A stretch of 60,039 bases of DNA, the filler included, from Fonticula-like sp. SCN 57-25 (lineage: Eukaryota): the NCBI GenBank assembly GCA_001724245.1. It is 4 parts of 4 records of this genome, joined end to end, with 100 filler letters (N's around TTAATTAATTAA, not from the genome) between each part and the next. Parts side by side here need not be neighbours in the genome. Positions count along the whole stretch, not along the records: positions 45,717 to 60,039 come from MEDX01000161.1; 3 more parts are not named here. One strand, given 5' to 3'. The notes under the pieces are model-generated. The model was given only the letters and a program-made list of their open reading frames with translations. It had not been told where the DNA came from and made no database searches. Both the position numbers and the translations under genes were made by a program. This document shows, piece by piece, positions 1 to 60,039 of the stretch (position 1 is the first letter of the stretch; each line of letters starts with the position of its first letter).

Positions 1-950
1 AATACTCGTCGCGCAGCAGAATCGGATCTTGGGCGGGCGGGCGGAAAGGGTTATGCTCGGCCGACTGGTTGCGCGAGCTGATATCCTTGATGCGGCTGCG
101 GAGGTGGGTGACTTGCGCTCGAACGGTGATTTTTCTTTTCATACTCATTTCCGTTGCGAGTATTTCCTCCATTGCGTTCAGTCGGCGCTCAAGTTTCTTA
201 AGTTGGGCATCGTCGTGCCGGCGGAGGTCCTCAAAACGCTGCTTCTCGACAGCTTTCTCCTGCTCGAGTAGCTCGGTCTCTTTTGTCTTCAGCAAGTGGA
301 TAATCCGCTGCGACGCCCCCTTCTGCAGGTCGGCAAGAGAATATCCGAGTATCTTTGCCACACGCTCTTCAACGCTCAGCTTGGCGTTTGGCTTCTGTCG
401 GTTCGTCGGAAGCAGCTCGGCGATGAGGTTCCGCGCCTTCCTCAGGGTATCCCCGGGGATCAGCGCCTCGACAGGATCGTCCGAGTCGCCAAACCAGTTT
501 CTGAGCTGAATGGCGGCGCGCTTTACAAGCCTGACCGTCACCGCGACGGCGCGCTTAGCCCCTTCTGAAGCCAGGCCTCGGCCCAACTGTTCAAACTGAT
601 CAATCGTAAGCGGTGACTGCGAGTCCTTGCACACATCTTCGGCATCCGCAAAGTCGGCAAGATCAAAGTCGTCCGGAAAGTTGGGGTACGCGCTCTTGAC
701 AAGCTCCGCGAAGGTAAACAAGAGTCGGAGCGCCCTGTCCTCATCTACTCGAGCACTTTAGTTTTCTAAAAAATAGGCGCCCCCTCGTCCAACTCGTACC
801 TTTGTGGTCTGTGCGCAGCTCACGATTATGAAGAAGAGGAAGCATCGTCTCGTAGCTTTCCAATACCTCGAAAATGTCCGCATCGTCGCTGCCGAACAAC
901 TCAACGAGCCGGCGCTCGCTGTTGTCCGGCGCCGTCGAGTCGAACGTCAT
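1..950 (-). CDS. Hypothetical helical/coiled-coil protein, 5' part (runs off window start), head-to-head with the RNF213-like gene
   Basis: ATG at 950 (MTFDSTAPDNSERRLVELF...). Removing intron 799..745 (GTACGA...TAG) gives a frame that stays open to base 1, with a charged coiled-coil stretch (ELLEQEKAVEKQRFEDLRR...LKKLERRLNAMEE). No family recognised. Confidence 0.6.
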
Positions 951-1170
951 GGGCACGGCGGCACACACTCGTCAGTCACTCCGCCCTGGCAGCAGGCAGC
1001 CCTGCTTTGCAAAATGTTTGCAGCCACCTGTTTGAAGTCGAATCTGAGACGACCGACGGCGAATGATGGCTGAATATGGCCGGTTCGTTTCAGTCAACTT
1101 GATACGGTAAGACGAAATGTCACTCGAGGCAGACATTTCACCACGTGGCCGCGAGTGACAGCCTCGAGGG

Positions 1171-4100
1171 ATGGCGAGGTTCCTCGACGGTGTCCGGCGG
1201 CTATTCGGGGTGTCTGGTGGCGACGAGGACGACTACTCTGGCTTCGTGTCGCCGGCCACGTTTTGGAAGCGCAAGCGGTCATCGTCACATTTGAATCTAC
1301 ATGTGGTGCTTGACGCGCGCGATGCGGATGACGCGGAAGCGCTGTTTGGGATCCCTTGGCGCCTCTCGGTGGCAGCAAGCCCGGAGGGCAAGGCGGTGCT
1401 CCCCGACATAGCGACACGCAGCGAGCTTATATTTCACTTGTGTTTTGCACTTCCGCTGGATTCCGACCTTAATTCGTTGCATCTCATATTGGATGGCGTG
1501 ATGTCGTCCCGGATTAGCGTCTCTGCCCTGTCGGCCGGTGAGTGCGCCCTGTCGGCGACACATGTCACGCTTCTGCCCGAGTCTGTCACACCGAGGCCGC
1601 TTTGTGGTGTAATTGATTTACTGTATCGCTCCGCTTTCGAGAACGGCGGGGTTCATATGTGCCAATCGCTCGTGGACGATCAGCCTGCCGTGCGCCCGCT
1701 GGCCTCCGCATTGCTCTCGGGCGCCTCCGACGCCCGCATAGCCGTCTTTGAGCTTCTGCTTTCGTACAACGTGTTTATTGAAACGGACGTATGGCTTTCG
1801 TGTTTTGCGTTGCTTTCATTGGATAAGCTCAGGAGCCCCATCTCCTGGGTGCCATCGCTGGCGCACGCGCGCGCAATCGACCCGGGCAGCGCCCATTTCC
1901 TCGACCGTGCCGAGGCCCTGGCGACTAACAGCCCCAATAGCGCGCGCTTTATTATGGAGGTTATTGCGCCAAGCTCGTCGCTCCTGTCGTTTGCTGATCA
2001 CCGAAGGCTTCTATTGCTGTTTATGGCTACCGCAGGAGGCCTCGATGATCCCCGGTGGGACGAATGGCTGCAAGTACCAGCTGCTCTGAAGGTGTTATTT
2101 AGTCAGAGCGATCAGGCAGCAGAGGTAGCCGATGCCCGTCTTGCTAAGCTGGCCGTCCGCCGGCATGCCTTGGAGCTGCAGAGAGGGGTGGCAGGCGCGC
2201 TCCAGTTGTGTGGGCAATACTTCCGCGCGCTGCGGGTGTACCGCACGGACGAGCGCTTTGAGAAGACGGTGGCTGTTCTTAGACGTGATCATGTAATCGA
2301 ATTAGGCACGCTTGCCAAGGATGATCGCGAGATGGCACTTGTGCTAAGCATGCTTGCTGCGTCGGCACACGCATGGCCGCCCTCTGCCGCCGTCGAGTTT
2401 TGTCGCAAGGTTGTTGAACTCCCGGTTGTGGAGGATACAGTGCTCAAGACGTATTTAAACGCGATTTCTTTTATCTGGGATCAGCAGGCAAGCCTTGAAG
2501 AAGACAAGAAGCTGGTGATGTGCTGGACTGCACCGAGCGCATGCCAAGAGGTACAACTTGCTCTCCGTCGTGAGCTGTCAAACAAGATCCAGAATATTTC
2601 AACGACGAAAGGCGATCGTATGGACCTTCTTTTTGAGCTCGCCATGGCCAAGCAGCACGCTTTGCTTTTTAGCCATGCTGTGTGGGAGTCGCATCGGGTC
2701 GCGGCGTTGCGCCATCTTGCCTCATTGGATATCATTTCCGCACTCGGGCTGGCGAGTTTGTTTGGCGACAGCGATGCGGAGGCCGCGGACGCGTGCTTGA
2801 GCCACCTGGTTACTACTCGGTTATCTTCGACTCCGCTATTTGTGAATGGGCAGCTGGCTTTCCATTGTGTCGAGCATTGGAAGCCTCTTGTCGTTGCCAT
2901 TGTTTCCCGTCGCCGAAAGCCTCAGGTCACCACGCTGGGGCAGCTCCTTGTTGACATTACACACTTCTTTGACGCCATGCTGGCAAACTGCAAGGCGCGT
3001 AAAGTGACGAAACGCGTTGTTCACTTGTGGCTTGATCATTGGGCAGATATTATGCAGCTTGGGGATGCAGTCCGCATCGACCTTACTCAACACCATGCCA
3101 GCGCCAGAGAATGCATGACGTATTTCGATTATGCAGAGCGCGTTTGGGAATGCATTTCCCGGTTTGAGATTGCTTGGCGCTCAACCGCGCAGACGCTGCC
3201 GCCGTTTTCCTACCTCGCCACCTGCAAGGAGAAGTGCCGCTTTGACAGCATGCTGTATGAGGTGGAGAGCGCATTGCCGCCGCGCGATTTTAAAAGCGTT
3301 GCCGACACTCTGCGTCGTTTGACCGCTACGGCTGAGCAGCCGCAGTTTGCTTTTGTGGCGCGGTTGGTCGTGGGTGCAGCAGCTGACTTCAAGGCTACTA
3401 GCGAGGGCGCCATTGCATGGCTCTCCGCTGCCGCCAAATCTATTGGCTTTTGTAGTCAGGCCTACACGCAGCGCACTGTGCTTGTGTCCGACGTTTTGAG
3501 TCTTACTGAAACTTCGGCAAACTTTGAGGAAGATATTGCGGCGTTGTGTATTGCCGCGCAGGTCGCAGCTGGAGACCGTGATGCTGCAGTTCGGTCCTGT
3601 GTGAATGCACTCTCTTGGTATGAGGTGAGGAATCGGCGCAACGAGATCTTTGGTGCGCTGCGCGACGCGTGCGCGCCTAATGTGGAGTCGGACCCAGCGT
3701 GGAGAGTGCTTTTCACTGAGCTTTCCGAGCCGACAACGACTGTGGCGCTTTGCGAGGCGAGCGCGCTCCGTGCGGCGCGGTGTAACCATGCTAGTGAGCT
3801 TACGCCGCCAGCCGTTACTGCATTCCTTCGATGCGTGCCGAATGCTAAGAATGCGATTGAGTGGCTGATGCGGATTCCGGCGACGCAGACATTTGAAAAG
3901 GAGGCGCAGCTGCTTAACTCGCATGAAGACGCGGAGCTGAAGCGCCTGCACCGCCTTCTTATCTCGGTGCAGGTCGCACGCCGATGGCTGCAGCGCCTTG
4001 GCTTTGAGGAGATGCGGAGGCCAACCACGAGTCACCTTGCAGCGATGCTTGCGACTGAGGCGATTGACGAGAGGGCAGCTGAGGCACTGAGTCAAGTTGA

Positions 4101-7100
4101 ACGGTTCCTTCACGAGATCATTGCCGGTCTTGGTGACGTGCGCTGTTGCTACGCACTAGTATGGGGTACTTACTCGCCTCTAGATTTCCAATGGACAAGG
4201 CAAGGCCAGCCTGTTGATTCAGCGCGCTCAACAGCTAGTGAAGGGTGCTACTTTTTCCGTTTCTGCGCAATTGACGGATCGCAAAGTCGTCGTGGAGGCG
4301 TCTGTTCAGTTCCCCGCCCCCGATACGACGTGCTGGCCTCTTGGACAGATTCACATGCAGCTTCTTAAGATGATGATTGCGAGCAACAGGAATGGCCTTG
4401 GCGGCGACAGCAGCGAAGAAGGAAGGGAATTGCAACATGCGATTGACGCTCTTTCGACTGTTATATACATTGCGGACCTGTACAAGGAGCTTGCCAATGG
4501 GCATTGCCTTTGGAATCTTCCCGCGCGCGTCCAGTGGCACGGAGCGGATGCTGCAACGACGAGTATGTGGCAAGAGTATGCAGACTTGCTTCGATCCGAC
4601 GTGACGACTTGGGAGGAGCAGCGCCAATCCATGTTTATCAAACATCGCACACTCAACTACCTATCGCCGCGCAGTATCTTTCTTCTTTCTGATGCCCTTT
4701 CACGAGCCTCGTCCGCCTCTGTCCGCGCCATTTTGCGCACGATTGACTCCGCCTTTGCCGCCTATAATTCGGCCCATTGGAGCGCAGTCCAGGACGAGAT
4801 GCCGCTGGACGAGGAACCGAATGTCACCTCGCTACCGCGGCTTGGGAATGCTTTGGTCAAGCTTGAGCGCGTTGCCTGCTATTTGAACAAATCGTTTGGC
4901 CGCTTGCAGCTTTGCGGCGGACCCACTGCGCAACAGATTTCGCCAGGTGTCCGCGCCATCAGCATTAATGATTGCAACATGTGGCCGAGCGCTGTGCTTA
5001 CCGTATTTGATGACCGCATGCCGCTCTCTGTCCAGATGCTTTATGGCCTTGCAGAGACGACGGACGAGCAAGTTGATCGATTTTTGCGTCTTGTATCCTT
5101 GAACGCTGGCCGGTCGGAGTGTGTTTTCATGATTACCGGTATGGAGAATCTGCGAGGCGACTTGGCGATTCGTGTGGTGACACGGCTCGCCGCGGAGCGG
5201 AGCATGTCTGCCCGCGTGTTCGTTCTCATTTCCCACAGCGGCATGGCCAATGCGGCCAACGAGACCCTGCAGGATCTCGTTCGGCGACTTCCCGTCGCGA
5301 CACTACATCTACACCAGCTCGAAACGATTCGGAAGCGCGTGGTATCCTTTTTGCAGAAGAGCAGCGTGACATTGCAGGTTGTTTGGTCGAAGGAGGCGGG
5401 TGCTGGCAAATCTGTCGCGGCGCGTGCATTTTTAAAGGGTAATGAATCACACGCGGCAACGTTTGCCGTGCATTCTCAGCTCTCAGTGATTGTGACGCAG
5501 CTCAACATTCTCCTGGCGCGCACATCACATGAAACACACAAATCGCAGGAACCTAGGAGGATACTTTTGCACTGGGCGCGTACTGATGAAAGCAACGAGA
5601 AGGCCGCTTGGGACGCGCGTCAGACCGTGCTACTTTTTCAGTACCTCATCAACGGCTTTATCACGGATGACTGTGGTGCAACGGCCCTCCTTCATCCGTA
5701 CTCCTCCACGCGCATTGCGATTGAGCTTATCGAGGTACGATGATTTGCCCGCCACCGTGCAATACTCATTCGTTGTGTCCATAGCCGACGCAGGATATCT
5801 CGGTCAATGGGTTGCTCAATCTGCTGCCTAGTAAGTGCGTTAAGGAAGGGCTCGCAGTGTCCAAAGATGCCACGGAAGAGTATCTACCTGCCCGCGTCTC
5901 GCAGATGCGCTCGTACATGGCGTTCTTGGATCGCACGCTTCCTCAGCTGCCCAGCGAGCAACGGCGCGCCGCGCATGAATCAGCGATGACATGGTTTGTG
6001 GCAAGCGAAGAGCGGCCATCATGGTCCGATGCGTTGCGCCTTCTCCCGCCCATCATGTCCGCCGGTGATTCGCCAAAGCTCGTTGTACCGGACCGGAGCC
6101 ACGCCGCGGCTGCGTACATCGATATTTTACCCGAGAGTTTCGCAGAGGAGCAGCTGTGCGTTCTTTTTGGTGATTTGTGCGTGCAGCGATTGAAAGAGTC
6201 GCAGCCGGCTTTTGCCTTTACGCGTGATATCGTTGCCCGACTTGGGCTACTCTCCACCCTCTACGCCGCGGGTGTTCCCGTCATTATGCGGGGCGAAACC
6301 GGTACTGGAAAGACGTACCTTGTGCGCTGCCTCGGTCTGCTGCTGGACGTGGCTGTCCACGTGCTTGATGTGTTTGATGGTGTTACAGAGTCGGACGTCT
6401 ACGACTTTGTTAACAGATGTGCGCTCGTTTTCTCTATAGTGCGACGCTGCGTATTCACCTTCATTCCACGTTAGGCATTGTGGAGTCCCCAGGGGACCGC
6501 CCGGCGATCGTGTTCTTTGACGAGGTCAACACGTCACATGCTCTTCACGTGATTCGCCAGGTGTGTCTTGACCGCCGCACAAGATTCCCCGCGCGGATTC
6601 CATCCGGGTGGGGCTTTATGGCAGCATGTAATCCTTACCGGGCTCCAGCCGACTGCGCTGCATCGGGGTGGCTGCGTCCGTACGCGGTTCTTAAGGAGCC
6701 TGCCTCCTTTGAGCCGTATATTTGGGGGGTGGAGGGGTTGCGCGGCCCCTCTGAGCGGTACTTTATCAATGTTTTGTGCGCCCAGATGCTTCCGCCAGAC
6801 AAGGTTGCAACGGCCGAGGCCGCAATTGCTGGGGCGCAGGACGTGCTGCGGAGGTGTTCGCCCGCGCTTACGATGAGTTTGCGGGACGTGAAGCGGTGCC
6901 TGTATGTTGCCGCTTGGGTTTTGCGTCAGGTAAAGGGAGACGTGTTTCCATCAAATCCACAAGACGCCCTTGTCCTTTCGCTTGGGCTATGCTACGCGCT
7001 AAAGCTCGAGCGCAGCAAAGATCGCGAGGCGCTCGGGGCTGCGGTCGCCACGTCACTTCAGGTAAGCGACTCGCACCTTGACGCAGTCCTGCTCAAGACG

Positions 7101-10100
7101 TCAAAGGAACTTGTTCGACAACTGGAGCCCTTTGAGCGCGACGTGTCCGCCAACTGGCACTTGCGCGAGAATCTGCTGATATCCTTTGTTTGCATCATGG
7201 CACGTGTCCCTTTGTTTCTTGTCGGAGAGCCGGGCTCGTCCAAGAACCTCGCGTTGTCCCTGCTCATCGACAAGTGTCGCGGCGAAGTGGCACAGAATGC
7301 GTTTTTGAAGCGCTACCCGCGAGTTCAGTCTTTTCCTCTTCAGTGCTCGGCAAGTACAAAAAGCGACGCCATTGGTGATGTGTTTGTGTCGGCGCGCGAG
7401 TTTGAAGATAGCGTAGGCGAAGCGCACGTGCGGTGTGTTGTCGTGTTGGATGAGGTTGCTCTGGCCTCTGCCGAGGCTCTGCCCGTGCTGCATACACATT
7501 TACGTCCGCCTGCTGACGAGCTTGACGATATCGCGGGTGGCATGGCGTTTGTCGGCATAGCACATCAAGTCCTCGATCTCTCCAAGATGAACCGCGGGCT
7601 GGTCCGCATCGCCATGAGTGAGCGCACGCTGTTTGAGGACTTTGTCCATATCACCTTGCCTACGGACGCGCTTGAGGCCTCTGAGACTAGAGCTCTTGTG
7701 GATGGCTTCCACTCCCTCCTTGTTGATTCCAACGTGCTCGGACGTTTTTACGGGCTTCGCGACTTTTACGCTGCCGTGAACATTCTGTCGCGGCTGTTGC
7801 GTCACGGCCCGGCGACCCTTGCAGCCAAGCAAGCTGCTTTATTGCGAGTTGTACAGCGCTGCTTCAACGGCCGTGCTGGCGATAGCGATACTGTCATGAG
7901 TCATTTGTTTGGCCTGCTTGAGTGGTCGCTACCGGCGCAGATAGCTGACGCAACGCGTGTTCCCGTTCGTGACCTGCTTCTCGAATGTCTCGCGGAGCCG
8001 ATGGGGCGCCACCTTCTTGTGTCCACTCGACAGCTTTCGGCGATGCACGATTTGATGCGCGATGGCACGATTCGACTACCCGACGGGACGCAGCGGCCGG
8101 CCGAGTTTCTCTCGGGTCCTGTTTTGCCCGGTGGAAACGCGGCAGCTATCTTTCAGGACGCGCTGCTTCGCGTGAAAGAGTGCATGTCATTTGGGCGGAT
8201 TCTTTTTCTCTACGCTGTACCATACCTGCACGAGACACTGTACGACGTTCTCAATCGGCGGGACGTGGTCATTGACGCTGGGCGCTACGCGCGTCTGGCC
8301 GTCGGCCCGCACAGCGACCTTTGCTATGTTCACAAGAACTTCCGCATCGTCCTGCTAGTTGAACCGGACGAGGCTGCGCTCCTTGAACCGCCGCTGCTCA
8401 ACCGTTTTGAGAAGCACGTGCATGTACATTCGCTCGGCAGTAATCAGCTTTTTGATTGGGCACATGCCGTTGCAGGCAACAGCAAGGCCGCTCTTCGCGA
8501 TATGATTGTTGCGAGCGACACCTCGCGCCTGATTAATAGCTTGGCACAGACTGGCCGCCCCCTTTCCGAACTGAAACTCGCACTTGGCCGTTTGGTTCGC
8601 CCGGCCGTTGCATTGGCTCTCGACGCGTGCAAGCCAGGGTTAGGTGGTCCGCTCCGTGCCGTTCTCGATGATGTGATCAATGCCCAAGGTGTTCAGCTTG
8701 CTGCGTTCATCGAGGCGGCGGCCGAGCTGCCTAAAGATCGTACACCGGCTCAGTCGCTGACGCTGACTCGATTTCTTCGCTTGGCCGACAATGCGCCCGT
8801 TGGCAATCGCTGGATCATTATGGCCAACCCGACGATGGCGCAGTATGGGGGACGCCAGACATCTGTAATCACCGTGCAACCGGACATGACGCACGCCGCG
8901 TTTGTCAAGCAGCTTGATGCCTTCATGTCTGACAGTGCAAAGCGACTACTAGTCGTGACGCTGTACATAGGCAGCACAGTCTTTTTTTCGATGGCTGGTG
9001 TTGCGCGGCTAGCGCTCGTCTGCGACAGCACCCAGCAAACATGCCATGTTTCAGAGGGGCTCAAGAGCGTCGCTCTCGTAGCGGTGGTCTCGGGAGCCGC
9101 GTGGCGCACGGTGCAGCCCGAGCCTGTGCCTGGATGGGCGCTTGTGTTTGCCGACACTCCCGACGGGATGCCAGCGCCCATGACGGACTTCTTCGAGCAT
9201 CGTGACATAGTGCCGCGCCGCTCGTTGCTTAGCCTGATTCGTTCTCCTGATGAGGCGTATAACAAGGCGACGACGGAGCGCGCGTTGACACTGGCTGTCT
9301 CGCACGTGCACTTTGAGGGGACGCACAGTGTTTCGCCCGAGGCTCTCATGCGAGTAGTACAGCTGCTGCGGAGCGAAGTAGGTGCGCTTCTCGATGCATC
9401 CGAGAATGATGCGACAGACTGGGTGAGCATGCTGTGGACGGAAAATAAGCCGCTCGTATACTTGTCTTTGGCGTCTCTTCTTCAAACGCGCATCGAGTCG
9501 CACATTGCCAAGGTTCTTCAAAAGTATCTAGTGGTGTTTTTGAGCCACATGCAGGCGCTACCGGCGACGGAGCACCGCCTGGCGCCAATATTTGCAGCTC
9601 TTGGGCCAATCGCAATGCTTCCAGATATCACGCAGCAAAAGGTGGTCGCTGATTTTGAGTGCAGTTACCCGATGGCCAAATTTACTTGGGAGGCCATCAG
9701 CAAGGTGGACCGGGAATTGGCCGCCAGTCAACAGTGCGCGTTTAATGGGAGGGGTTCTGGATTGCCTCTAACTATCTTGCACAGCATCACGAGATCGACC
9801 TTGGAGAGTGATTTGATGCTACGCAGCGACATCTTGGTTGCAACTATCAAAGAGCATAACTATGTTGATCTCTATCAGCGCGACTTTGCACGGCTGGAAG
9901 ATGCCACCAAGGATTTTCCGAGTGGTTTAGCCTCTTGCTTGCTGCGCTCGCTCTCCGCTACAGGTATATTCCTCGTGTTCCATCGCGCCGTTGCTCATGT
10001 ATCGCGCGACAGATATTATAGATCTACACCTCAAGTTCGCCGCTTTGCGCCCGCGCTTGCTAGAGTTGCGATCCATCGTCAACAGCGTAGCTGAATGGCG

Positions 10101-13100
10101 CGAAGCGTGCGCCGGGCTTGCTTTGCGGGAGGCCGTTGTTTCTATCGACACTTTTGTAGAGCAGGTACGCCATATCTTGCCAGTACCGAGGTGTTTTTCC
10201 TTATCCCTATACCCGCAGATTTTGAGAGTTTGCCTTGATGTGACCCAGCCTCGAAGGCTGGACAGCCTTGACGCCGCGCGTCAGTGGTCTGCCGCTTACC
10301 TGCGTCCGCTCGTCAGCGTGCGCGCGCTGCTCCATGCAGACGGCGGCGAGCTTGGCCAACGTATCACGAACCTTCAGTTCTCTGCTTTCCTTATAGCGAC
10401 CGTCGCGGTTCCGTATCCGGACGTTTGGGAATCGGCAAAGCTACTCCTGTGCGCAATTGACGAATCTGTGGGGCAGGCTACTGTATATTGCGAAGAGATT
10501 GTTCGCGCGTGCCCTTCTGCGACCGCGCTTATCCTTGATTGGGCATTCACTTTGGAGAATGAGATCGCCGACCCGGTGCGCCGCAACAAACCATAAATTT
10601 TATCTTAACAAACTAAATGACTTTTGTAGATCCTCGACTTGTTCGATATTCCCCCGTATGCGCGACTTCGAAATTTCACATATCGCTTGCGCGATGTCGA
10701 AAGCTGTCCTAGCGACCTTCCAATCAACTGCACCCCAAACAAGATGACTGTCCTTGATGACGATACGGCTGTAGTGCAAGTCTTCATGCTCAAGTGGATG
10801 CACCTGAGTAGCGATGAACTAGAGAAGCAAGTCGAGCGCGCGGGCGACTCCCTCCTTTATATTGCGGCCGCGCAACTGCTCATAAAACGCATCATGGCTG
10901 CGCAAGCCAAAACGCTGGACAAGGCATCTTGCAGGCAACTGGCTAATTTGCTACCCGACTCGGCGCCGCACGTCGAGGCGCTTCGGCGGCAGTGTATGCG
11001 GGATATAATCGAACACGCCCGCGGGCTAGAGCAAGCGATGGCTGCCATTCGGCAGCAGCACGTAGGCAAAATGCTTCCTTGGCTTTTTGTCTTTGCGCAG
11101 CAACTTCATTCTCTCGAGCAGGGCTCGGCCGTTCGACTGTACGACAACGCGGACACTGTGCTCCACACAGCGTTCTCCGAATGCGCACGAAATGATCATG
11201 CGAGAAGTGATGAAGTTGAGAGAACGCTGGGCGGCCCCTTGCGCGCATGCATGCTTCTGCAGCTACACAGCATGGTACGCAGATCGAACTTCAAATGTAG
11301 TGATGTGCGCGACTCACAACTTGATCCAGAGCCTCAGTGGAAAGGACGTGTGGTGGATGGCCCCGTCGGTGACACAGCTACCCAGTATCGTCGCGGCAAG
11401 CTCTGAGCCAGATGATGTGAAGCTGGCAATCCTGGCAGGCCACTGCTATGTGGCTTTCGTCGGCGGGACTGGTCTGCTATCCCAGCTTCTAAGTAGCCCT
11501 GGCCAGCTGCGCAATACCCCTTTGCCTGGCATGCCCGAGAATATCATTTCTGTGGCCGAGCGACTCATGGGGCAGATGGGCGGTACCAGACTGTACATGT
11601 GTGCCAACTGCAACGAGCCTTTTATGATTGGTAATTGCGGCATGGCAATGCAGGAAGGAAGGTGCACGCGATGTAACGGTCCAATCGGAGGCGCCCAACA
11701 TGTACTCGTACGTGTTCCCCTATCTGGCAGCTACCTATTGCTTACAGCTTGGACTTCAATAGCGTCACGGGCGCGAGTTTAATCGCGCATCCGCAGAGCC
11801 CTTCCTTGGCTATGTCGAGGTTCGCGGCGACGACGTCCTGGTCCGAAACATGACGCGACAAACGGGCCATTTGTTGCAGGCCCTGCTCACGCTTGCCCTG
11901 AACACCGCCTCGCTTTTGAAAACCGGCGCGTCGGATATCGTGCGGGACCGCTCTCCGGTTGACTTTGCCGCCGCGTGCAAGAATCACATTGGCCAGCTGG
12001 CGAGGTACGCATCTATCAAATTTCTTGGTAAACGGACCCTGACGCGCCCGATGTTGCCGACAGGGTATGGGGCGTTGACGATGCGCGCGTGTACGACGCC
12101 CTGCACGTTCTTTTGTGGAGGCCTCAGGCGCTGCATTTACATCGCTTGGCCGAGGGCTGCAGCGAGCAGGATCGCGACAACTGGGAAGCTGCGTTTACGC
12201 AAAGCGCACAGCGTTGGCTTGAGGGCCGCGTACACACCGTTGCGGATGCGATGGCGCGGTGCAATGATAATGCGACCAAAGCGGGCTTGCTTAAGAGCGA
12301 GATTACTTGCCAGGTCCCCTCCTCCGTGATGACAACCGACTATATGGTGACAAAGCTGCCGCACCTTTTTTTACCGCTGCCGTCCGACCCGTCCGAGGCG
12401 TTCCTGCGTCAGCTCAATCAAACGCAGCGCCTCCAAGACTCCCATCCGTTTCTCCACGCCCTCTTTGTCGGCCGTGGTAACATAGTGTTTGATGCGGAGC
12501 AGGCGGACGCGCTGTGGGACGTGATGCGCGTTCTGCAAGGGCTTGCCGACGCACAGCCCATTATTGGCAGCGAGTTTACTATGGCAGACGCGCAGACAAT
12601 TACGATTCAAGACGCGCTGGAGCGCTCGCCGGCACTGTATGCCGCCATCGGGCACTTGCTCGCGCCGATGGAGCATCTGTGGCGCGTCATGAGCCTCGAT
12701 GGCCGTGCGGAGTGCCAGGCCGTGCAGCTCAACGATCTTCCTCCGACGGTGCGCTCCATACCCGCGGTCTCGCTTGTGCTAATCCCGCGCGCAGAGCCCG
12801 CTGGTCCGCATTGTTCACAGCGTGTCTGAGCCCACCGAGATCTCCGTCCTCATGGACACGGCGTGCCGCGCCAACAACGCGATTCTCTCGGCCGCGCGCC
12901 GGTCTATTGGCGGCAATGAGCTTCTTCCGGCCGACGACGACGAAGAAATGCACGTGACCGAGCCGGGCGCTTCCTTTGTTGGTCCCCCAGATGGGCGCGC
13001 TTCGCGCTCGAGGTACTTGAACGACTTGCTAAGCCAAGTGATGAGTCCTTTGAGATTTGTCGGGGACGATGGCGTACCGCAGTCCGTGCCCGTGAACCTT

Positions 13101-13947
13101 GGCCAGCTCTGGGACCTCGATTACGTCCAGACCGTACGCTCTCGTCGTTTTGTATGAGGCTTGCTTAGCAGATTGGTAGCGGTTGGTGCATACGCTTTGC
13201 GTAGGCCGGCGGCGGCTCAGGTTTGATAGCACCCACTTTGCTTGTGCCGTCTTTGACGGCCCGGGTACGTTTGCTTCGATTGGCACGTATACGCCGCAGC
13301 TGTCGCTTTCTCGTACGCGCGCCTCTCGTGGTCGCGCGCAGCTAACTCCGGTCTGTGTTTTAGCTACGGCCATCCGCGCGTTTGCCGAGTTTTCATCTCA
13401 AGCGCGCCACGATTCAGAGCGTCTGCTTCAGGCGGCCGAGCAATTCCTCACGCTCGGCAATCAAATTGCCCGCCTCCTGCGTGTGGATGCGTCCGCTGCT
13501 AGTCTCTTTGACGTACAGCGTATGGGCGACGAGCGGCTAGCTCAGCTTTGCGTCGACGCTGGCCTCACCGCAGAGCATGTTTGCAGCGCCCGCCGTTTTC
13601 TTTTGCGCGGTGTCCAGAGCGCCGTAACGCTCGGGCTGCCGTTTGCGGAGGAGCTCCCGCCAAGGGAACGCGGACGGCTTGCGGCTCTTTTGGATGAAGC
13701 AACGGACGAGGACATTCTTATCGTCCTGGACACTGTGGAAGAGTTCATGCACGATGCAAAAGTGAGCAACGCGGAGGACCCGCTCGTGACACCGTGTATT
13801 GTGTACAGACAGCCGTTCTGCAACTATGAGGATAATGAGGAGCGTTTCGCAAACCTCGTGGAGGGCCTCGCTTCGGTACAAGTCAAGCACACGAACCATT
13901 TTGCCCGCATGCTTTTGGATGCGTTGTGCAAGCATCATAAAATGTAA
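1171..13947 (+). CDS. RNF213: RNF213/mysterin-like giant AAA+ ATPase E3 ubiquitin ligase (~4,000 aa, ~13 short introns) with RZ finger
   Basis: The ORF pieces join through GT-AG introns, e.g. 4138-4183, 5735-5784, 6419-6474, 9964-10012, 10576-10629, 11275-11329, 11708-11762, 12005-12063, 12749-12794. RNF213 signature motifs occur in order: SKEAGAGKS, PVIMRGETGTGKT, IVFFDEVNT, PLFLVGEPGSSK, VVLDEV, YGLRDFY, LYDVLN, PLLNRFEKH, then the RZ finger YMCANCNEPFMIGNCGMAMQEGRCTRCNGPIGGAQH. Confidence 0.88.
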
Positions 13948-14133
13948 GTCGTACTGTAGCATTACCAATTGTAAGTCATACCATTGTAAATATTTCGAGC
14001 TACTAATGCACACGATAATCACAGAAATTAATCATGATGTTGATCCGTAACTTATCCTCGCATGTGGCATATATTATGTTTAGTACCGTACTGTATGGGC
14101 AAGTGTTAATATGACTTTACATGTGCGACATCA

Positions 14134-14302
14134 AATCACGTGATCATATGAGTGAATCCGGGTTTTTTGCACTTTTTTAGTTGTACTGTAAGGTTTGAAT
14201 AATGTACTGTATGTTTCCAGTTCTCGCAGGAATTAGTGACACCGAATCACGTGATCGTATAAGAGAAACCGTTTTTTTTTACAATTTTTTAGTTATACTG
14301 TA
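14134..14302. repeat. Degenerate direct repeat (period 111 bp) containing TCACGTGA, within a TACTGTA/TACAGTA-rich tract
   Basis: aatcacgtgatc...ccg..ttttt...ttttttagtt.tactgta occurs at ~14134 and ~14245. Confidence 0.6.
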
Positions 14303-14537
14303 CTCTAAAGCTTATAGTACACTACTGCAATTATGTACTGTTCTGTATGATACAGTACTGTATTGTACCAATTCTCACATACTGTACTGTAACTGTAAGG
14401 ATGACACCCCTTACCTATTCACTCTTCTCTATTGGAACACTATCCTGCTTTCCCGCCAATAGTCTTTGTATCCTTTCCTCAGATAAGGCCTCTCTCCTGA
14501 TTGGTCCTCTACACATTCTATTCCCATATTAGGCAAT

Positions 14538-14637
14538 NNNNNNNNNNNNNNNNNNNNNNNNNNNNNNNNNNNNNNNNNNNNTTAATTAATTAANNNNNNN
14601 NNNNNNNNNNNNNNNNNNNNNNNNNNNNNNNNNNNNN
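14538..14637. other. Assembly gap with artificial stop-in-all-frames linker
   Basis: N run + TTAATTAATTAA + N run, 100 bp total. Confidence 0.97.
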
Positions 14638-15668
<1,031 letters not shown>

Positions 15669-15947
15669 TGACGTCATGGTGATGACGTAGGTGGTGACGT
15701 CAGAGAAAAGTATTTTTTAGATTTGGTTTTGGAAGAGAGGGGGTGCGCGTGGATGAAGGTGGAATGCATGTGTATTATATATGCATGTTATATAAAATGC
15801 GTTGTTGTTTCACTTTGTTCTTTCTCTTTGTCGCTGGTTTTTAATGTCTGCGTGCGGGCCCGGAAGGTTTTTGTAATGTGTGGGATCGCATCTATTGTGC
15901 AACAATACAGGATCGTGCTGATAAACATTGAAGAGGGGTGGGTGGAA

Positions 15948-16046
15948 TGATAGATAGAACGAAAGATAGATAGACTGATAGAACGAAAGATAGATAGAAC
16001 GAAAGATAGATAGAACGAAAGATAGATAGATAGAACGAAAGATAGA
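15948..16046. repeat. Tandem repeat of ~16-nt unit GATAGATAGAACGAAA
   Basis: Repeated gatagatagaacgaaa units between convergent gene ends. Confidence 0.85.
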
Positions 16047-16293
16047 ATGGTGATTACGTCATCACACATACAGATAGATAAATGTGCACTCTACAGGGGT
16101 GTGACATGCATGTGGCCAATATGATTAATCGCGTGCACATTCCATAGAATTATTCCATAGTACTGATACCATATTATGACCGTATGAACATGGACTCGGA
16201 ACTCATACAAAAGTGACCTAAAGTGACACAAAATGACACAAAAAATACAATAAAGTACCAAAAATATATTCATTGCTATTCTATTCAAAAAAG

Positions 16294-17211
16294 TTACAAG
16301 ACTGTTGGCTCTATCCTATGGCTGAGCAGCAAGTGTGACCTGAGCCCCCTCCTCGTCCCAAAGCAGCAAGCACACTGCGTGCACGCATACGCCAAATGAA
16401 CGTCCCCGAGCATCCACGTGGGCGCGCCGCTTTCTCTTTTCTTTTCGTCCGCCATCATCGCCGAGATGGCGCCGACGCCCGCCGCTTCCGTGCCAGCCTC
16501 GGCCGCGGCCGCCGCCAACAGCGCCGCCGCCGCGATCGTCGACTGATTCAAGCTGCCACGTGGGCGACCACGCGGCCGCCGCTGCTCGACGTCGGGCACT
16601 TCTTCCACGTGGGCGGACGGCGATGGCGCGGTGTCGTCGTCTGGGAGGCCGCCGTCGTTGTAGTAGGCGTAGTCGGCGCTGGTGGCGGCGGTGGGGATGG
16701 CGGCGCGCACGGCGGTGTCGGACGATGAGGATGCGGCGGGGAGGGGTGTCGGATCGGCATAGTTGAAGATGACCTCGCGGGATGGGTAGAATCGCTTGAT
16801 CAGTTCTTCGACTTGGTCTTTGAGGAGGACGGCCATCTTGGGGTGCTTTACGGGCACGACGCCGCTCTCGACAAGATGCTCTTTCTGCGCAGAGTTGATG
16901 TTCATCACGGTCATCATGGGGTAGCGCGCGTAGAGGGCGCCGCGATTAAAGCCGAGAAGGCGCGCGACATTGGCGCCGAGAACCCACTGTTTTTTTTCGT
17001 TTGGCTTGAGGGAAAAGACGACAAGCTCGTTCGAGGCGGGCTCGGCGAATTGCTGGACGCCAGAGAGCATGGGGGAGGGAGAGGCGGACACATCGGCGGG
17101 ATTTCCAGAGGCCGACGCAGAGGCATCGGCGGGCGGGGAAGACGGCGGATCGACAGATACAAGGCCGGAATCTTGATCCGATTCGGCCGCGGAATCAGAT
17201 GGAGGCGCCAT
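16294..17211 (-). CDS. Chromatin protein with PHF10/SMARCB1-type winged-helix domain, AT-hook and C2H2 zinc finger
   Basis: WVLGANVARLLGFNRGALYARYP...QKEHLVESGVV...LLKDQVEELIKRFYP resembles the PHF10-SAY/SMARCB1 N-terminal winged helix. RRPRGRPR is an AT-hook and CTQC...F...L..HLLLSH is a C2H2 finger. Confidence 0.65.
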   Translation of the reverse strand: MAPPSDSAAESDQDSGLVSVDPPSSPPADASASASGNPADVSASPSPMLSGVQQFAEPASNELVVFSLKPNEKKQWVLGANVARLLGFNRGALYARYPMMTVMNINSAQKEHLVESGVVPVKHPKMAVLLKDQVEELIKRFYPSREVIFNYADPTPLPAASSSSDTAVRAAIPTAATSADYAYYNDGGLPDDDTAPSPSAHVEEVPDVEQRRPRGRPRGSLNQSTIAAAALLAAAAAEAGTEAAGVGAISAMMADEKKRESGAPTWMLGDVHLAYACTQCACCFGTRRGLRSHLLLSHRIEPTVL

Positions 17212-17420
17212 TTCGGCCGGGCAAAAAGGCGCAAAGAAAAGAAAAAGGCGCGCGAAATAAGCCTAAATTATCTACAGAATCAAAAGGGAATACGTCGGCG
17301 ATCCCGCTCGCGCCCACCAAGCAAGCAAAAATACAAAGCAACCAAGCACCTCACCTGCGTTTACGCACGCGATTTTAATTTGTGGCAAGATTGTGGGCAG
17401 CATTGTAGCAATACTGTGCG

Positions 17421-18313
17421 ATGGCGGACCGGGGCGTGAAGCGGCGGCGGGTGACGGGCGGCGCGGCGGCCGCGGGCGGGGATCCCGCCGAGGACGTGAA
17501 CGCGGAGGCGCAGGGGACGCCGGGGGACGCCGAGTTTGCGGGTATCGCCGACAGCGATGTCAATGCCGAGATCGCGCACGAGGAGGAGTTTGAGGAGGAC
17601 ATGGAGGAGCTCGATGCCGAGCAGGCCGATGAGGGGGAGCCCACGGCCGATCTCTCTGCGGCGTACGTGGCGGCGCTCTTGTTGATGTGAGGCTGACAAA
17701 GTGTGAATAGGACGCGGAAGGAGCTCGAGAACAGGAAGCGCGAAATGACGCTACCGCAGTTTATCCAGAGCCTCGAGCACTTTCAGCCAGTGGTACGAAA
17801 TGATTAGAGGGTGATGAAAAAGAAAACAGGGAAAACAATATGAAATTTGCATGAAAGTGGGCGTAGTTCAGAGGGCTTAAGGGAATTTATCATGTTATTT
17901 TCGGCGTTTTCTAACATAAAGTGGCGCAGATTCCGGACGCGGTAACAAAGTTTTACCTTGAAAAGGCCGGTTTCAACTGCGATGACGTCCGGATGTACGC
18001 ACAGTTTACCTTACTTTCCTGTCTAACACAAGCCCCTTTTTAGCCAACGCCTTATTGCGCTTGCCTCTCAAAAGTTTATTGCCGACATCACGCGCGATGC
18101 CATGGCGCACTGCCGCATCCGCGGCGCGACGCAGCCGTCGTCGGCAAAGTCGGGTCGCATGGGCGGCAAGGTACATTTTCTTTCCTCAAATTCTTCTTTT
18201 ACTTACTGTGCGGTCCACAGGGCGAAAAGAAGCTTGTACTGGCTACCGAGGACCTGATCCTCGCGCTCAAGGAGCACGACATTGACGTCTCCAAGCCAGA
18301 GTACTACTTGTGA
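17421..18313 (+). CDS. TAF10: TFIID/SAGA subunit TAF10 (5 exons)
   Basis: The spliced product reads [48 protein letters not shown]...KKLVLATEDLILALKEHDIDVSKPEYYL*. Confidence 0.92.
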
Positions 18314-18880
18314 TCCCTTTTCCCTTTTCTGTTTGTGCCAGCCACTTGTACATTGTGTAAATATACGGCGTTTAATAAACACGTTGAGCAACTGTTACGC
18401 GTGAGTGAATAGCGCGTCGAATAGGCTTTTGGGATCTTTTTGTGGTCTGCCTGCTCACATCTTTCGCGTCTTATCTCACTCGATCGCGATCGAACATGGA
18501 TCGCGATTGATTGTGGGGGTCTTTCCTTTCGGAAGTCGACGCAAGCCTCGTGTGGTGGTGGTCAAGGGGAGAAAACAGATCGGCGCTTGGATCAGTTCAA
18601 GCCGCGCGGTTGCCTTTTCGCCTTTTCCTTCTTCTTTACGCAGCCTTCCGTTGCCGCTTCATTCTCTTTTGGGTATCCGCTACATCGGAGCAGAACAAGG
18701 CATCTCGCTTTTTCTGTTTCGCGTTTGCAGAGGAAAAACTCTTTAGAGGGAATCCGGTATTTTTTTCGGTTTGATCAGGCGGACCCTTTGTTCGTCGGAT
18801 TCAAACGCGAGGGTAAAGAGGAGTCGTTTATAAACCTTTTTTTTTTCTGAAAAGAAAGAAAAAAGGGGCAGACAGCCAAA

Positions 18881-21000
18881 ATGTCTACAAAGCCGCAGCA
18901 GCATCGCGGGCGCTATCATGTGCGTGCCGATCTCTGCAACAATCGTTTGCTAATCTATGAATGGTAGGGCGACTCGTCTCGCAGTGTTTCTGACCAGAAC
19001 TTGAACGTGCGTTTTTACTCGCTTTCCACTCCTTTACTGACATGATTTCCTTAGCGGCTGTGCGAGCTGTTCAAGGAGTGGCGCCGCGAGGATCTCCAGC
19101 AGCTTCTCACAGAGAACAACGGCGACGTCGAGCGCGTTGCCGAAGCCATCATTACAGGCGAGGCGCAGCCTTTCGAGACTGTGAACCGCAAGGAGAAGGA
19201 GAAGGCCAAGCCCTCTGGGTCAAAGTCCTCGGACGATGCGCACAAGTCGGATCGCGCCGCGCGCGGCCCTCGCCCTCCCCGTGGTGGTACGCAGTGATCG
19301 CATGCCAAAATTTTAGTTTTGCTCACATGAAATGCACAGACGCGCGTCCCCCGCGCCGCCAGAACGCGGCCGCTTCGCCGTCCGTTCCCGCCGTTGCCGC
19401 CGCTGACGAGTCCGCCTCGACGACGACGGAGGCCGCTGAGCCGACCGCCGCCGAGGCCGCGTCTGCCGCTCCCGCCGCGTCGCCCGCCGTCGCGCCGGCC
19501 GCCTTTGCGCCGTCGTCGGCCGCCGCCGCCAAGGCCGTCCGCCCCAAGCTGCCGGCCCAGTCGCCCGCGCCCGCTGCCACCGCTTCCGCTGCCGCCGCCC
19601 CCGCGCCGTCAGCCACGCGTCCCGCCGCGCGCCCGCCGACCGCCATGGGAACCATGTCGTGGTCAAAGGTCGTTTCGTCGCACACGCCCGAAAAGCCCAA
19701 GCCCGTGGAGAAGCCCGTTGAGAAGCCCGTCGAGAAGGTCGCTGAGAAGCCCGCTGAAAAGCCCGCCGAAAAGGTTGAGGAGAAGGCCGCCGAGCCTGTT
19801 GCCGCCGCTCCCGCCGCCGCCCCTGCCGCCGTTGAGGCCGCCCAGCCGCCGTCGCAGCCCGCGAGCATGCCCGTCGGCACTCGCCCCCGCCCGCAGCTGA
19901 ACGCCGGCTCGATGTCTGCGCTCGCGCAGCAGACGGCCGCGCTCCAGATGGACGCCAAGTCGGCCGCGTACGCCCAGCAGCAGCAGCAGCCCGCTGCCGC
20001 CGCGACGCGCGGCCCGAGCCGCCGCCCGATGGCGCAGCAGCCCGGCGTTACGCTCCCGCAGCTCGCCGGTTTCGGCGGCGCCGCTCAGTTCCCCGGCGTG
20101 AGCTTTGGCTCGCTGACGAGCCCGTCGGCCGCGCCGGCCGTCCAGTTTGGCCTTGACTATGCCGGCGAGGACGCCTCGGCCGTTTCGGCCGCCGCCGCTC
20201 AGCCGCAGGCCGCCCCGGCCGCTGTCATGATGCCGTCGGCGCCGATGCCGCAGGTCCCGATGGCCGCCGGCCCGCTTCCGTCGCACCTCCCTCAGCAGCA
20301 GCAGCAGCGCGGTGGCGCGACTGTCGTTGCGCCGTCGATGGCGCCGCAGATGGGCGGTCGCCGCGAGCAGGGCGCCCCCGCTGCCGCCGGCGCCGCCGAC
20401 ATGTACGGCGGCTACTATGGCATGCAGGCCGGTTACTATGACGAGCGCACGCAGGCCGCCGCTGGCGACTTTTTCGGCAAGGCCGACACTTCCGCCGCGG
20501 CCGCCGCCGCCGGCGGCGTCCCGCAGCCTTTCTACCCGTCGTACCCCGCTCAGTACCCCGCCAACTATTACCCGCAGTACTACTCGCAGAACATGTACTA
20601 CCCGCAGATGGCGGGCGGCAAGGGCGGCGTCGGCGGCTACAACCAGCCGAGCCACTACAACCAGTACGCGAGCGGCGGTGCCGGCAAGATGGGCAATGGC
20701 ATGTCGTCGATGGAGTATGGCCAGCAGCAGCAGGCGCCGGCGCAGGTCGGCCAGCAGCAGCAGGTCGGCGGTGGGAACAAGCGCTACAACCAGGACCGCC
20801 AGCACTTCCAGTCGGGGCGCCAGAACTGGCAGCCGCAGCAGCAGTACCAGCAGCAGCAGCAGTACCAGCAGTACCAGCAGCAGCAGTACATGCAGCAGCA
20901 GCAGCAGCACATGCAGGGTCAGCAGGGCCAGCAGCAGCAGCAGCCCATGCAGGGGCAGCAGCAGCAGGCGGCTCAGCAGCAGTGGGCGCAGTCGTCGTAA
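18881..21000 (+). CDS. Def1/UBAP2-like CUE-domain protein with Q-rich low-complexity C-terminus
   Basis: Three short 5' introns. The spliced N-terminus RLCELFKEWRREDLQQLLTENNGDVERVAEAIITGEAQPFETVNRK fits a Def1-type CUE domain, followed by SWSKVV, SFGSL and a Q/Y/P-rich tail with CAG repeats. Confidence 0.72.
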
Positions 21001-21130
21001 TCGCAAAAGTGAGGGAATAAGAGTGTAAATAAAAATAGCCAAAAGTAAATTGTCGATGAGGGAAAATGGGGAATTGTGATTGGTTGAGAGGCGTTTTGCG
21101 CAGTCATCACGCGCCAAATTTTGGTGGCGG

Positions 21131-23385
21131 ATGGCGACGATTGACCTCACTAGCGAGGAGGACCGCGTGGAACCCTTAATAGACTCGCATTTCAGCGATG
21201 ATGAAGGAGAGCGGTCCGGCGCGGTAGAGCTAGAAGAGGAGGATTATGATTTGTTGGATCGCGGGACGGCATCGAGTGTGGGTGCGCGACTGGAGCATGT
21301 TCGCGCCATGGCCGAGCGGCTTGATCGGCGCCGCGCTGCTCTTGAGCGTCTCTTTTCGCGGCTTGTTCGCGACGAGGAGAAGCGCACGGCGTCTGCGGCT
21401 GGCGCGCTTGCTTCTTCCAAGGACTGGGGCAACATGTCCTTTCCGTGGGATGCCGATGCCCAATCTGTATTGGAGGAGCGATTCGGCCTGTCAACGTTCC
21501 GCTCTTCTCAGCGCGCCGCCATCAACGCTCTTCTTTCCGGCGAGAATGTCTTTGTGGTAATGCCGACGGGCGGCGGAAAAAGTCTTTGCTACCAGCTTCC
21601 CGCGCTCGTCCGCCCGGGATTTGTCCTCGTGGTGTCGCCGCTGATCGCGCTCATTGATGATCAGGTGTCTATCCTTGCGGATCTCGGGATCCCCGCCGTG
21701 CACTATGGCTCGCACCTAACGCGAAAGGACCGCTCAGCGCTGCTCGCGCGGCTGCGAAGCGCCGACGGCGGGATAAAGGCGCTCTTTGCGACGCCCGAAA
21801 TGATCGTCGTCAACACGACGCTCCTGACGACCGTCGAAAAGTGCCACGCGGACGGGCTCGTGAGCGCGTTCGCTATCGACGAGGCGCACTGCTGCTCCCA
21901 ATGGGGACACGACTACAGACCGCACTACAAGGACCTCGGCATTTTAAAGGTATGCGGGTGTGTTTATTTTGTTATTCATGGTTTCCTTGACCCATTTTCG
22001 CACTTTTCCATTCGATTTTCTCACTGTTGCCACTTTCAGCGCCAAATGCCGCGCGTACCTCTGATTGCGCTCACCGCCACTGCCTCTGGCCGCGTCCGCG
22101 AAGACGTAAAATCTATCCTCCGCATCGAGCACTGCGTCGGCCTCTACTCCTCCCCCCTTCGCACCAACCTCGCGTACTGCGTCGAGCCCAAGCCGACGTC
22201 CGCTTCCGCCACCGCCGCGCGCATTGCCGCCGTCGCCGCCTCGCACGGCCCCGCCGCCTGCGGCATCGTCTACTGCTTCTCCCGCTCCGACGTCGAATCC
22301 ACCACGGCAGCACTCTTTGATCTCGGCGTCCGAGTGGTCGCCTACCACGCAGGCATGGCCCAGGCCGACCGGGAAGCCGCCCACGTGGCTTGGCTTCGTG
22401 GCACGTCTCGCGTGATCGTGGCCACGTCGGCGTTTGGACTCGGCGTGAATAAGCATGATGTGCGGTTTATCGTGCACGCGTCGCTGTGCCAGAGTGCAGA
22501 GCGGTACTATCAGGAGAGTGGGCGGGCGGGAAGGGACGGGAAGAGGGCAGAGTGCGTGCTGCTGTATAGGCCAATGGAGGTGTTTAGGCTGTCGACGGCG
22601 GTGTTGGCGGAGCAGACGGGGTTGGCAAAGTTGTACGCAAACGTTAAGTACTGCAACGACCTAAAGTACGTTGATGTTAGTTGGGTTTTGTGGGAATTGC
22701 GGTGGAAACCGAGTTTTTTTGGTTACAATTTTGGTTATTTTATGTCGATTTTGGTTATTTTGTGTCGATTTTTTGTCAAATTTTTGTTAAATTTGTGTCA
22801 AATGTGTCGATTTTCCCCCGCTTTCCCCTCATTCTCATCAATCAATTTCTTCACAGGACGTGCCGCTCGACGTCGCTTGTGCGCTTTCTTGGCGACGCTT
22901 CCGCCGCCGCCCCCTGCGGCCTCTGCGACAACTGCACACGTGACATGCCCGCGCCCGAAACAGACGTGACGTCATCAGCCGCCGCCCTCGTGCGCTTTGT
23001 GGCGCAGCTCGAGTCGACCGGCGACGCGCCGCCGCCCGCCGAGCTCGTGGCCACGTGGCGCGCCGGCCGCGCACGCAAGCGCAAGAAGAGAAAGGACGAG
23101 GATATAGAAGAGGAGCCCACGTGGCCATTGGCGGAAGTTGAGCGTCCGCCGTATAGCCGCGAGGACTGCGAGGCTATCCTGGTTCGGCTCGTGGCGGACG
23201 ACTATTTAAGGGAAAAGTTTACGCATAATGCATATGCGACGAATACGTATATTGTAGCGGGAAGGAGAGCGGAGGAGCTGCTGCGGGGAGAGGCGGTTAT
23301 TAGTATTGCGCTTGTCGGAAAAGTTGGCGAGGAGAAAAGGGCAAAGAAGAAAAAAAAGGGCGATCAGTCGGAAGACGACGACTGA
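21131..23385 (+). CDS. RECQL: RecQ family DNA helicase (RECQL/RecQ1-like)
   Basis: Motifs MPTGGGKSLCYQLPA, IDEAHCCSQWGHDYRP, ALTATA, YHAGM, QESGRAGRDG, a Zn-binding CR...CGLCDNC and a winged helix with F.HNAYATNTY. Introns ~21950-22039 and ~22666-22856. Confidence 0.92.
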
Positions 23386-23705
23386 AAACATGAATCAGAT
23401 ATTATGTACTGTAGAATTGTATTACGCTTGTGTATCATACTGGTGCAATATTATAACTTGGACGGAAAACTTTCCTTATTTCCGTCCAAGCACATTTTGA
23501 AGCACCTTTTTATTTTTGCCAATCAGACCAAAATCAGAGAAATCAGAAGGACCGTGTCACCATTGTGAGCCAGGTTGTCAGCATTTGGTCCCAGGTACTC
23601 CCTGCCAGCTCCCTGCCAGCTCCCTCAGCCTCCCTGCAGAGTGGTATAGACTCCGATAACGTCGTCAGCGTTGTCTTTCCCTTTTCCACATCCGTCATCG
23701 GCGCC

Positions 23706-25192
23706 ATGGAGACCATCCGTGTGCGGTGGAAGCTGAACGGAGTAGTCGATAGTAATCTTTTTCCAGCCGACTCGCTATGGGCGGATGTCCGCAACTACAT
23801 TTGGAACATTTGGGACATTAGTTTTAGGTGTGGACAAGCAGTTCCGGCTGTTCCGCTTGAAATCTTCCGCGTACGCATTATTGGCGCGCGTTTGACCGTT
23901 GGCTTACTTTTTCGCGCGCACTTTTTTCTTCTCTTTGACCCACAGCTCAGACTACCAGTTGACGGGGGCGACGGTTCCGAGGTTCAATACGGTCAGGAGG
24001 TCGACTATTTTGAGGAAATCCGCAAAAGTACACCCACTAGCAAGGAAGCGCCACTCTTGGTGGAGATTAAACAGGTTCCATATTTTGCACCTTCTTTTGG
24101 GCAAATTTATGACAATAGATATCATTGTGCGCACTATTTCCCCCTTGAGAATGTTTGCTCGATCATTTTTTTAACGGGCAGTAATACCACAGATCGCTAT
24201 GAGTTTGAGCCTCTCGACGTTCCGGAAGGGGATAATTTGAATGCATTGTCCGATCTTCTTTCCATTCCTATCCGTAACAAGGTGAAGGTCCCTCCTGCCA
24301 TAGCCGCTATCTTTTGGGAACTACTCGGAGTTCGAGCTACAACCTTACCCGACTGGATGGAACTCGACCCATCTTCAACAAGACACTATTATCTGTGGCA
24401 CAACATCACGAGAGTCTTGCTCCACGAACGCGCGGCAGGTGGCGCGGCAGGTATTCACGCTCGCGTCGACGCTGCCCTCTCTGTGATTAATTGCAACAGG
24501 ACCATGCAACTTACCCGGGACGATAAGACAGACTCTTTTCCCGACGCATGGCTTGTGATTGATGGTTACCCTCCACTCGTGATTGTCGAAGAAGCGAATG
24601 CCACTTTCCTTGCTAATCCAACGTACAAACTGCAAAAGAAGTTTAGGCGATTTCCCGATTACACGGGGTTGCCTTTTGTTATTGGCATAGCCATCGAAGA
24701 CGACTATGTGACTATCCATCGAATGTCATTGGACAACGACAGCAAAACCCAGGAAGGCCTACTTTCAGAGTTCCCTGCTGGGAGATTGAATCTTCGAATA
24801 TCGCAGGAGAGGATTCGATTTATTCAAGTCCTCATCAATCTGGGACGCTATTGTGACGCAGTTTATCAGAATCCGAGAAGGTACATAATGTTCAGCGGCC
24901 ACCGTTTTTTTGCTCCTAATTATTAAATTAATAATTGATCGCGCCAATTCGACTGTCACCACGTCTCTCTATCACATTATCAAGAGCTTTATTATTAAAC
25001 ATGAGCGTTCCGAGGACACGGTCTGGCTGGCTTCAATGGAGAGGTTTTACAAAGACACGGCGGAGATTCCGTAATCTTGAGCAATGCAAACGATTTTTTA
25101 GAAAGCGCGCCTACGACGGTTCTCGCAATATAGTGCGTTGCTTGATACTTCGATTGGACCAAAAGCATCCAAAACCACATAATTATAAATGA
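23706..25192 (+). pseudogene. Crinkler (CRN)-type effector: Ubl header + REase-fold domain + frameshifted, truncated kinase remnant
   Basis: ATG at 23706. The header ends TSKEAPLLVEI (intron 23871-23945). The REase-like segment is NRTMQLTRDDKTDSFPDAWLVIDG...IVEEA...LPFVIGIAIED. After the stop at 24926, frameshifted fragments RANSTVTTSLYHIIK...MERFYKDTAEIP/NLE resemble the start of a CRN kinase. Confidence 0.6.
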
Positions 25193-25436
25193 TTTTCTCA
25201 CACCTGCCTCTTCTGTTGGTTTTTTTGATCCTAATAATTTTTACTGGGCCATTTACGTTTTGCATCTCCCTACTTTCCGATCCCTCACAGCAGTACATCG
25301 AAAAACTATATGCAACTATCGAAAGAAAAGGCGGCTTCCACATGTCCACCGCCCCCCAAAAACAAATACAAAAATGACGCAGTATCAAACAGGCGATGCG
25401 AAACAAGACACTCATTTCTACTTTTAATCCTCTACT

Positions 25437-27797
25437 CTAGCATTCACACGACATGAGCGCCTCTGCAATGTCCGACCCGCCGCAGCAATCTGTGCCGTCG
25501 CAGTCCGTCTCGATGCACACGCACCCCACCGCCCCCCCACACGCGCCATCAATGCCATCAATGCCACCCAAAATGCTGCCCGACATGTCGCCAAAGCAGA
25601 GCGCCGTCGTCGCTATGACAACGATGCTGCCAATGACAATCCCGCCAATGGCGACCGCCGTGCCCGCCGCGCCGCGTTCCTTTTCCGCCTGCTGCTTGGC
25701 CTCGTCGGTCGTCTCGTACGCGACCATGCACGTGAACGGGCTCGCAATCGACTCGCGCACCGACAGGTCGACCGCCTGGCGACGCCACTCGGCGCCGCCG
25801 GTGAGCCACGCCTGCGTGCTCAGGTGGTCGAGACGCTGCTTGGCAAACACGCGGTCGATCGGGATCGCGTCGGCGGGGCGCGAAAGTACGCGCGACTCGA
25901 ACGATTCGCGGCGCGCGTCCCGGCCCATGAGGAGAATGTGTGGCGGGAAAGTGCCGCTGAACTGGCCAGAGAGGACGAGAGGGTGGCCAAAAAAGAGGTC
26001 GGGGATTGGATAGGGGTTGAAGGATACACTGCGGGCTTGGCGGCTGATGCCAACGCGCACGTCGGTGAGGAGGGGGAGCTGGCTCAGCGATAAAAGACGC
26101 GACATTTGAGAATAGATTGTCGACGCGTCAAAGGCAACGTCGAAAAAGCCGCGGCCAATCGTGCTCAAAAGCTAAGAAAGAGTTAGTAAAAACTGCATTG
26201 GCAATAGGAAACAAAGCCACAAACAGAGGGCAAAAAAAAAAATAACATGGTACGAAAAATACCGGCCACAAGGGCCTCATACACAGAGGCAACCAAATAC
26301 TAAACACACGCAAACTGCAAACCGGCGTACCTTTAAAAAGACTTGGTTACACGCCGCGCCGATGCCAAACGTGTTGATTCGAATGTTTGTGCGCAGCGTT
26401 GTCGCCCACACGCAAATGTCGCGCTCGTTGAGGACGGCGCCGTCGGTGACGAGAAAGATGAATGGGAGCGCCGCCGGCGACGTAATTGAGGCCGCCGTGA
26501 GCATTCGGACGGCGGCCCTCAGCGGCGAAAATATGTCTGTAAGCCCGTCTGGCGTGACCATGTCGATCCACGCGCGCGCCTCTGCTATCGACGCGTCGGT
26601 GACCGGGACGAGCTCTGACTTGAAGTAGAATTGGAATTCGTTGAATGCAATAATGTTGAAGAGGTCGCCCGGCGCGAGCGCGTCGACGCCCTGGCGGATG
26701 GCCTGGAGCGCCGCGGCGGCGACCGGGCCGCCCATCGAGCCGGAGCGGTCCACTACAAAGACGACGCTCCGGTTAAAGGTCGGCAGCATCGACTCTGGCG
26801 GCGTCACGATCACGCAAAAGGAGCCGCGCGGATCGGTAGTCTTGTCGTCGCACAGCACGGGCTCCTCGACAAGAAGCGTCGACGTGATCTCTTCGTTCCA
26901 GATCGTGTACGAAAGAGAAAAGTCGCCGTTGGGCCAGGCGACAGTCGGAAGTGATCGCGAGCGGATCCGCGTAGGGCTCTGCTCGATGCACTCGAGCGAG
27001 TGGCTTGCGTGGCCCCAGCGAGCCGGGATGCCGCCAGTGTCAACAGAAACATTCACATTGACGATGCCGGCGAGATCAGATGCGTCGCCGATCATTGACG
27101 GGTCAAAGGTCAGCGGCAGCGACAAAACATACGCGCCCTCATCGCAGTGGAGGCGCTCAAAGTAGGTAATCGAAAACGTCACCTCATCGCCAGAGGCGAG
27201 ATCGCCAAAGGGGAGAACAAAGGCAGAGGTGGCGCTCACGGGTGGAGCAACAAAATTCTGTAATTCATTGCCGGCGACATCGACCAGCGTATTGTGCTCG
27301 GCTAACCGGCGCGCCTCCTTGATTGGCACAACGGCCGTCTCCACCAGGCGCTTATTAAACCGCACCTGGCAGCCGGTCACGGTCGCGCCCGGCTTGAGCG
27401 GCACGTGCACGGCGCAGCGGCCCTCCCGGCCGCTCATATTAACAAACGTGCCGCGCAGCTCGACAAAGCTTGCAACGATGCAAACTTGCACCGAGGCATC
27501 GAGCCGGCGGAGCGAGAGCGGCCACGAGTAGCCGTCCGAAGTCCGGAAAAGAAATACATGGGGGCAGTTGTTGGAGGGAGAAGAGACAGAGGAAGGCGCT
27601 ATCCCTCCCGATACCGAGCTCTTTAGCGGGATCATTGCTGGGCCGCTTGGCCGCCGAGGCCGCCACAGGTCCTCGATTGTCTGATTGTCCGGAATCGGGA
27701 CTCGCCCACGTGTACAGGGCTGTGTCAATGCTGTAGGATCGTATGCGCGGTCGCGGCCTGCTTGGCGATGCTGCGCGCCGAGGTGGACGGGGGGCAA
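25437..27797 (-). CDS. VIT + von Willebrand A domain protein (ITIH/VWA5A-like) with C-terminal hydrophobic helix and Cys-rich tail; start uncertain
   Basis: MIDAS motif VFVVDRSGSM, FNIIAFN, IFLVTDGAV, INTFGIG, then PIPDLFFGHPLVLSG. Intron ~26330-26172. The tail ends ...CCGGSDIAEALMSCEC*. Confidence 0.85.
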
Positions 27798-28038
27798 GGG
27801 CCAAAGTACACAAAATTAAACATAAATAGACCGAAAATAAAAGAAAGGAGGCAATGTAACTCATTACATACATTAATTTCGTTGTCGTATGCCGATCAGC
27901 TATGCACAAAGGGGGCGCCGCTATCGGCGGGGACCGGGCCGCCACGCAAATAGAGGTGGGGAAAAGGCGGCCCGTGAAACAAACATGAAAATAAACGCCT
28001 AAATAAACGCCTAAATAATATACTTGACCGGCGGATGT

Positions 28039-28417
28039 CTATTGAGACGAAGGCAGGCCTGTCGATGGCGGGGCCGCCGCCTCCGGGGCATTCTTGAGCT
28101 CGTTACTCCGACGCCTCGTTTGGCTGGCAATCACGCTCACCATCATAAACCCAATTGTGGCGCCCTGAAAGAGCACGCGGTAGCGCATCAGCAGCTGCGA
28201 CCTGACCTTGTCGCCGCGGTTAAACGCGCGCATGCCGGCGAGCAGCACGCCGCACGTAGCCCTGTTGCATGACTTAGCATTGGCATAAAAAACGTAAAAA
28301 TAAAACGCACGCCACGCCAATAGGCACGAGAGGGTCGCTCTTGAACTTGCGCCCCATCCGCTCAAAGAACGTCTCGTCCTTTGGCACCGGCGACGGCTTA
28401 AACTCTGGCTCCGACAT
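28039..28417 (-). CDS. HIG1-domain mitochondrial protein (Rcf1/HIGD2A-like), 2 exons
   Basis: The spliced product reads MSEPEFKP...RKFKSDPLVPIGVAATCGVLLAGMRAFNRGDKVRSQLLMRYRVLFQGATI. Confidence 0.9.
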
Positions 28418-28484
28418 GATGACACGGTCAGATGCGGAAGGAGATGGGATGTCACATCCGAATCCGCCCTGGATTGTCTATAAA

Positions 28485-30080
28485 ATGCGCGGGAAGGACG
28501 CGCCCTTGTCGGCGCGCGCCCGCGCGAGCGGCAACGATGCCTTTCGGCAAGCACAATGGGAGTCGGCGGCGCACTTTTATACCGACGCGATATGCCTGGC
28601 GCCGCTGGAGAGCGCCGAACTGGGCGCCGCGTATGGAAACCGATCGGCTGCTCTCTTTGAACTGGCGCAATGGCGCGCGTGCATCGACGACATTTCGTGC
28701 GCGCTGGCGCTGCCCGCGGTGTCGCCCGGCGCACACGAAAAGCTGCTCCGTCGGCGCGACGCCTGCAAGAAAGACTCTTTTGATTCGCAAGATGACGCTT
28801 TATCACCGGAAGCGGTTTCATCGAATATCGCGACACGGATCACGGCCGATGAGGGCCGCTTCCTGGTCGCGGGCGATGCGGGATTCCAGTCCAATGTCGT
28901 CCTTGTCGATAATGAGCGCCCTCTCGCATGCGTCGCCAACGAAGGAGCCCATGTGTGCTGGTCGTGCCTTTCTTCTCCGCTTTGTTTAATCCCTTGCGAC
29001 CGATGCCGCCATGCGCGATTCTGCTCGGTCGCCTGCCGCGCGGCATCCGCCTACCACGAATCCACAGACTGTGCCTCTGCCCCCCCCCTGTCGCCGCGAC
29101 TCCGGCTCGCCGCTCGACTCTTATTTGAATTTCCGAGCGTTGATTGGTCCGCCAGCGTCACTTTGTCCCACGATGCTCATGAACTGCGCGGGTCGGCCGC
29201 CGCTGCTGCGCTCGCGCGGACATCCCGAACCGATCCCGATGTCGCTCCCGTCGCCGCATACCTGCGCGCATCACTACCCGACTATGAGCGCGATATTTCC
29301 GCGCAGTTGCTAGGCGCATTGCAGCGCGTAGACGCGAACGCCTTCGCGGTCCGCCACCGCCGTTCGCGATCCCGCGGCGCCTTGGAGTCTGCCGAAGACG
29401 TTGCCGTCGGCATTGCGACGTACGCCCTTTCGAGCCTATTCAACCACGCGTGCGCGCCAAACTGCGCCGCGACCTTTACTGGCGGCTGCATCAGCGTGCG
29501 GACGACACGGCGCGTTGTGGGCGGCGACGCGCTTACCGTTTCGTACGGCCCGCTGGCGTCGCGCGAGCCGACCGATGCGCGAAAGGCCGCGTTGAGCGAC
29601 CGCTACGGGTTTAGCTGTCGGTGCGCGGCGTGCGCCGCCAACGCACCGGCCTCGGCGTTGCTCCTGCGTTGTCCACGAGGCTGCAGTGGCGCTGTGCGGC
29701 CGCCGGCGGAGCGCCACGCGGCAATAGCATGTGCGTCGTGCGGCGGCGAGCTCGATGCGTCCGTGGCGCAAGTGCTGCGAGACGGGCGCGCGCATACGCG
29801 AGGCGCGCAGCAGGCGCTTCAGAAAGGAAACACAGAGGGCGCGCTGGCCGAGGCGCGCGCGGGAGTCGCGCTGCTCGCCGCCGTGCTGCACCCGTCGTGC
29901 CTCGCCATGGGGGAGGCGTATGACATCATGGCGCAGTGCTTTGTGGAGAAGGGCTCGTTTAGGGAGGCGGCCGATGCGGTCGAGAAGAGCATCATTGCGG
30001 CGGTCGAGGCGTTCGGTGAGGGCAGCCTCGAGGTGGAGGCGGAGCGCGCAAAGCTGCATAGCATCACTGTGCATCTCTAG
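28485..30080 (+). CDS. SMYD4: TPR-SET-MYND lysine methyltransferase (SMYD4-like); alternative ATG at 28449
   Basis: TPR (RASGNDAF...YGNRSAALF), MYND finger (CWSC...CDRC...FCSVAC...H...C), SET (NAF, SLFNHACAPN, TVSYG) and post-SET (FSCRCAAC). Confidence 0.85.
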   Translation: MRGKDAPLSARARASGNDAFRQAQWESAAHFYTDAICLAPLESAELGAAYGNRSAALFELAQWRACIDDISCALALPAVSPGAHEKLLRRRDACKKDSFDSQDDALSPEAVSSNIATRITADEGRFLVAGDAGFQSNVVLVDNERPLACVANEGAHVCWSCLSSPLCLIPCDRCRHARFCSVACRAASAYHESTDCASAPPLSPRLRLAARLLFEFPSVDWSASVTLSHDAHELRGSAAAAALARTSRTDPDVAPVAAYLRASLPDYERDISAQLLGALQRVDANAFAVRHRRSRSRGALESAEDVAVGIATYALSSLFNHACAPNCAATFTGGCISVRTTRRVVGGDALTVSYGPLASREPTDARKAALSDRYGFSCRCAACAANAPASALLLRCPRGCSGAVRPPAERHAAIACASCGGELDASVAQVLRDGRAHTRGAQQALQKGNTEGALAEARAGVALLAAVLHPSCLAMGEAYDIMAQCFVEKGSFREAADAVEKSIIAAVEAFGEGSLEVEAERAKLHSITVHL

Positions 30081-30493
30081 AAAATTTTTGTGTACATTCT
30101 TGATGCTTTTGTAAAGGTGATTTTTGCCAAGCGTGGCAGGTGGATATTTATGTTGTATGAACTACGAGCAATGAACCATGTTACAATGTCGTTATGTATG
30201 GAAGGATACGCTCCATAATTGTCAAAATATCGTGCTACCGACATCAGTCAGCACGCGTAGTAGCCGACCACTATCGTCGGTTCAGTAGCGTAGTTGGGCG
30301 CCACGGCGCCGGCCACGGTCCCTGGCCAGAAACGCTGTTAATGTGCCGCGTGATCATTATTGATGGCGGATCGATAGACCACGCATGCGATTGGTTAACA
30401 TCCAACCAATCAGCGTTGTTCACTTTCGGAGGGCACAGACAGCAGTGACAGACTACTTTGCAGCAGCTTTGCAACAGCAGCAGATCTAGCAGG

Positions 30494-31133
30494 ATGGCTG
30501 GATGGCGACGATGGCGGGCCGCGCTGGCGTTCGTGGCGGCGATCCTCGTCTGCGGTATGTGCTCGTGTCGTCATCTTTATTCTTTCTTACACACAGATAC
30601 ACGTGTTTTTTAGTTGGGGGCGTGAACGACAGCAGGGCGTACGAGTTTGCAGGTGACTGACTATACGTCCACTCACGAGAGGGGAGAAAACTTTGGACCT
30701 CACAGTACGATTGTGGTTGATGCCCTGGGCGAAAGCTGACGTGTTTCATCGAATAGAGAACACATACTACTACAACTTGGGATCAGGAACTTCGGCAGCT
30801 CTCTACCACTACCTCCAATTCAACTTTGCGACGATTGCGGTACGCTCTTTGGAGAATCTTCCCGTGTTTGCCGTGGCGATGATGATTTCAGCGACCTACT
30901 AATCTTGTGCGCCTTTCTTTCATGATCGTAGCCAACACCCTCGCGTTTTTGCGCTTATGGTTCCCCGACCTTCAACATCAGGCCCACCACTGCGGCCACT
31001 TTGACTCGCACCTGGAGCCAAATCCGAGTTGATGCGCCGGTGACAATATGGTGCGCTTGCCTCGGCGTAATACTTGGGCACCGCACTGACAAAAACCAAC
31101 CCGTTTCTTTTAGGACAAACAAAGGCGTTACCT
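30494..31133 (+). CDS. Putative secreted/surface protein, 5' part (multi-exon, runs into gap)
   Basis: The spliced product MAGWRRWRAALAFVAAILVCVGGVNDSRAYEFAENTYYYNLGSG...PTPSRFCAYGSPTF... begins with a signal-peptide-like segment. GT-AG introns start at ~30555, 30653 and 30840. Confidence 0.5.
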
Positions 31134-31233
31134 NNNNNNNNNNNNNNNNNNNNNNNNNNNNNNNNNNNNNNNNNNNNTTAATTAATTAANNNNNNNNNNN
31201 NNNNNNNNNNNNNNNNNNNNNNNNNNNNNNNNN
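31134..31233. other. Assembly gap with artificial linker
   Basis: N run + TTAATTAATTAA + N run. Confidence 0.97.
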
Positions 31234-31284
31234 GGGGGGGTAGAGGGAGGTGGGGGATGGGGAGTGGAGGGGAGAGGAAGGTGT

Positions 31285-31460
31285 GGCTGGTGTGATTTAT
31301 GATGATTTTGGTATGATTTTGGTGTGATTTATGGTGCTTTATGGTGATTTTGGTGTGATTTTGGTGTGATTTTGGTGTGATTTTGGTATGATTTATGGTG
31401 ATTCTGGTATGCTTTTGGTGTGTACTTTATGTGTACTTTATGTGTACTTTTTTGTGTACT
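31285..31460 (+). repeat. (GGTGTGATTTT)n-like minisatellite in the kinesin intron
   Basis: Iterated ggtgtgatttt units followed by gtgtacttta units. Confidence 0.8.
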
Positions 31461-31482
31461 TGAAAATCTAACTTTTCAATAG

Positions 31483-32404
31483 ACAACCGAACTTGAAACG
31501 TTTAAAGAAATGCGCGAAAATCTCCTTCTCGACCTCCAAACGCGCTGCCGCCGCGTCATCGACCTCGAGCTCGCCCTCGACGAGGCGCGCGACAAGTACC
31601 AGAGCGCGATGAAGTCGACTGGTCTCAAGAAGCAGCACACGGACCTGCAAAAGCTGAACCAGTTTGCAGAGCAGCTGCAGCACTTGCAGCGGCAGTTGTT
31701 GCTGCAGAATCAGGCGCTGAGGAAGGAGCGCGACGTGCTGAATAGGAAGCTGTCGGGGAGGAATGAGAGGCTGAGGAGTTTGGAGTTGCTGATTAGGGAG
31801 CATAAGGAGAAGGCGGCGCGCGACGAGGAGCGGTGCGAAAGATGCAGTTGATTACATGGGATACTAATTATTGAATTGTTATTTGTTATATTATTGTCGT
31901 TTGTGGTGTATTTATTGTGTTTGTTTCTGTCTTTTTTTGTGCCATTTTGTCCCATTTGTGCCATTTTGCCTCTTTTCTGCTACTTTTTCTGCCACTTTTT
32001 TGCCATTTCCCTATCTTTTCCCCTACCTTTCCGCCACTTTTCCGCCACTTTTCGCCACGTTTTTCTATAGGTATGAATCCGAGATCAGCGCCCTTCGCGC
32101 CCAAGCGTCGCGCCGCGAGTCCGCCTTTGGCACTGCCGCGCACTCGTCGCGCATCGTCAAGCCGATCCGCGGCGGCGTCCACACCGCCGACGACAAAAGT
32201 GGCACAACTGTTGCGCCACCGACAACGCCTCAGCCTGCCGTCACTTCTGCAAGCTCAAGCTCGCTCAGTACGCACATTTAATTCATTTTTTTATTTTATT
32301 TTTTTCTTTTGCTGATGAAGTGGCGTTGATAGGCTCGCCGGCGCCGCGCGCGTGGTCGAATTTGTTTGCGCGAAAGACGTCGCCGTCGGCGGCGGCCGCT
32401 GACC
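31483..32404 (+). CDS. Kinesin-1 heavy chain, C-terminal coiled-coil and tail (5' end in gap; last exon uncertain)
   Basis: LLLDLQTRCRRVIDLELALDEARDKY...LRKERDVLNRKLSGRNERLRSLE is a fungal-type cargo-binding coil, and RIVKPIRGG is the autoinhibitory IAK motif. Confidence 0.85.
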
Positions 32405-33147
32405 GTGCGTATTTATTTCGCTTTTAATGTTGGCTTACGTGTGATTATTAGCAAATTCTTCTGTATAATTAACATCCATTTATCACCGGATACCAACATG
32501 CCACTTTTATGCCACTTTATGCTCACAAGACCGCTCTTTATGCACTCGGAAACATGCTATTTACAACTTGTATATCCACATGCTACCACTTTTTAATACG
32601 CATTTCCACAATCCAACTCATTATTATATACACTCTTTACTTTTAGTACACTCTTAGTACACATTGTCATAGTATCCATAATATTATACTATGTACTCAG
32701 CCGTCGAAAGTCAAACAGGATGTATTCACATTCCAGAACATAGTCACCTTTCGAAGCCATTATAGTACTTTATATTCGCGTATCATATGTCACAATACCC
32801 TTTCGCGCCACATCACCTTGCTAATATTGCACTTTTATATAGGTCTTTCTTTTGTTCAGTCCAGCTCTCGTTGCACTGGAGCCCTTCCGTGGAATCCTGG
32901 GTGAACATTCCAGCCCATCTGCGCGGCCTGTGATTGGTCAATTTCTGCTTACGTCATCATTCTCCTAAGACAAAAAAATTCTTGTCCTTGCGTGTTTGAC
33001 TGAAAAACACCCGAAAGTTGCCTTGCTTTGCGGGACCACATCGGTGACCGTAAACAAGCGCGGCATCTTGGACGCGCGCGCGCCTCTCTTTCGCGTCTTT
33101 CTTTTCTGTAGTTAATCGCCACACGCGCGGTTCCAATCTTCGACGCC

Positions 33148-34619
33148 ATGTCGATCGGCCCAACGGCCAACTTTGTCGTGGAGGCGGGCCGGCCCGACGC
33201 CAAGGTGACGGGCGTGCACGAGTCGCTGCTGCAGGAGAGCGAAAAGGACATTATCTTTTACAAGGAGTTTTTCGTCGGGAAAGGTGCGCGGCGCGCTGCT
33301 TTTGTGTTGCGTGTGTTGCTCACGTGGGGGTAAAGATCACGTCAATCTGATTGCGGCCGAATCGAGCCTCGGTCCCATCTCGGTGTCGCTGATCCTCGCC
33401 GACGGTGAGTACAAGGCCGTCGTGCGCACGGACAAGGTGCGTTCTTTTCCCTCTTTTTCTATTGTTTTCCTGTAGCATAAAGGCCTCTTTCTGTCGGCCC
33501 TCTCTTGGCCTTTGCACCATCTCTGATCGCGATCGCTGACTTGCGCGCAGGGGAGCGAGCGCCTGGCGTGCAGCGCGAGCGCGGTGCCGGTGCCTTTCTG
33601 GCGCAAGGTGCTCAAGCTCGGCCCGTCGATACCGAGCATCCTCGCGGCGCTGTCGCCGTCGCTGCCAGTGTCGGCACTTACGGTGTGCAAGAGCGCCAAC
33701 CTGCCGGCCGAGCTGCTCGCCATGGAGGAGAGGCAGGTCATTAGGAGCTACAAGTTTGGCGTGCTCTACGCAAAGCACGGGCAGACGACAGAGACGGAAA
33801 TGTTTAATAACAACGGAGGTGCGTTTTGTGCTGTTTTTGGAAAGGAAGGGCGTGTTTTTGGTGCATGTTTGGTTGGTTTTGGTACCGTTTTGGTCTTTTT
33901 TCAGTGCTTTTTGGGCCTTTTCAGGTCAATTTTCAGTGCCTTTTGTGCTTTTTTGTGTCACTTTTATACACACTCACCTTCTATTTATCTTTGCTCACAC
34001 CCGCTCAGCCGAGACCTCGCCCGAGTACCGCCAATTCCTCTCCTTCCTTGGCGAGACGATCCCTCTCCGCGACTGGCGCGGCTACCGCGGCGGCCTCGAC
34101 GTTGTCAACGGCCTCACCGGCACCACCTCCGTCTACACCAAGTGGCAGGGCTACGAGATCATGATGCACGTCGGCACGATGCTCCCCCTCAACGAGCAGG
34201 AGGTGATCCAGCTCGAGCGCAAGCGTCACATTGGCAACGACATTCTCGTCATTATCTTCCAGGACAGCGACGAGGTGCCCGTGCAGCTCGACAGCGTCGA
34301 CTCGAAGCAGAATCACGTGTTTGCTGTTGTGTCGCCGCACGGTGACGGGTACAAGTTTGCGTTGGCGCGCAAGCAGGGCGTGCCAGAGTTTTCGCCGCCG
34401 CTGCCGGCGCCGTGCTACCTTACGAGGGACACGGTTGCACGTGACTTTTTCCTCCACAAGCGTACGCCTCTCTCTATTTAACCACTGTTTCTGTTGGCTC
34501 ACAGCGGGTCCATAGTCATTAATGGAGAGCGCGCGTCGTACAAGGCGCCGAGCTTTGCGCCAAAGATTGCGCGGACGCGCGCGGTTCTGCTCAAGGAGGT
34601 CGCCAGTAGGTTCCTCTGA
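33148..34619 (+). CDS. Rap/Ran-GAP domain protein (Rap1GAP-like), 5 exons
   Basis: YKFGVLYAK.GQTTETEMFNN, FLSFLGETIPL..W.GYRGGLDV, EIMMHV.T.LP, the Asn-thumb motif RKRHIGNDIL, and INGERA. Confidence 0.92.
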
Positions 34620-34924
34620 GGGCACTAGAAAAGTGCTGGGGCGGCGGCGGGTCGCGTGAGGGTGAATATTTGCGCTGATAAAAGTGGGTCTTATTTCTTT
34701 TCTCGTCTTGTTTTTTGTATGGCCGAGCTGAAAGACAGCCGCGCACAATGTAGACTAGCATTGACAGTGTTTATAATTGACAAGAATACGCTTACACTAT
34801 GTAAAAGAAAAGGTAATGTCGTTCTCGAACAACAGATGTGTATTTCAAGTCGTACAAATTGGGCTCATATTCATATTGGGTCCATATTGAAAAGTACCTG
34901 GAGCAGCATATCAACCAGATTCAA

Positions 34925-35707
34925 CTAGCGACGTGCAGAGCTAGGAGAAGGTCCGTAAGGCTCAACTTTTGCAGCTTGGCGTTGAGATGACCTTCCAGAG
35001 CGCCCTGTGGTTGGTGCTCTGTAAGGCGCGACGTTTGCTTCTCGAAGCCGACGGTAGGCGATCTCAAAGATCGCTTCGAGCTCCTCTGGCGTGCAAACCT
35101 CATGACGGTTATCAGCGACACCCGAATGCGAATCCTGCGATGCACCATTTGGTGCTCTGTAAGGCGCGACGTTTGCTTCTCGAAGCCGACGGTAGGCGAT
35201 CTCAAGGATAGCTTCGCGCTCCTCTGGCGTGCAAACCTCATGACGGTTATCAGCGACACCCGCATGCGAATCCTGCGATGTATCAAAGTGTTGAGTCATG
35301 CTTATTGCCTTTCTTAGTGGAAGCGGGCTGTGCTGTCTGGAAGGATTGAACTGGCGGAGGCAAGCGATGTCGACATCGTGACCGTCCGGACCAAAGCAGC
35401 AAAATGATGACACCGGTGCATCCCATTGGTGGAGCCGACCAATAACGTTCCCTGATTGGCCACCCTTGAATGGTATTGTGCAAGTCAGCGATGCGTCCCA
35501 ATGGAAGGTGTATGGAAGGCGCTCGTCGACCTGGTCAGCGGCACCAACTACAACACAATGAACACTATTATGCATGGCCTTCGCGAGCTCTGCGTCCAAG
35601 ATCGCCCGCGTCGCTGATCGCCATCTCGCTCCATCGCGATGATCGTCGTATGCCACATGAGCAATACCACAGGGGAAACCTTTTTTGAATGGACAAACCA
35701 GACACAC
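34925..35707 (-). CDS. Possible orphan ORF or gene remnant carrying the 46-codon duplication
   Basis: The frame is open for 260 codons and the duplication is in frame (SQDSH.GVADNRHEVCTPEE.EAI.EIAYRRLREANVAPYRAP twice). No family recognised and the start is unclear. Confidence 0.3.
   Translation of the reverse strand: MCLVCPFKKGFPCGIAHVAYDDHRDGARWRSATRAILDAELAKAMHNSVHCVVVGAADQVDERLPYTFHWDASLTCTIPFKGGQSGNVIGRLHQWDAPVSSFCCFGPDGHDVDIACLRQFNPSRQHSPLPLRKAISMTQHFDTSQDSHAGVADNRHEVCTPEEREAILEIAYRRLREANVAPYRAPNGASQDSHSGVADNRHEVCTPEELEAIFEIAYRRLREANVAPYRAPTTGRSGRSSQRQAAKVEPYGPSPSSARR
35011..35280. repeat. Near-identical tandem duplication, period 138 bp
   Basis: ttggtgctctgtaaggcgcg...aatcctgcgatg starts at 35011 and again at 35149. 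Confidence 0.92.
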
Positions 35708-35789
35708 AGCTCACATTTGAAATTCTTACTATTTAGGTCCATATATATAAAGTAATCTCTTTTCTTCCACTCTGCCCATTAGGCCCCCT

Positions 35790-37691
35790 TCACTCTGACT
35801 TTTCCGACGCGAGGATGACGGTGAACTGCGATCCCGCATCCGCCGCGATCACCGTGCGGTTCTTTGTGGGAAGCAGCTTTGGCAGGAACACGTCGTTGTC
35901 GTCCTCGTCGCTCTCGCCGAGCCCGAGCTGGCCGACCGAGCCGGTGCCCCACACAAAGAGGCGGCCGTCCGACGTGGTGCACATCGAGTGCTGCGAGCCG
36001 CAGCCTATCGACACAACGGGCGCGTCCATGCTGACGAGCGTGGGGACAGTCACGGGGAGAATAGAGCCGTCGTCGGACTTGGCAGTCACGCCGAGGCCGA
36101 GCTGGCCGTACTGGTTCATGCCCATACTGCAAAGAAGAGTCAGGAAATAGTGTCAAAAAGGAAAGGAACAAGGCTGAAAAGTAATAAAAGGGCGCAAATG
36201 GTACAAAAAGGCACACAAAAAGGCACACAAACCCCACAATAATAGCCACAAAAATACACGAAATAAGCAAATAAAAGATATGCGTACGCATAGAGCTTGC
36301 CAGTCTTGCTGAGCAGCAGCGTGTGAAAGTCGCCCGCGGCAATCTGCTCAATCTCAAGGTCGTCCAATAATGTGATGCTAAAAGCCACAAAACAGTCAGC
36401 ATGACCACATCTAAAAATAGCACCATAGCGCACCGAGTGGGCTCGTCGACGTCGCGCGTGTGCCCAAAGCCGAGCTGCCCGTCCTTGTTAAGCCCCCAAC
36501 CAAACACGTGTCCGGTCGACATGACGGCAAAGGACGAGAACGACCCCGAAAAGACGGCCACGGCGTGCCCCTTTGACTTTAGGTAGATGGGCACGGGCGT
36601 GAGCGTCGCCTCGCGCGAGCGGCCGCTGGAAAAGGTCGACATGGTCGCGGCGGCAGACGGCGCCACGGGCCGGATCGACGGCAGGAACGGCGGCAGGAAG
36701 GTCGAGGCGGTCGCAAAGCGCGCCAGAACGAGGCGGCCGAGCGGGCTCGGGATCTCGACGATCACCTTGTCGCGCTCCTCATAGCTGCTCTCGAGGCTCA
36801 CATTCAGGAGCTGCTGACGGCGGCCAGCGCCAAAGGTGTACACGCGGCCGTCCGTCGACAGCGCGCACATGTGGTTCGAGCCGGCGGCGAGGCCCGCAAA
36901 CTGCATCGTGGCATCGCGTTAGACATCAAGCAGCGGCATCGCGAGGGCGTACGCGAATAAACTGGACGCTCGAGAGGGGCTCCATCGTCAGCTGGAACTT
37001 GATGCCGGGCGCGAAGCCAAGCACGCCATCCGTGTCCTGCATGGCCACCAGATTCGTCAGCAAAACGCATCGCCAATAAAGTGGAGCGTACGCGGAAGGT
37101 GCCGCAGCCGTACAAAAGGCCGTCCGAGTCAATGGCAAACGTGGCAGAGTCGCAGCACGCCGCGGTGACAAACTTGACCTTTTCGCAGCCGTCGATGGGC
37201 GCGGGATCGTACTCGGCGCCGGTGCGGCCGAGCGCCTTCTCGTCATTGCATCCCCACGTGTACAGCTGCAGGCGCGATGGTTAATCCCCGACCATCATCA
37301 CAGACACACGCACCTTTCCATCCTTGCTGATTGCCGCGGTGTGCATGCCGCCGGCATCGACAAAGACAATGTCCTTGTCGTCGAGCGTCTTGACGGGTCC
37401 GGGCTTCCAGCGATCCGACACGTCGTCGGGGTTCATGCCGAGCTCACCGGCCATGTTGGCGCCGGTCGAAAAGATGACGCCGCTCGTCCCGCTCAGCGTC
37501 GGCACCGGCACGAGGTCGGCGCGCTTGCGCTTGCGGGCAATCACCGCCACGGGGCGGCGGCCCTCGGGAGCCGCCTTCTCGGGCGATTCGCGATCGGCCA
37601 TCTTGCGCTTGCGAGCAGGAGACTGCGTCGGGGTGGACACATCGGCGGCGGCGGCAGCCGCAACCGCCCGCGGTCGCCGGTTGACCGTCAT
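35790..37691 (-). CDS. RCC1: RCC1 (Ran GEF) beta-propeller protein, multi-exon
   Basis: Basic NLS-like N-terminal tail (RKRK), then RCC1 repeats AGGMHT, WGCNDEKALGR, AGSNH, WGLNKDGQLG, GMNQYGQLGLG, GSQHS, AGSQFT. Confidence 0.88.
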
Positions 37692-38068
37692 TTCAAACAC
37701 GAGTGTCCGCTAGAGGGGTTCCCTTGGAGCAAAGAAAGAACAGCGGTTCAAACGTCCGCTGCCCGCTCGGTGCCACTGCGCAGCAACCACGGATGTGAAA
37801 CGGTTTTCCGTAATCATTACCGTCCACGTGGTCATTTTACAGTCATCATTGCATCGGTCAGCATCTGGTCCGGTCAGCATCTGGTCAGCATGCTGGTATG
37901 GCTGTCTGCAGACTGTCTGTGTGCGTGCTGGTGAAAGTGAATAGTTTTGTTGAAAGAGGCGAGCAGCGGATGTTGTTAGTAGTGTAGCTGTGCGGACGAC
38001 ATAGGCTCCAAAAAAGCCGATTATCTTTGATTCCCACCTCGGCCTTTCTCCCAGCCGCCATCGGCGCC

Positions 38069-38784
38069 ATGGCGACCATACCTGTGTTTTGGTTGCTGTA
38101 CGTAGTCGATGGTGCTCTTTTTCCAGCCGCCTCCAAATGGGGAGATGTCCGCGAGTACATTCGCGTACGTCGCCCTGACCCTAAACCTGCACCCAGGGAC
38201 ATCCACGTACGCATTTTTTCGCGCGCTCGTTGACCGTTTTTTCGCTGACGTTTTCGGTGTGTCCCGTCCGCCCATTTTGTCCGGCCGTAGCTTTTCCTGG
38301 ATGGCAATGAGGTTGACTACGAAGATGCCATTCAGCCTGGTGCTTGGCTGACGGTGACGATTGGCGAAGCACCCGCGTCCGTTGAGATGGCGAGGCGTCC
38401 GCGCGTGTTCTGGACAGGCGCCGACAACGACATCTTCGACGTCCAAGACAATCCTACCATTCGTACCTGGCAAGACGTCCGCATGCGCATTTGGAACATT
38501 CGTATCAGGAGTGGACAAGGAGGTCTGCTTGAAAACATCCACGTACGCATTTTTTCGCGCGCTCGTTGAACGTCTTTTCGCTGATGTTGTTTTCGGGGTG
38601 TCCCGTTCGCCCATTTTGCCCGGCCGTAGCTTTTCCTGGATGGCAATGAGGTTGACTACGAAGATGCCATTCAGCCTGGTGCTAGGCTGACGGTGAGGAT
38701 TGGCGAGGCACCCGCGCCCGTTTGGGCCTTTCCTGCCCGGGCTGCGTGAGCGCCGTGTTGGTTTCTCACTTTCTGCTCAGGTGA
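38069..38784 (+). CDS. Stand-alone tandem di-ubiquitin-like (CRN-header-type) protein, ~169 aa
   Basis: Exons 38069-38206, 38291-38542 and 38630-38746 splice in frame to two repeats of W.DVR..I....IH|LFLDGNEVDYEDAIQPGA.LTV.IGE. The start context and intron position are homologous to the header of the 23706 gene. Confidence 0.6.
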
Positions 38785-39452
38785 GCCACGTATGGCTGCT
38801 TTGACGTTTTGGTTAGCATTCTGTTTGGTGTGGACGCCGATTGGAGAGTTGTTAGACGGCGGGGCTCCAAGACCAAACGTTCGTAACCATGGGGGCGGGT
38901 TCAGCCGTCATACCAGCGATAACGTCCCGTGTGCCTCTTTGGAAGGAGTCCTAAGCAAGCTAAACATGAACTTTTGAGCCTGGATCCCTCGAACTTTTCC
39001 GGTCGGTCAAGAAGAGCACGAGCTGTTTCTTTACTCCATTTGCCGACCAAAAGTTCAAAAGCCACTAGCATCTTTTCCTATTGTGTATATAGCACTGTAA
39101 TATAAAGCTTCCTCAGATTTTTCGAGAGCGCAAAGCGTCATTAAGACCAACGTTGAAGATGCATTGGGTTTCAAGTTCTTCTATCTACCCTCATTCACAC
39201 TATTATGACATTGTATCGTGCTTTTTCGGGAACCATCCACGTGGTCATTTTACAGGCACATCTGGTCAGCATCTGGTCAGCATCTGGTATGGCTGTCTGC
39301 AGACTGTCTGTGTGCGTGCTGGAGAAAAGCGAATAGTATAGTTGAAAGAGGCGAATAGCGGGTGATTTTAGTCGCGTAGCTGTGCGGACGACATAGGGTC
39401 CCAAAGAGCCGATTATCGTTTATTCCCACCTCAGCCGTCCGCCGTCGGCGCC

Positions 39453-39787
39453 ATGGATCCAGCCGCCTCCGAATCGGCGGATGTCAGCGAGTACATTCGC
39501 GGCCCTGACCCTGAACTTGTACCCGAGGACATCCACGTACGCCCCCGTTTTCGCGCGCTCGTTGACCTCCTTTTCGCTGACGTTTGCGGGGTGTCGCGCG
39601 CGCCCATTTTGTCCGGTCGTAGCTTTTCCTGGATGGCATTGAGGTTAACTACAATGATCCCATTGAGCCTGGTACACATCTGACGGTGGTGATTGGCGAC
39701 GGCCCCGCGTTCGTTTATATCGTTCCTGCCCGGGGCGCGTACGTTTTCGTGAGCGTCGTGTTCGTTTCTCACGTTTTGCGCAGGTAA
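39453..39787 (+). pseudogene. N-terminally deleted single Ubl copy of the same family
   Basis: MDPAASESADVSEYIRGPDPELVPEDIH|LFLDGIEVNYNDPIEPGTHLTVVIGD...PARGA*. It lacks the first predicted strands and the conserved Trp. Confidence 0.5.
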
Positions 39788-40385
39788 GCCACGTATGGCT
39801 ACCTTGACGTTTTGATTAGCATAATGTTTGGTGTGGACGCCGATTGGAGAGTTGGTGAACGGCGGGGCTCCAAGGCCAAAGTGGCGTAACTATAGGAGCG
39901 GGTTCGGCCATCAATCCCCCATCATAGCAGCGAAAAAGTCTTTCGTGCCTCGCTGGAAGGAGTCCCGGAGCAAGCAAAACATATACTTTAAAGCTTCCTT
40001 TCCATAAAAATAACAAGAGACGAGCAGCTGTTGCCCTTTATGTTTATGCTCTTCAGGCAGCGAATAAAAAAAAAGTCTCGTCCACTGGTATAGATTTTCC
40101 ATTTTACTGGTATAGACACTATCAAAATTTTACCTATAGTGTAGAGGACAGCGTCACACCCTATTCTTTCTCCCTACTCGACGCTCTGCCTCTTTTCACA
40201 TTATCCACTCTGTCATATTTTGTACATTTCATTGAATAAGCCGTGCGGTCACACGTCGCGTTCGCCGACGGGATTTGCGTCATCCGCCACGTGGATTTTG
40301 ATTGGTCGCGTGGCATTCGACGTGTCCTTGCTTTCTCTTTCAGTGCCCCGCCTCGCCCGCGTCTCCTTTCCTGAACGAAAGAACA

Positions 40386-41363
40386 ATGGCCGACTCTGTG
40401 AACCTCTCTGCCTCCGCCGCCTCGGCGCAGACCGCCAACGGCGCCAACCTCAAGACGGGCCTCGCCCAGATGTTCAAGGTGCGCTGACTTTTTTTTTTTC
40501 TTTTGATGGCTTGGGCTGACGCGGCTGCCCAGGGCGGCGTCATCATGGATGTCGTGAACGCCGAGCAGGCCAAGATTGCCGAGGACGCCGGCGCGTGCGC
40601 CGTCATGGCCCTTGAGCGCGTGCCCGCCGATATCCGCAAGGACGGCGGTGTTGCCCGCATGTCGGACCCCAAGCTCATCAAGGAGATCCAGGCTGCCGTC
40701 TCGATCCCGGTCATGGCCAAGGTCCGCATCGGCCACTTTGTTGAGGCGCAGATCCTCGAGCACCTCCAGGTTGACTACATTGACGAGAGCGAGGTTCTCA
40801 CGCCCGCCGACGAGGTCCACCACATCAACAAGCAGAACTTCAAGGTTCCGTTTGTGTGCGGCTCGCGCAACCTCGGCGAGGCCCTCCGCCGCATCAACGA
40901 GGGTGCCGCCATGATCCGCACCAAGGGCGAGGCCGGCACCGGCGACGTCGTCCAGGCCGTCAAGCACGCCCGCACGATGCAGTCCGAGATCCGCAAGGTC
41001 ACCTCGATGACGGACGATGAGCTCTTCTTCTACGCCAAGGAGATCCAGGCTCCCTATGCGCTCGTCAAGCAGGTCAAGGAGACCGGCCGCCTCCCCGTCG
41101 TCAACTTTGCCGCCGGTGGTGTCGCCACCCCCGCTGACGCTGCCATGATGATGCAGCTCGGCATGGACGGCGTCTTTGTCGGCTCGGGCATCTTCAAGAG
41201 CGGCAACCCCGCCAAGCGCGCCCGCGCCATCGTCCAGGCCGTCACCCACTACAACGACGCCAAGGTCCTGGCCGAGGTCTCTGAGGACCTCGGTGAGGCC
41301 ATGGTCGGCATCAACTGCGACTCGTTGCCCGAGAAGGAGCAGCTCGCCGCCCGCGGCTGGTAA
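40386..41363 (+). CDS. PDX1: Pyridoxal 5'-phosphate synthase subunit PDX1/SNZ
   Basis: [68 protein letters not shown], ending LAARGW*. Confidence 0.98.
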
Positions 41364-41640
41364 GCGTAGATCTTTCAATCTCTGTTCATTTCTCTTTTTT
41401 GTTCTTTTGCGCCGTTCCTTCGTCGTACCATACTATTCCCCTTGCCCGTCTGTGTTGGAACTCTCCTTAAAATGTGGGATTACCACCAATAAACATGTAC
41501 TGTATAGACATTGATGACACGTACGCTGAGGTTGGCTATGTAAGTGCACATGGCCAGTACATTTATACAAAACATGAAAAAATAATACGAGTACAATGAA
41601 AAAGTACAGTAAACGGTAAAATGTACACGAAAATGCCAAT

Positions 41641-42674
41641 CTATGCGGTAAGTTTGTCGAGCTGCGCAAGGCACGCGCGCTTCATAAACGTCGTATGCGC
41701 CTCAACAGCGCGTCGCAACCGCTCTACTGACGCCGCCTCTGCCGATTTCGAAAGGTGTTGCGTGCACACGAGCAGCAGCAGCGCGCCAAACTTTTTCGAG
41801 TCTGCGTGGTGGCTCGCCTGCGCCTCGAGCACGGAAGAGAGCGCCGACAGCGGCGGCCGCGCCGTCGTGAGAAGGCGCTGCAGAACGCCAATGACGTTTT
41901 CGCTCCATGGCTGCGCATTCGACGCAAGCACGAGGGCAAGGAGGTCGTTTTGGTGGCTGGCGAGCGCGCCCTTGCAGAGCCGCGTGACGTAGTCGCCAAA
42001 GTACGGGCCAGTGGAGGCGTCCTGGAGAACTGGCACGAGCGCAAATTGAAGCGAGACTTTGGGCTGAGCCGTGTAGATTTGGTCCAGCTCGGCGCTGAGC
42101 GCGCGCGACGGCGGGCCACCGAGCCCTTTAAGCTGTAAAAATAAACAACGTGACACTCAGCATTCATGCTCTGTCGTCAAAGGAACCAAAGGCGCACAAT
42201 GGAAAAAAGGACGCGGCCGAAAAAAGCCTGTCGAATGGAAAGAGAAGCAGTGTCGCTAGCTCGCACGACGGCAAGCTTGGCCTCGTCGGTCGATGGGCTG
42301 GCGGCGATCCCTTCGGCAACCTGGGCGGCCTGCGCCTCGGTCAGGCCGGCGAGCAGCTCGGAAGCATCGGTGCCACCCGACAAGATTGCCTGCACGCGGC
42401 CCGCCACGTCAAATGCGTCGTCAGGTGCACTGGCAAGGCTGCTTGGCTTGGTGGCGGAGCTCGGTCGCCAGTCGTTTAGAAGAGTCAAGGTAAAACAACG
42501 TGAACAAGATCGACACGACAAGGCAGCACGACACACAATGAAATACGATATACGAGCGGATATGATTATGGGCGGTGCAATGCTGGCCGGGTCGCTGGCA
42601 GACGGCATTGGTACATACCTTGGCGCCCAGGCAAACTCCGCCGCTGCGTGCATGCCGCTTTGGCGGCCGTCCAT
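41641..42674 (-). CDS. FANCE: Fanconi anemia group E protein-like (C-terminal domain)
   Basis: L.GL..PPSRAL...L, LVPVLQDASTGP, WSENVIGVLQRLL, SKKFGALLL and HTTFMKRACLAQL follow the FANCE C-terminal pattern. Confidence 0.75.
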
Positions 42675-42690
42675 GTCGAGACGCGCAGCG

Positions 42691-42702
42691 TTTCCCGCCA
42701 AA
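42691..42702. promoter_or_regulatory. Candidate E2F site upstream of FANCE
   Basis: TTTCCCGCCAAA lies 17 nt upstream of the ATG. A similar CGCGCCAAA sits at 21110-21118 before RECQL. Confidence 0.5.
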
Positions 42703-43202
42703 TTTTTTACCGATTCGGGTCGGTTTCGGTCCGTCTAATTATAGCCCACGTGGATCGAAATATGGTCGGTTTCCGTCGGTTTGAAAATGACCTAGTTTTG
42801 GTACAAAAGGCAATGATCGTCTCTGCAACATCACTTTTCTCAATCTAGCCAGGTTCGTTTCGGAGGCATCACCTCCTACTCGGTCCTTGTTCAGGTACGT
42901 GCTGGCAACGCTGCTGCGTGAAGGAAGGGATGTGTTCGTGCATTGTGCCATAGTGTGTGCGAGCTGTGCAGCGGATGGTTTGGTTAGTCTGGCTCGGGCG
43001 AGATGCGGGGTGGATGCGGGGGATGGACCCGGTCCATCCATCCCACCCGCGATGACGGCCATGCATCCGACCTTGCGGGCGTGCATCCAGCTGCCTGCAA
43101 GCGTGCATTGTGTGTGTGTATGCGTGGTTGAACGTTGCTTGCCTTGCTGCATGTGTATTGGGCTTGTGTTCATCGGATGCTAAACGTGGCTTTGTTGCAG
43201 AG

Positions 43203-43280
43203 ATGAGAGCCAAGTGGCGCAAGAAGCGTCAGCGCCGCCTCAAGCGCAAGCGCAGAAAGATGCGCGCTCGCTCCAAGTAA
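43203..43280 (+). CDS. RPL41: Ribosomal protein eL41 (25 aa), preceded by 5'UTR intron 42895-43200
   Basis: ATGAGAGCCAAGTGG...TCCAAGTAA translates to MRAKWRKKRQRRLKRKRRKMRARSK*. It is too short for the ORF track. Confidence 0.97.
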   Translation: MRAKWRKKRQRRLKRKRRKMRARSK

Positions 43281-44046
43281 ACCTGTTCGCCCCTTCATTA
43301 GCGGCTTTATCTTCGTGTGTGAATGTTTGTGAGGGGCTTTGGTAGGTAGGACGTGGCATGATTTTGCTCTGTTCCGCGCGTGTGGCATGCCATTCGCGTG
43401 GGATGGGGCCGAGTTGTGCCATCGCTTGCACATCGTGTTTCTTTTCCAATAAACCCATATGAAGTACTCTTGTGTCTCTGCTTTGGGTCTCTTTTTGATT
43501 TGGCCCAGTCCACTACATGCTCGCTTGCCTGGTCAACATGTCATTCGTGCAGGTCGATGCATGCTGCAGCCCCACATTGGCACAGATGCTCGCTGTGCTC
43601 ACACGAAGCATAGCAAGAGCTCGTATGTAAGCCTCGCGACGGCCGCACACTAAAGTAAGATAGTGGTTTGTGTAGTTGATTTGGCCTCACATTGCCATCT
43701 GCCACGTATGAAACGCATGCCATGTGCAACATCAGTGCGGGGATGACGCCATCAGCAAATGCACATGCACATGAGCGACTACTTCCCCTCTACTGGTCAC
43801 TGCCGCTGTGCGTCTGCGGTACGCCCGCGTGTCCGCCTTCCCGAGCGTTCACGCTTTCTCTCTGAGCCGCTTATGAAGCGATCCGCACATGCCAAGCATG
43901 TAAGTAATCATTGCATACATTACGTTTAAGGGAATGATAGAGTTGGGAGAAGAGATGGAGAAAGGCCGCGAGGAGGCGCTGTACAACTAGATACGGAGAA
44001 GATAAAAGTGTTGTCTTTTAGTTGAGCAAAGCAAAAAGGCGCCCTT

Positions 44047-45616
44047 CTAGGCGGTCGGCTGCGCCTTCTTGCCGCCCTTTGCGGGGGCAGCCTTGGCCTT
44101 TGCGGCGGGTGCCGGCGGCGGCGGCGGCGGGGCGGCGGCCTCGGGGGCCTCGGGCGACGGGAACACGCTGCGGCGGCTCTGCAGCAGGACGTCGTGCATC
44201 GACCGCTTCCACTTGTCAACCGGCATGCGCTGCGCAAAGCTCTTGGGCGTGCGGAGAAGGTTGCGCGGGAGATCAGTGTCGGAGGGGTCCTCGGGGTTCA
44301 CACCAACGCCATTCAGCGTGTGCTCACTAAAGAAGTGTCAGCAAAAATAAAGCAAAAATGGGCAAAAATGGAGAAAATTGACACAAAAATAGTATGAAAA
44401 TGGTCCAAAACATCTCCAAAATGTCACCAAAATGAAGCAAATTCATCTCAAAATCATCATAAACCCACCCCAAAAAAACACGTACGTTGCCTTGGCCAGC
44501 AGGCGGAGCGTCCACAACTTTTGCTTTGGCGACCAGAACGGATTCCTCGCGAGCACGAGGTGCGCCTCCCGCAGCGACTCAATCGTCTCCTGCTGCATAT
44601 CTACACAAACCACATCAATACCACGTGACCAACAACCTCTTTTTTCACGTACTGGGAATGTCCTTGCAGAGCCTGTCGACCGAGTAGTCCACCTGGTGCG
44701 CGGCCGGGAACTGGAACATGTAGTTGTCGCGCTCGCTGTCGACCTCGGGCAGCGACATGATCGCGTCAACCGAGAAGCGGTACTTGTCGCGCGTGTACTC
44801 GTCCTCGACCGTCGCCTGCACGAGCGCGCGCATCTCGAGCTGCTCGCGCGCGGCACGCTCCTCGGCAGAAATAGACGCAGAAGAAGCGGCAGAGGCGGCA
44901 GCAGCGACAATTTCGGCGTCCTTGACGGGCATCATACCCTCGAGCTGCTTGCTCATCTCGCTCACCGGCACTTCGGCGGCCGACGACGCAGCAGACGACG
45001 AAGAGCCGCTGCCGCTGCCGGTGGCCGACGCGTCGTCGCTGCGGCCGAGGAGGGCGGCGAGGCGGTCCGGCCCGTTGTCGAGCACGTTCTCAAAGAGGTG
45101 CTCGAGGGAAGGGTCAGACTGGCCGCGCGCCGTCTTGCGGTAGAACGAGTCAATGTTTTGGACGGCGGTCTCGTCGAGCGCGGGGAGGATGATGGTGCGG
45201 AGGGGGGCGTCGACAATGCCGAGCTCGACAAGCTCATTGTGCTGAATGTCGTGGCGGTGGCGAGTCGTACTAAAGGGAAAGAAGGGAGGAAAAGGCGAAA
45301 AGGGGCGGGAAAATAACGAAAAAGTAACGAAAAAGTAACAAAAAGTAACGAAAAAGGTGCAAGAAACACCAAAAAGTACACAAAAAAGAACACGAATCGT
45401 CAGTGTTTTGTTCGCAAAAATAAGTCCACTGCGTACTGCCTCGGCTGGAGACCCATCTCCTCGTAGAGACGCGCGTGCTCGCGCGAAATGGCCGCCGCAG
45501 TGGACGTCGGCGTCGGCGCCTCCTTTGCCACCCTGCGCAGCTTGCTAAAGTGGCGCAGCGTGCGGCCGTGCGCCAGTCGAATATCCTCCTCGGTAATTTC
45601 TACCACAAATATAAGC
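44047..45616 (-). CDS. Hypothetical multi-exon protein (5' end in gap)
   Basis: GC-rich exons separated by T-rich GT-AG introns, e.g. ...IESLREAHLVLARNPFWSPKQKLWTLRLL... and an A/K/P-rich tail. No family recognised. Confidence 0.65.
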
Positions 45617-45716
45617 NNNNNNNNNNNNNNNNNNNNNNNNNNNNNNNNNNNNNNNNNNNNTTAATTAATTAANNNNNNNNNNNNNNNNNNNNNNNNNNNN
45701 NNNNNNNNNNNNNNNN
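45617..45716. other. Assembly gap with artificial linker
   Basis: N run + TTAATTAATTAA + N run. Confidence 0.97.
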
Positions 45717-46778
45717 GTCGTCGAGAAGAATGTCACGGGACGTTCCGATTTACCACCTCTGCATGTCGGCATTTTTTTGGTTGCAAGATAAGGGTTGCGC
45801 ACGAGGTCACCATCGAGCTTTTGGAACCTTTCGAGCCTCGAAGGCGCCCTGTCTTTGTAAACAAACAACGCAAAGGATGACGCGACTCTCTCGGATCGTC
45901 ACCCGACCCCACGGCCGCCTGTGCGTCGCTCAAAATAATGCACTTTTTATCGGTGCGTCCTAGTAGCGAAGTGTCCGCTGCCCGCATAGCTGTACGCAGA
46001 CACCGACAGGCATCCCACACAACAGGCGTCTTTCGCCGAGGCGCAACCAGCGACTGACGTCACCGTTGCCTCTGATTGGCCGCTCTTGATGATGGGCGAT
46101 ATGGATTCTTCCCATTGTTTTATTCCAAAGTGACATATGTTAGTTGGACCACTTGGCACTTTGTTGGAGCGCAACTCGGAGTGTTCGTATTTCGGTTCGA
46201 TGGCTTCCCGCCCCCGTGGGAGCCAATCGCGCGGAACTCGCGGCAGCCAATCACATCCGTGAACGATGGGAAAAAGTGTTCTCTTTGCCTTCCCCTCTCC
46301 ATATTGCAGCTACTAAAAAAAGGGGGGACGGGCAAGGGTTTTATTTAGGCAGACGCGAGAGGTAAAGTGTTTCCCTCTCCCCGTTCAACACCCCCCCACA
46401 CACCATCTGCTTCCCGCATCTCGGAGCGAGTGCAGGACGCCGAGCACAAGAGCAGAAGCAGTTTTCGACACAGGCACCCCTTTTTGCGGTGGCTGGAGAG
46501 AGGTAGCGCTAGTTAGCGTACCTGTGAGAGAGCGAGCCTGTGAGCTAGGGGGACCGGCGTCATCGAGAGCATCGTCGATCACGTCAGCACTGCCTTTTTG
46601 CTTCTCGAAGCGATTCAAGCGTGATTTGGCGGCAAGTGTGCGAACGCAGTAGCGGCGCGCGTGATCAGGTCCCGTGGTACGTGCGCGGGAAAACAAGGGA
46701 GTCGCGAATCCAACACGCTCACATTTCGCTCCCTCTAGAAAGATTTTACTTGGTTTCGCGTACACGAGACTTTAAGAT

Positions 46779-48679
46779 ATGTCAACATCGTTTTATCAGG
46801 CGCAGATGCGCCAGCAGGGCATGTTTCCCTCTGTCGCCCCTGGCAGCATGAGTCACCTGGGAACCGAGGATGGCCCCGCGGCGGCGCTCGTCGACTACAT
46901 TCTCGAGCATGACCTCGAAGACGAGCGCCGCATGTACGCCATCGTACATTCTTTGTGTCTGGCCCCCGTAGCTAACCCGTTTTTCTCTTTAGGAACAAGG
47001 TGGCGCCGCAGCGCGAGCCGATGCACCAGCCGGTGGATGTCTGGGCCGAACTGGCCGCTGTCCACACTCTGCTCATCCGCGGTATCCCCCGCGACATTTC
47101 CCTCGCCACTCTCGAGCGCGTCCTTTCGGTGCGCGCGCTCCTCTCGCCGCTTGGCATGTAAGCTGATGGTCGTCTGGTTCTCTATTCTAGTCTTATGGCC
47201 AGTATTTCTCGCTGATGACTTCCGCTCTGCGCGAAGAGGGCTGTGTCCGCGTCACCTACTATGACCATCGCGAGGCAGAGAATGCGCTCCGCCTGCTGTC
47301 AAGCGACCAGAACTTTGGCGTCCGCCTGCACGTGCTGCCGTTCCCGCTTGTCGAGAGCGCCGACAGCGACTCTGGCGTCGGCATCATCGAAGTCTGGGGC
47401 CTCAACGGCATCGACGACTTTGACGTACGTGTTAGAGCTGCTGCCTTTGCCGGGCCCTAACGCGAGCGTGCTTGACCAGATTGTGCAATTTTGCAGCCAG
47501 TTTGGCCCCGTGCGCGCCACGATCCGCCGCTCCAACAGCTATGTTGTCGAGTATTTTGACCTTCGCGACGCGCGGCGCGCGCGCGAGCGCCTTCCGAGCC
47601 GCTCCATCGGCGACACGTTTGGCCCTGTTCGCTGCTCGTTTGTGTCTGGCCACCGCTCGTGGCTCGCCGCCGGCATCCCCTCGCGCTATGACGCTGGCAT
47701 GCCGCAGCAGCCGCCCATGATTCAATTTGCCCCGTCGTCGCAGCAGCATCAGCAGCAGATGGCTTCCGCTGCCGCGCTCTACGGCATGTCGTCGTCCTCG
47801 TCAACCGCTATGGCAGGCAACGCGATGGAAAACATGCCGCCATCCCCGACGACGGGCGCGCCGTGGGCCATGCAGCAGCGCCAGGCGCCCCAGCAGCAGC
47901 AGCAGCAGCAGCAGGGGAGCGGCGCGCCGCCGCCTCTGCTTAATGTCATGGTGAATGGACCGGCATTCCCGACCCAGAACAGCAACGCCATGTCTCTGCA
48001 TCAGCCCCCGCAGCGCTACCTGAACCCGTCTGCGGGCCGGCCCTCGATGCCGCCGCCGCAAGGCGCTCCGCGCGCGGCGCCCAACGGACCGTCGCCCGCG
48101 CCGCAGTCCCGCACGAACGATTCGACGTGCCCGATTGACATTGACGCGATTCGAGGCGGCCACGACCTGCGCACCACCCTGATGGTTCGCAACATCCCGA
48201 ACAAGTACACTCAGGACATGCTTCTTGAAGCGCTCAATAAGACGCACTACCGCAAGTACGACTTTGTGTACCTGCCGATCGACTTTACGAACCACTGCAA
48301 CGTCGGCTACGCCTTTGTCAATGTGATGAACCCCATGGACATTATTTCGTTTGTCGAAAACTTTGCGGGCAAAAAGTGGGAGCGCTTCAATTCGGACAAG
48401 ATCTGCGTCCTCAACTACGCGCGTATCCAGGGCAAGGATCACCTGGTGCGCCACTTCAAGCACTCCAATATCATGCACGAGCAGAAGAAATACCGCCCCA
48501 AGATTTTCTTCTCCGAGGGCGAGCGCTCGGGCCTCGAGGAGCCCTTCCCAGAGTCGGACGACGAGATGGACTCCTTCTCCGACAAGCTTTCGCGCATGGT
48601 CGCGGTTTCGAAGAAGACCCCCATGCAGCCCTTGCAGCAGCGGCAGCAGCAGATGCCCATGTACCGACCCGCTTATTAG
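46779..48679 (+). CDS. mei2: Mei2-like RNA-binding protein (3 RRMs)
   Basis: Diagnostic RRM3 DLRTTLMVRNIPNKYTQDML...YDFVYLPIDFTNHCNVGYAFVN...FNSDKIC.LNYARIQGK. RRM1 (VTYYDHREAENA) and RRM2 (VEYFDLRDARRA) precede it. Confidence 0.92.
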
Positions 48680-49563
48680 AGGCTCGGCAGGATTGCCTGC
48701 CGTCCTGTTGAGGCTGTCGCTGGCTCCTTCGTTTAATTTTGCGTGTACTTTGACGCGGCTTACCGCCATTTTGATCCATTTGGCTTCACGCTGCTCGAGG
48801 CAAGATCAGTTTTTGAGTTGGTCGCCTTTCTATATTTCACCGCTTTCGCCATGTTTTAAACCGAGTGGTTAATTTTGTCGGGAACGCCGTCCGCCGCGGC
48901 TCGTTCCTTTTCACCAAGGTGCTCGTGCTTGTTCTGCGCTATGTTTCTACTTTTCCAGCGATCTATTTTTCGTCATTGGTCGAATATTTGCTGCTTTTTT
49001 TGGCCGCCCTTTTTCGGGGAGTTTTTGCTTAATATTTGTTATGATATTCGCTGCGCCTCTCTCTTTTGAGAATCGGTCGCTTTTGTTCTGCGTATTGCTT
49101 TACTACTTTTCGCCTGACAGACGCAGAGATGCGCGCGCTTGCGAACGTTGTGCTTTTACTTGTTGAGCTTGTGGTCAGTACTGCTCGACCTTTTTTTGGT
49201 GTCACTTTTTGTTCGCACTGTTGACTTTGTGTCCTTTGGAGAACCCGACACGGATGCGCCTCGCGCGCTTCCCGATTGCCGATTTATTCTTTATGTTTAC
49301 TGCCTATTACGTTTTAGGTTTGTGAAGCCGCTTTTAGCGTTTGCAATATATTGGAACTGCCTTTTACTTTCATTGTCTTCTGTTCCATTGCACTTGCAGA
49401 AAGACCGACATACGACTGTATGTCTCTCTCATCTCGATGATTGATCGATGCGTTGATCATTATCAGTGAGATCACTGATGGTCATCAACGATGAAGCGGT
49501 TACGCGCCGTTTTTTTGAAAACACCATTCACAGTGCGAGATCCCCTTTGGCGGCGTCTGCGCG

Positions 49564-52243
49564 ATGACGAGCGAGGGTGATGCTGGCGTGTGGGCTGCGC
49601 TCACAAAGTGGATCAAGCGCAAGGCCCCTCAGCTTGCGCAGTACGAATTCTCTGACAACGATGACGAGGTCATCGGCATCGGCCAGGCGAGCACGCGCGT
49701 GTATCGCGCGACCAAACGCGACACCACTGAGGAGTTTGCGATCAAGGTGATCCACCGCAAGGCGCTTTCGGACGACAAGGTTGTTGAAGTGAAGCGCGAG
49801 ATGGAGATTATGCGCTCGCTCAAGGCGATCCCGCACGAGAATCTCGTCATGTTCCACGAGGCTTTTGAGGATGCCAAGAACTTTTACATTGTGATGGAGA
49901 TCATGGACGGCGGCGAGCTGTTTGACCAGATCGCCAAGCGCGGATCGTTTACTGAGCGCGATGCCTGTATTGTTATGAAGCAGATCGGCAGCGCGGTTCA
50001 GCATCTGCACTCTCACGGCTACATTCACCGCGACATCAAGCCGGAGAATGTGCTTTGCGCGATCCCCGACAGCCTCGAGCTCGTCAAGCTGTGCGACTTT
50101 GGAATGACAAAGAATATCAGCGAGGACATTGCGAGAACGCCCTGCGGCACCGTTAACTTTGTCGCTCCCGAGGTGGTTCTGAAGCACGGCGAGACGGTCG
50201 CGACGCGTAAGGGATACTCATTTAAGGCGGATATGTGGTCCATCGGCGTGCTCATGTTCATGGTGTACGCACATTCCCCTTGCTCCTCAACTAAGATTTT
50301 GTGCTTATTTTGTTGTTACCTTTAGATTGAGCGGTCGCCCGCCGTTCTTTGACGACACGACGAACGGGATCCTGGTCAAGATCCGCAACGGCGACTTTAG
50401 CTTTGCAACGAGCGAGTGGGACTACGTCTCGGAGAGCGCCAAGGATCTCATCCGCGAGTGCCTCCGCGTGCGCGCTGACGAGCGCATTGACGTTTCATCG
50501 TTCCTGCGCCATGCGTGGATGACCGAAGCCATGGTGCCCAAGCAGTTCTCGCCCAAGCTCATGTCGCCCCTCCTCCTGCGCGAGCCGTCTGTGCCTATCA
50601 AGGACTACATGAAGATGATGGTGCGGCCCGAGAGCCCTCGCGCGTCGTTTGCGGGCAACGGCGGTGCGGCGGCGCCGCCGCCAGCGGGCGTCGCGGGGGC
50701 GCCCAGCGGACCGGCCACCGGGTTCACGGGCGTCGTCGGGGAGCCAGAGCCCATTCTGTACCTGCACATGGGCGCAGAGCGGTTCCTCAAATGGACCCTC
50801 GGGGAAAACAAGCTCACTTTTGAGCTGCCAGAGTATTACTGCAAGCTAAAGGGACTCTCTTTTGGTGCGCCAGAAATGCTTGCTAAATGGTTGGTTGCTG
50901 ATACGCATGCGATGTTAGCGGGAAGCGGAACAACGTGCCAGGCGTGGAGCGATCACGAGTCGACGGATGTCCTTGTGCGCAAGGTCACGCAGGCGCTGCA
51001 CGACCCGACGGTGGCGTTCAAGGCGTGGAGGGAGGTGTATATTCTAAAGTCGCTCGAGCACCCGAACGTACGTTAGTAGCGCGGTTAATATACCTACCCA
51101 TGAGTTGGTTGCATAGATGAAGGCTATTGCGGCTTAATTTTATGTTGGATTGGACTGCATATCTAAATGGCGATGTTTTTAGGTGATCACTCTTCTGGAC
51201 GCGTTTGGTAGCCCCATGTCGGACGTGTACCTTGTGACTGAGCATGTTGAGGTGTCTCTGCGGACTCTGCTTGCGACGCGCCCTGTTACGCCCTCCGAGG
51301 CCGAGCTGCTGATGCACGACCTTTTGTCTGGCGCGCATGCGATGCACAGCGCGGAGCTCGTCCACCGCGACCTTAGGCCGGCCAACCTGCTCATCAAATT
51401 TGCCTTCAACCAGGTCTGCGTCCTGCAGATCGGCGACATGTCGTCCGTGGTGAGCCAGTCGAGCACGCGGCCGAGCATGCTGTCGACGTCGGGGCAGCGC
51501 AACTACCGCGCGCCCGAGACGCTCGCCTCGCAGACTAGCACTGCGGCGTCCGATCTGTGGGCCATCGGCACCATTATGGCAGAGACGCTCTCCAGCAAGA
51601 TGCTCTTCTCGGGCGTCAGCGACAAGGAAGTGTTTGTGAATATCATCAGGCTGCTGGGAACGCCGTCCGAGCAGATGCTAAAGGACGAACTCTGCGCCGG
51701 GCCTCCTGTACGCACTTCTGTTGGCATTCTCAAATATTTTGTCTTTATCGATAGTCTTGTTTTTTTTGGCCGCCATCAAATTACCCTTTCTCTTTTGTTG
51801 GCTTGCTATTATTTCTTCTGACGCACGTTTATGTGTTAGCTGGTGGAGGCCGTGTCCAAGGAGGTGTTCCGCAAGGCCTCTCCTCTGTCAGGGCGCCTGC
51901 CTGAAGCGACTCCCGCGCCGCTTGCGGACCTTTTGTCACAGTTGGTGACGTACTCGCCATCCGCCCGCATGACCGCACGCTCGGCCATGCTGCACCCGGC
52001 CCTCAAGAAGGCGCACGCCGCGGCCGCGGCCGTCGCCACCAGGTCGCTGCCCATTGGCTCGTACCTCGCATCCATGGAGGAGCAGCGCGGCGTTAACTGG
52101 AAAAGTGCGCCTTTATTTTATGGGTTGCTAGATGGCCGCCTGATGCTAACGCCGCCGCCGCGCCGCGTCTAGATATGCTGCTCACCGAGCTGGACTCATT
52201 CCACGAGACCGTCGTGAACCCGAATTTCCCGCTGTCATTATAG
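49564..52243 (+). CDS. Two-domain kinase: CAMK-group MAPKAP-kinase-like domain fused to a p38/Hog1-like pseudokinase
   Basis: Domain 1 is intact (FAIK, HRDIKPEN, DFG, TPCGT..VAPE). The open ORF 50327-51076 links it to domain 2 (FELPEYY, REV.ILK.L.HPNVI.LLD.F.SP..DVYLVTE, HRDLRPANLL, YRAPE, WK.ML..ELDSFH). Confidence 0.85.
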
Positions 52244-52731
52244 GTGAAGAACAAGCGAGGGAGGGGGTCGCGTATATTCATTATCTATTTATTATCCGAG
52301 AAATGGTTATTTTTTATGAGGGTGTTGTATAATTTTGGCGTTGCGCCACCCGTGTTCTAATAGAACAGAAAGCATATTGAGATGATGCAAGTAGCGGGGC
52401 TAAAACGCAGGGGAACCGTCAACTCGGAACCCTCTCGCAATGCTCTCATACACAATATACTAGGGTACTCAATGTGAACGCCAAGCGCGGTGCAGTGCAG
52501 GAGTACCAATGAACAGAATGATAAACTAAAGAATGCAAATGCCGAGGTTCCTGCTATAATCCGAGTTCGTGTCGAATCGAAAATGTCCAAGTCACGTGAT
52601 TAGCGGTTACCGCAAATTTCAAACAACTCGCCATCATCGGCATGGCGCGGTCGAGCGGGGCATCCGTCGACGGCGACCTGTCGTCGCGACCCCGCTGGCA
52701 CTCCACGACACGTTCGTTGACCACTTCCATG

Positions 52732-54661
52732 CGTCATGACACCTTCACTGCCCTTCCGACCCTGTCGCACCGCCCTTTCAGCGGTGTGCGATCGCGCGTC
52801 AAGTTGGCGTGGGCCGGCTCTGCATCGCCCCTCAAGGAGAATCTCCAGCAGCAAGTGGCGCGATCTGTTGCGTCCGGCGACGTACACGTCAAGCCTGTTT
52901 CGCCGGCGTCGCGTTCGGCGGCTATCCGTAGCGCAACGCAAGTTCGTGCGACGCCCAGGGCGCCTATTGGAGCATCGGCTGCAGCAGGGCCTTCGACGAT
53001 GGCTGCGCGGACGACGATCGCAGCAAAGAAAGCCGCACCGACACCAAGCAGCCGTGGGAGTGTGCTGGCAGTATCAAATACCGCGACATTGCGCGCATCG
53101 GTAGATAGGAGCAAATCACGTGTGGACACGAAAGCAGGGGCGACCACGAAAGCAATGGGTACAAAATCAAGCGTGAAACCTTTGGCAAACCCCCGCCCTG
53201 CCTCTAGCGCTGAGCGCGCAACGATCTCTTTGGCAGCCAGGGTACCACTAACGCAAAGGGCGGTGCCCAAGCCTTTCGCCAAGCCGGTGGCTGTGTCAAA
53301 GGGAGGCGCCTCATTGGCGGCCGAGGGTGCTTGTAACAAGACACCGTCTACCGCACGATCGTCCGCTGCGGTGTCAAAGCAAACAACACGAGCACCAACG
53401 TCTGCTATCCAAAGGCGAGCAGTGCCGGTGATCAGGCCAGCAGCCGCGTCCAAACAAGCAGCGCCTGTAGCAAAGCAAGCAGAAACGAAACTTCAAACAT
53501 CGCCGGTAACCAAGGTCGCAAAAAATATCAAGGAAGCGACGTCAGTTGCTTCAACGCAAGCCGTGCAATCCACAAAAGCACATCAAGCGCAGAAAAAGGA
53601 AATATTGCATGTTCATTCGGTGGCCGCGTCGCCTCTTGCTTGCATGACTGCGTCATCAGACGGCGAGCGGCAGCTCTGCCTACCTGCCACGTCCCCGCGG
53701 ATCGGGGCCGCCAAGCGCGCGCTTGACGCGCCGTCCCCGCTGGCGAGTAAGCGGTCTCGTCCGCTGCCGTCGGGCCTCTCCCCGACGTCGCAGCGCCGCG
53801 CCGAGTCGCGTCTCCTGCACGACAAGGCGCTTGAGCGCGACGTGTACGAGTGGCTGTGCGCCGTGCTGCCTCTGCGCGCGCCCGCCGCGCCGTGGGACGA
53901 CGACGCGCTGCCTTCCCTGCTTGCCTCGGGTGACACGCTGCATGCGCTTCTTCTTCTCGTGACAAGAGCCTGCCAAAGCAATGTGGTTGTGCCGCCGTTG
54001 CGGTTTCCGGGCGCGGCCCCAGGGTCCTTCTTTGCGCGCGACAACATTGCGGTGTTTGTCCATGTGGTTTCAAAGCTGCTGGCAGCGCACGGCAATGGGT
54101 GCGACAGAGTTGGCAGGGGACGCGGCGCCGCGTTTGAGGTTGCGGACGTCGTCAACGGCGACATGGCGCCTGTGGCGCGCGTGATACTGCAGCTTGCGAG
54201 GGGCATGCCGCGTAGCGGAGGTGACGGCGGGGAAATAAGCGCTCTACCGCAGTCGGTCGCGTTCGAGGACGAAATTGACATGGAAATTAAACAGGAGGAG
54301 CAGGCCATTGAGGAAACGGCCGCGGCCGAAGAAACGATGGCGACGGAAGCAGCAGACGATCTTGCTGCGAATAAGGTGTACGCGGCAGCGACGGATGACG
54401 AGGTACGCATGGAGACTGCCTACTTTGCGACGTTCCTGACACGATAATGGGCAGATTGACGCGCATGTGGCAAAGTTGGTAGAGGAGCGCGCGCCGTGGC
54501 TGTCGAGTAGGCTTACCCGCGTGCGGCGCGGGACCTATCACTTACGCGTTGGCGACTCACAGATCGTCAAGATGTACGTGCGCGTGTTGTGGATGCAGCT
54601 CATGGTGCGCGTCGGCGGCGGGTGGGAAGATATGTTTTCTTTTTGCGAGCGCCGCAGGTGA
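52732..54661 (+). CDS. GAS2-family actin-microtubule linker (CH + GAR domains) with long basic N-terminal region; start uncertain
   Basis: CH domain (DVYEWL...LASGDTL, APGSFFARDNIAVF, FEVADVV) and GAR domain (RVRRGTY...MYVRVL..QLMVRVGGGWEDM). Intron ~54403-54454. Confidence 0.85.
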
Positions 54662-54810
54662 CAGCAGTCCTTTAGTGTATCATTTTCAGCAACAATCCAG
54701 TGAGTAGTTATAAAAACACGCACTATATGTATTCCGAATTATACAAACAAACAACGAGAACAACGGAAGCAAGCAACACGAATAACAGTTAAAATGAATA
54801 GAATCGTGGT

Positions 54811-56918
54811 TTACACCGGGAACCTCTGCCCAGCGACAGCAATGGGAAAGTGCTGCAGCTGCGAGCTGTGTACGTAGTGCTCACACACCGAGCACCAGGT
54901 ATTAAAGTCTCGCAATGAAAGACACATTGGGTGACCCTCGCCAGCTGCGTGAGCGCTTGCGTGCGCCTGTATATACCGAGAGCATCGCACAGCACCGCAG
55001 TGCAGGCACATCCAATTCTCCTCCTTGCTCGAGCAATCAGCGCATGGCGCAGCCTCGGTGCCGTCAAACAGATCTACCCTTGACACATCAAGCTGCGAGC
55101 GGATCACATCCGCCACGTGCGGGCATGTCGACAGGACAGTCACTGCGCCCCCGCGGTCCGTCTCCGCCGTCAGCTCGGCCGCGGCGGCACTATTCAATGC
55201 GGCAGCGCTCCCCATAGTCGGCGTCGACGGCGCAGATGCGGCCGCTCCTACTGCTTCTGTTGTCGCTGTCGAGCTCGTCAATGCGATTCCCGCTGCTGCT
55301 CCTCCTCCGCGTGTCGTTGAAATAGGAGGCGCGGTGCGCGAGGGCTGCGGCGCTGCCGACCGTGTACTTGACCTCGGTGTCGTGGGCGGCGTCGTGCTAC
55401 AGCAGCGAGAGTGTCAGTATAAAAGTGCGCGGCTCGGTCGCGTGATGCGCACGAGGCCGATTTGGCTGCCGCTATGCGCGCTGAGGAGCGTTTGATGGTC
55501 GGGAGGGATGTCCACACTTGTGAAAGAGCAAGAATGGTCGTGTTGATGTCTGCAGCGGCGTCGGCCCGTGGCTCGCCAGAGACGACCGCCGCTGTGCTGA
55601 TCGCGTCAGGCCCGTCCAGCATGATGCGCGCACAAGCGACGGCGGACGCGCTGATGGATTCTAAATTGTAGCCGCCCTCAAGCGCGAGGAGGACGCGCCC
55701 GCCGGCCAGCGACATGAGCTCCTTCATCATGTACGCGTAACCCGCGGGCGTCACCGTGCAGCCGCCGAGCGGGTCGCCCAGCGCAGCATCAAAGCCAGCA
55801 GAAATAAGCACCAGCTGCGGGCGGTACTCGCGCGCAATGGGCATGATAACGCGGTCAAACGCGGCGGCGTACTCGCGGTCGCCCTGCCGTGGGCGCTCCC
55901 AGCCAACATTGATATTGTAACCTTTGCCCTGTAGAGAGCATCACAATCATGCATGAGAAAAGCCAAAGAAAAAAATTTAGAGAGCAGAACGAGTTGTGCA
56001 AAAACGTACGGCTCCCTTGCCGATGTTGAGCGGGCTGCCGAGCTTTCCTCCCGGGTAAAATGAGCCGCTCTCGTAGCGGTGGAGGGACACGTACATGACC
56101 CGGGGATCCTCCTCAAACATAAGCTGCGTGCCATTGCCGTGATGCACGTCCCAGTCAAGGATGAGTACGCGGTCCAGGCCCAGCGTGTGCACCGCAACAG
56201 CCGCGGCAACCGCCACGTTGTTGAAGAAGCAGAAACCCATTGCACGGTGCGCCTCGGCGTGGTGGCCGGGCGGCCGCACAATCGCCATTCCGCTCTTAAT
56301 CTTGCCCTTTACAATCTGCTCCGTCATCTCCACGCACTATGCGACACGCAGGTGGGCGGGGGTCAGCCTTGGGGAAAGGCAAAGGCAAAGCAAGTGAGAT
56401 AGTCGTACCGAGCCTGCCGATAGCAGCGCGCACTCTACGCTGTCCTTGTTGATGTAAACAGAGTTGTAGGACCCTGACGCCTTGTTCAAGTCGTCCTGCG
56501 TAAGGCTGGCGTCCATGAGGCGGCGGCACGCCTCAACATGGCTGGCCGTGTGCACATAGCCAAGCTCGCTGTCCGTTACCTATCGATAGAGGACGAACGA
56601 GGCGTCAGAGGGGAACGCAATAGGCGCGATCTACGACGGCGCACCTCGCGCGGCGGTATCAACCTAAAGCGGTCATAGAGACCCGCCTCCTTGAGAGCAG
56701 ACTCGATGGAGACGAGTCGCTCGGGGCACTCGGGGTGCTCGTCGTCGTCCGGGTCAAAGTGGCGGCCCATGGTATGATCGAGAATGAGGCCTGAGACTGC
56801 AGCCGTACAAAGATATCGCGTCAGCAATCAATAGACTGGCTCATAATCGCGCACCGGTGGCATCCTCGAGCGCGACGCTCGACAGGCGCGTGAGCAGCCC
56901 GGGCACGTCGGCACTCAT
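54811..56918 (-). CDS. HDAC6: Class IIb histone deacetylase with a single catalytic domain and C-terminal ZnF-UBP (HDAC6-like)
   Basis: [55 protein letters not shown]. ZnF-UBP: CPH...CADC...ENWMCLHC...CSRY..AH...H...WC..C. Confidence 0.88.
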
Positions 56919-56989
56919 CGCGCGCCAACAACTGACCGCAGACCCTGACAAGTCACCACTTGAATCTGTCTTGGATCCGGATTGTATTA

Positions 56990-56997
56990 TCACGTGA
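56990..56997. promoter_or_regulatory. E-box TCACGTGA in the HDAC6/MED4 bidirectional promoter
   Basis: CACGTG recurs in upstream regions at 1142, 37825, 39238, 40288, 42747, 52593 and 56991. Confidence 0.45.
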
Positions 56998-58057
56998 TGA
57001 CGCGGCGAGAGGAGGCGGCAGCGGCCGCAGCGGGTAGCGAGACTAACCTGTCGCTGTTATCATTAAAGGTGCGTTAGAGAGGAAGGCGTGACGGCTTTTA
57101 ACCAAGATGCTTGCATTAGGTGACTGCACAGGCCCGCCTTGCCCACTATGCTGCCCTCACACGACAGCTGCTGACCACAATACAAGATGCCGCCGAGCGA
57201 CCTCAGGATGCCGCAATATCCGCCCCGCTGTCATCTCTCCCGACATATGCTCTCATGGAACAGCTCCTTATTGCAGACGCCCAATTTCAGAGTTCAGTTG
57301 AAGAGCGTACGAATGATTTCGGAGGGATTCTGTTTTTTTTGGCTCGACCGCACTGTTTTCTCCCGTCGGCTTGGTGTCGTACCGTACACCCCTAGTCGGT
57401 GCCGTTTCCTTTTTTTTAATCGTGAATTGTGAATGATCCTTGTGCTTTTTGCTTTGCTTTCCAACGATGCTTCATGACTCTATGCCACATTTGCGTTTTG
57501 TTTTCTTTGGTTTGCTGCCATTTCCATGTCCGCTTCGCGTGCTTACGTGACGCTATGGGGTAGTGCATGCGCACCAGCGCTTCCAGCGCCGCATTGACGA
57601 CGTGCAGGCGGAGGTGCGCCGCCTTGATGACCAGCTTGACGCGTTGGTGCGAAACCTCCGCGTTGCCGAGACGCAGCTGGAGGGCGCCCTTGACCGCGGG
57701 CGCTCGCGGCTCGCCTCGATGCAGCAGGCGGACGCGCGCGGCGTGACCGTGGACGATATTGTCTCGTACGCGCGGCGCATTAGTTACACGACGGCGGCGC
57801 CGCCGCAGTTCACGGGCAAGGGGCCGCTCGCGCCTTCCATGCCGCCCGCGCCGCGAGAGGAGCAGATGGCGCTTTCGCTGCTTTACAGGAAGACGGGCGC
57901 GTGGAGCGATGCGGCCCCGACGACGGCGGTTGCCGCTGGTGTTGCGGGCGCGGCGCAGGAGGCCGTTAAGGGGGCAGCCTCACTGCAGGCTTCCATCCAG
58001 CTGCCGATGCAGGCCGACGACGTGCAGGCCGACGAGGACTACAGCCTCGATTTGTAA
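56997..58057 (+). CDS. MED4: Mediator subunit MED4 (3 exons)
   Basis: Coiled coil followed by V.VDDIVSYARRISYTTAAPP...PPAPREEQM..SLL and an acidic tail DYSLDL. Confidence 0.85.
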
Positions 58058-58532
58058 TTTTTGTGTGTATATATAATATGAGTGTTGATATCCATTTTTG
58101 TTGCTTTCGAGAGATTTGGACGTCCAGTAGTGATCGAATGCGTTTCGCCCGTGACATTGACTAGAGGCGGCTGCTCAGTGGAACAACTGCCGTGGTTGTA
58201 CAGATGTACAGGAGCGAATATACGGTGTGATTAATGGAATGGCGACATTGGAACAGACAAATGGTATTGTGGTTTCATAATTTTGCATGCATACGCCACC
58301 CGCAGCCGACCAGCAGGCCACCGGTATCATAACGCAGTCAGCAGTTGTCTGACAAATATCCGGTGCATATCGCCCTTACGATCAGTGTGCTGATCTGGAT
58401 TTGATTGCGATCGCCTGGCGCGACCAATCATTTTCACGCATTTGTCTCATATTCACAAGACAATCACTGCTGCGTCACTTTCATTCGTTTCCCACCCCGC
58501 CATCCTCCACCACGACTTGCACTGCTTGAAAC

Positions 58533-59905
58533 ATGTCCGATATTGACACCCGCACCATGGCGCTTAGCGCGCGCGCCGCGAGCCGCCACCTGCGCACTTT
58601 GCCCGCATCTGTTCGTGTGAGCATCCTGAACGAGATCGCCGACTCGATTGTGCGCCAGGAGAGCGAGATCCTAGCCGAGAACGCTAAGGACCTTGCTGCA
58701 TCGTCGTCGCTCCCGCCCGCGATGGCCCAGCGCCTCGGACTCAAGCCGGAAAAGCTCCAGGCGCTTGTTGCCGGTGTTCGCCAAATGGCAAGCGCGGAAG
58801 ACCCTCTCGGCCGCGTGCTTCGGCGCACCGAGCTTGCCCCTGGGCTTGAGCTGAGGCAGGAGACAGTACCCATTGGCGTGCTGCTTGTGATCTTTGAGGC
58901 GCGCCCGGACGCTCTCATTCAGGTCGCGTCGCTGAGTATCCAGAGCGGTAACGGACTTTTGCTGAAGGGCGGCCGCGAGGCGCTCTATTCAAACCGGATC
59001 CTCCACCGTATCGTCATCGATGCGGTGTCGTCGCAGGGGGTCAACCCCGGTCTCATCGGCCTTGTTGAGTCTCGCGACACGGTCGAATCGCTGCTCAAGC
59101 ATGACGATGTTATTGATCTTGTGATCCCGCGCGGGTCCGGCGAGATGGTGCGCCACATCCAGAGCTCGACGCGGATTCCCGTTCTTGGACACGCCGACGG
59201 TGTCTGCCACGTTTTTCTTCCAAGCCCCGTGTCCGACGAAGCGATGGCAGTGCGCATCGTTGTGGACAGCAAGACGGACTACCCCGCAGCCTGCAACGCG
59301 ATGGAGACCTTGCTGCTCACAATCGAAGTTGCCAAGAGTGAGTATGGCGCAAAGGTCATTGCCGCTCTCCGCGAAAAGGGCGTTGTGCTGCATAAGGGGC
59401 CGCGCGCAGCTGCGCTTGCTCTTCCCCTTTTCGAGGACATGGAACTCAATCCCAACCTCTCCACCGAATACTCGGACCTCGCTGCGACAGTCGAGATCGT
59501 TGGCGACGTCCGCGAGGCAATCGAGCATATCAACAAGTATGGCAGCGGACATACCGACGCGATCGTCACAGATGATGCGCACTTGGCGGCTGTGTTCCAG
59601 GCGGGTGTTGACTCGGCCTGCGCTTTCCACAACGCGTCGACGCGGTGCGCGATGGGGAATAGTGTTGATACTACTCCGTTTATCTGCAATGCTAACGCTT
59701 GCTCTTCGCCCATTATAGATTTGCGGATGGGTACCGCTTCGGCCTGGGCGCGGAAGTGGGCATTGCAACGGGACGGATTCACGCGCGCGGGCCCGTTGGG
59801 GTGGAGGGCCTCCTCACAACAAAATGGATCCTGCGTGGCGAGGGCCATGTCGCTGCTCAATTCGCGCAGGGAGGATACACTCACAAGACGCTGCCTCTTA
59901 ACTAG
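58533..59905 (+). CDS. PRO2: Gamma-glutamyl phosphate reductase (stand-alone ProA/Pro2)
   Basis: [88 protein letters not shown]. Intron ~59646-59718. Confidence 0.96.
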
Positions 59906-60039
59906 GCGACGTTTGCATATCAAACAATGCTGTGGCGTTGCTGTTTAGACATTGCATTCTTGTTTCTTTTCAACGGTCGTTTGACCGCTTCATCCCTGTT
60001 TCGATGTCAGGTCAATACAATACTAGCACATGAATTTGC

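What the first reader, a model, noticed from the sequence alone, without database searches (positions are those of the whole stretch)
1171..13947. RING-less RNF213/mysterin with RZ finger in a protist-like genome: candidate ancient cell-autonomous antibacterial ubiquitylation system
Seen: a full-length ~4,000-aa RNF213 architecture with the AAA+ core and an RZ finger, but no C3HC4 RING that I can recognise in the E3 region. Established: mammalian RNF213 ubiquitylates bacterial LPS through the RZ finger, independently of its RING. Inference: this organism may use an RZ-only form against intracellular bacteria, with the RING being a later addition.
Basis: partly seen in the sequence, partly recalled or inferred. 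Interest (0 to 1): 0.75.

Follow-up and report, generated by a model that had tools for sequence, protein, structure and literature searches.

The report
RING-less RNF213-like giant ATPase gene
This is a real gene of an uncultured microbial eukaryote for a very divergent relative of the giant immune ubiquitin ligase RNF213 that keeps the ATPase core and the catalytic RZ zinc finger but has no RING, which turns out to be the usual state of this protein family outside animals.

Summary
On the + strand, 1171-13947, eleven exons joined by ten 46-59 nt GT-AG introns give a 4086-aa protein. Splicing is inferred; no RNA run was listed. Its AAA3-AAA4 core matches solved RNF213 structures (E 3e-49). 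Pfam finds an RZ finger (E 1e-12) with the catalytic Cys/His dyad at the mouse spacing. There is no RING or U-box: the protein has only two CxxC motifs, both in the RZ finger.

This is not unusual. Of 28 Pfam-scanned homologues outside the animal clade, 26 have an RZ finger but no RING or U-box. Named examples include Naegleria gruberi, Andalucia godoyi, Cymbomonas and Gigaspora. Two homologues, one in a cluster that includes an Ectocarpus protein, carry a U-box at the RING site. "RING added later" is therefore unsettled.

This copy has three oddities. It is at most 37% identical to anything in 1.8 billion representatives. Its AAA4 Walker A ends in Asn rather than the Ser/Thr seen at every AAA4 motif match in 258 homologues. 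Family profiles do not detect its E2-docking C-terminal domain, although they detect 21 of 23 non-animal tails.

An antibacterial role is untested, and the neighbouring genes are housekeeping. Verdict: new member of a known kind, modest interest.

The parts
1171..13947 (+). Whole gene model: 11 exons (1171-4137, 4184-5734, 5785-6418, 6475-9963, 10013-10575, 10630-11274, 11330-11707, 11763-12004, 12064-12748, 12795-13133, 13180-13947), giving 4086 aa
   Evidence: ORF map. Introns chosen and joined with no internal stop. No indels in DNA contigs of 4 other runs across 1000-14078. No RNA evidence.
4138..4183 (+). Intron 1 (46 nt). It stands for the ten proposed introns: 4138-4183, 5735-5784, 6419-6474, 9964-10012 (or -10021), 10576-10629, 11275-11329, 11708-11762 (or 11702-), 12005-12063, 12749-12794, 13134-13179. 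All have a GT[AG][CT] donor, a CTNAY-like branch site and a YAG acceptor
   Evidence: Possible further in-frame introns at 9734-9784, 10165-10218 and 13313-13363. 9734-9784 appears as an insertion relative to the family profile.
4538..5835 (+). Region before AAA3 (aa 1108-1523), homologous to the family's segment upstream of AAA3 (expected AAA1-AAA2)
   Evidence: Profile HMMs of homologues: i-E 4.5e-18 (all) and 7.9e-21 (non-animal)
6292..6524 (+). AAA3 nucleotide site: Walker A GETGTGKT (6292-6315, Lys1682) and Walker B AIVFFDE (6504-6524, Glu1734), split by intron 3
   Evidence: Aligned to the human Walker B Glu2488 region in 9jwg_A.
7224..7454 (+). AAA4 nucleotide site: Walker A GEPGSSKN (7224-7247, Lys1974, Asn1975 in place of Ser/Thr) and Walker B VVVLDE (7437-7454)
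   Evidence: In 258 homologues the pattern ended in S 249 times and T 9 times; the 8 other matches lay in unrelated sequence contexts (judged from their flanks); none ended in N.
9351..11055 (+). Post-AAA4 / E3-back-like region (aa 2677-3210). It includes the place where relatives carry a RING or U-box, roughly the exon 5/6 junction. No such domain is present here
   Evidence: Non-animal profile i-E 5.6e-6 with shared motifs. Weaker with the RZ removed: 6.3 bits against a best shuffle of 2.0. RING columns mapped.
11576..11710 (+). RZ finger. Proposed Zn ligands are C3374, C3377, C3395 and C3398; the nucleophile is Cys3386 (11636-11638); the general base is His3407 (11699-11701)
   Evidence: Pfam PF20173 E 1e-12. 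Alignment to RNF213 chains, with chain position 4483 of 7oik_A matching His3407. Residue roles from PMC12075652 section 11. Coordinates checked.
12161..12466 (+). Conserved post-RZ segment of the E3 module (within aa ~3432-3650)
   Evidence: Profile without RZ: 27.6 bits against <= -0.3 in 200 shuffles. Six-frame hit in this frame, i-E 5.7e-5. BLASTP to P0019 over model aa 3372-3715, E 1e-11.
12795..13947 (+). C-terminal ~370 aa (exons 10-11; family profiles leave roughly the last 430 aa, from about aa 3650, unmatched), where the family has its E2-docking CTD. Not recognisable here
   Evidence: CTD profiles score 0.7-2.3 bits, at shuffle level. No CTD-like coding in any of six frames of the window. 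AlphaFold2 single-sequence model was unusable, pLDDT 37.

Best explanation
The locus is one intron-bearing gene of an uncultured microbial eukaryote. It encodes a ~4086-aa, very divergent member of the pan-eukaryotic RNF213-like family: a dynein-type AAA+ core followed by an E3 module with an RZ finger.

Shown: homology of the AAA3-AAA4 core, of the segment before it, of the RZ finger and of ~220 aa after it; absence of any RING or U-box; conservation of both Walker A lysines, both Walker B Asp-Glu pairs, and the RZ Cys/His dyad at the mouse spacing of 21 residues.

Inferred by analogy with mouse and human RNF213: ATP binding to AAA3/AAA4 switches on a transthiolating E3, in which an E2~ubiquitin hands ubiquitin to Cys3386 and His3407 helps transfer it to a substrate. 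How the E2 docks is open, because the family's C-terminal docking domain is not recognisable. The substrate and biological role (bacteria, lipid droplets or other) are unknown.
For: - Core: PDB phmmer matched 9 of 9 sequences as RNF213, best E 3.4e-49. 712 long homologues scored E <= 1e-3, as did 1870 representatives.
- RZ finger: Pfam E 1e-12. The alignment places Cys3386 and His3407 on mouse Cys4462 and His4483 (roles from PMC12075652 section 11).
- Zinc site: a C4-type site without the His also occurs in the family. 8 of the 61 RZ fingers that matched my anchor pattern (of 133 detected) have CxC and no His.
- ATP sites: Walker motifs. ATP binding at AAA3 and AAA4 is necessary and sufficient for E3 activity in mouse (PMC12075652 passages).
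- No RING. A delta-RING mouse protein is active (PMC7311170 passages).
- One gene: profile hits are collinear along the model. BLASTP to P0019 runs across the exon 7-8-9 joins. The tail after the RZ finger is 679 aa, against 640-770 in most full-length homologues. GC is even at 0.55-0.59 across the locus and drops to 0.46 after the stop. No indels appear in contigs of 4 other runs.
Against: - No RNA evidence for any splice junction. Three further in-frame introns are possible.
- The AAA4 Walker A ends in Asn at the position the family fills with Ser/Thr. No N occurs among 266 pattern matches in 258 homologues.
- The His zinc ligand, whose mutation abolishes mouse activity, is missing. Replacement by Cys3377 is inferred.
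- The CTD, which binds UBE2L3 in mouse, is not detected. The same profiles detect 21 of 23 non-animal tails and 33 of 33 animal tails.
- The first ~1100 aa match nothing.
- Of the 37 listed differences that lie in the gene (of 126 differences counted in the other runs), 24 change the amino acid and 13 do not. This is only a weak sign of constraint.
- The tree branch is very long, and its pairing with P0131 may be an artefact.
Confidence: 0.6

Rival explanations
1. One reading: an RZ-only RNF213 that ubiquitylates LPS or other surface molecules of intracellular bacteria. This would be an ancient cell-autonomous antibacterial system in a phagotrophic protist.
For: The RZ dyad is intact. Mammalian lipid A activity depends on the RZ Cys and not on the RING. 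The DNA occurs in bioreactor, wastewater, aquatic and manure metagenomes rich in bacteria (X2, X4, X5 and X6 laid).
Against: Nothing in the window links the gene to infection. The neighbours are a RecQ-type helicase, SET, RCC1, Mei2-like RRM and VIT/VWA genes. The family also occurs in a green alga, a brown-alga cluster and arbuscular fungi, so it is not tied to phagotrophy. The CTD is unrecognisable and AAA4 is atypical in this copy.
Confidence: 0.1
2. A degenerate or repurposed family member. It would be an ATPase scaffold that no longer works as an RNF213-type E3, or that uses another partner, because the E2-docking domain and parts of the active sites have drifted.
For: CTD undetected, against 21 of 23 and 33 of 33 controls. 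Asn in the AAA4 Walker A is unique among 258 homologues. The His ligand is lost. The branch is very long and the amino-acid composition deviates. Among the listed variants 24 are non-synonymous and 13 synonymous.
Against: A 12.3-kb reading frame is kept open across 11 exons. The nucleophile Cys, the base His, three Cys ligands, both Walker A Lys and both Walker B Asp-Glu pairs are kept. Two other non-animal homologues also escape the CTD profile (P0202, P0147), so a missed CTD may reflect divergence rather than loss.
Confidence: 0.2
3. Gene-model artefact: two or more neighbouring genes wrongly joined (for example an AAA protein and an RZ protein), or a RING/U-box exon missed.
For: No transcript data. 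Splice sites were chosen by rule. The region between AAA4 and the RZ finger is only weakly similar to the family.
Against: Every gap between ORF pieces is bridged by one 46-59 nt intron of the same type. The order and spacing of the pre-AAA3, core, E3-back-like, RZ and post-RZ hits match the family. No CxxC cluster occurs in any + frame and no U-box hit in any ORF piece. There is no AT-rich spacer inside the locus.
Confidence: 0.07

Closest known systems
Mouse/human RNF213 (mysterin); PDB 6TAX, 7OIK, 8S24, 9JWG
   Same: AAA3-AAA4 core (E 3e-49, about 27-30% identity). Walker A Lys and Walker B Asp-Glu in both units. RZ finger with the Cys/His dyad 21 residues apart. A comparable tail length after the RZ finger.
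   Different: No RING. About 1100 aa shorter than human. The segment between AAA4 and the RZ finger is ~970 aa, against 1150-1350 in most animal homologues. The zinc site is CxxC...CxxC rather than CxxxH...CxxC. AAA4 Walker A ends in Asn. The CTD and the N-terminal stalk are not recognisable.
RING-less 'RZ-type domain-containing' giants of protists and fungi: Naegleria gruberi XP_002675949.1/D2VJ31 (P0167), Andalucia godoyi ANDGO_08381 (P0163), Cymbomonas tetramitiformis KAK3289270.1 (P0242), Gigaspora margarita (P0021), Racocetra persica (P0056)
   Same: AAA core plus RZ finger, with no RING or U-box by Pfam. They lie on the same, non-animal side of the strongly supported split. Some, including Racocetra P0056, have a His-less C4 zinc site in the RZ finger.
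   Different: Only 27-37% identical in the core. Their CTDs are detected by the animal profile (Naegleria 2e-5, Andalucia 1.4e-7, Cymbomonas 2.5e-9, Racocetra 3.9e-12) while this one is not. None has Asn in the AAA4 Walker A.
U-box-bearing relatives P0135 and P0138 (the P0138 cluster holds an Ectocarpus fasciculatus protein, CAM9257784.1)
   Same: Same family and the same side of the tree.
   Different: They carry a Pfam U-box (E 6e-14 and 3e-8) about 510-550 aa before the RZ finger, where animals have the RING. The window's protein has nothing there.
ZNFX1
   Same: Shares the RZ finger with a catalytic Cys and a conserved His (bioRxiv 10.1101/2025.09.05.674436 passages).
   Different: That preprint describes ZNFX1 as an SF1 RNA helicase with its own RING-like E2-binding module. 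The window's protein has a dynein-type AAA core and no helicase hit.

Membership tests
RNF213 / mysterin family | Dynein-type AAA core with two nucleotide-competent units (AAA3, AAA4) | tested here: met
   E 3.4e-49 to RNF213 chains over both units. Walker A Lys1682 and Lys1974, and Walker B Asp-Glu in both. Deviation: AAA4 Walker A ends in Asn, which none of the 266 pattern matches in 258 homologues shows.
RNF213 / mysterin family | Six AAA units in one chain | tested here: inconclusive
   Profile hit upstream of AAA3 at aa 1108-1523 (i-E 1e-18 to 1e-21). Only weak collinear hits downstream. No usable structure model.
RNF213 / mysterin family | RZ finger with catalytic Cys and general-base His | tested here: met
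   PF20173 E 1e-12. Cys3386 and His3407 align with mouse Cys4462 and His4483, 21 residues apart.
RNF213 / mysterin family | RZ zinc site Cys-His-Cys-Cys (mouse C4451, H4455, C4471, C4474) | tested here: inconclusive
   Three Cys are kept. The His column holds Glu, and Cys3377 lies two residues earlier, giving CxxC. 8 of 61 pattern-matched family RZ fingers also lack the His and have CxC. Metal binding was not tested.
RNF213 / mysterin family | E3 module scaffold (E3-back, shell, core) around the RZ finger | tested here: inconclusive
   aa 2677-3210 i-E 5.6e-6. The post-RZ ~220 aa score 27.6 bits, against <= -0.3 in 200 shuffles. With the RZ removed, the pre-RZ part is borderline: 6.3 against 2.0 bits.
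RNF213 / mysterin family | RING inserted in the E3-back (mouse 3940-3999) | tested here: not met
   No Pfam RING or U-box. Two CxxC in the whole protein, both in the RZ finger. No cluster in any + frame. The RING is also absent from 28 of 28 scanned non-animal homologues, so it does not define the wider family.
RNF213 / mysterin family | C-terminal E2-docking domain (mouse CTD 4930-5148) | tested here: not met
   CTD profiles give 0.7-2.3 bits, at shuffle level. The same profiles find 21 of 23 non-animal and 33 of 33 animal tails. Nothing in six frames of the window. Tested by sequence only; the fold was not testable.
RNF213 / mysterin family | ATP-gated transthiolating E3 activity | not testable with these tools
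   Needs biochemistry.
ZNFX1-type RZ proteins | SF1 helicase core plus NFX1-type zinc fingers before the RZ finger | tested here: not met
   No helicase or NFX1 zinc-finger family in 11 ORF pieces. Only two CxxC motifs.
Canonical RING / U-box E3 ligases | Cross-brace C3HC4-type RING or U-box fold that binds an E2 | tested here: not met

The most novel reading that the evidence does not exclude
The RZ-plus-AAA machine is an ancient, pan-eukaryotic, ATP-gated ubiquitin ligase whose default form has no RING. A RING in animals and a U-box in a brown-alga-related lineage were slotted into the same site of the E3-back. This very divergent copy has also replaced the usual E2-docking domain. It therefore loads its RZ cysteine from an E2 in a way not yet described, possibly to mark non-protein targets such as bacterial surfaces in a bacterivorous protist.
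Probability: 0.1. Interest if true: 0.7.

Novelty: new member of a known kind. Interest (0 to 1): 0.3.

Why it matters
RNF213 is studied almost only in vertebrates, as the Moyamoya disease factor and as a ligase that tags bacterial lipid A.

This locus, and the database survey it prompted, show that the AAA-core-plus-RZ design is spread across eukaryotes: Discoba, green and brown algal lineages, fungi and animals. Outside animals it normally lacks the RING that gives the protein its name. This fits the biochemical finding that the RING is dispensable, and points to culturable organisms such as Naegleria for testing the ancestral function.

The single gene in this window adds little beyond that. 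It is one more member, very divergent, with an atypical ATP site and no recognisable E2-docking domain. Those features would matter only if it proves to be active.

Tried and rejected
- RNA evidence: no RNA holder listed among 18 runs, so splicing could not be checked.
- Whole genome: none held.
- Close relatives to validate the gene model: none. The best non-self representative is 29% identical by E-value, and at most 37% among the 150 listed.
- Single-sequence phmmer of six segments (N-terminal, post-AAA4, E3 and C-terminal pieces) against 120 homologues gave 0 hits. Profiles were needed.
- A global hmmalign of the E3 region forced one large deletion and was not used for residue mapping.
- AlphaFold2 on the last exon without an alignment gave pLDDT 37.4 and pTM 0.24, which is unusable. 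No fold search was made.
- ESM Atlas on the same exon: best feature score 0.84 and TM <= 0.33, so no lead.
- Taxon from the neighbouring helicase: it is RecQ-like and the hit list is dominated by plants at 40-46% identity, so it is uninformative.
- Codon-position and GC3 tests for hidden introns were not decisive.
- Variants in other runs: 13 synonymous against 24 non-synonymous among the 37 listed in the gene (of 126 counted), too few and selected to conclude anything.
- One literature search with loose terms returned unrelated papers.
- Rejected readings: ZNFX1-like (no helicase), and a hidden RING in an intron (introns are 46-59 nt).
Full report
**What is at the locus.** The window is eukaryotic DNA of about 57% GC. 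The region 1-14000 has an even GC of 0.55-0.59, and GC falls to 0.46 just after 14000. On the + strand, eleven long stop-free pieces follow one another in changing frames from 1159 to 13947. Each change of frame can be bridged by one short intron of a single type: a GT[AG][CT] donor, a CTNAY-like branch site and a YAG acceptor, 46-59 nt long. Joining them gives 12261 nt, or 4086 codons, with no internal stop. The ATG is at 1171, twelve bases after an in-frame stop, and the stop codon ends at 13947.

No RNA run holds the sequence, so the splicing is not shown. Three further in-frame introns are possible, at 9734-9784, 10165-10218 and 13313-13363. The first appears as an insertion relative to the family profile. 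Removing them would take away at most 52 residues and cannot create a domain.

DNA contigs from four other public runs, from four studies, cover parts of the gene. They show no insertion or deletion between 1000 and 14078, so the frame changes are not errors of a single assembly.

**Family.**
- The 1226-aa ORF at 6414-10094 matches only RNF213 chains in the PDB: 9 of 9 matched sequences, best E 3.4e-49. The match covers the Walker B of AAA3 and all of AAA4.
- In the large protein collection, 712 long proteins score E <= 1e-3, the best at 9e-57 and 26-30% identity. They are named RNF213 in vertebrates.
- An exhaustive HMMER pass over 1.84 billion representatives gives 1870 relatives at E <= 1e-3. 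Apart from the window's own ORF, none is closer than 27-37% identity, and every match ends near the end of AAA4.
- Pfam finds the RZ-type zinc finger at 11576-11710 (E 1e-12, 47.9 bits, cut-off 27).

**Active-site residues.**
- The offset between chain 9jwg_A and human numbering is 366. On that basis the first Walker pair, GETGTGKT and AIVFFDE, is AAA3, and the second, GEPGSSKN and VVVLDE, is AAA4.
- Both Walker A lysines and both Walker B Asp-Glu pairs are kept.
- The AAA4 Walker A ends in Asn. In 258 homologues the same pattern ended in Ser 249 times and Thr 9 times. The 8 other matches lay in unrelated sequence contexts (judged from their flanks), and none ended in Asn.
- In the RZ finger, Cys3386 and His3407 align with mouse Cys4462 and His4483 and are 21 residues apart, as in mouse. 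According to PMC12075652 (section 11 read) these are the nucleophile and the general base. In the same paper Cys4451, His4455, Cys4471 and Cys4474 bind the metal.
- Here three of those Cys are kept. The His column holds Glu, and a Cys lies two residues earlier, so the site reads CxxC...CxxC.
- Of 133 family RZ fingers, 61 matched my anchor pattern. Of those, 52 have CxxxH and 8 have CxC without the His, among them Racocetra P0056 and the model's tree neighbour P0131. A His-less C4 site is thus a natural variant. Metal binding here remains inferred.

**No RING and no U-box.** None of the 11 ORF pieces, which cover every exon and overlap most of the exon junctions, gives a RING or U-box hit. The best RING model has E 0.87 and 9.9 bits against a cut-off of 27. 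The spliced protein contains only two CxxC motifs, both in the RZ finger, and no C3HC4-like pattern. In all three + frames of 1001-14100 there are 18 CxxC motifs and no RING-like cluster outside the RZ finger. One pair at 8672/8690 sits in a ~20-codon stretch between stops. Introns of 46-59 nt cannot hide a domain.

**How much of the RNF213 architecture is there.** Single-sequence searches see only the core (120 of 120 homologues) and the RZ finger (62 of 120). The six other segments gave nothing. I then built profiles from 54 homologues.
- The segment before AAA3 is found at aa 1108-1523, with i-E 4.5e-18 (all sequences) and 7.9e-21 (non-animal set).
- The post-AAA4/E3-back region is found weakly but collinearly at aa 2677-3210 (i-E 5.6e-6), with shared short motifs. 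With the RZ removed it scores 6.3 bits, against 2.0 for the best of 200 shuffles.
- About 220 aa after the RZ finger score 27.6 bits, against at most -0.3 in 200 shuffles. BLASTP to P0019 supports this over model aa 3372-3715 (E 1e-11), a stretch that crosses two proposed splice joins.
- The tail after the RZ finger is 679 aa, against 640-770 in most full-length homologues.
- The last ~450 aa score 0.7-2.3 bits against three CTD profiles, no better than shuffles.
- The first ~1100 aa match nothing.

The negative result for the CTD is calibrated. The animal CTD profile finds 21 of 23 non-animal tails, including Naegleria, Andalucia and Cymbomonas. The non-animal profile finds 33 of 33 animal tails. 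No CTD-like coding exists in any of the six frames of the 60-kb window. In mouse the CTD is the UBE2L3 docking site (PMC12075652 passages). A single-sequence AlphaFold2 model of the last exon was unusable, with pLDDT 37, and the ESM Atlas gave no lead.

**Is a RING-less form unusual? No.**
- Among 258 fetched homologues, 133 have both the core and an RZ finger. Of these, 83 have a strict C3HC4 pattern between the two and 50 do not.
- I built a FastTree of 130 core sequences and an IQ-TREE (quick search) of 45. In both, a branch with 100% support separates an animal side from the rest. The animal side holds all 83 regex RINGs, plus RING-less rows, several of which have cores identical to RING-bearing isoforms. 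The other side holds the remaining rows (29 plus the model in FastTree, 28 plus the model in IQ-TREE). The window's protein lies on the non-animal side, on a very long branch paired with P0131. That pairing may be long-branch attraction.
- I scanned 28 of the 29 non-animal rows with Pfam; P0171 exceeds the size limit. All 28 have the RZ finger, none has a RING, 2 have a U-box, and 26 have neither.
- Named members of the non-animal side are Naegleria gruberi XP_002675949.1, Andalucia godoyi ANDGO_08381, Cymbomonas tetramitiformis KAK3289270.1, Gigaspora margarita and Racocetra persica. There are also EukProt transcriptome entries.

RING-less protist homologues are therefore already public, though unnamed as RNF213. 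In the held literature I found no paper describing them. The orthologue alignment of PMC7311170 lists vertebrates only. Supplements were not opened.

**Was the RING added later?**
- In the alignment of the E3 region, all 20 regex-positive sequences place the RING in the same columns. Most non-animal sequences have a gap or a few unrelated residues there.
- P0135 and P0138 have a Pfam U-box there (E 6e-14 and 3e-8). The P0138 cluster contains an Ectocarpus fasciculatus protein. The U-box lies 507 and 547 residues before the RZ finger, the same distance as the mouse RING (3940 to 4451). Their sister P0199 has a Cys-rich RING-like stretch that Pfam does not call.
- An E2-binding cross-brace domain at this site is therefore not confined to animals. 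With an unrooted tree I cannot tell two insertions from one origin with many losses.

**Function.** What can be said is by analogy. In mouse and human, ATP binding at AAA3 and AAA4 is necessary and sufficient to activate the ligase. Ubiquitin passes from UBE2L3, docked on the CTD, to the RZ Cys, and deleting the RZ domain or mutating that Cys abolishes autoubiquitylation and lipid A modification. The RING is dispensable.

The window's protein keeps the residues for ATP binding and for the Cys/His step. An ATP-gated transthiolating ligase is thus the most likely mechanism, which I put at about 0.5-0.6. The Asn in AAA4, the missing His ligand and the unrecognisable CTD leave real room for altered or lost activity.

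Nothing supports an antibacterial role in particular. The neighbours are a RecQ-type helicase, a SET-domain protein, an RCC1-repeat protein, a Mei2-like RRM protein, a VIT/VWA protein and an aldehyde dehydrogenase fragment. The family also occurs in algae and in arbuscular mycorrhizal fungi.

**Organism.** The DNA recurs in bioreactor, wastewater, aquatic, 'fungus' and manure metagenomes. Earlier notes of this scan call the genome an amoeba-like relative of fungi. I did not test that, and my one attempt with the helicase was uninformative.

**Verdict.** The family assignment is right. The novelty claim is not: RING-less is the norm outside animals. The evolutionary and antibacterial inferences remain open. 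This is a new, unusually divergent member of a known kind.

Noticed in passing
homologues P0135 (aa 1876-1938) and P0138 (aa 1701-1760); not in the window: Two non-animal RNF213-like proteins carry a Pfam U-box exactly where animal RNF213 has its RING. The P0138 cluster includes an Ectocarpus fasciculatus protein. I found no description of this in the papers searched.
   Followed up: partly
window 7245-7247: The AAA4 Walker A ends in Asn (GEPGSSKN). Among 258 homologues the same pattern ends in Ser (249) or Thr (9), never Asn. I could not confirm from the listed rows whether other metagenome runs share this codon.
   Followed up: partly
window 4138-13179 (ten introns): Introns are very uniform and short (46-59 nt), with GTGCGC/GTACG-type donors and a CTNAY-like branch site 10-25 nt before the acceptor. 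This is a useful signature for gene modelling in this genome.
   Followed up: partly
window 21080-22969 (+): A RecQ-family DNA helicase gene (DEAD and Helicase_C domains). The best database hits are RecQ1/RecQ-like 2 proteins at 40-46% identity.
   Followed up: partly
window 47219-48679 (+): An ORF with a strong RRM_2 (Mei2-type) domain, E 2.7e-42.
   Followed up: no
window 26277-27815 (-): An ORF combining VIT and von Willebrand type A domains.
   Followed up: no
window 14000-16000: AT-richer intergenic stretch (GC 0.46) right after the gene. It has a 5-nt length difference at 14359 in one other run, and contigs of several runs break near 14386-14394, which suggests a repeat or a variable region.
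   Followed up: no
homologue P0123 (aa 35-110); not in the window: A EukProt transcriptome member of the family has an N-terminal starch-binding CBM_20 domain. The N-terminal arms of this family therefore carry lineage-specific modules.
   Followed up: no

Follow-up and report, generated by a model that had tools for sequence, protein, structure and literature searches.

A predicted gene joining a CAMK-group kinase to a degenerate MAPK-type domain in a Fonticula-like protist

The pairs p38–MK2, ERK–RSK, ERK3–MK5 and Hog1–Rck2 are textbook cases of stable docking complexes, and the extent of non-catalytic MAPK function is an active question. The fungal pairs Hog1–Rck2 and Sty1–Srk1, each a CaMK-like kinase that is bound and activated by a Hog1-type MAPK, belong to Holomycota, presumably also the wider group of the organism studied here. 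Co-crystals with both MK2 and p38alpha chains exist (PDB 2OZA, 2ONL, 4TYH and 6TCA). In MK2, p38 phosphorylates T222, which is part of the activation loop, and T334, which is outside the kinase domain; MK2 docks via residues 366–390 (PMC6408796). ERK3 and ERK4 have no TxY motif; for binding and activating MK5 they rely on a motif of the L16 region instead of the CD site (PMC12062777), so a non-canonical MAPK can regulate a MAPKAPK by binding. Orthologues of ERK3/4 were inferred from Choanozoa onwards only, according to a preprint (10.1101/2024.10.01.616093). In JAK (JH1/JH2) and WTK1/Yr15, an active kinase is linked to a degenerate kinase that is thought to be a regulator or decoy (PMC6170490, PMC5770812).

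Here, we describe one kinase-fusion gene of an uncultured Fonticula-like protist, an amoeba-like relative of fungi. The window, that is, the whole stretch of DNA analysed, comprised 60,039 nucleotides including filler, and contained the following features of the gene:

49564..52243 (+): coding region of the fusion gene from ATG to TAG, six predicted exons, 749 aa (spliced 2250 nt, in frame, single terminal stop)
49564..50264 (+): exon 1, coding for the N-terminus and subdomains I–IX of kinase 1 (Pfam Pkinase 2e-54; best PDB match CaMK1G, 2e-39)
49636..50539 (+): domain 1, residues 25–305, split by intron 1, intact CAMK-group kinase
50137..50142 (+): T192-P193, proline-directed Thr of the domain 1 activation loop (loop comparison)
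50265..50325 (+): intron 1, 61 nt, GTACGC...TAG (GC 0.39; strain SNP at 50271)
50326..50864 (+): exon 2, C-terminal part of kinase 1, hinge/tail, linker of low complexity and first part of the MAPK domain as far as the Gly loop
50540..50767 (+): hinge, tail and linker, residues 306–381 (GC3 0.88; X4 contig identical over 50539–50746)
50768..50770 (+): internal Met382, where free-standing MAPKs start (MAPK alignment)
50768..52240 (+): domain 2, residues 382–749, split by introns 2–5, complete MAPK-type domain, predicted pseudokinase
50865..50918 (+): intron 2, 54 nt, in frame and stop-free, donor GTGCGCC (the same as that of intron 5), CTGAT branch-like word (GC 0.48)
50919..51067 (+): exon 3, remaining MAPK N-lobe, with R434 of VLVRK (50978–50980) and E452
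51068..51182 (+): intron 3, 115 nt
51183..51707 (+): exon 4, MAPK C-lobe core, with HRDLRPAN, ED-site N-Q-V, DMS, LST, YRAPE, DLWAIG and LLGTP (Pfam 7.5e-26; p38alpha alignment)
51708..51839 (+): intron 4, 132 nt (strain SNP at 51775)
51840..52104 (+): exon 5, CMGC insert, alpha-H/I helices and L16, with HAAAAAV (52014–52034) at the CD-site position
52105..52172 (+): intron 5, 68 nt (contains a 3-nt strain indel, 52150–52152)
52173..52243 (+): exon 6, last part of the L16 helix (WK|NMLLTELDSFH) and stop codon

All five predicted introns had GT[AG]CG donors and TAG acceptors. Their GC content was 0.37–0.48 in four introns and 0.62 in intron 5. Removal of intron 2 produced the sequence LSFAGSG, which aligned without gaps where Hog1-type MAPKs have their Gly loop. 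Exons 1 and 4 matched the Pfam Pkinase profile (PF00069) with E-values of 2e-54 and 7.5e-26, and the start of exon 2 matched profile positions 192–263, the end of the domain, with 2.6e-07 and 30.8 bits, slightly below the Pfam cut-off of 31.7 bits. These E-values exclude chance. For alternative introns, 16 donor/branch/acceptor combinations were found. The two that would separate the domains, 50621 to 50918 (298 nt) and 50664 to 50918 (255 nt), were set in coding-like sequence and enter only the two-product alternative considered below; no others separated the domains. A motif check of the translated gene located every feature named in the original prediction at the positions given there.

The fusion of a CAMK kinase and a MAPK domain is present in the DNA itself, and the mRNA structure is predicted. 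A single stop-free ORF (50183–51076, with exons 2 and 3 at 50326–51067) ran from the final subdomains of kinase 1 across the tail and linker into the N-lobe of kinase 2. Contigs of another assembly covered 48870–50663 and 50696–52312 with 99.5–99.8% identity, and contig X4, from a third study, was identical to the fusion-gene sequence over 50539–50746. The contigs of other assemblies thus tile the junction, which bears out the proposal of one gene with one uninterrupted frame. No insertions or deletions were reported in four sequencing runs; uncovered stretches in the X3, X4 and X5 contigs were uninformative. Codon bias was uniform throughout, with GC3 values of 0.79 for domain 1, 0.88 for the linker and 0.80 for domain 2. 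Strain differences comprised one synonymous substitution and no residue changes, the others being intronic or in the UTR. On both counts, the frame looks coding and constrained over its full length. The sole RNA-library contig (run X20, share 0.07) had a length of 238 nt (49706–49943), was located within exon 1, crossed no exon junction and possibly represented carried-over DNA.

Domain 1 had the complete set of catalytic motifs (GxGxxS loop, K61, HRDIKPEN at 155, DFG at 178, APE at 201), with T192-P193 in RTPCGT and MSPLLL at 313, confirming the predicted intact CAMK-group kinase with its TPCGT and LMSPLLL words. All 60 PDB matches listed for it belonged to the CAMK group and included CaMKI/II/IV, the C-terminal domains of RSK/MSK, CDPK, MNK, CHK2/Rad53, DCLK, BRSK and MK2/3. 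In a tree holding both domains, domain 1 grouped with the CAMK rows at 99/85. The description as MAPKAP-kinase-like held for the Thr-Pro in the T-loop and the Ser-Pro hinge, but not for overall similarity, and the tree did not place domain 1 with the MAPKAPKs. The PDB scores decreased from CaMK1G (138.7 bits) through the RSK1 C-terminal domain (127) and MNK2 (119) to MK3 (108.1), that is, CaMKI scored higher than MK2/MK3. In a quick tree constructed without MK2/3/5, Rck2 or Srk1 references, and with an outgroup spoiled by the wrong-domain row P0014, domain 1 was placed in an open polytomy outside the clades of RSK/MSK C-terminal domains. A Thr-Pro at the position of T192 occurred in 41 of the 195 CAMK-type loops compared, namely in RSK/MSK/JIL-1-type C-terminal domains and one MNK-like protein (P0114). 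Judged from its sequence, domain 1 is a member of the CAMK group that carries two MAPKAPK hallmarks, the Thr-Pro T-loop and the Ser-Pro hinge.

RSK, MSK and JIL-1 resemble the predicted protein in combining two kinase domains of different groups in one chain of the MAPK pathway, and their C-terminal CAMK-type domain shares the TPC activation-loop motif with domain 1. In contrast to the fusion, the partner domain in RSK/MSK is an active N-terminal AGC kinase and the MAPK is a separate protein; domain 1 was also outside their C-terminal-domain clades in the quick tree.

Residues 306–381 contained the Ser-Pro sites S309, S314 and S337, the word MSPLLL and an Ala/Pro/Gly-rich linker. In the HMMER alignment, the domain 1 hinge (hawmteamvpkqf) was aligned to that of MK3 (hpwinqsmvvpqt), and S309-P310 followed next. 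MK3 presumably has a Pro after the hinge Thr, and the P-L-L-L word of the domain 1 tail may resemble the MK2 docking segment. A basic cluster for MAPK docking was sought in the domain 1 tail (...MSPLLLREPSVPIKDYMKMM...) and was absent; a single Arg followed LLL, with no Lys/Arg cluster. Met382, directly after the linker, may once have been the start codon of a separate gene.

All 60 PDB matches listed for domain 2 were p38alpha (best E-value 4.6e-22). A PDB search with exon 5 gave weak generic CMGC matches (GSK3, Fus3, CK2, CDK) and no subfamily signal, and the ESM Atlas yielded nothing more specific than clusters named 'mitogen-activated protein kinase (fragment)' or protein kinase. The best full-domain matches were TGY MAPKs, with 143, 137 and 133 bits and 33% identity; in the tree, the TGY references were library proteins labelled by their loop motif. 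A careful tree placed domain 2 inside the MAPK-like set (88/87), which, together with the matches and alignments, shows its membership of the MAPK family. In a free tree, it was positioned beside the TGY clade with 34/26 support and on a branch of 2.7 substitutions, and the best tree found, slightly ahead of the free tree, was the one in which domain 2 and four TGY proteins were constrained to a clade, which the test did not reject (lnL +1.21, p-AU 0.542). By score, identity and best tree, the TGY (Hog1/p38-type) MAPKs thus appear to be its nearest kin, with no branch support for this placement. Its amino-acid composition was unusual, and this and the very long branch would also fit relaxed selection. 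Of the originally predicted complete Hog1-like domain, the complete MAPK-type domain with TGY MAPKs as nearest relatives remained; a TGY motif was absent, and the support for the clade was as low as stated.

Domain 2 retained the fold-defining motifs HRD, YRAPE, DLWAIG, LLGTP and the L16 Trp. Both MAPK-specific ends were kept, since the N-terminal strand and the L16 helix aligned; the C-terminus reads WKNMLLTELDSFH. Many residues for catalysis, switching and docking were replaced. The Gly loop was degenerate (SFAGSG), with only the third Gly kept, the beta-3 (VAIK) Lys was replaced by R434 in VLVRK, with a Lys directly after it, and the catalytic-loop Lys of HRDLKPxN was an Arg (HRDLRPAN at 524). 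DMS stood in place of DFG at residues 548–550 (51435–51443), and TGY aligned to L563-S564-T565 (51480–51488), so that domain 2 had no TxY/TGY motif. The degenerate Gly loop, VLVRK, HRDLRP, DMS and missing TxY had each been proposed beforehand and were recovered in the alignments. In the p38alpha alignment, the E-D of the ED site corresponded to Q540-V541, and the HDPxDE of the CD site in TGY MAPKs was aligned to HAAAAAV. The HRD Asp (D526), the catalytic-loop Asn (N531), the DFG Asp (D548) and the alpha-C Glu (E452) were kept.

A pseudokinase is usually defined as a kinase without at least one of the VAIK Lys, the HRD Asp and the DFG Asp. Domain 2 falls under this definition because its VAIK Lys is an Arg. 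Its inactivity is predicted rather than certain because D526, N531, D548 and E452 are kept, and the earlier description of an inactive MAPK copy is to be qualified to that extent.

These features led us to propose that the gene encodes one 749-aa chain in which an active CAMK kinase with MAPKAPK-like wiring is tethered to a dead Hog1/p38-type paralogue as a built-in regulatory or docking partner, a reading that we regard as about evenly poised between right and wrong. The N-terminal half would be an active kinase whose activation loop and hinge carry proline-directed phospho-acceptors. Some 80 residues of flexible tail and linker would tether it to a full-length Hog1/p38-type paralogue that has kept the MAPK fold but is stripped of its catalytic Lys, Gly loop, DFG consensus and TxY switch as well as of its acidic docking patches. 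The fusion may have originated by read-through of adjacent genes whose products were already partners, as in Hog1–Rck2, p38–MK2 and ERK3–MK5. The dead MAPK would phosphorylate nothing; as an intramolecular partner it would hold, position or allosterically set kinase 1, or alternatively recruit the substrates of kinase 1 or the MAPK that truly activates it. T192 and the hinge serines would still be phosphorylated by a separate, intact Hog1-type kinase.

Among the closest counterparts of the proposed arrangement is p38alpha–MK2/MK3, in which a CAMK-group effector is likewise paired with a p38/Hog1-type MAPK. The effector combines a Thr-Pro in the activation loop with a Ser/Thr-Pro in the hinge in both cases, at T222/T334 in MK2 (PMC6408796) and at T192/S309 in the fusion. 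Unlike that pair, the fusion is one polypeptide, its MAPK half has no catalytic Lys, DFG, TxY or acidic ED/CD residues, its tail contains no basic cluster or NLS, and CaMKI outscores MK2/3 as a match to its domain 1. Docking of the p38–MK2 type is not transferable as such because the acidic ED/CD residues are gone and the tail has a single Arg and no basic cluster. The suggestion that domain 2 might be a MAP2K decoy is disfavoured because domain 2 has neither the TxY target nor the acidic ED/CD residues to which basic docking motifs bind. ERK3/ERK4–MK5 provides a precedent for a TxY-less MAPK that stably complexes with and activates a MAPKAPK (PMC12062777). However, ERK3/4 are active, separate proteins with an S-E-G loop and long C-terminal extensions, and domain 2 is nearest to TGY-type MAPKs and not to ERK3/4. 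From the fungal pairs, the fusion differs in that Hog1–Rck2 and Sty1–Srk1 consist of separate proteins with an active Hog1.

A bolder version of this proposal, which we hold only tentatively and consider rather unlikely, is a natural single-chain MAPK–MAPKAPK module, in which the dead Hog1/p38 paralogue would be permanently tethered to the kinase that was once its substrate and would serve there as the regulatory subunit. The activity of kinase 1 would then be set allosterically, as when ERK3 binding activates MK5, and stress signalling would run via a pre-assembled complex instead of transient docking. The module might also capture live Hog1 or its substrates via MAPK–MAPK or groove contacts. 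If true, it would be a 'Rosetta-stone' fusion, an independent sign of an ancient MAPK–MAPKAPK complex in opisthokonts, and a minimal system in which to study non-catalytic MAPK functions.

Alternatively, both domains might be active and form a self-contained RSK/MSK-like relay, in which a TxY-independent domain 2 phosphorylates T192 or the hinge serines in cis. The residues D526, N531, D548 and E452 and the Lys directly after R434 are consistent with such a relay, as are the proline-directed acceptor sites of domain 1, which correspond to MAPK specificity; TxY-less atypical MAPKs such as ERK3/4 are active (PMC12062777). Nevertheless, the beta-3 Lys is an Arg, and its neighbouring Lys would, by structural reasoning, face the other side of the strand. 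The single remaining Gly in the Gly loop, the DMS and the Arg in HRDLRPAN add to this, and several independent losses at the ATP/phosphate site fit a pseudokinase better. We consider the relay improbable.

The second alternative is a recent, neutral read-through fusion, in which a downstream MAPK duplicate lost its function, the intergenic stop was lost and domain 2 became a decaying passenger with no role. Against this, the 368 codons of domain 2 contained no stop or frameshift, its four introns had intact GT[AG]CG...TAG sites and its GC3 equalled that of domain 1. The fold-defining motifs were kept while catalytic and docking residues were selectively replaced, and the coding sequence of domain 2 was free of strain differences although its introns and the 3' UTR varied, in a small sample. 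The occurrence of the fusion in a single organism, the very long branch and skewed composition of domain 2, the internal Met at the natural MAPK start and the low-complexity linker would all agree with a neutral origin, to which we assign a small probability. If the fusion were a neutral, strain-limited accident, it would be a mere curiosity.

Least probable, and in our view very unlikely, is that a kinase-1-only product and/or a MAPK-like protein from Met382 arises by alternative splicing or from an internal promoter, with the fusion rare or absent: Met382 coincides exactly with the start position of free MAPKs, the donor-like GTGCGG at 50621 with the intron 2 acceptor would shift the frame and lead to a stop soon after, and the X20 contig, which spans no junction, favours neither transcript model, but the simplest model has no stop between kinase 1 and domain 2, the linker has the strongest coding-type GC3, and the alternative intron of 298 nt would be more than twice as long as the longest intron of the gene and lie within GC-rich, coding-like sequence.

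Returning to the tethered dead paralogue, the joining of two partners and the selective erasure of catalytic, switch and docking residues in the MAPK half would amount to an evolutionary experiment on non-catalytic MAPK function, and would imply that the MAPK fold is worth retaining beside an effector kinase in its own right. It would add a pairing of CAMK with CMGC/MAPK to the few tandem kinase–pseudokinase architectures (JAK, GCN2, plant tandem kinases), and new information on which signalling proteins exist on the Fonticula/nucleariid side of opisthokonts, which has been little sampled. JAK and the plant tandem kinases differ from it in belonging to other kinase groups (TK; plant RLK/Pelle-type) and having no MAPK-type domain; their domains are paralogous to each other or to receptor kinases and are not a cascade pair. 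Relative to the known tandem kinase–pseudokinase proteins, the pairing of a CAMK kinase with a MAPK-type domain would be new, as seen in a single organism.

The architecture was absent from the 270 relatives compared, and no paper on a CAMK/MAPKAPK–MAPK fusion was found in the open-access and bioRxiv literature searched, in agreement with the original statement that no described protein was known to have it. A word-indexed search of longer proteins with the junction exon gave 3335 candidates, none of them at E <= 0.001. Among metagenome contigs, the junction exon had 61 pattern matches and two confirmed loci, both from the same organism (99.5–99.8% identical) and none from relatives. That the fusion is known from one organism only counts against the tethered-partner reading as regards conservation. 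With exon 4, the word-indexed search of longer proteins produced 22 matches, all weak (54–64 bits), which were rejected; they look bacterial because the named ones are annotated as serine/threonine-protein kinase or 'eukaryotic-like', and they supplied no named MAPK as a reference. In the HMMER library search with exon 4, the window's own fragment (P0121) was accompanied by 149 other listed matches of at most 43% identity, and the top of the listing consisted of multi-kinase proteins with summed scores.

The DNA of the window was eukaryotic, with short introns. The fusion gene at 49564-52243 (plus strand) was described by a six-exon model, the spliced sequence of which (2250 nt) encoded 749 residues with one terminal stop. 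The start and end of the original prediction, and the boundaries it implied, were matched exactly.

Exons of the fusion gene model
49564-50264, plus strand, exon 1
50326-50864, plus strand, exon 2
50919-51067, plus strand, exon 3
51183-51707, plus strand, exon 4
51840-52104, plus strand, exon 5
52173-52243, plus strand, exon 6

The five introns (61, 54, 115, 132 and 68 nt) started at 50265, 50865, 51068, 51708 and 52105, respectively, and all had GT[AG]CG donors and TAG acceptors. Identical donor words of 7-8 nt were observed in two intron pairs: GTGCGCC in introns 2 and 5, and GTACGCAC in introns 1 and 4. On both strands of the whole window, GTGCG and GTACG were several times commoner than GTAAG, which may partly be a GC-content effect. 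GC3 in domains 1 and 2 was 0.79 and 0.80, respectively, against 0.88 in the stretch of tail and linker between them, and intron GC was 0.37-0.48 in four introns and 0.62 in intron 5. Intron 2 (54 nt) was in frame and stop-free. It was accepted as a predicted intron because its GC content (0.48) was lower than that of the flanking coding sequence and its removal led to a gap-free alignment of the Gly-loop region with Hog1-type MAPKs.

As originally proposed, one uninterrupted frame joined both kinases in the DNA. A stop-to-stop ORF at 50183-51076 spanned the junction and contained, in the same frame, the end of kinase 1 (Pfam Pkinase positions 192-263, E 2.6e-07, 30.8 bits; cut-off 31.7), a tail and linker of approximately 80 residues and the N-lobe of kinase 2. 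Since intron 2 is in frame and stop-free, the fusion does not depend on its splicing. Two contigs of another assembly covered 48870-50663 and 50696-52312 with 99.8% and 99.5% identity, and a further study supplied a contig of 208 nt (50539-50746) that bridged the gap between them without differences. No insertions or deletions were reported in four sequencing runs. An error in a single assembly does not account for the junction.

Domain 1 (about residues 25-305) had all catalytic motifs intact: the GxGxxS loop, K61, HRDIKPEN, DFG and APE. The listed PDB matches of exon 1 were CAMK-group kinases only, among them CaMK1G (2e-39, 138.7 bits), the RSK1 C-terminal domain (127 bits), CaMKIV (122 bits), MNK2 (119 bits), MK3 (108 bits) and MK2 (107 bits). 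A quick tree of 41 CAMK-type domains, built without MK2/3/5, Rck2 or Srk1 sequences and with an outgroup damaged by one mis-picked domain, gave an open polytomy, with domain 1 outside the RSK/MSK C-terminal-domain clades. By overall sequence similarity, domain 1 belongs to the CAMK group, with no subfamily assigned. Its predicted MAPKAP-kinase-like character was supported by two local features but not by this overall similarity. In the T-loop, Pro comes right after the activating Thr (T192-P193, within RTPCGT.NFVAPE). Across the 120 top-ranking longer proteins related to domain 1, 41 of the 195 readable CAMK-type loops had Thr-Pro at this position; apart from one MNK-like loop, these lay in C-terminal domains, and the proteins that had a name were JIL-1 or ribosomal S6 kinase alpha (RSK/MSK). 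All CaMKI-like and CDPK-like matches in this set lacked it. The hinge following the kinase domain aligned with that of MK3 (HMMER), followed by Ser309-Pro310, and the tail contained further Ser-Pro sites at S314 (in MSPLLL) and S337. In MK2, the p38 sites include T222 (activation loop) and T334 (outside the kinase domain), and the p38-docking region/NLS lies at residues 366-390 (PMC6408796); T334 is the counterpart of the Ser309-Pro310 site. In contrast to MK2, with its basic cluster in that region, the tail of domain 1 had none.

Domain 2 comprised residues 382-749, with a Pfam Pkinase match in exon 4 (7.5e-26). The best 60 distinct PDB sequences for exon 4 were all p38alpha (top 4.6e-22). 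A HMMER search with exon 4 against 1.84 billion cluster representatives returned 125,460 proteins at E <= 0.001. With P0121, a 201-aa fragment of the window itself, set aside, the matches listed were at most 43% identical, so that domain 2 has no close relative in this library. The whole spliced domain was scored against 270 fetched proteins, and P0166, P0179 and P0211 gave the best single-domain matches (143, 137 and 133 bits). Each of these carries T-G-Y in a short activation loop as in Hog1/p38, and two are fungal by source name. In a careful tree (39 rows, 376 columns; reference library proteins labelled by loop motif), domain 2 was placed within the MAPK-like set (88/87) on a compositionally deviant branch of 2.7 substitutions. 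Its maximum-likelihood position, together with another long branch, adjoined the TGY clade with low support (34/26). Forcing domain 2 and four TGY proteins into one clade slightly improved the likelihood (+1.21; p-AU 0.542). The proposed p38/Hog1 identity of domain 2 is thus the best available reading, short of demonstrated. Both the N-terminal strand and, at the C-terminus, the L16 helix (W725-K726 ... SFH) aligned with MAPKs. Because this helix was also present in non-TGY MAPKs, it is a sign of a complete MAPK rather than of Hog1.

Functional motifs of domain 2, expected and found
Gly loop: GxGxxG; SFAGSG
VAIK lysine: Lys; R434, with Lys adjacent
Alpha-C Glu: Glu; E452, retained
Catalytic loop: HRDLKPxN; HRDLRPAN, Asp and Asn retained, Lys to Arg
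Just past the catalytic loop: no insert; four-residue insert
DFG: DFG; DMS, Asp retained
TxY: T-x-Y; L-S-T, in a loop rich in Ser/Thr
YRAPE, DLWAIG, LLGTP: present; all retained
ED site: E-D; Q540-V541
CD site: HDPxDE; HAAAAAV

All degenerate motifs named in the original prediction (LSFAGSG, VLVRK, HRDLRP, DMS and the missing TxY) were found. Domain 2 is a pseudokinase by the usual criterion, with predicted inactivity. MAP2Ks carry basic docking motifs and target the TxY. The suggested role as a MAP2K decoy is unlikely, because domain 2 lacks the TxY and both acidic docking patches.

The order CAMK-type then MAPK-type was found in 0 of the 270 fetched proteins, which comprised the 120 longer domain 1 relatives, the 150 best library matches of domain 2 and cluster members. 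A MAPK-leaning domain with a second kinase region occurred in 24, mostly MAPK-like tandems; only P0220 had a CAMK-leaning region, in reversed order and with weak scores. The first domain was ambiguous in eight proteins. Among the six inspected, P0149 had two TEY MAPKs and the other five had non-MAPK loops; P0161, the seventh of the eight, has the same layout and carries a bacterial-kinase name. In P0149 (1347 aa), both TEY-type MAPK domains were complete, and a long tail rich in Ser/Thr came after them. The junction exon retrieved nothing in a word-indexed search of longer proteins, and only the same organism among metagenome contigs. The open-access literature searched yielded JAKs, plant tandem kinases, obscurin and similar proteins, but no CAMK and MAPK pairing. 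The fusion adds to the tandem kinase-pseudokinase proteins a pairing that has so far gone unreported, known from a single uncultured organism. A dead MAPK-like domain is in itself nothing unique, since P0182 (629 aa) and P0222 (551 aa), candidate stand-alone MAPK pseudokinases from other uncultured eukaryotes, lacked the TxY, had GFR and DFN in place of DFG and had Ser-rich activation loops. Each had 200-250 uncharacterised residues N-terminal of the kinase domain.

The architecture and motif states of the original prediction were confirmed and its interpretation was supported in part; for the origin and functional role of the fusion we infer the following. Read-through joining of neighbouring genes may have created the gene, as suggested by the low complexity of the linker and by a Met located where MAPKs naturally start. 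The partners would have been a pre-existing cascade pair, such as p38-MK2, ERK3/4-MK5 or Hog1-Rck2, the last a cascade pair in fungi. The MAPK half would now serve kinase 1 non-catalytically, as a tethered module for regulation, docking or substrate recruitment, and a separate proline-directed kinase would still switch kinase 1 at T192 and the hinge. We give this combined reading an even chance. Both chains of the p38-MK2 co-crystals 2OZA, 2ONL, 4TYH and 6TCA were among the PDB matches, and by analogy the linker of approximately 80 residues could allow such a complex. ERK3/4, which lack the TxY, bind and activate the MAPKAPK MK5 via an L16-region motif, as described in PMC12062777, which shows that a MAPK devoid of the TxY can act on such a kinase by binding.

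Among the rival readings, an active atypical relay is unlikely. Equally doubtful is a neutral, decaying fusion. No residue-changing differences between the window and other assemblies or runs were found, which argues against a decaying reading frame, though the sample is small. The one coding difference was synonymous (50497, Ser291); the others were intron SNPs at 50271 and 51775, a 3-nt indel within intron 5 (52150-52152), one upstream SNP and five in the 3' UTR (52244-52312). These five lay within 35 nt (52274-52308) in the comparison with contig L001, in which the domain 2 coding sequence (1.1 kb) had no SNPs. Separate products from the one locus are quite improbable. A 238-nt contig from an RNA library was confined to exon 1.

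The upstream neighbour of the fusion gene (47219-48679, plus strand) encoded a Mei2-type RNA-binding protein (RRM_2, PF04059, 2.7e-42) with a long, Gln/Pro/Ala-rich N-terminal half. Four long frames (615-1226 aa) had no Pfam match at E <= 1e-5, and five further regions had one.

Other features of the window
1159-4368, plus strand, long frame without Pfam match
6414-10094, plus strand, long frame without Pfam match
18994-21000, plus strand, long frame without Pfam match
52600-54447, plus strand, long frame without Pfam match
21080-22969, DEAD helicase
26277-27815, minus strand, VWA
28278-30080, SET
33540-34481, RapGAP
35779-36918, minus strand, RCC1
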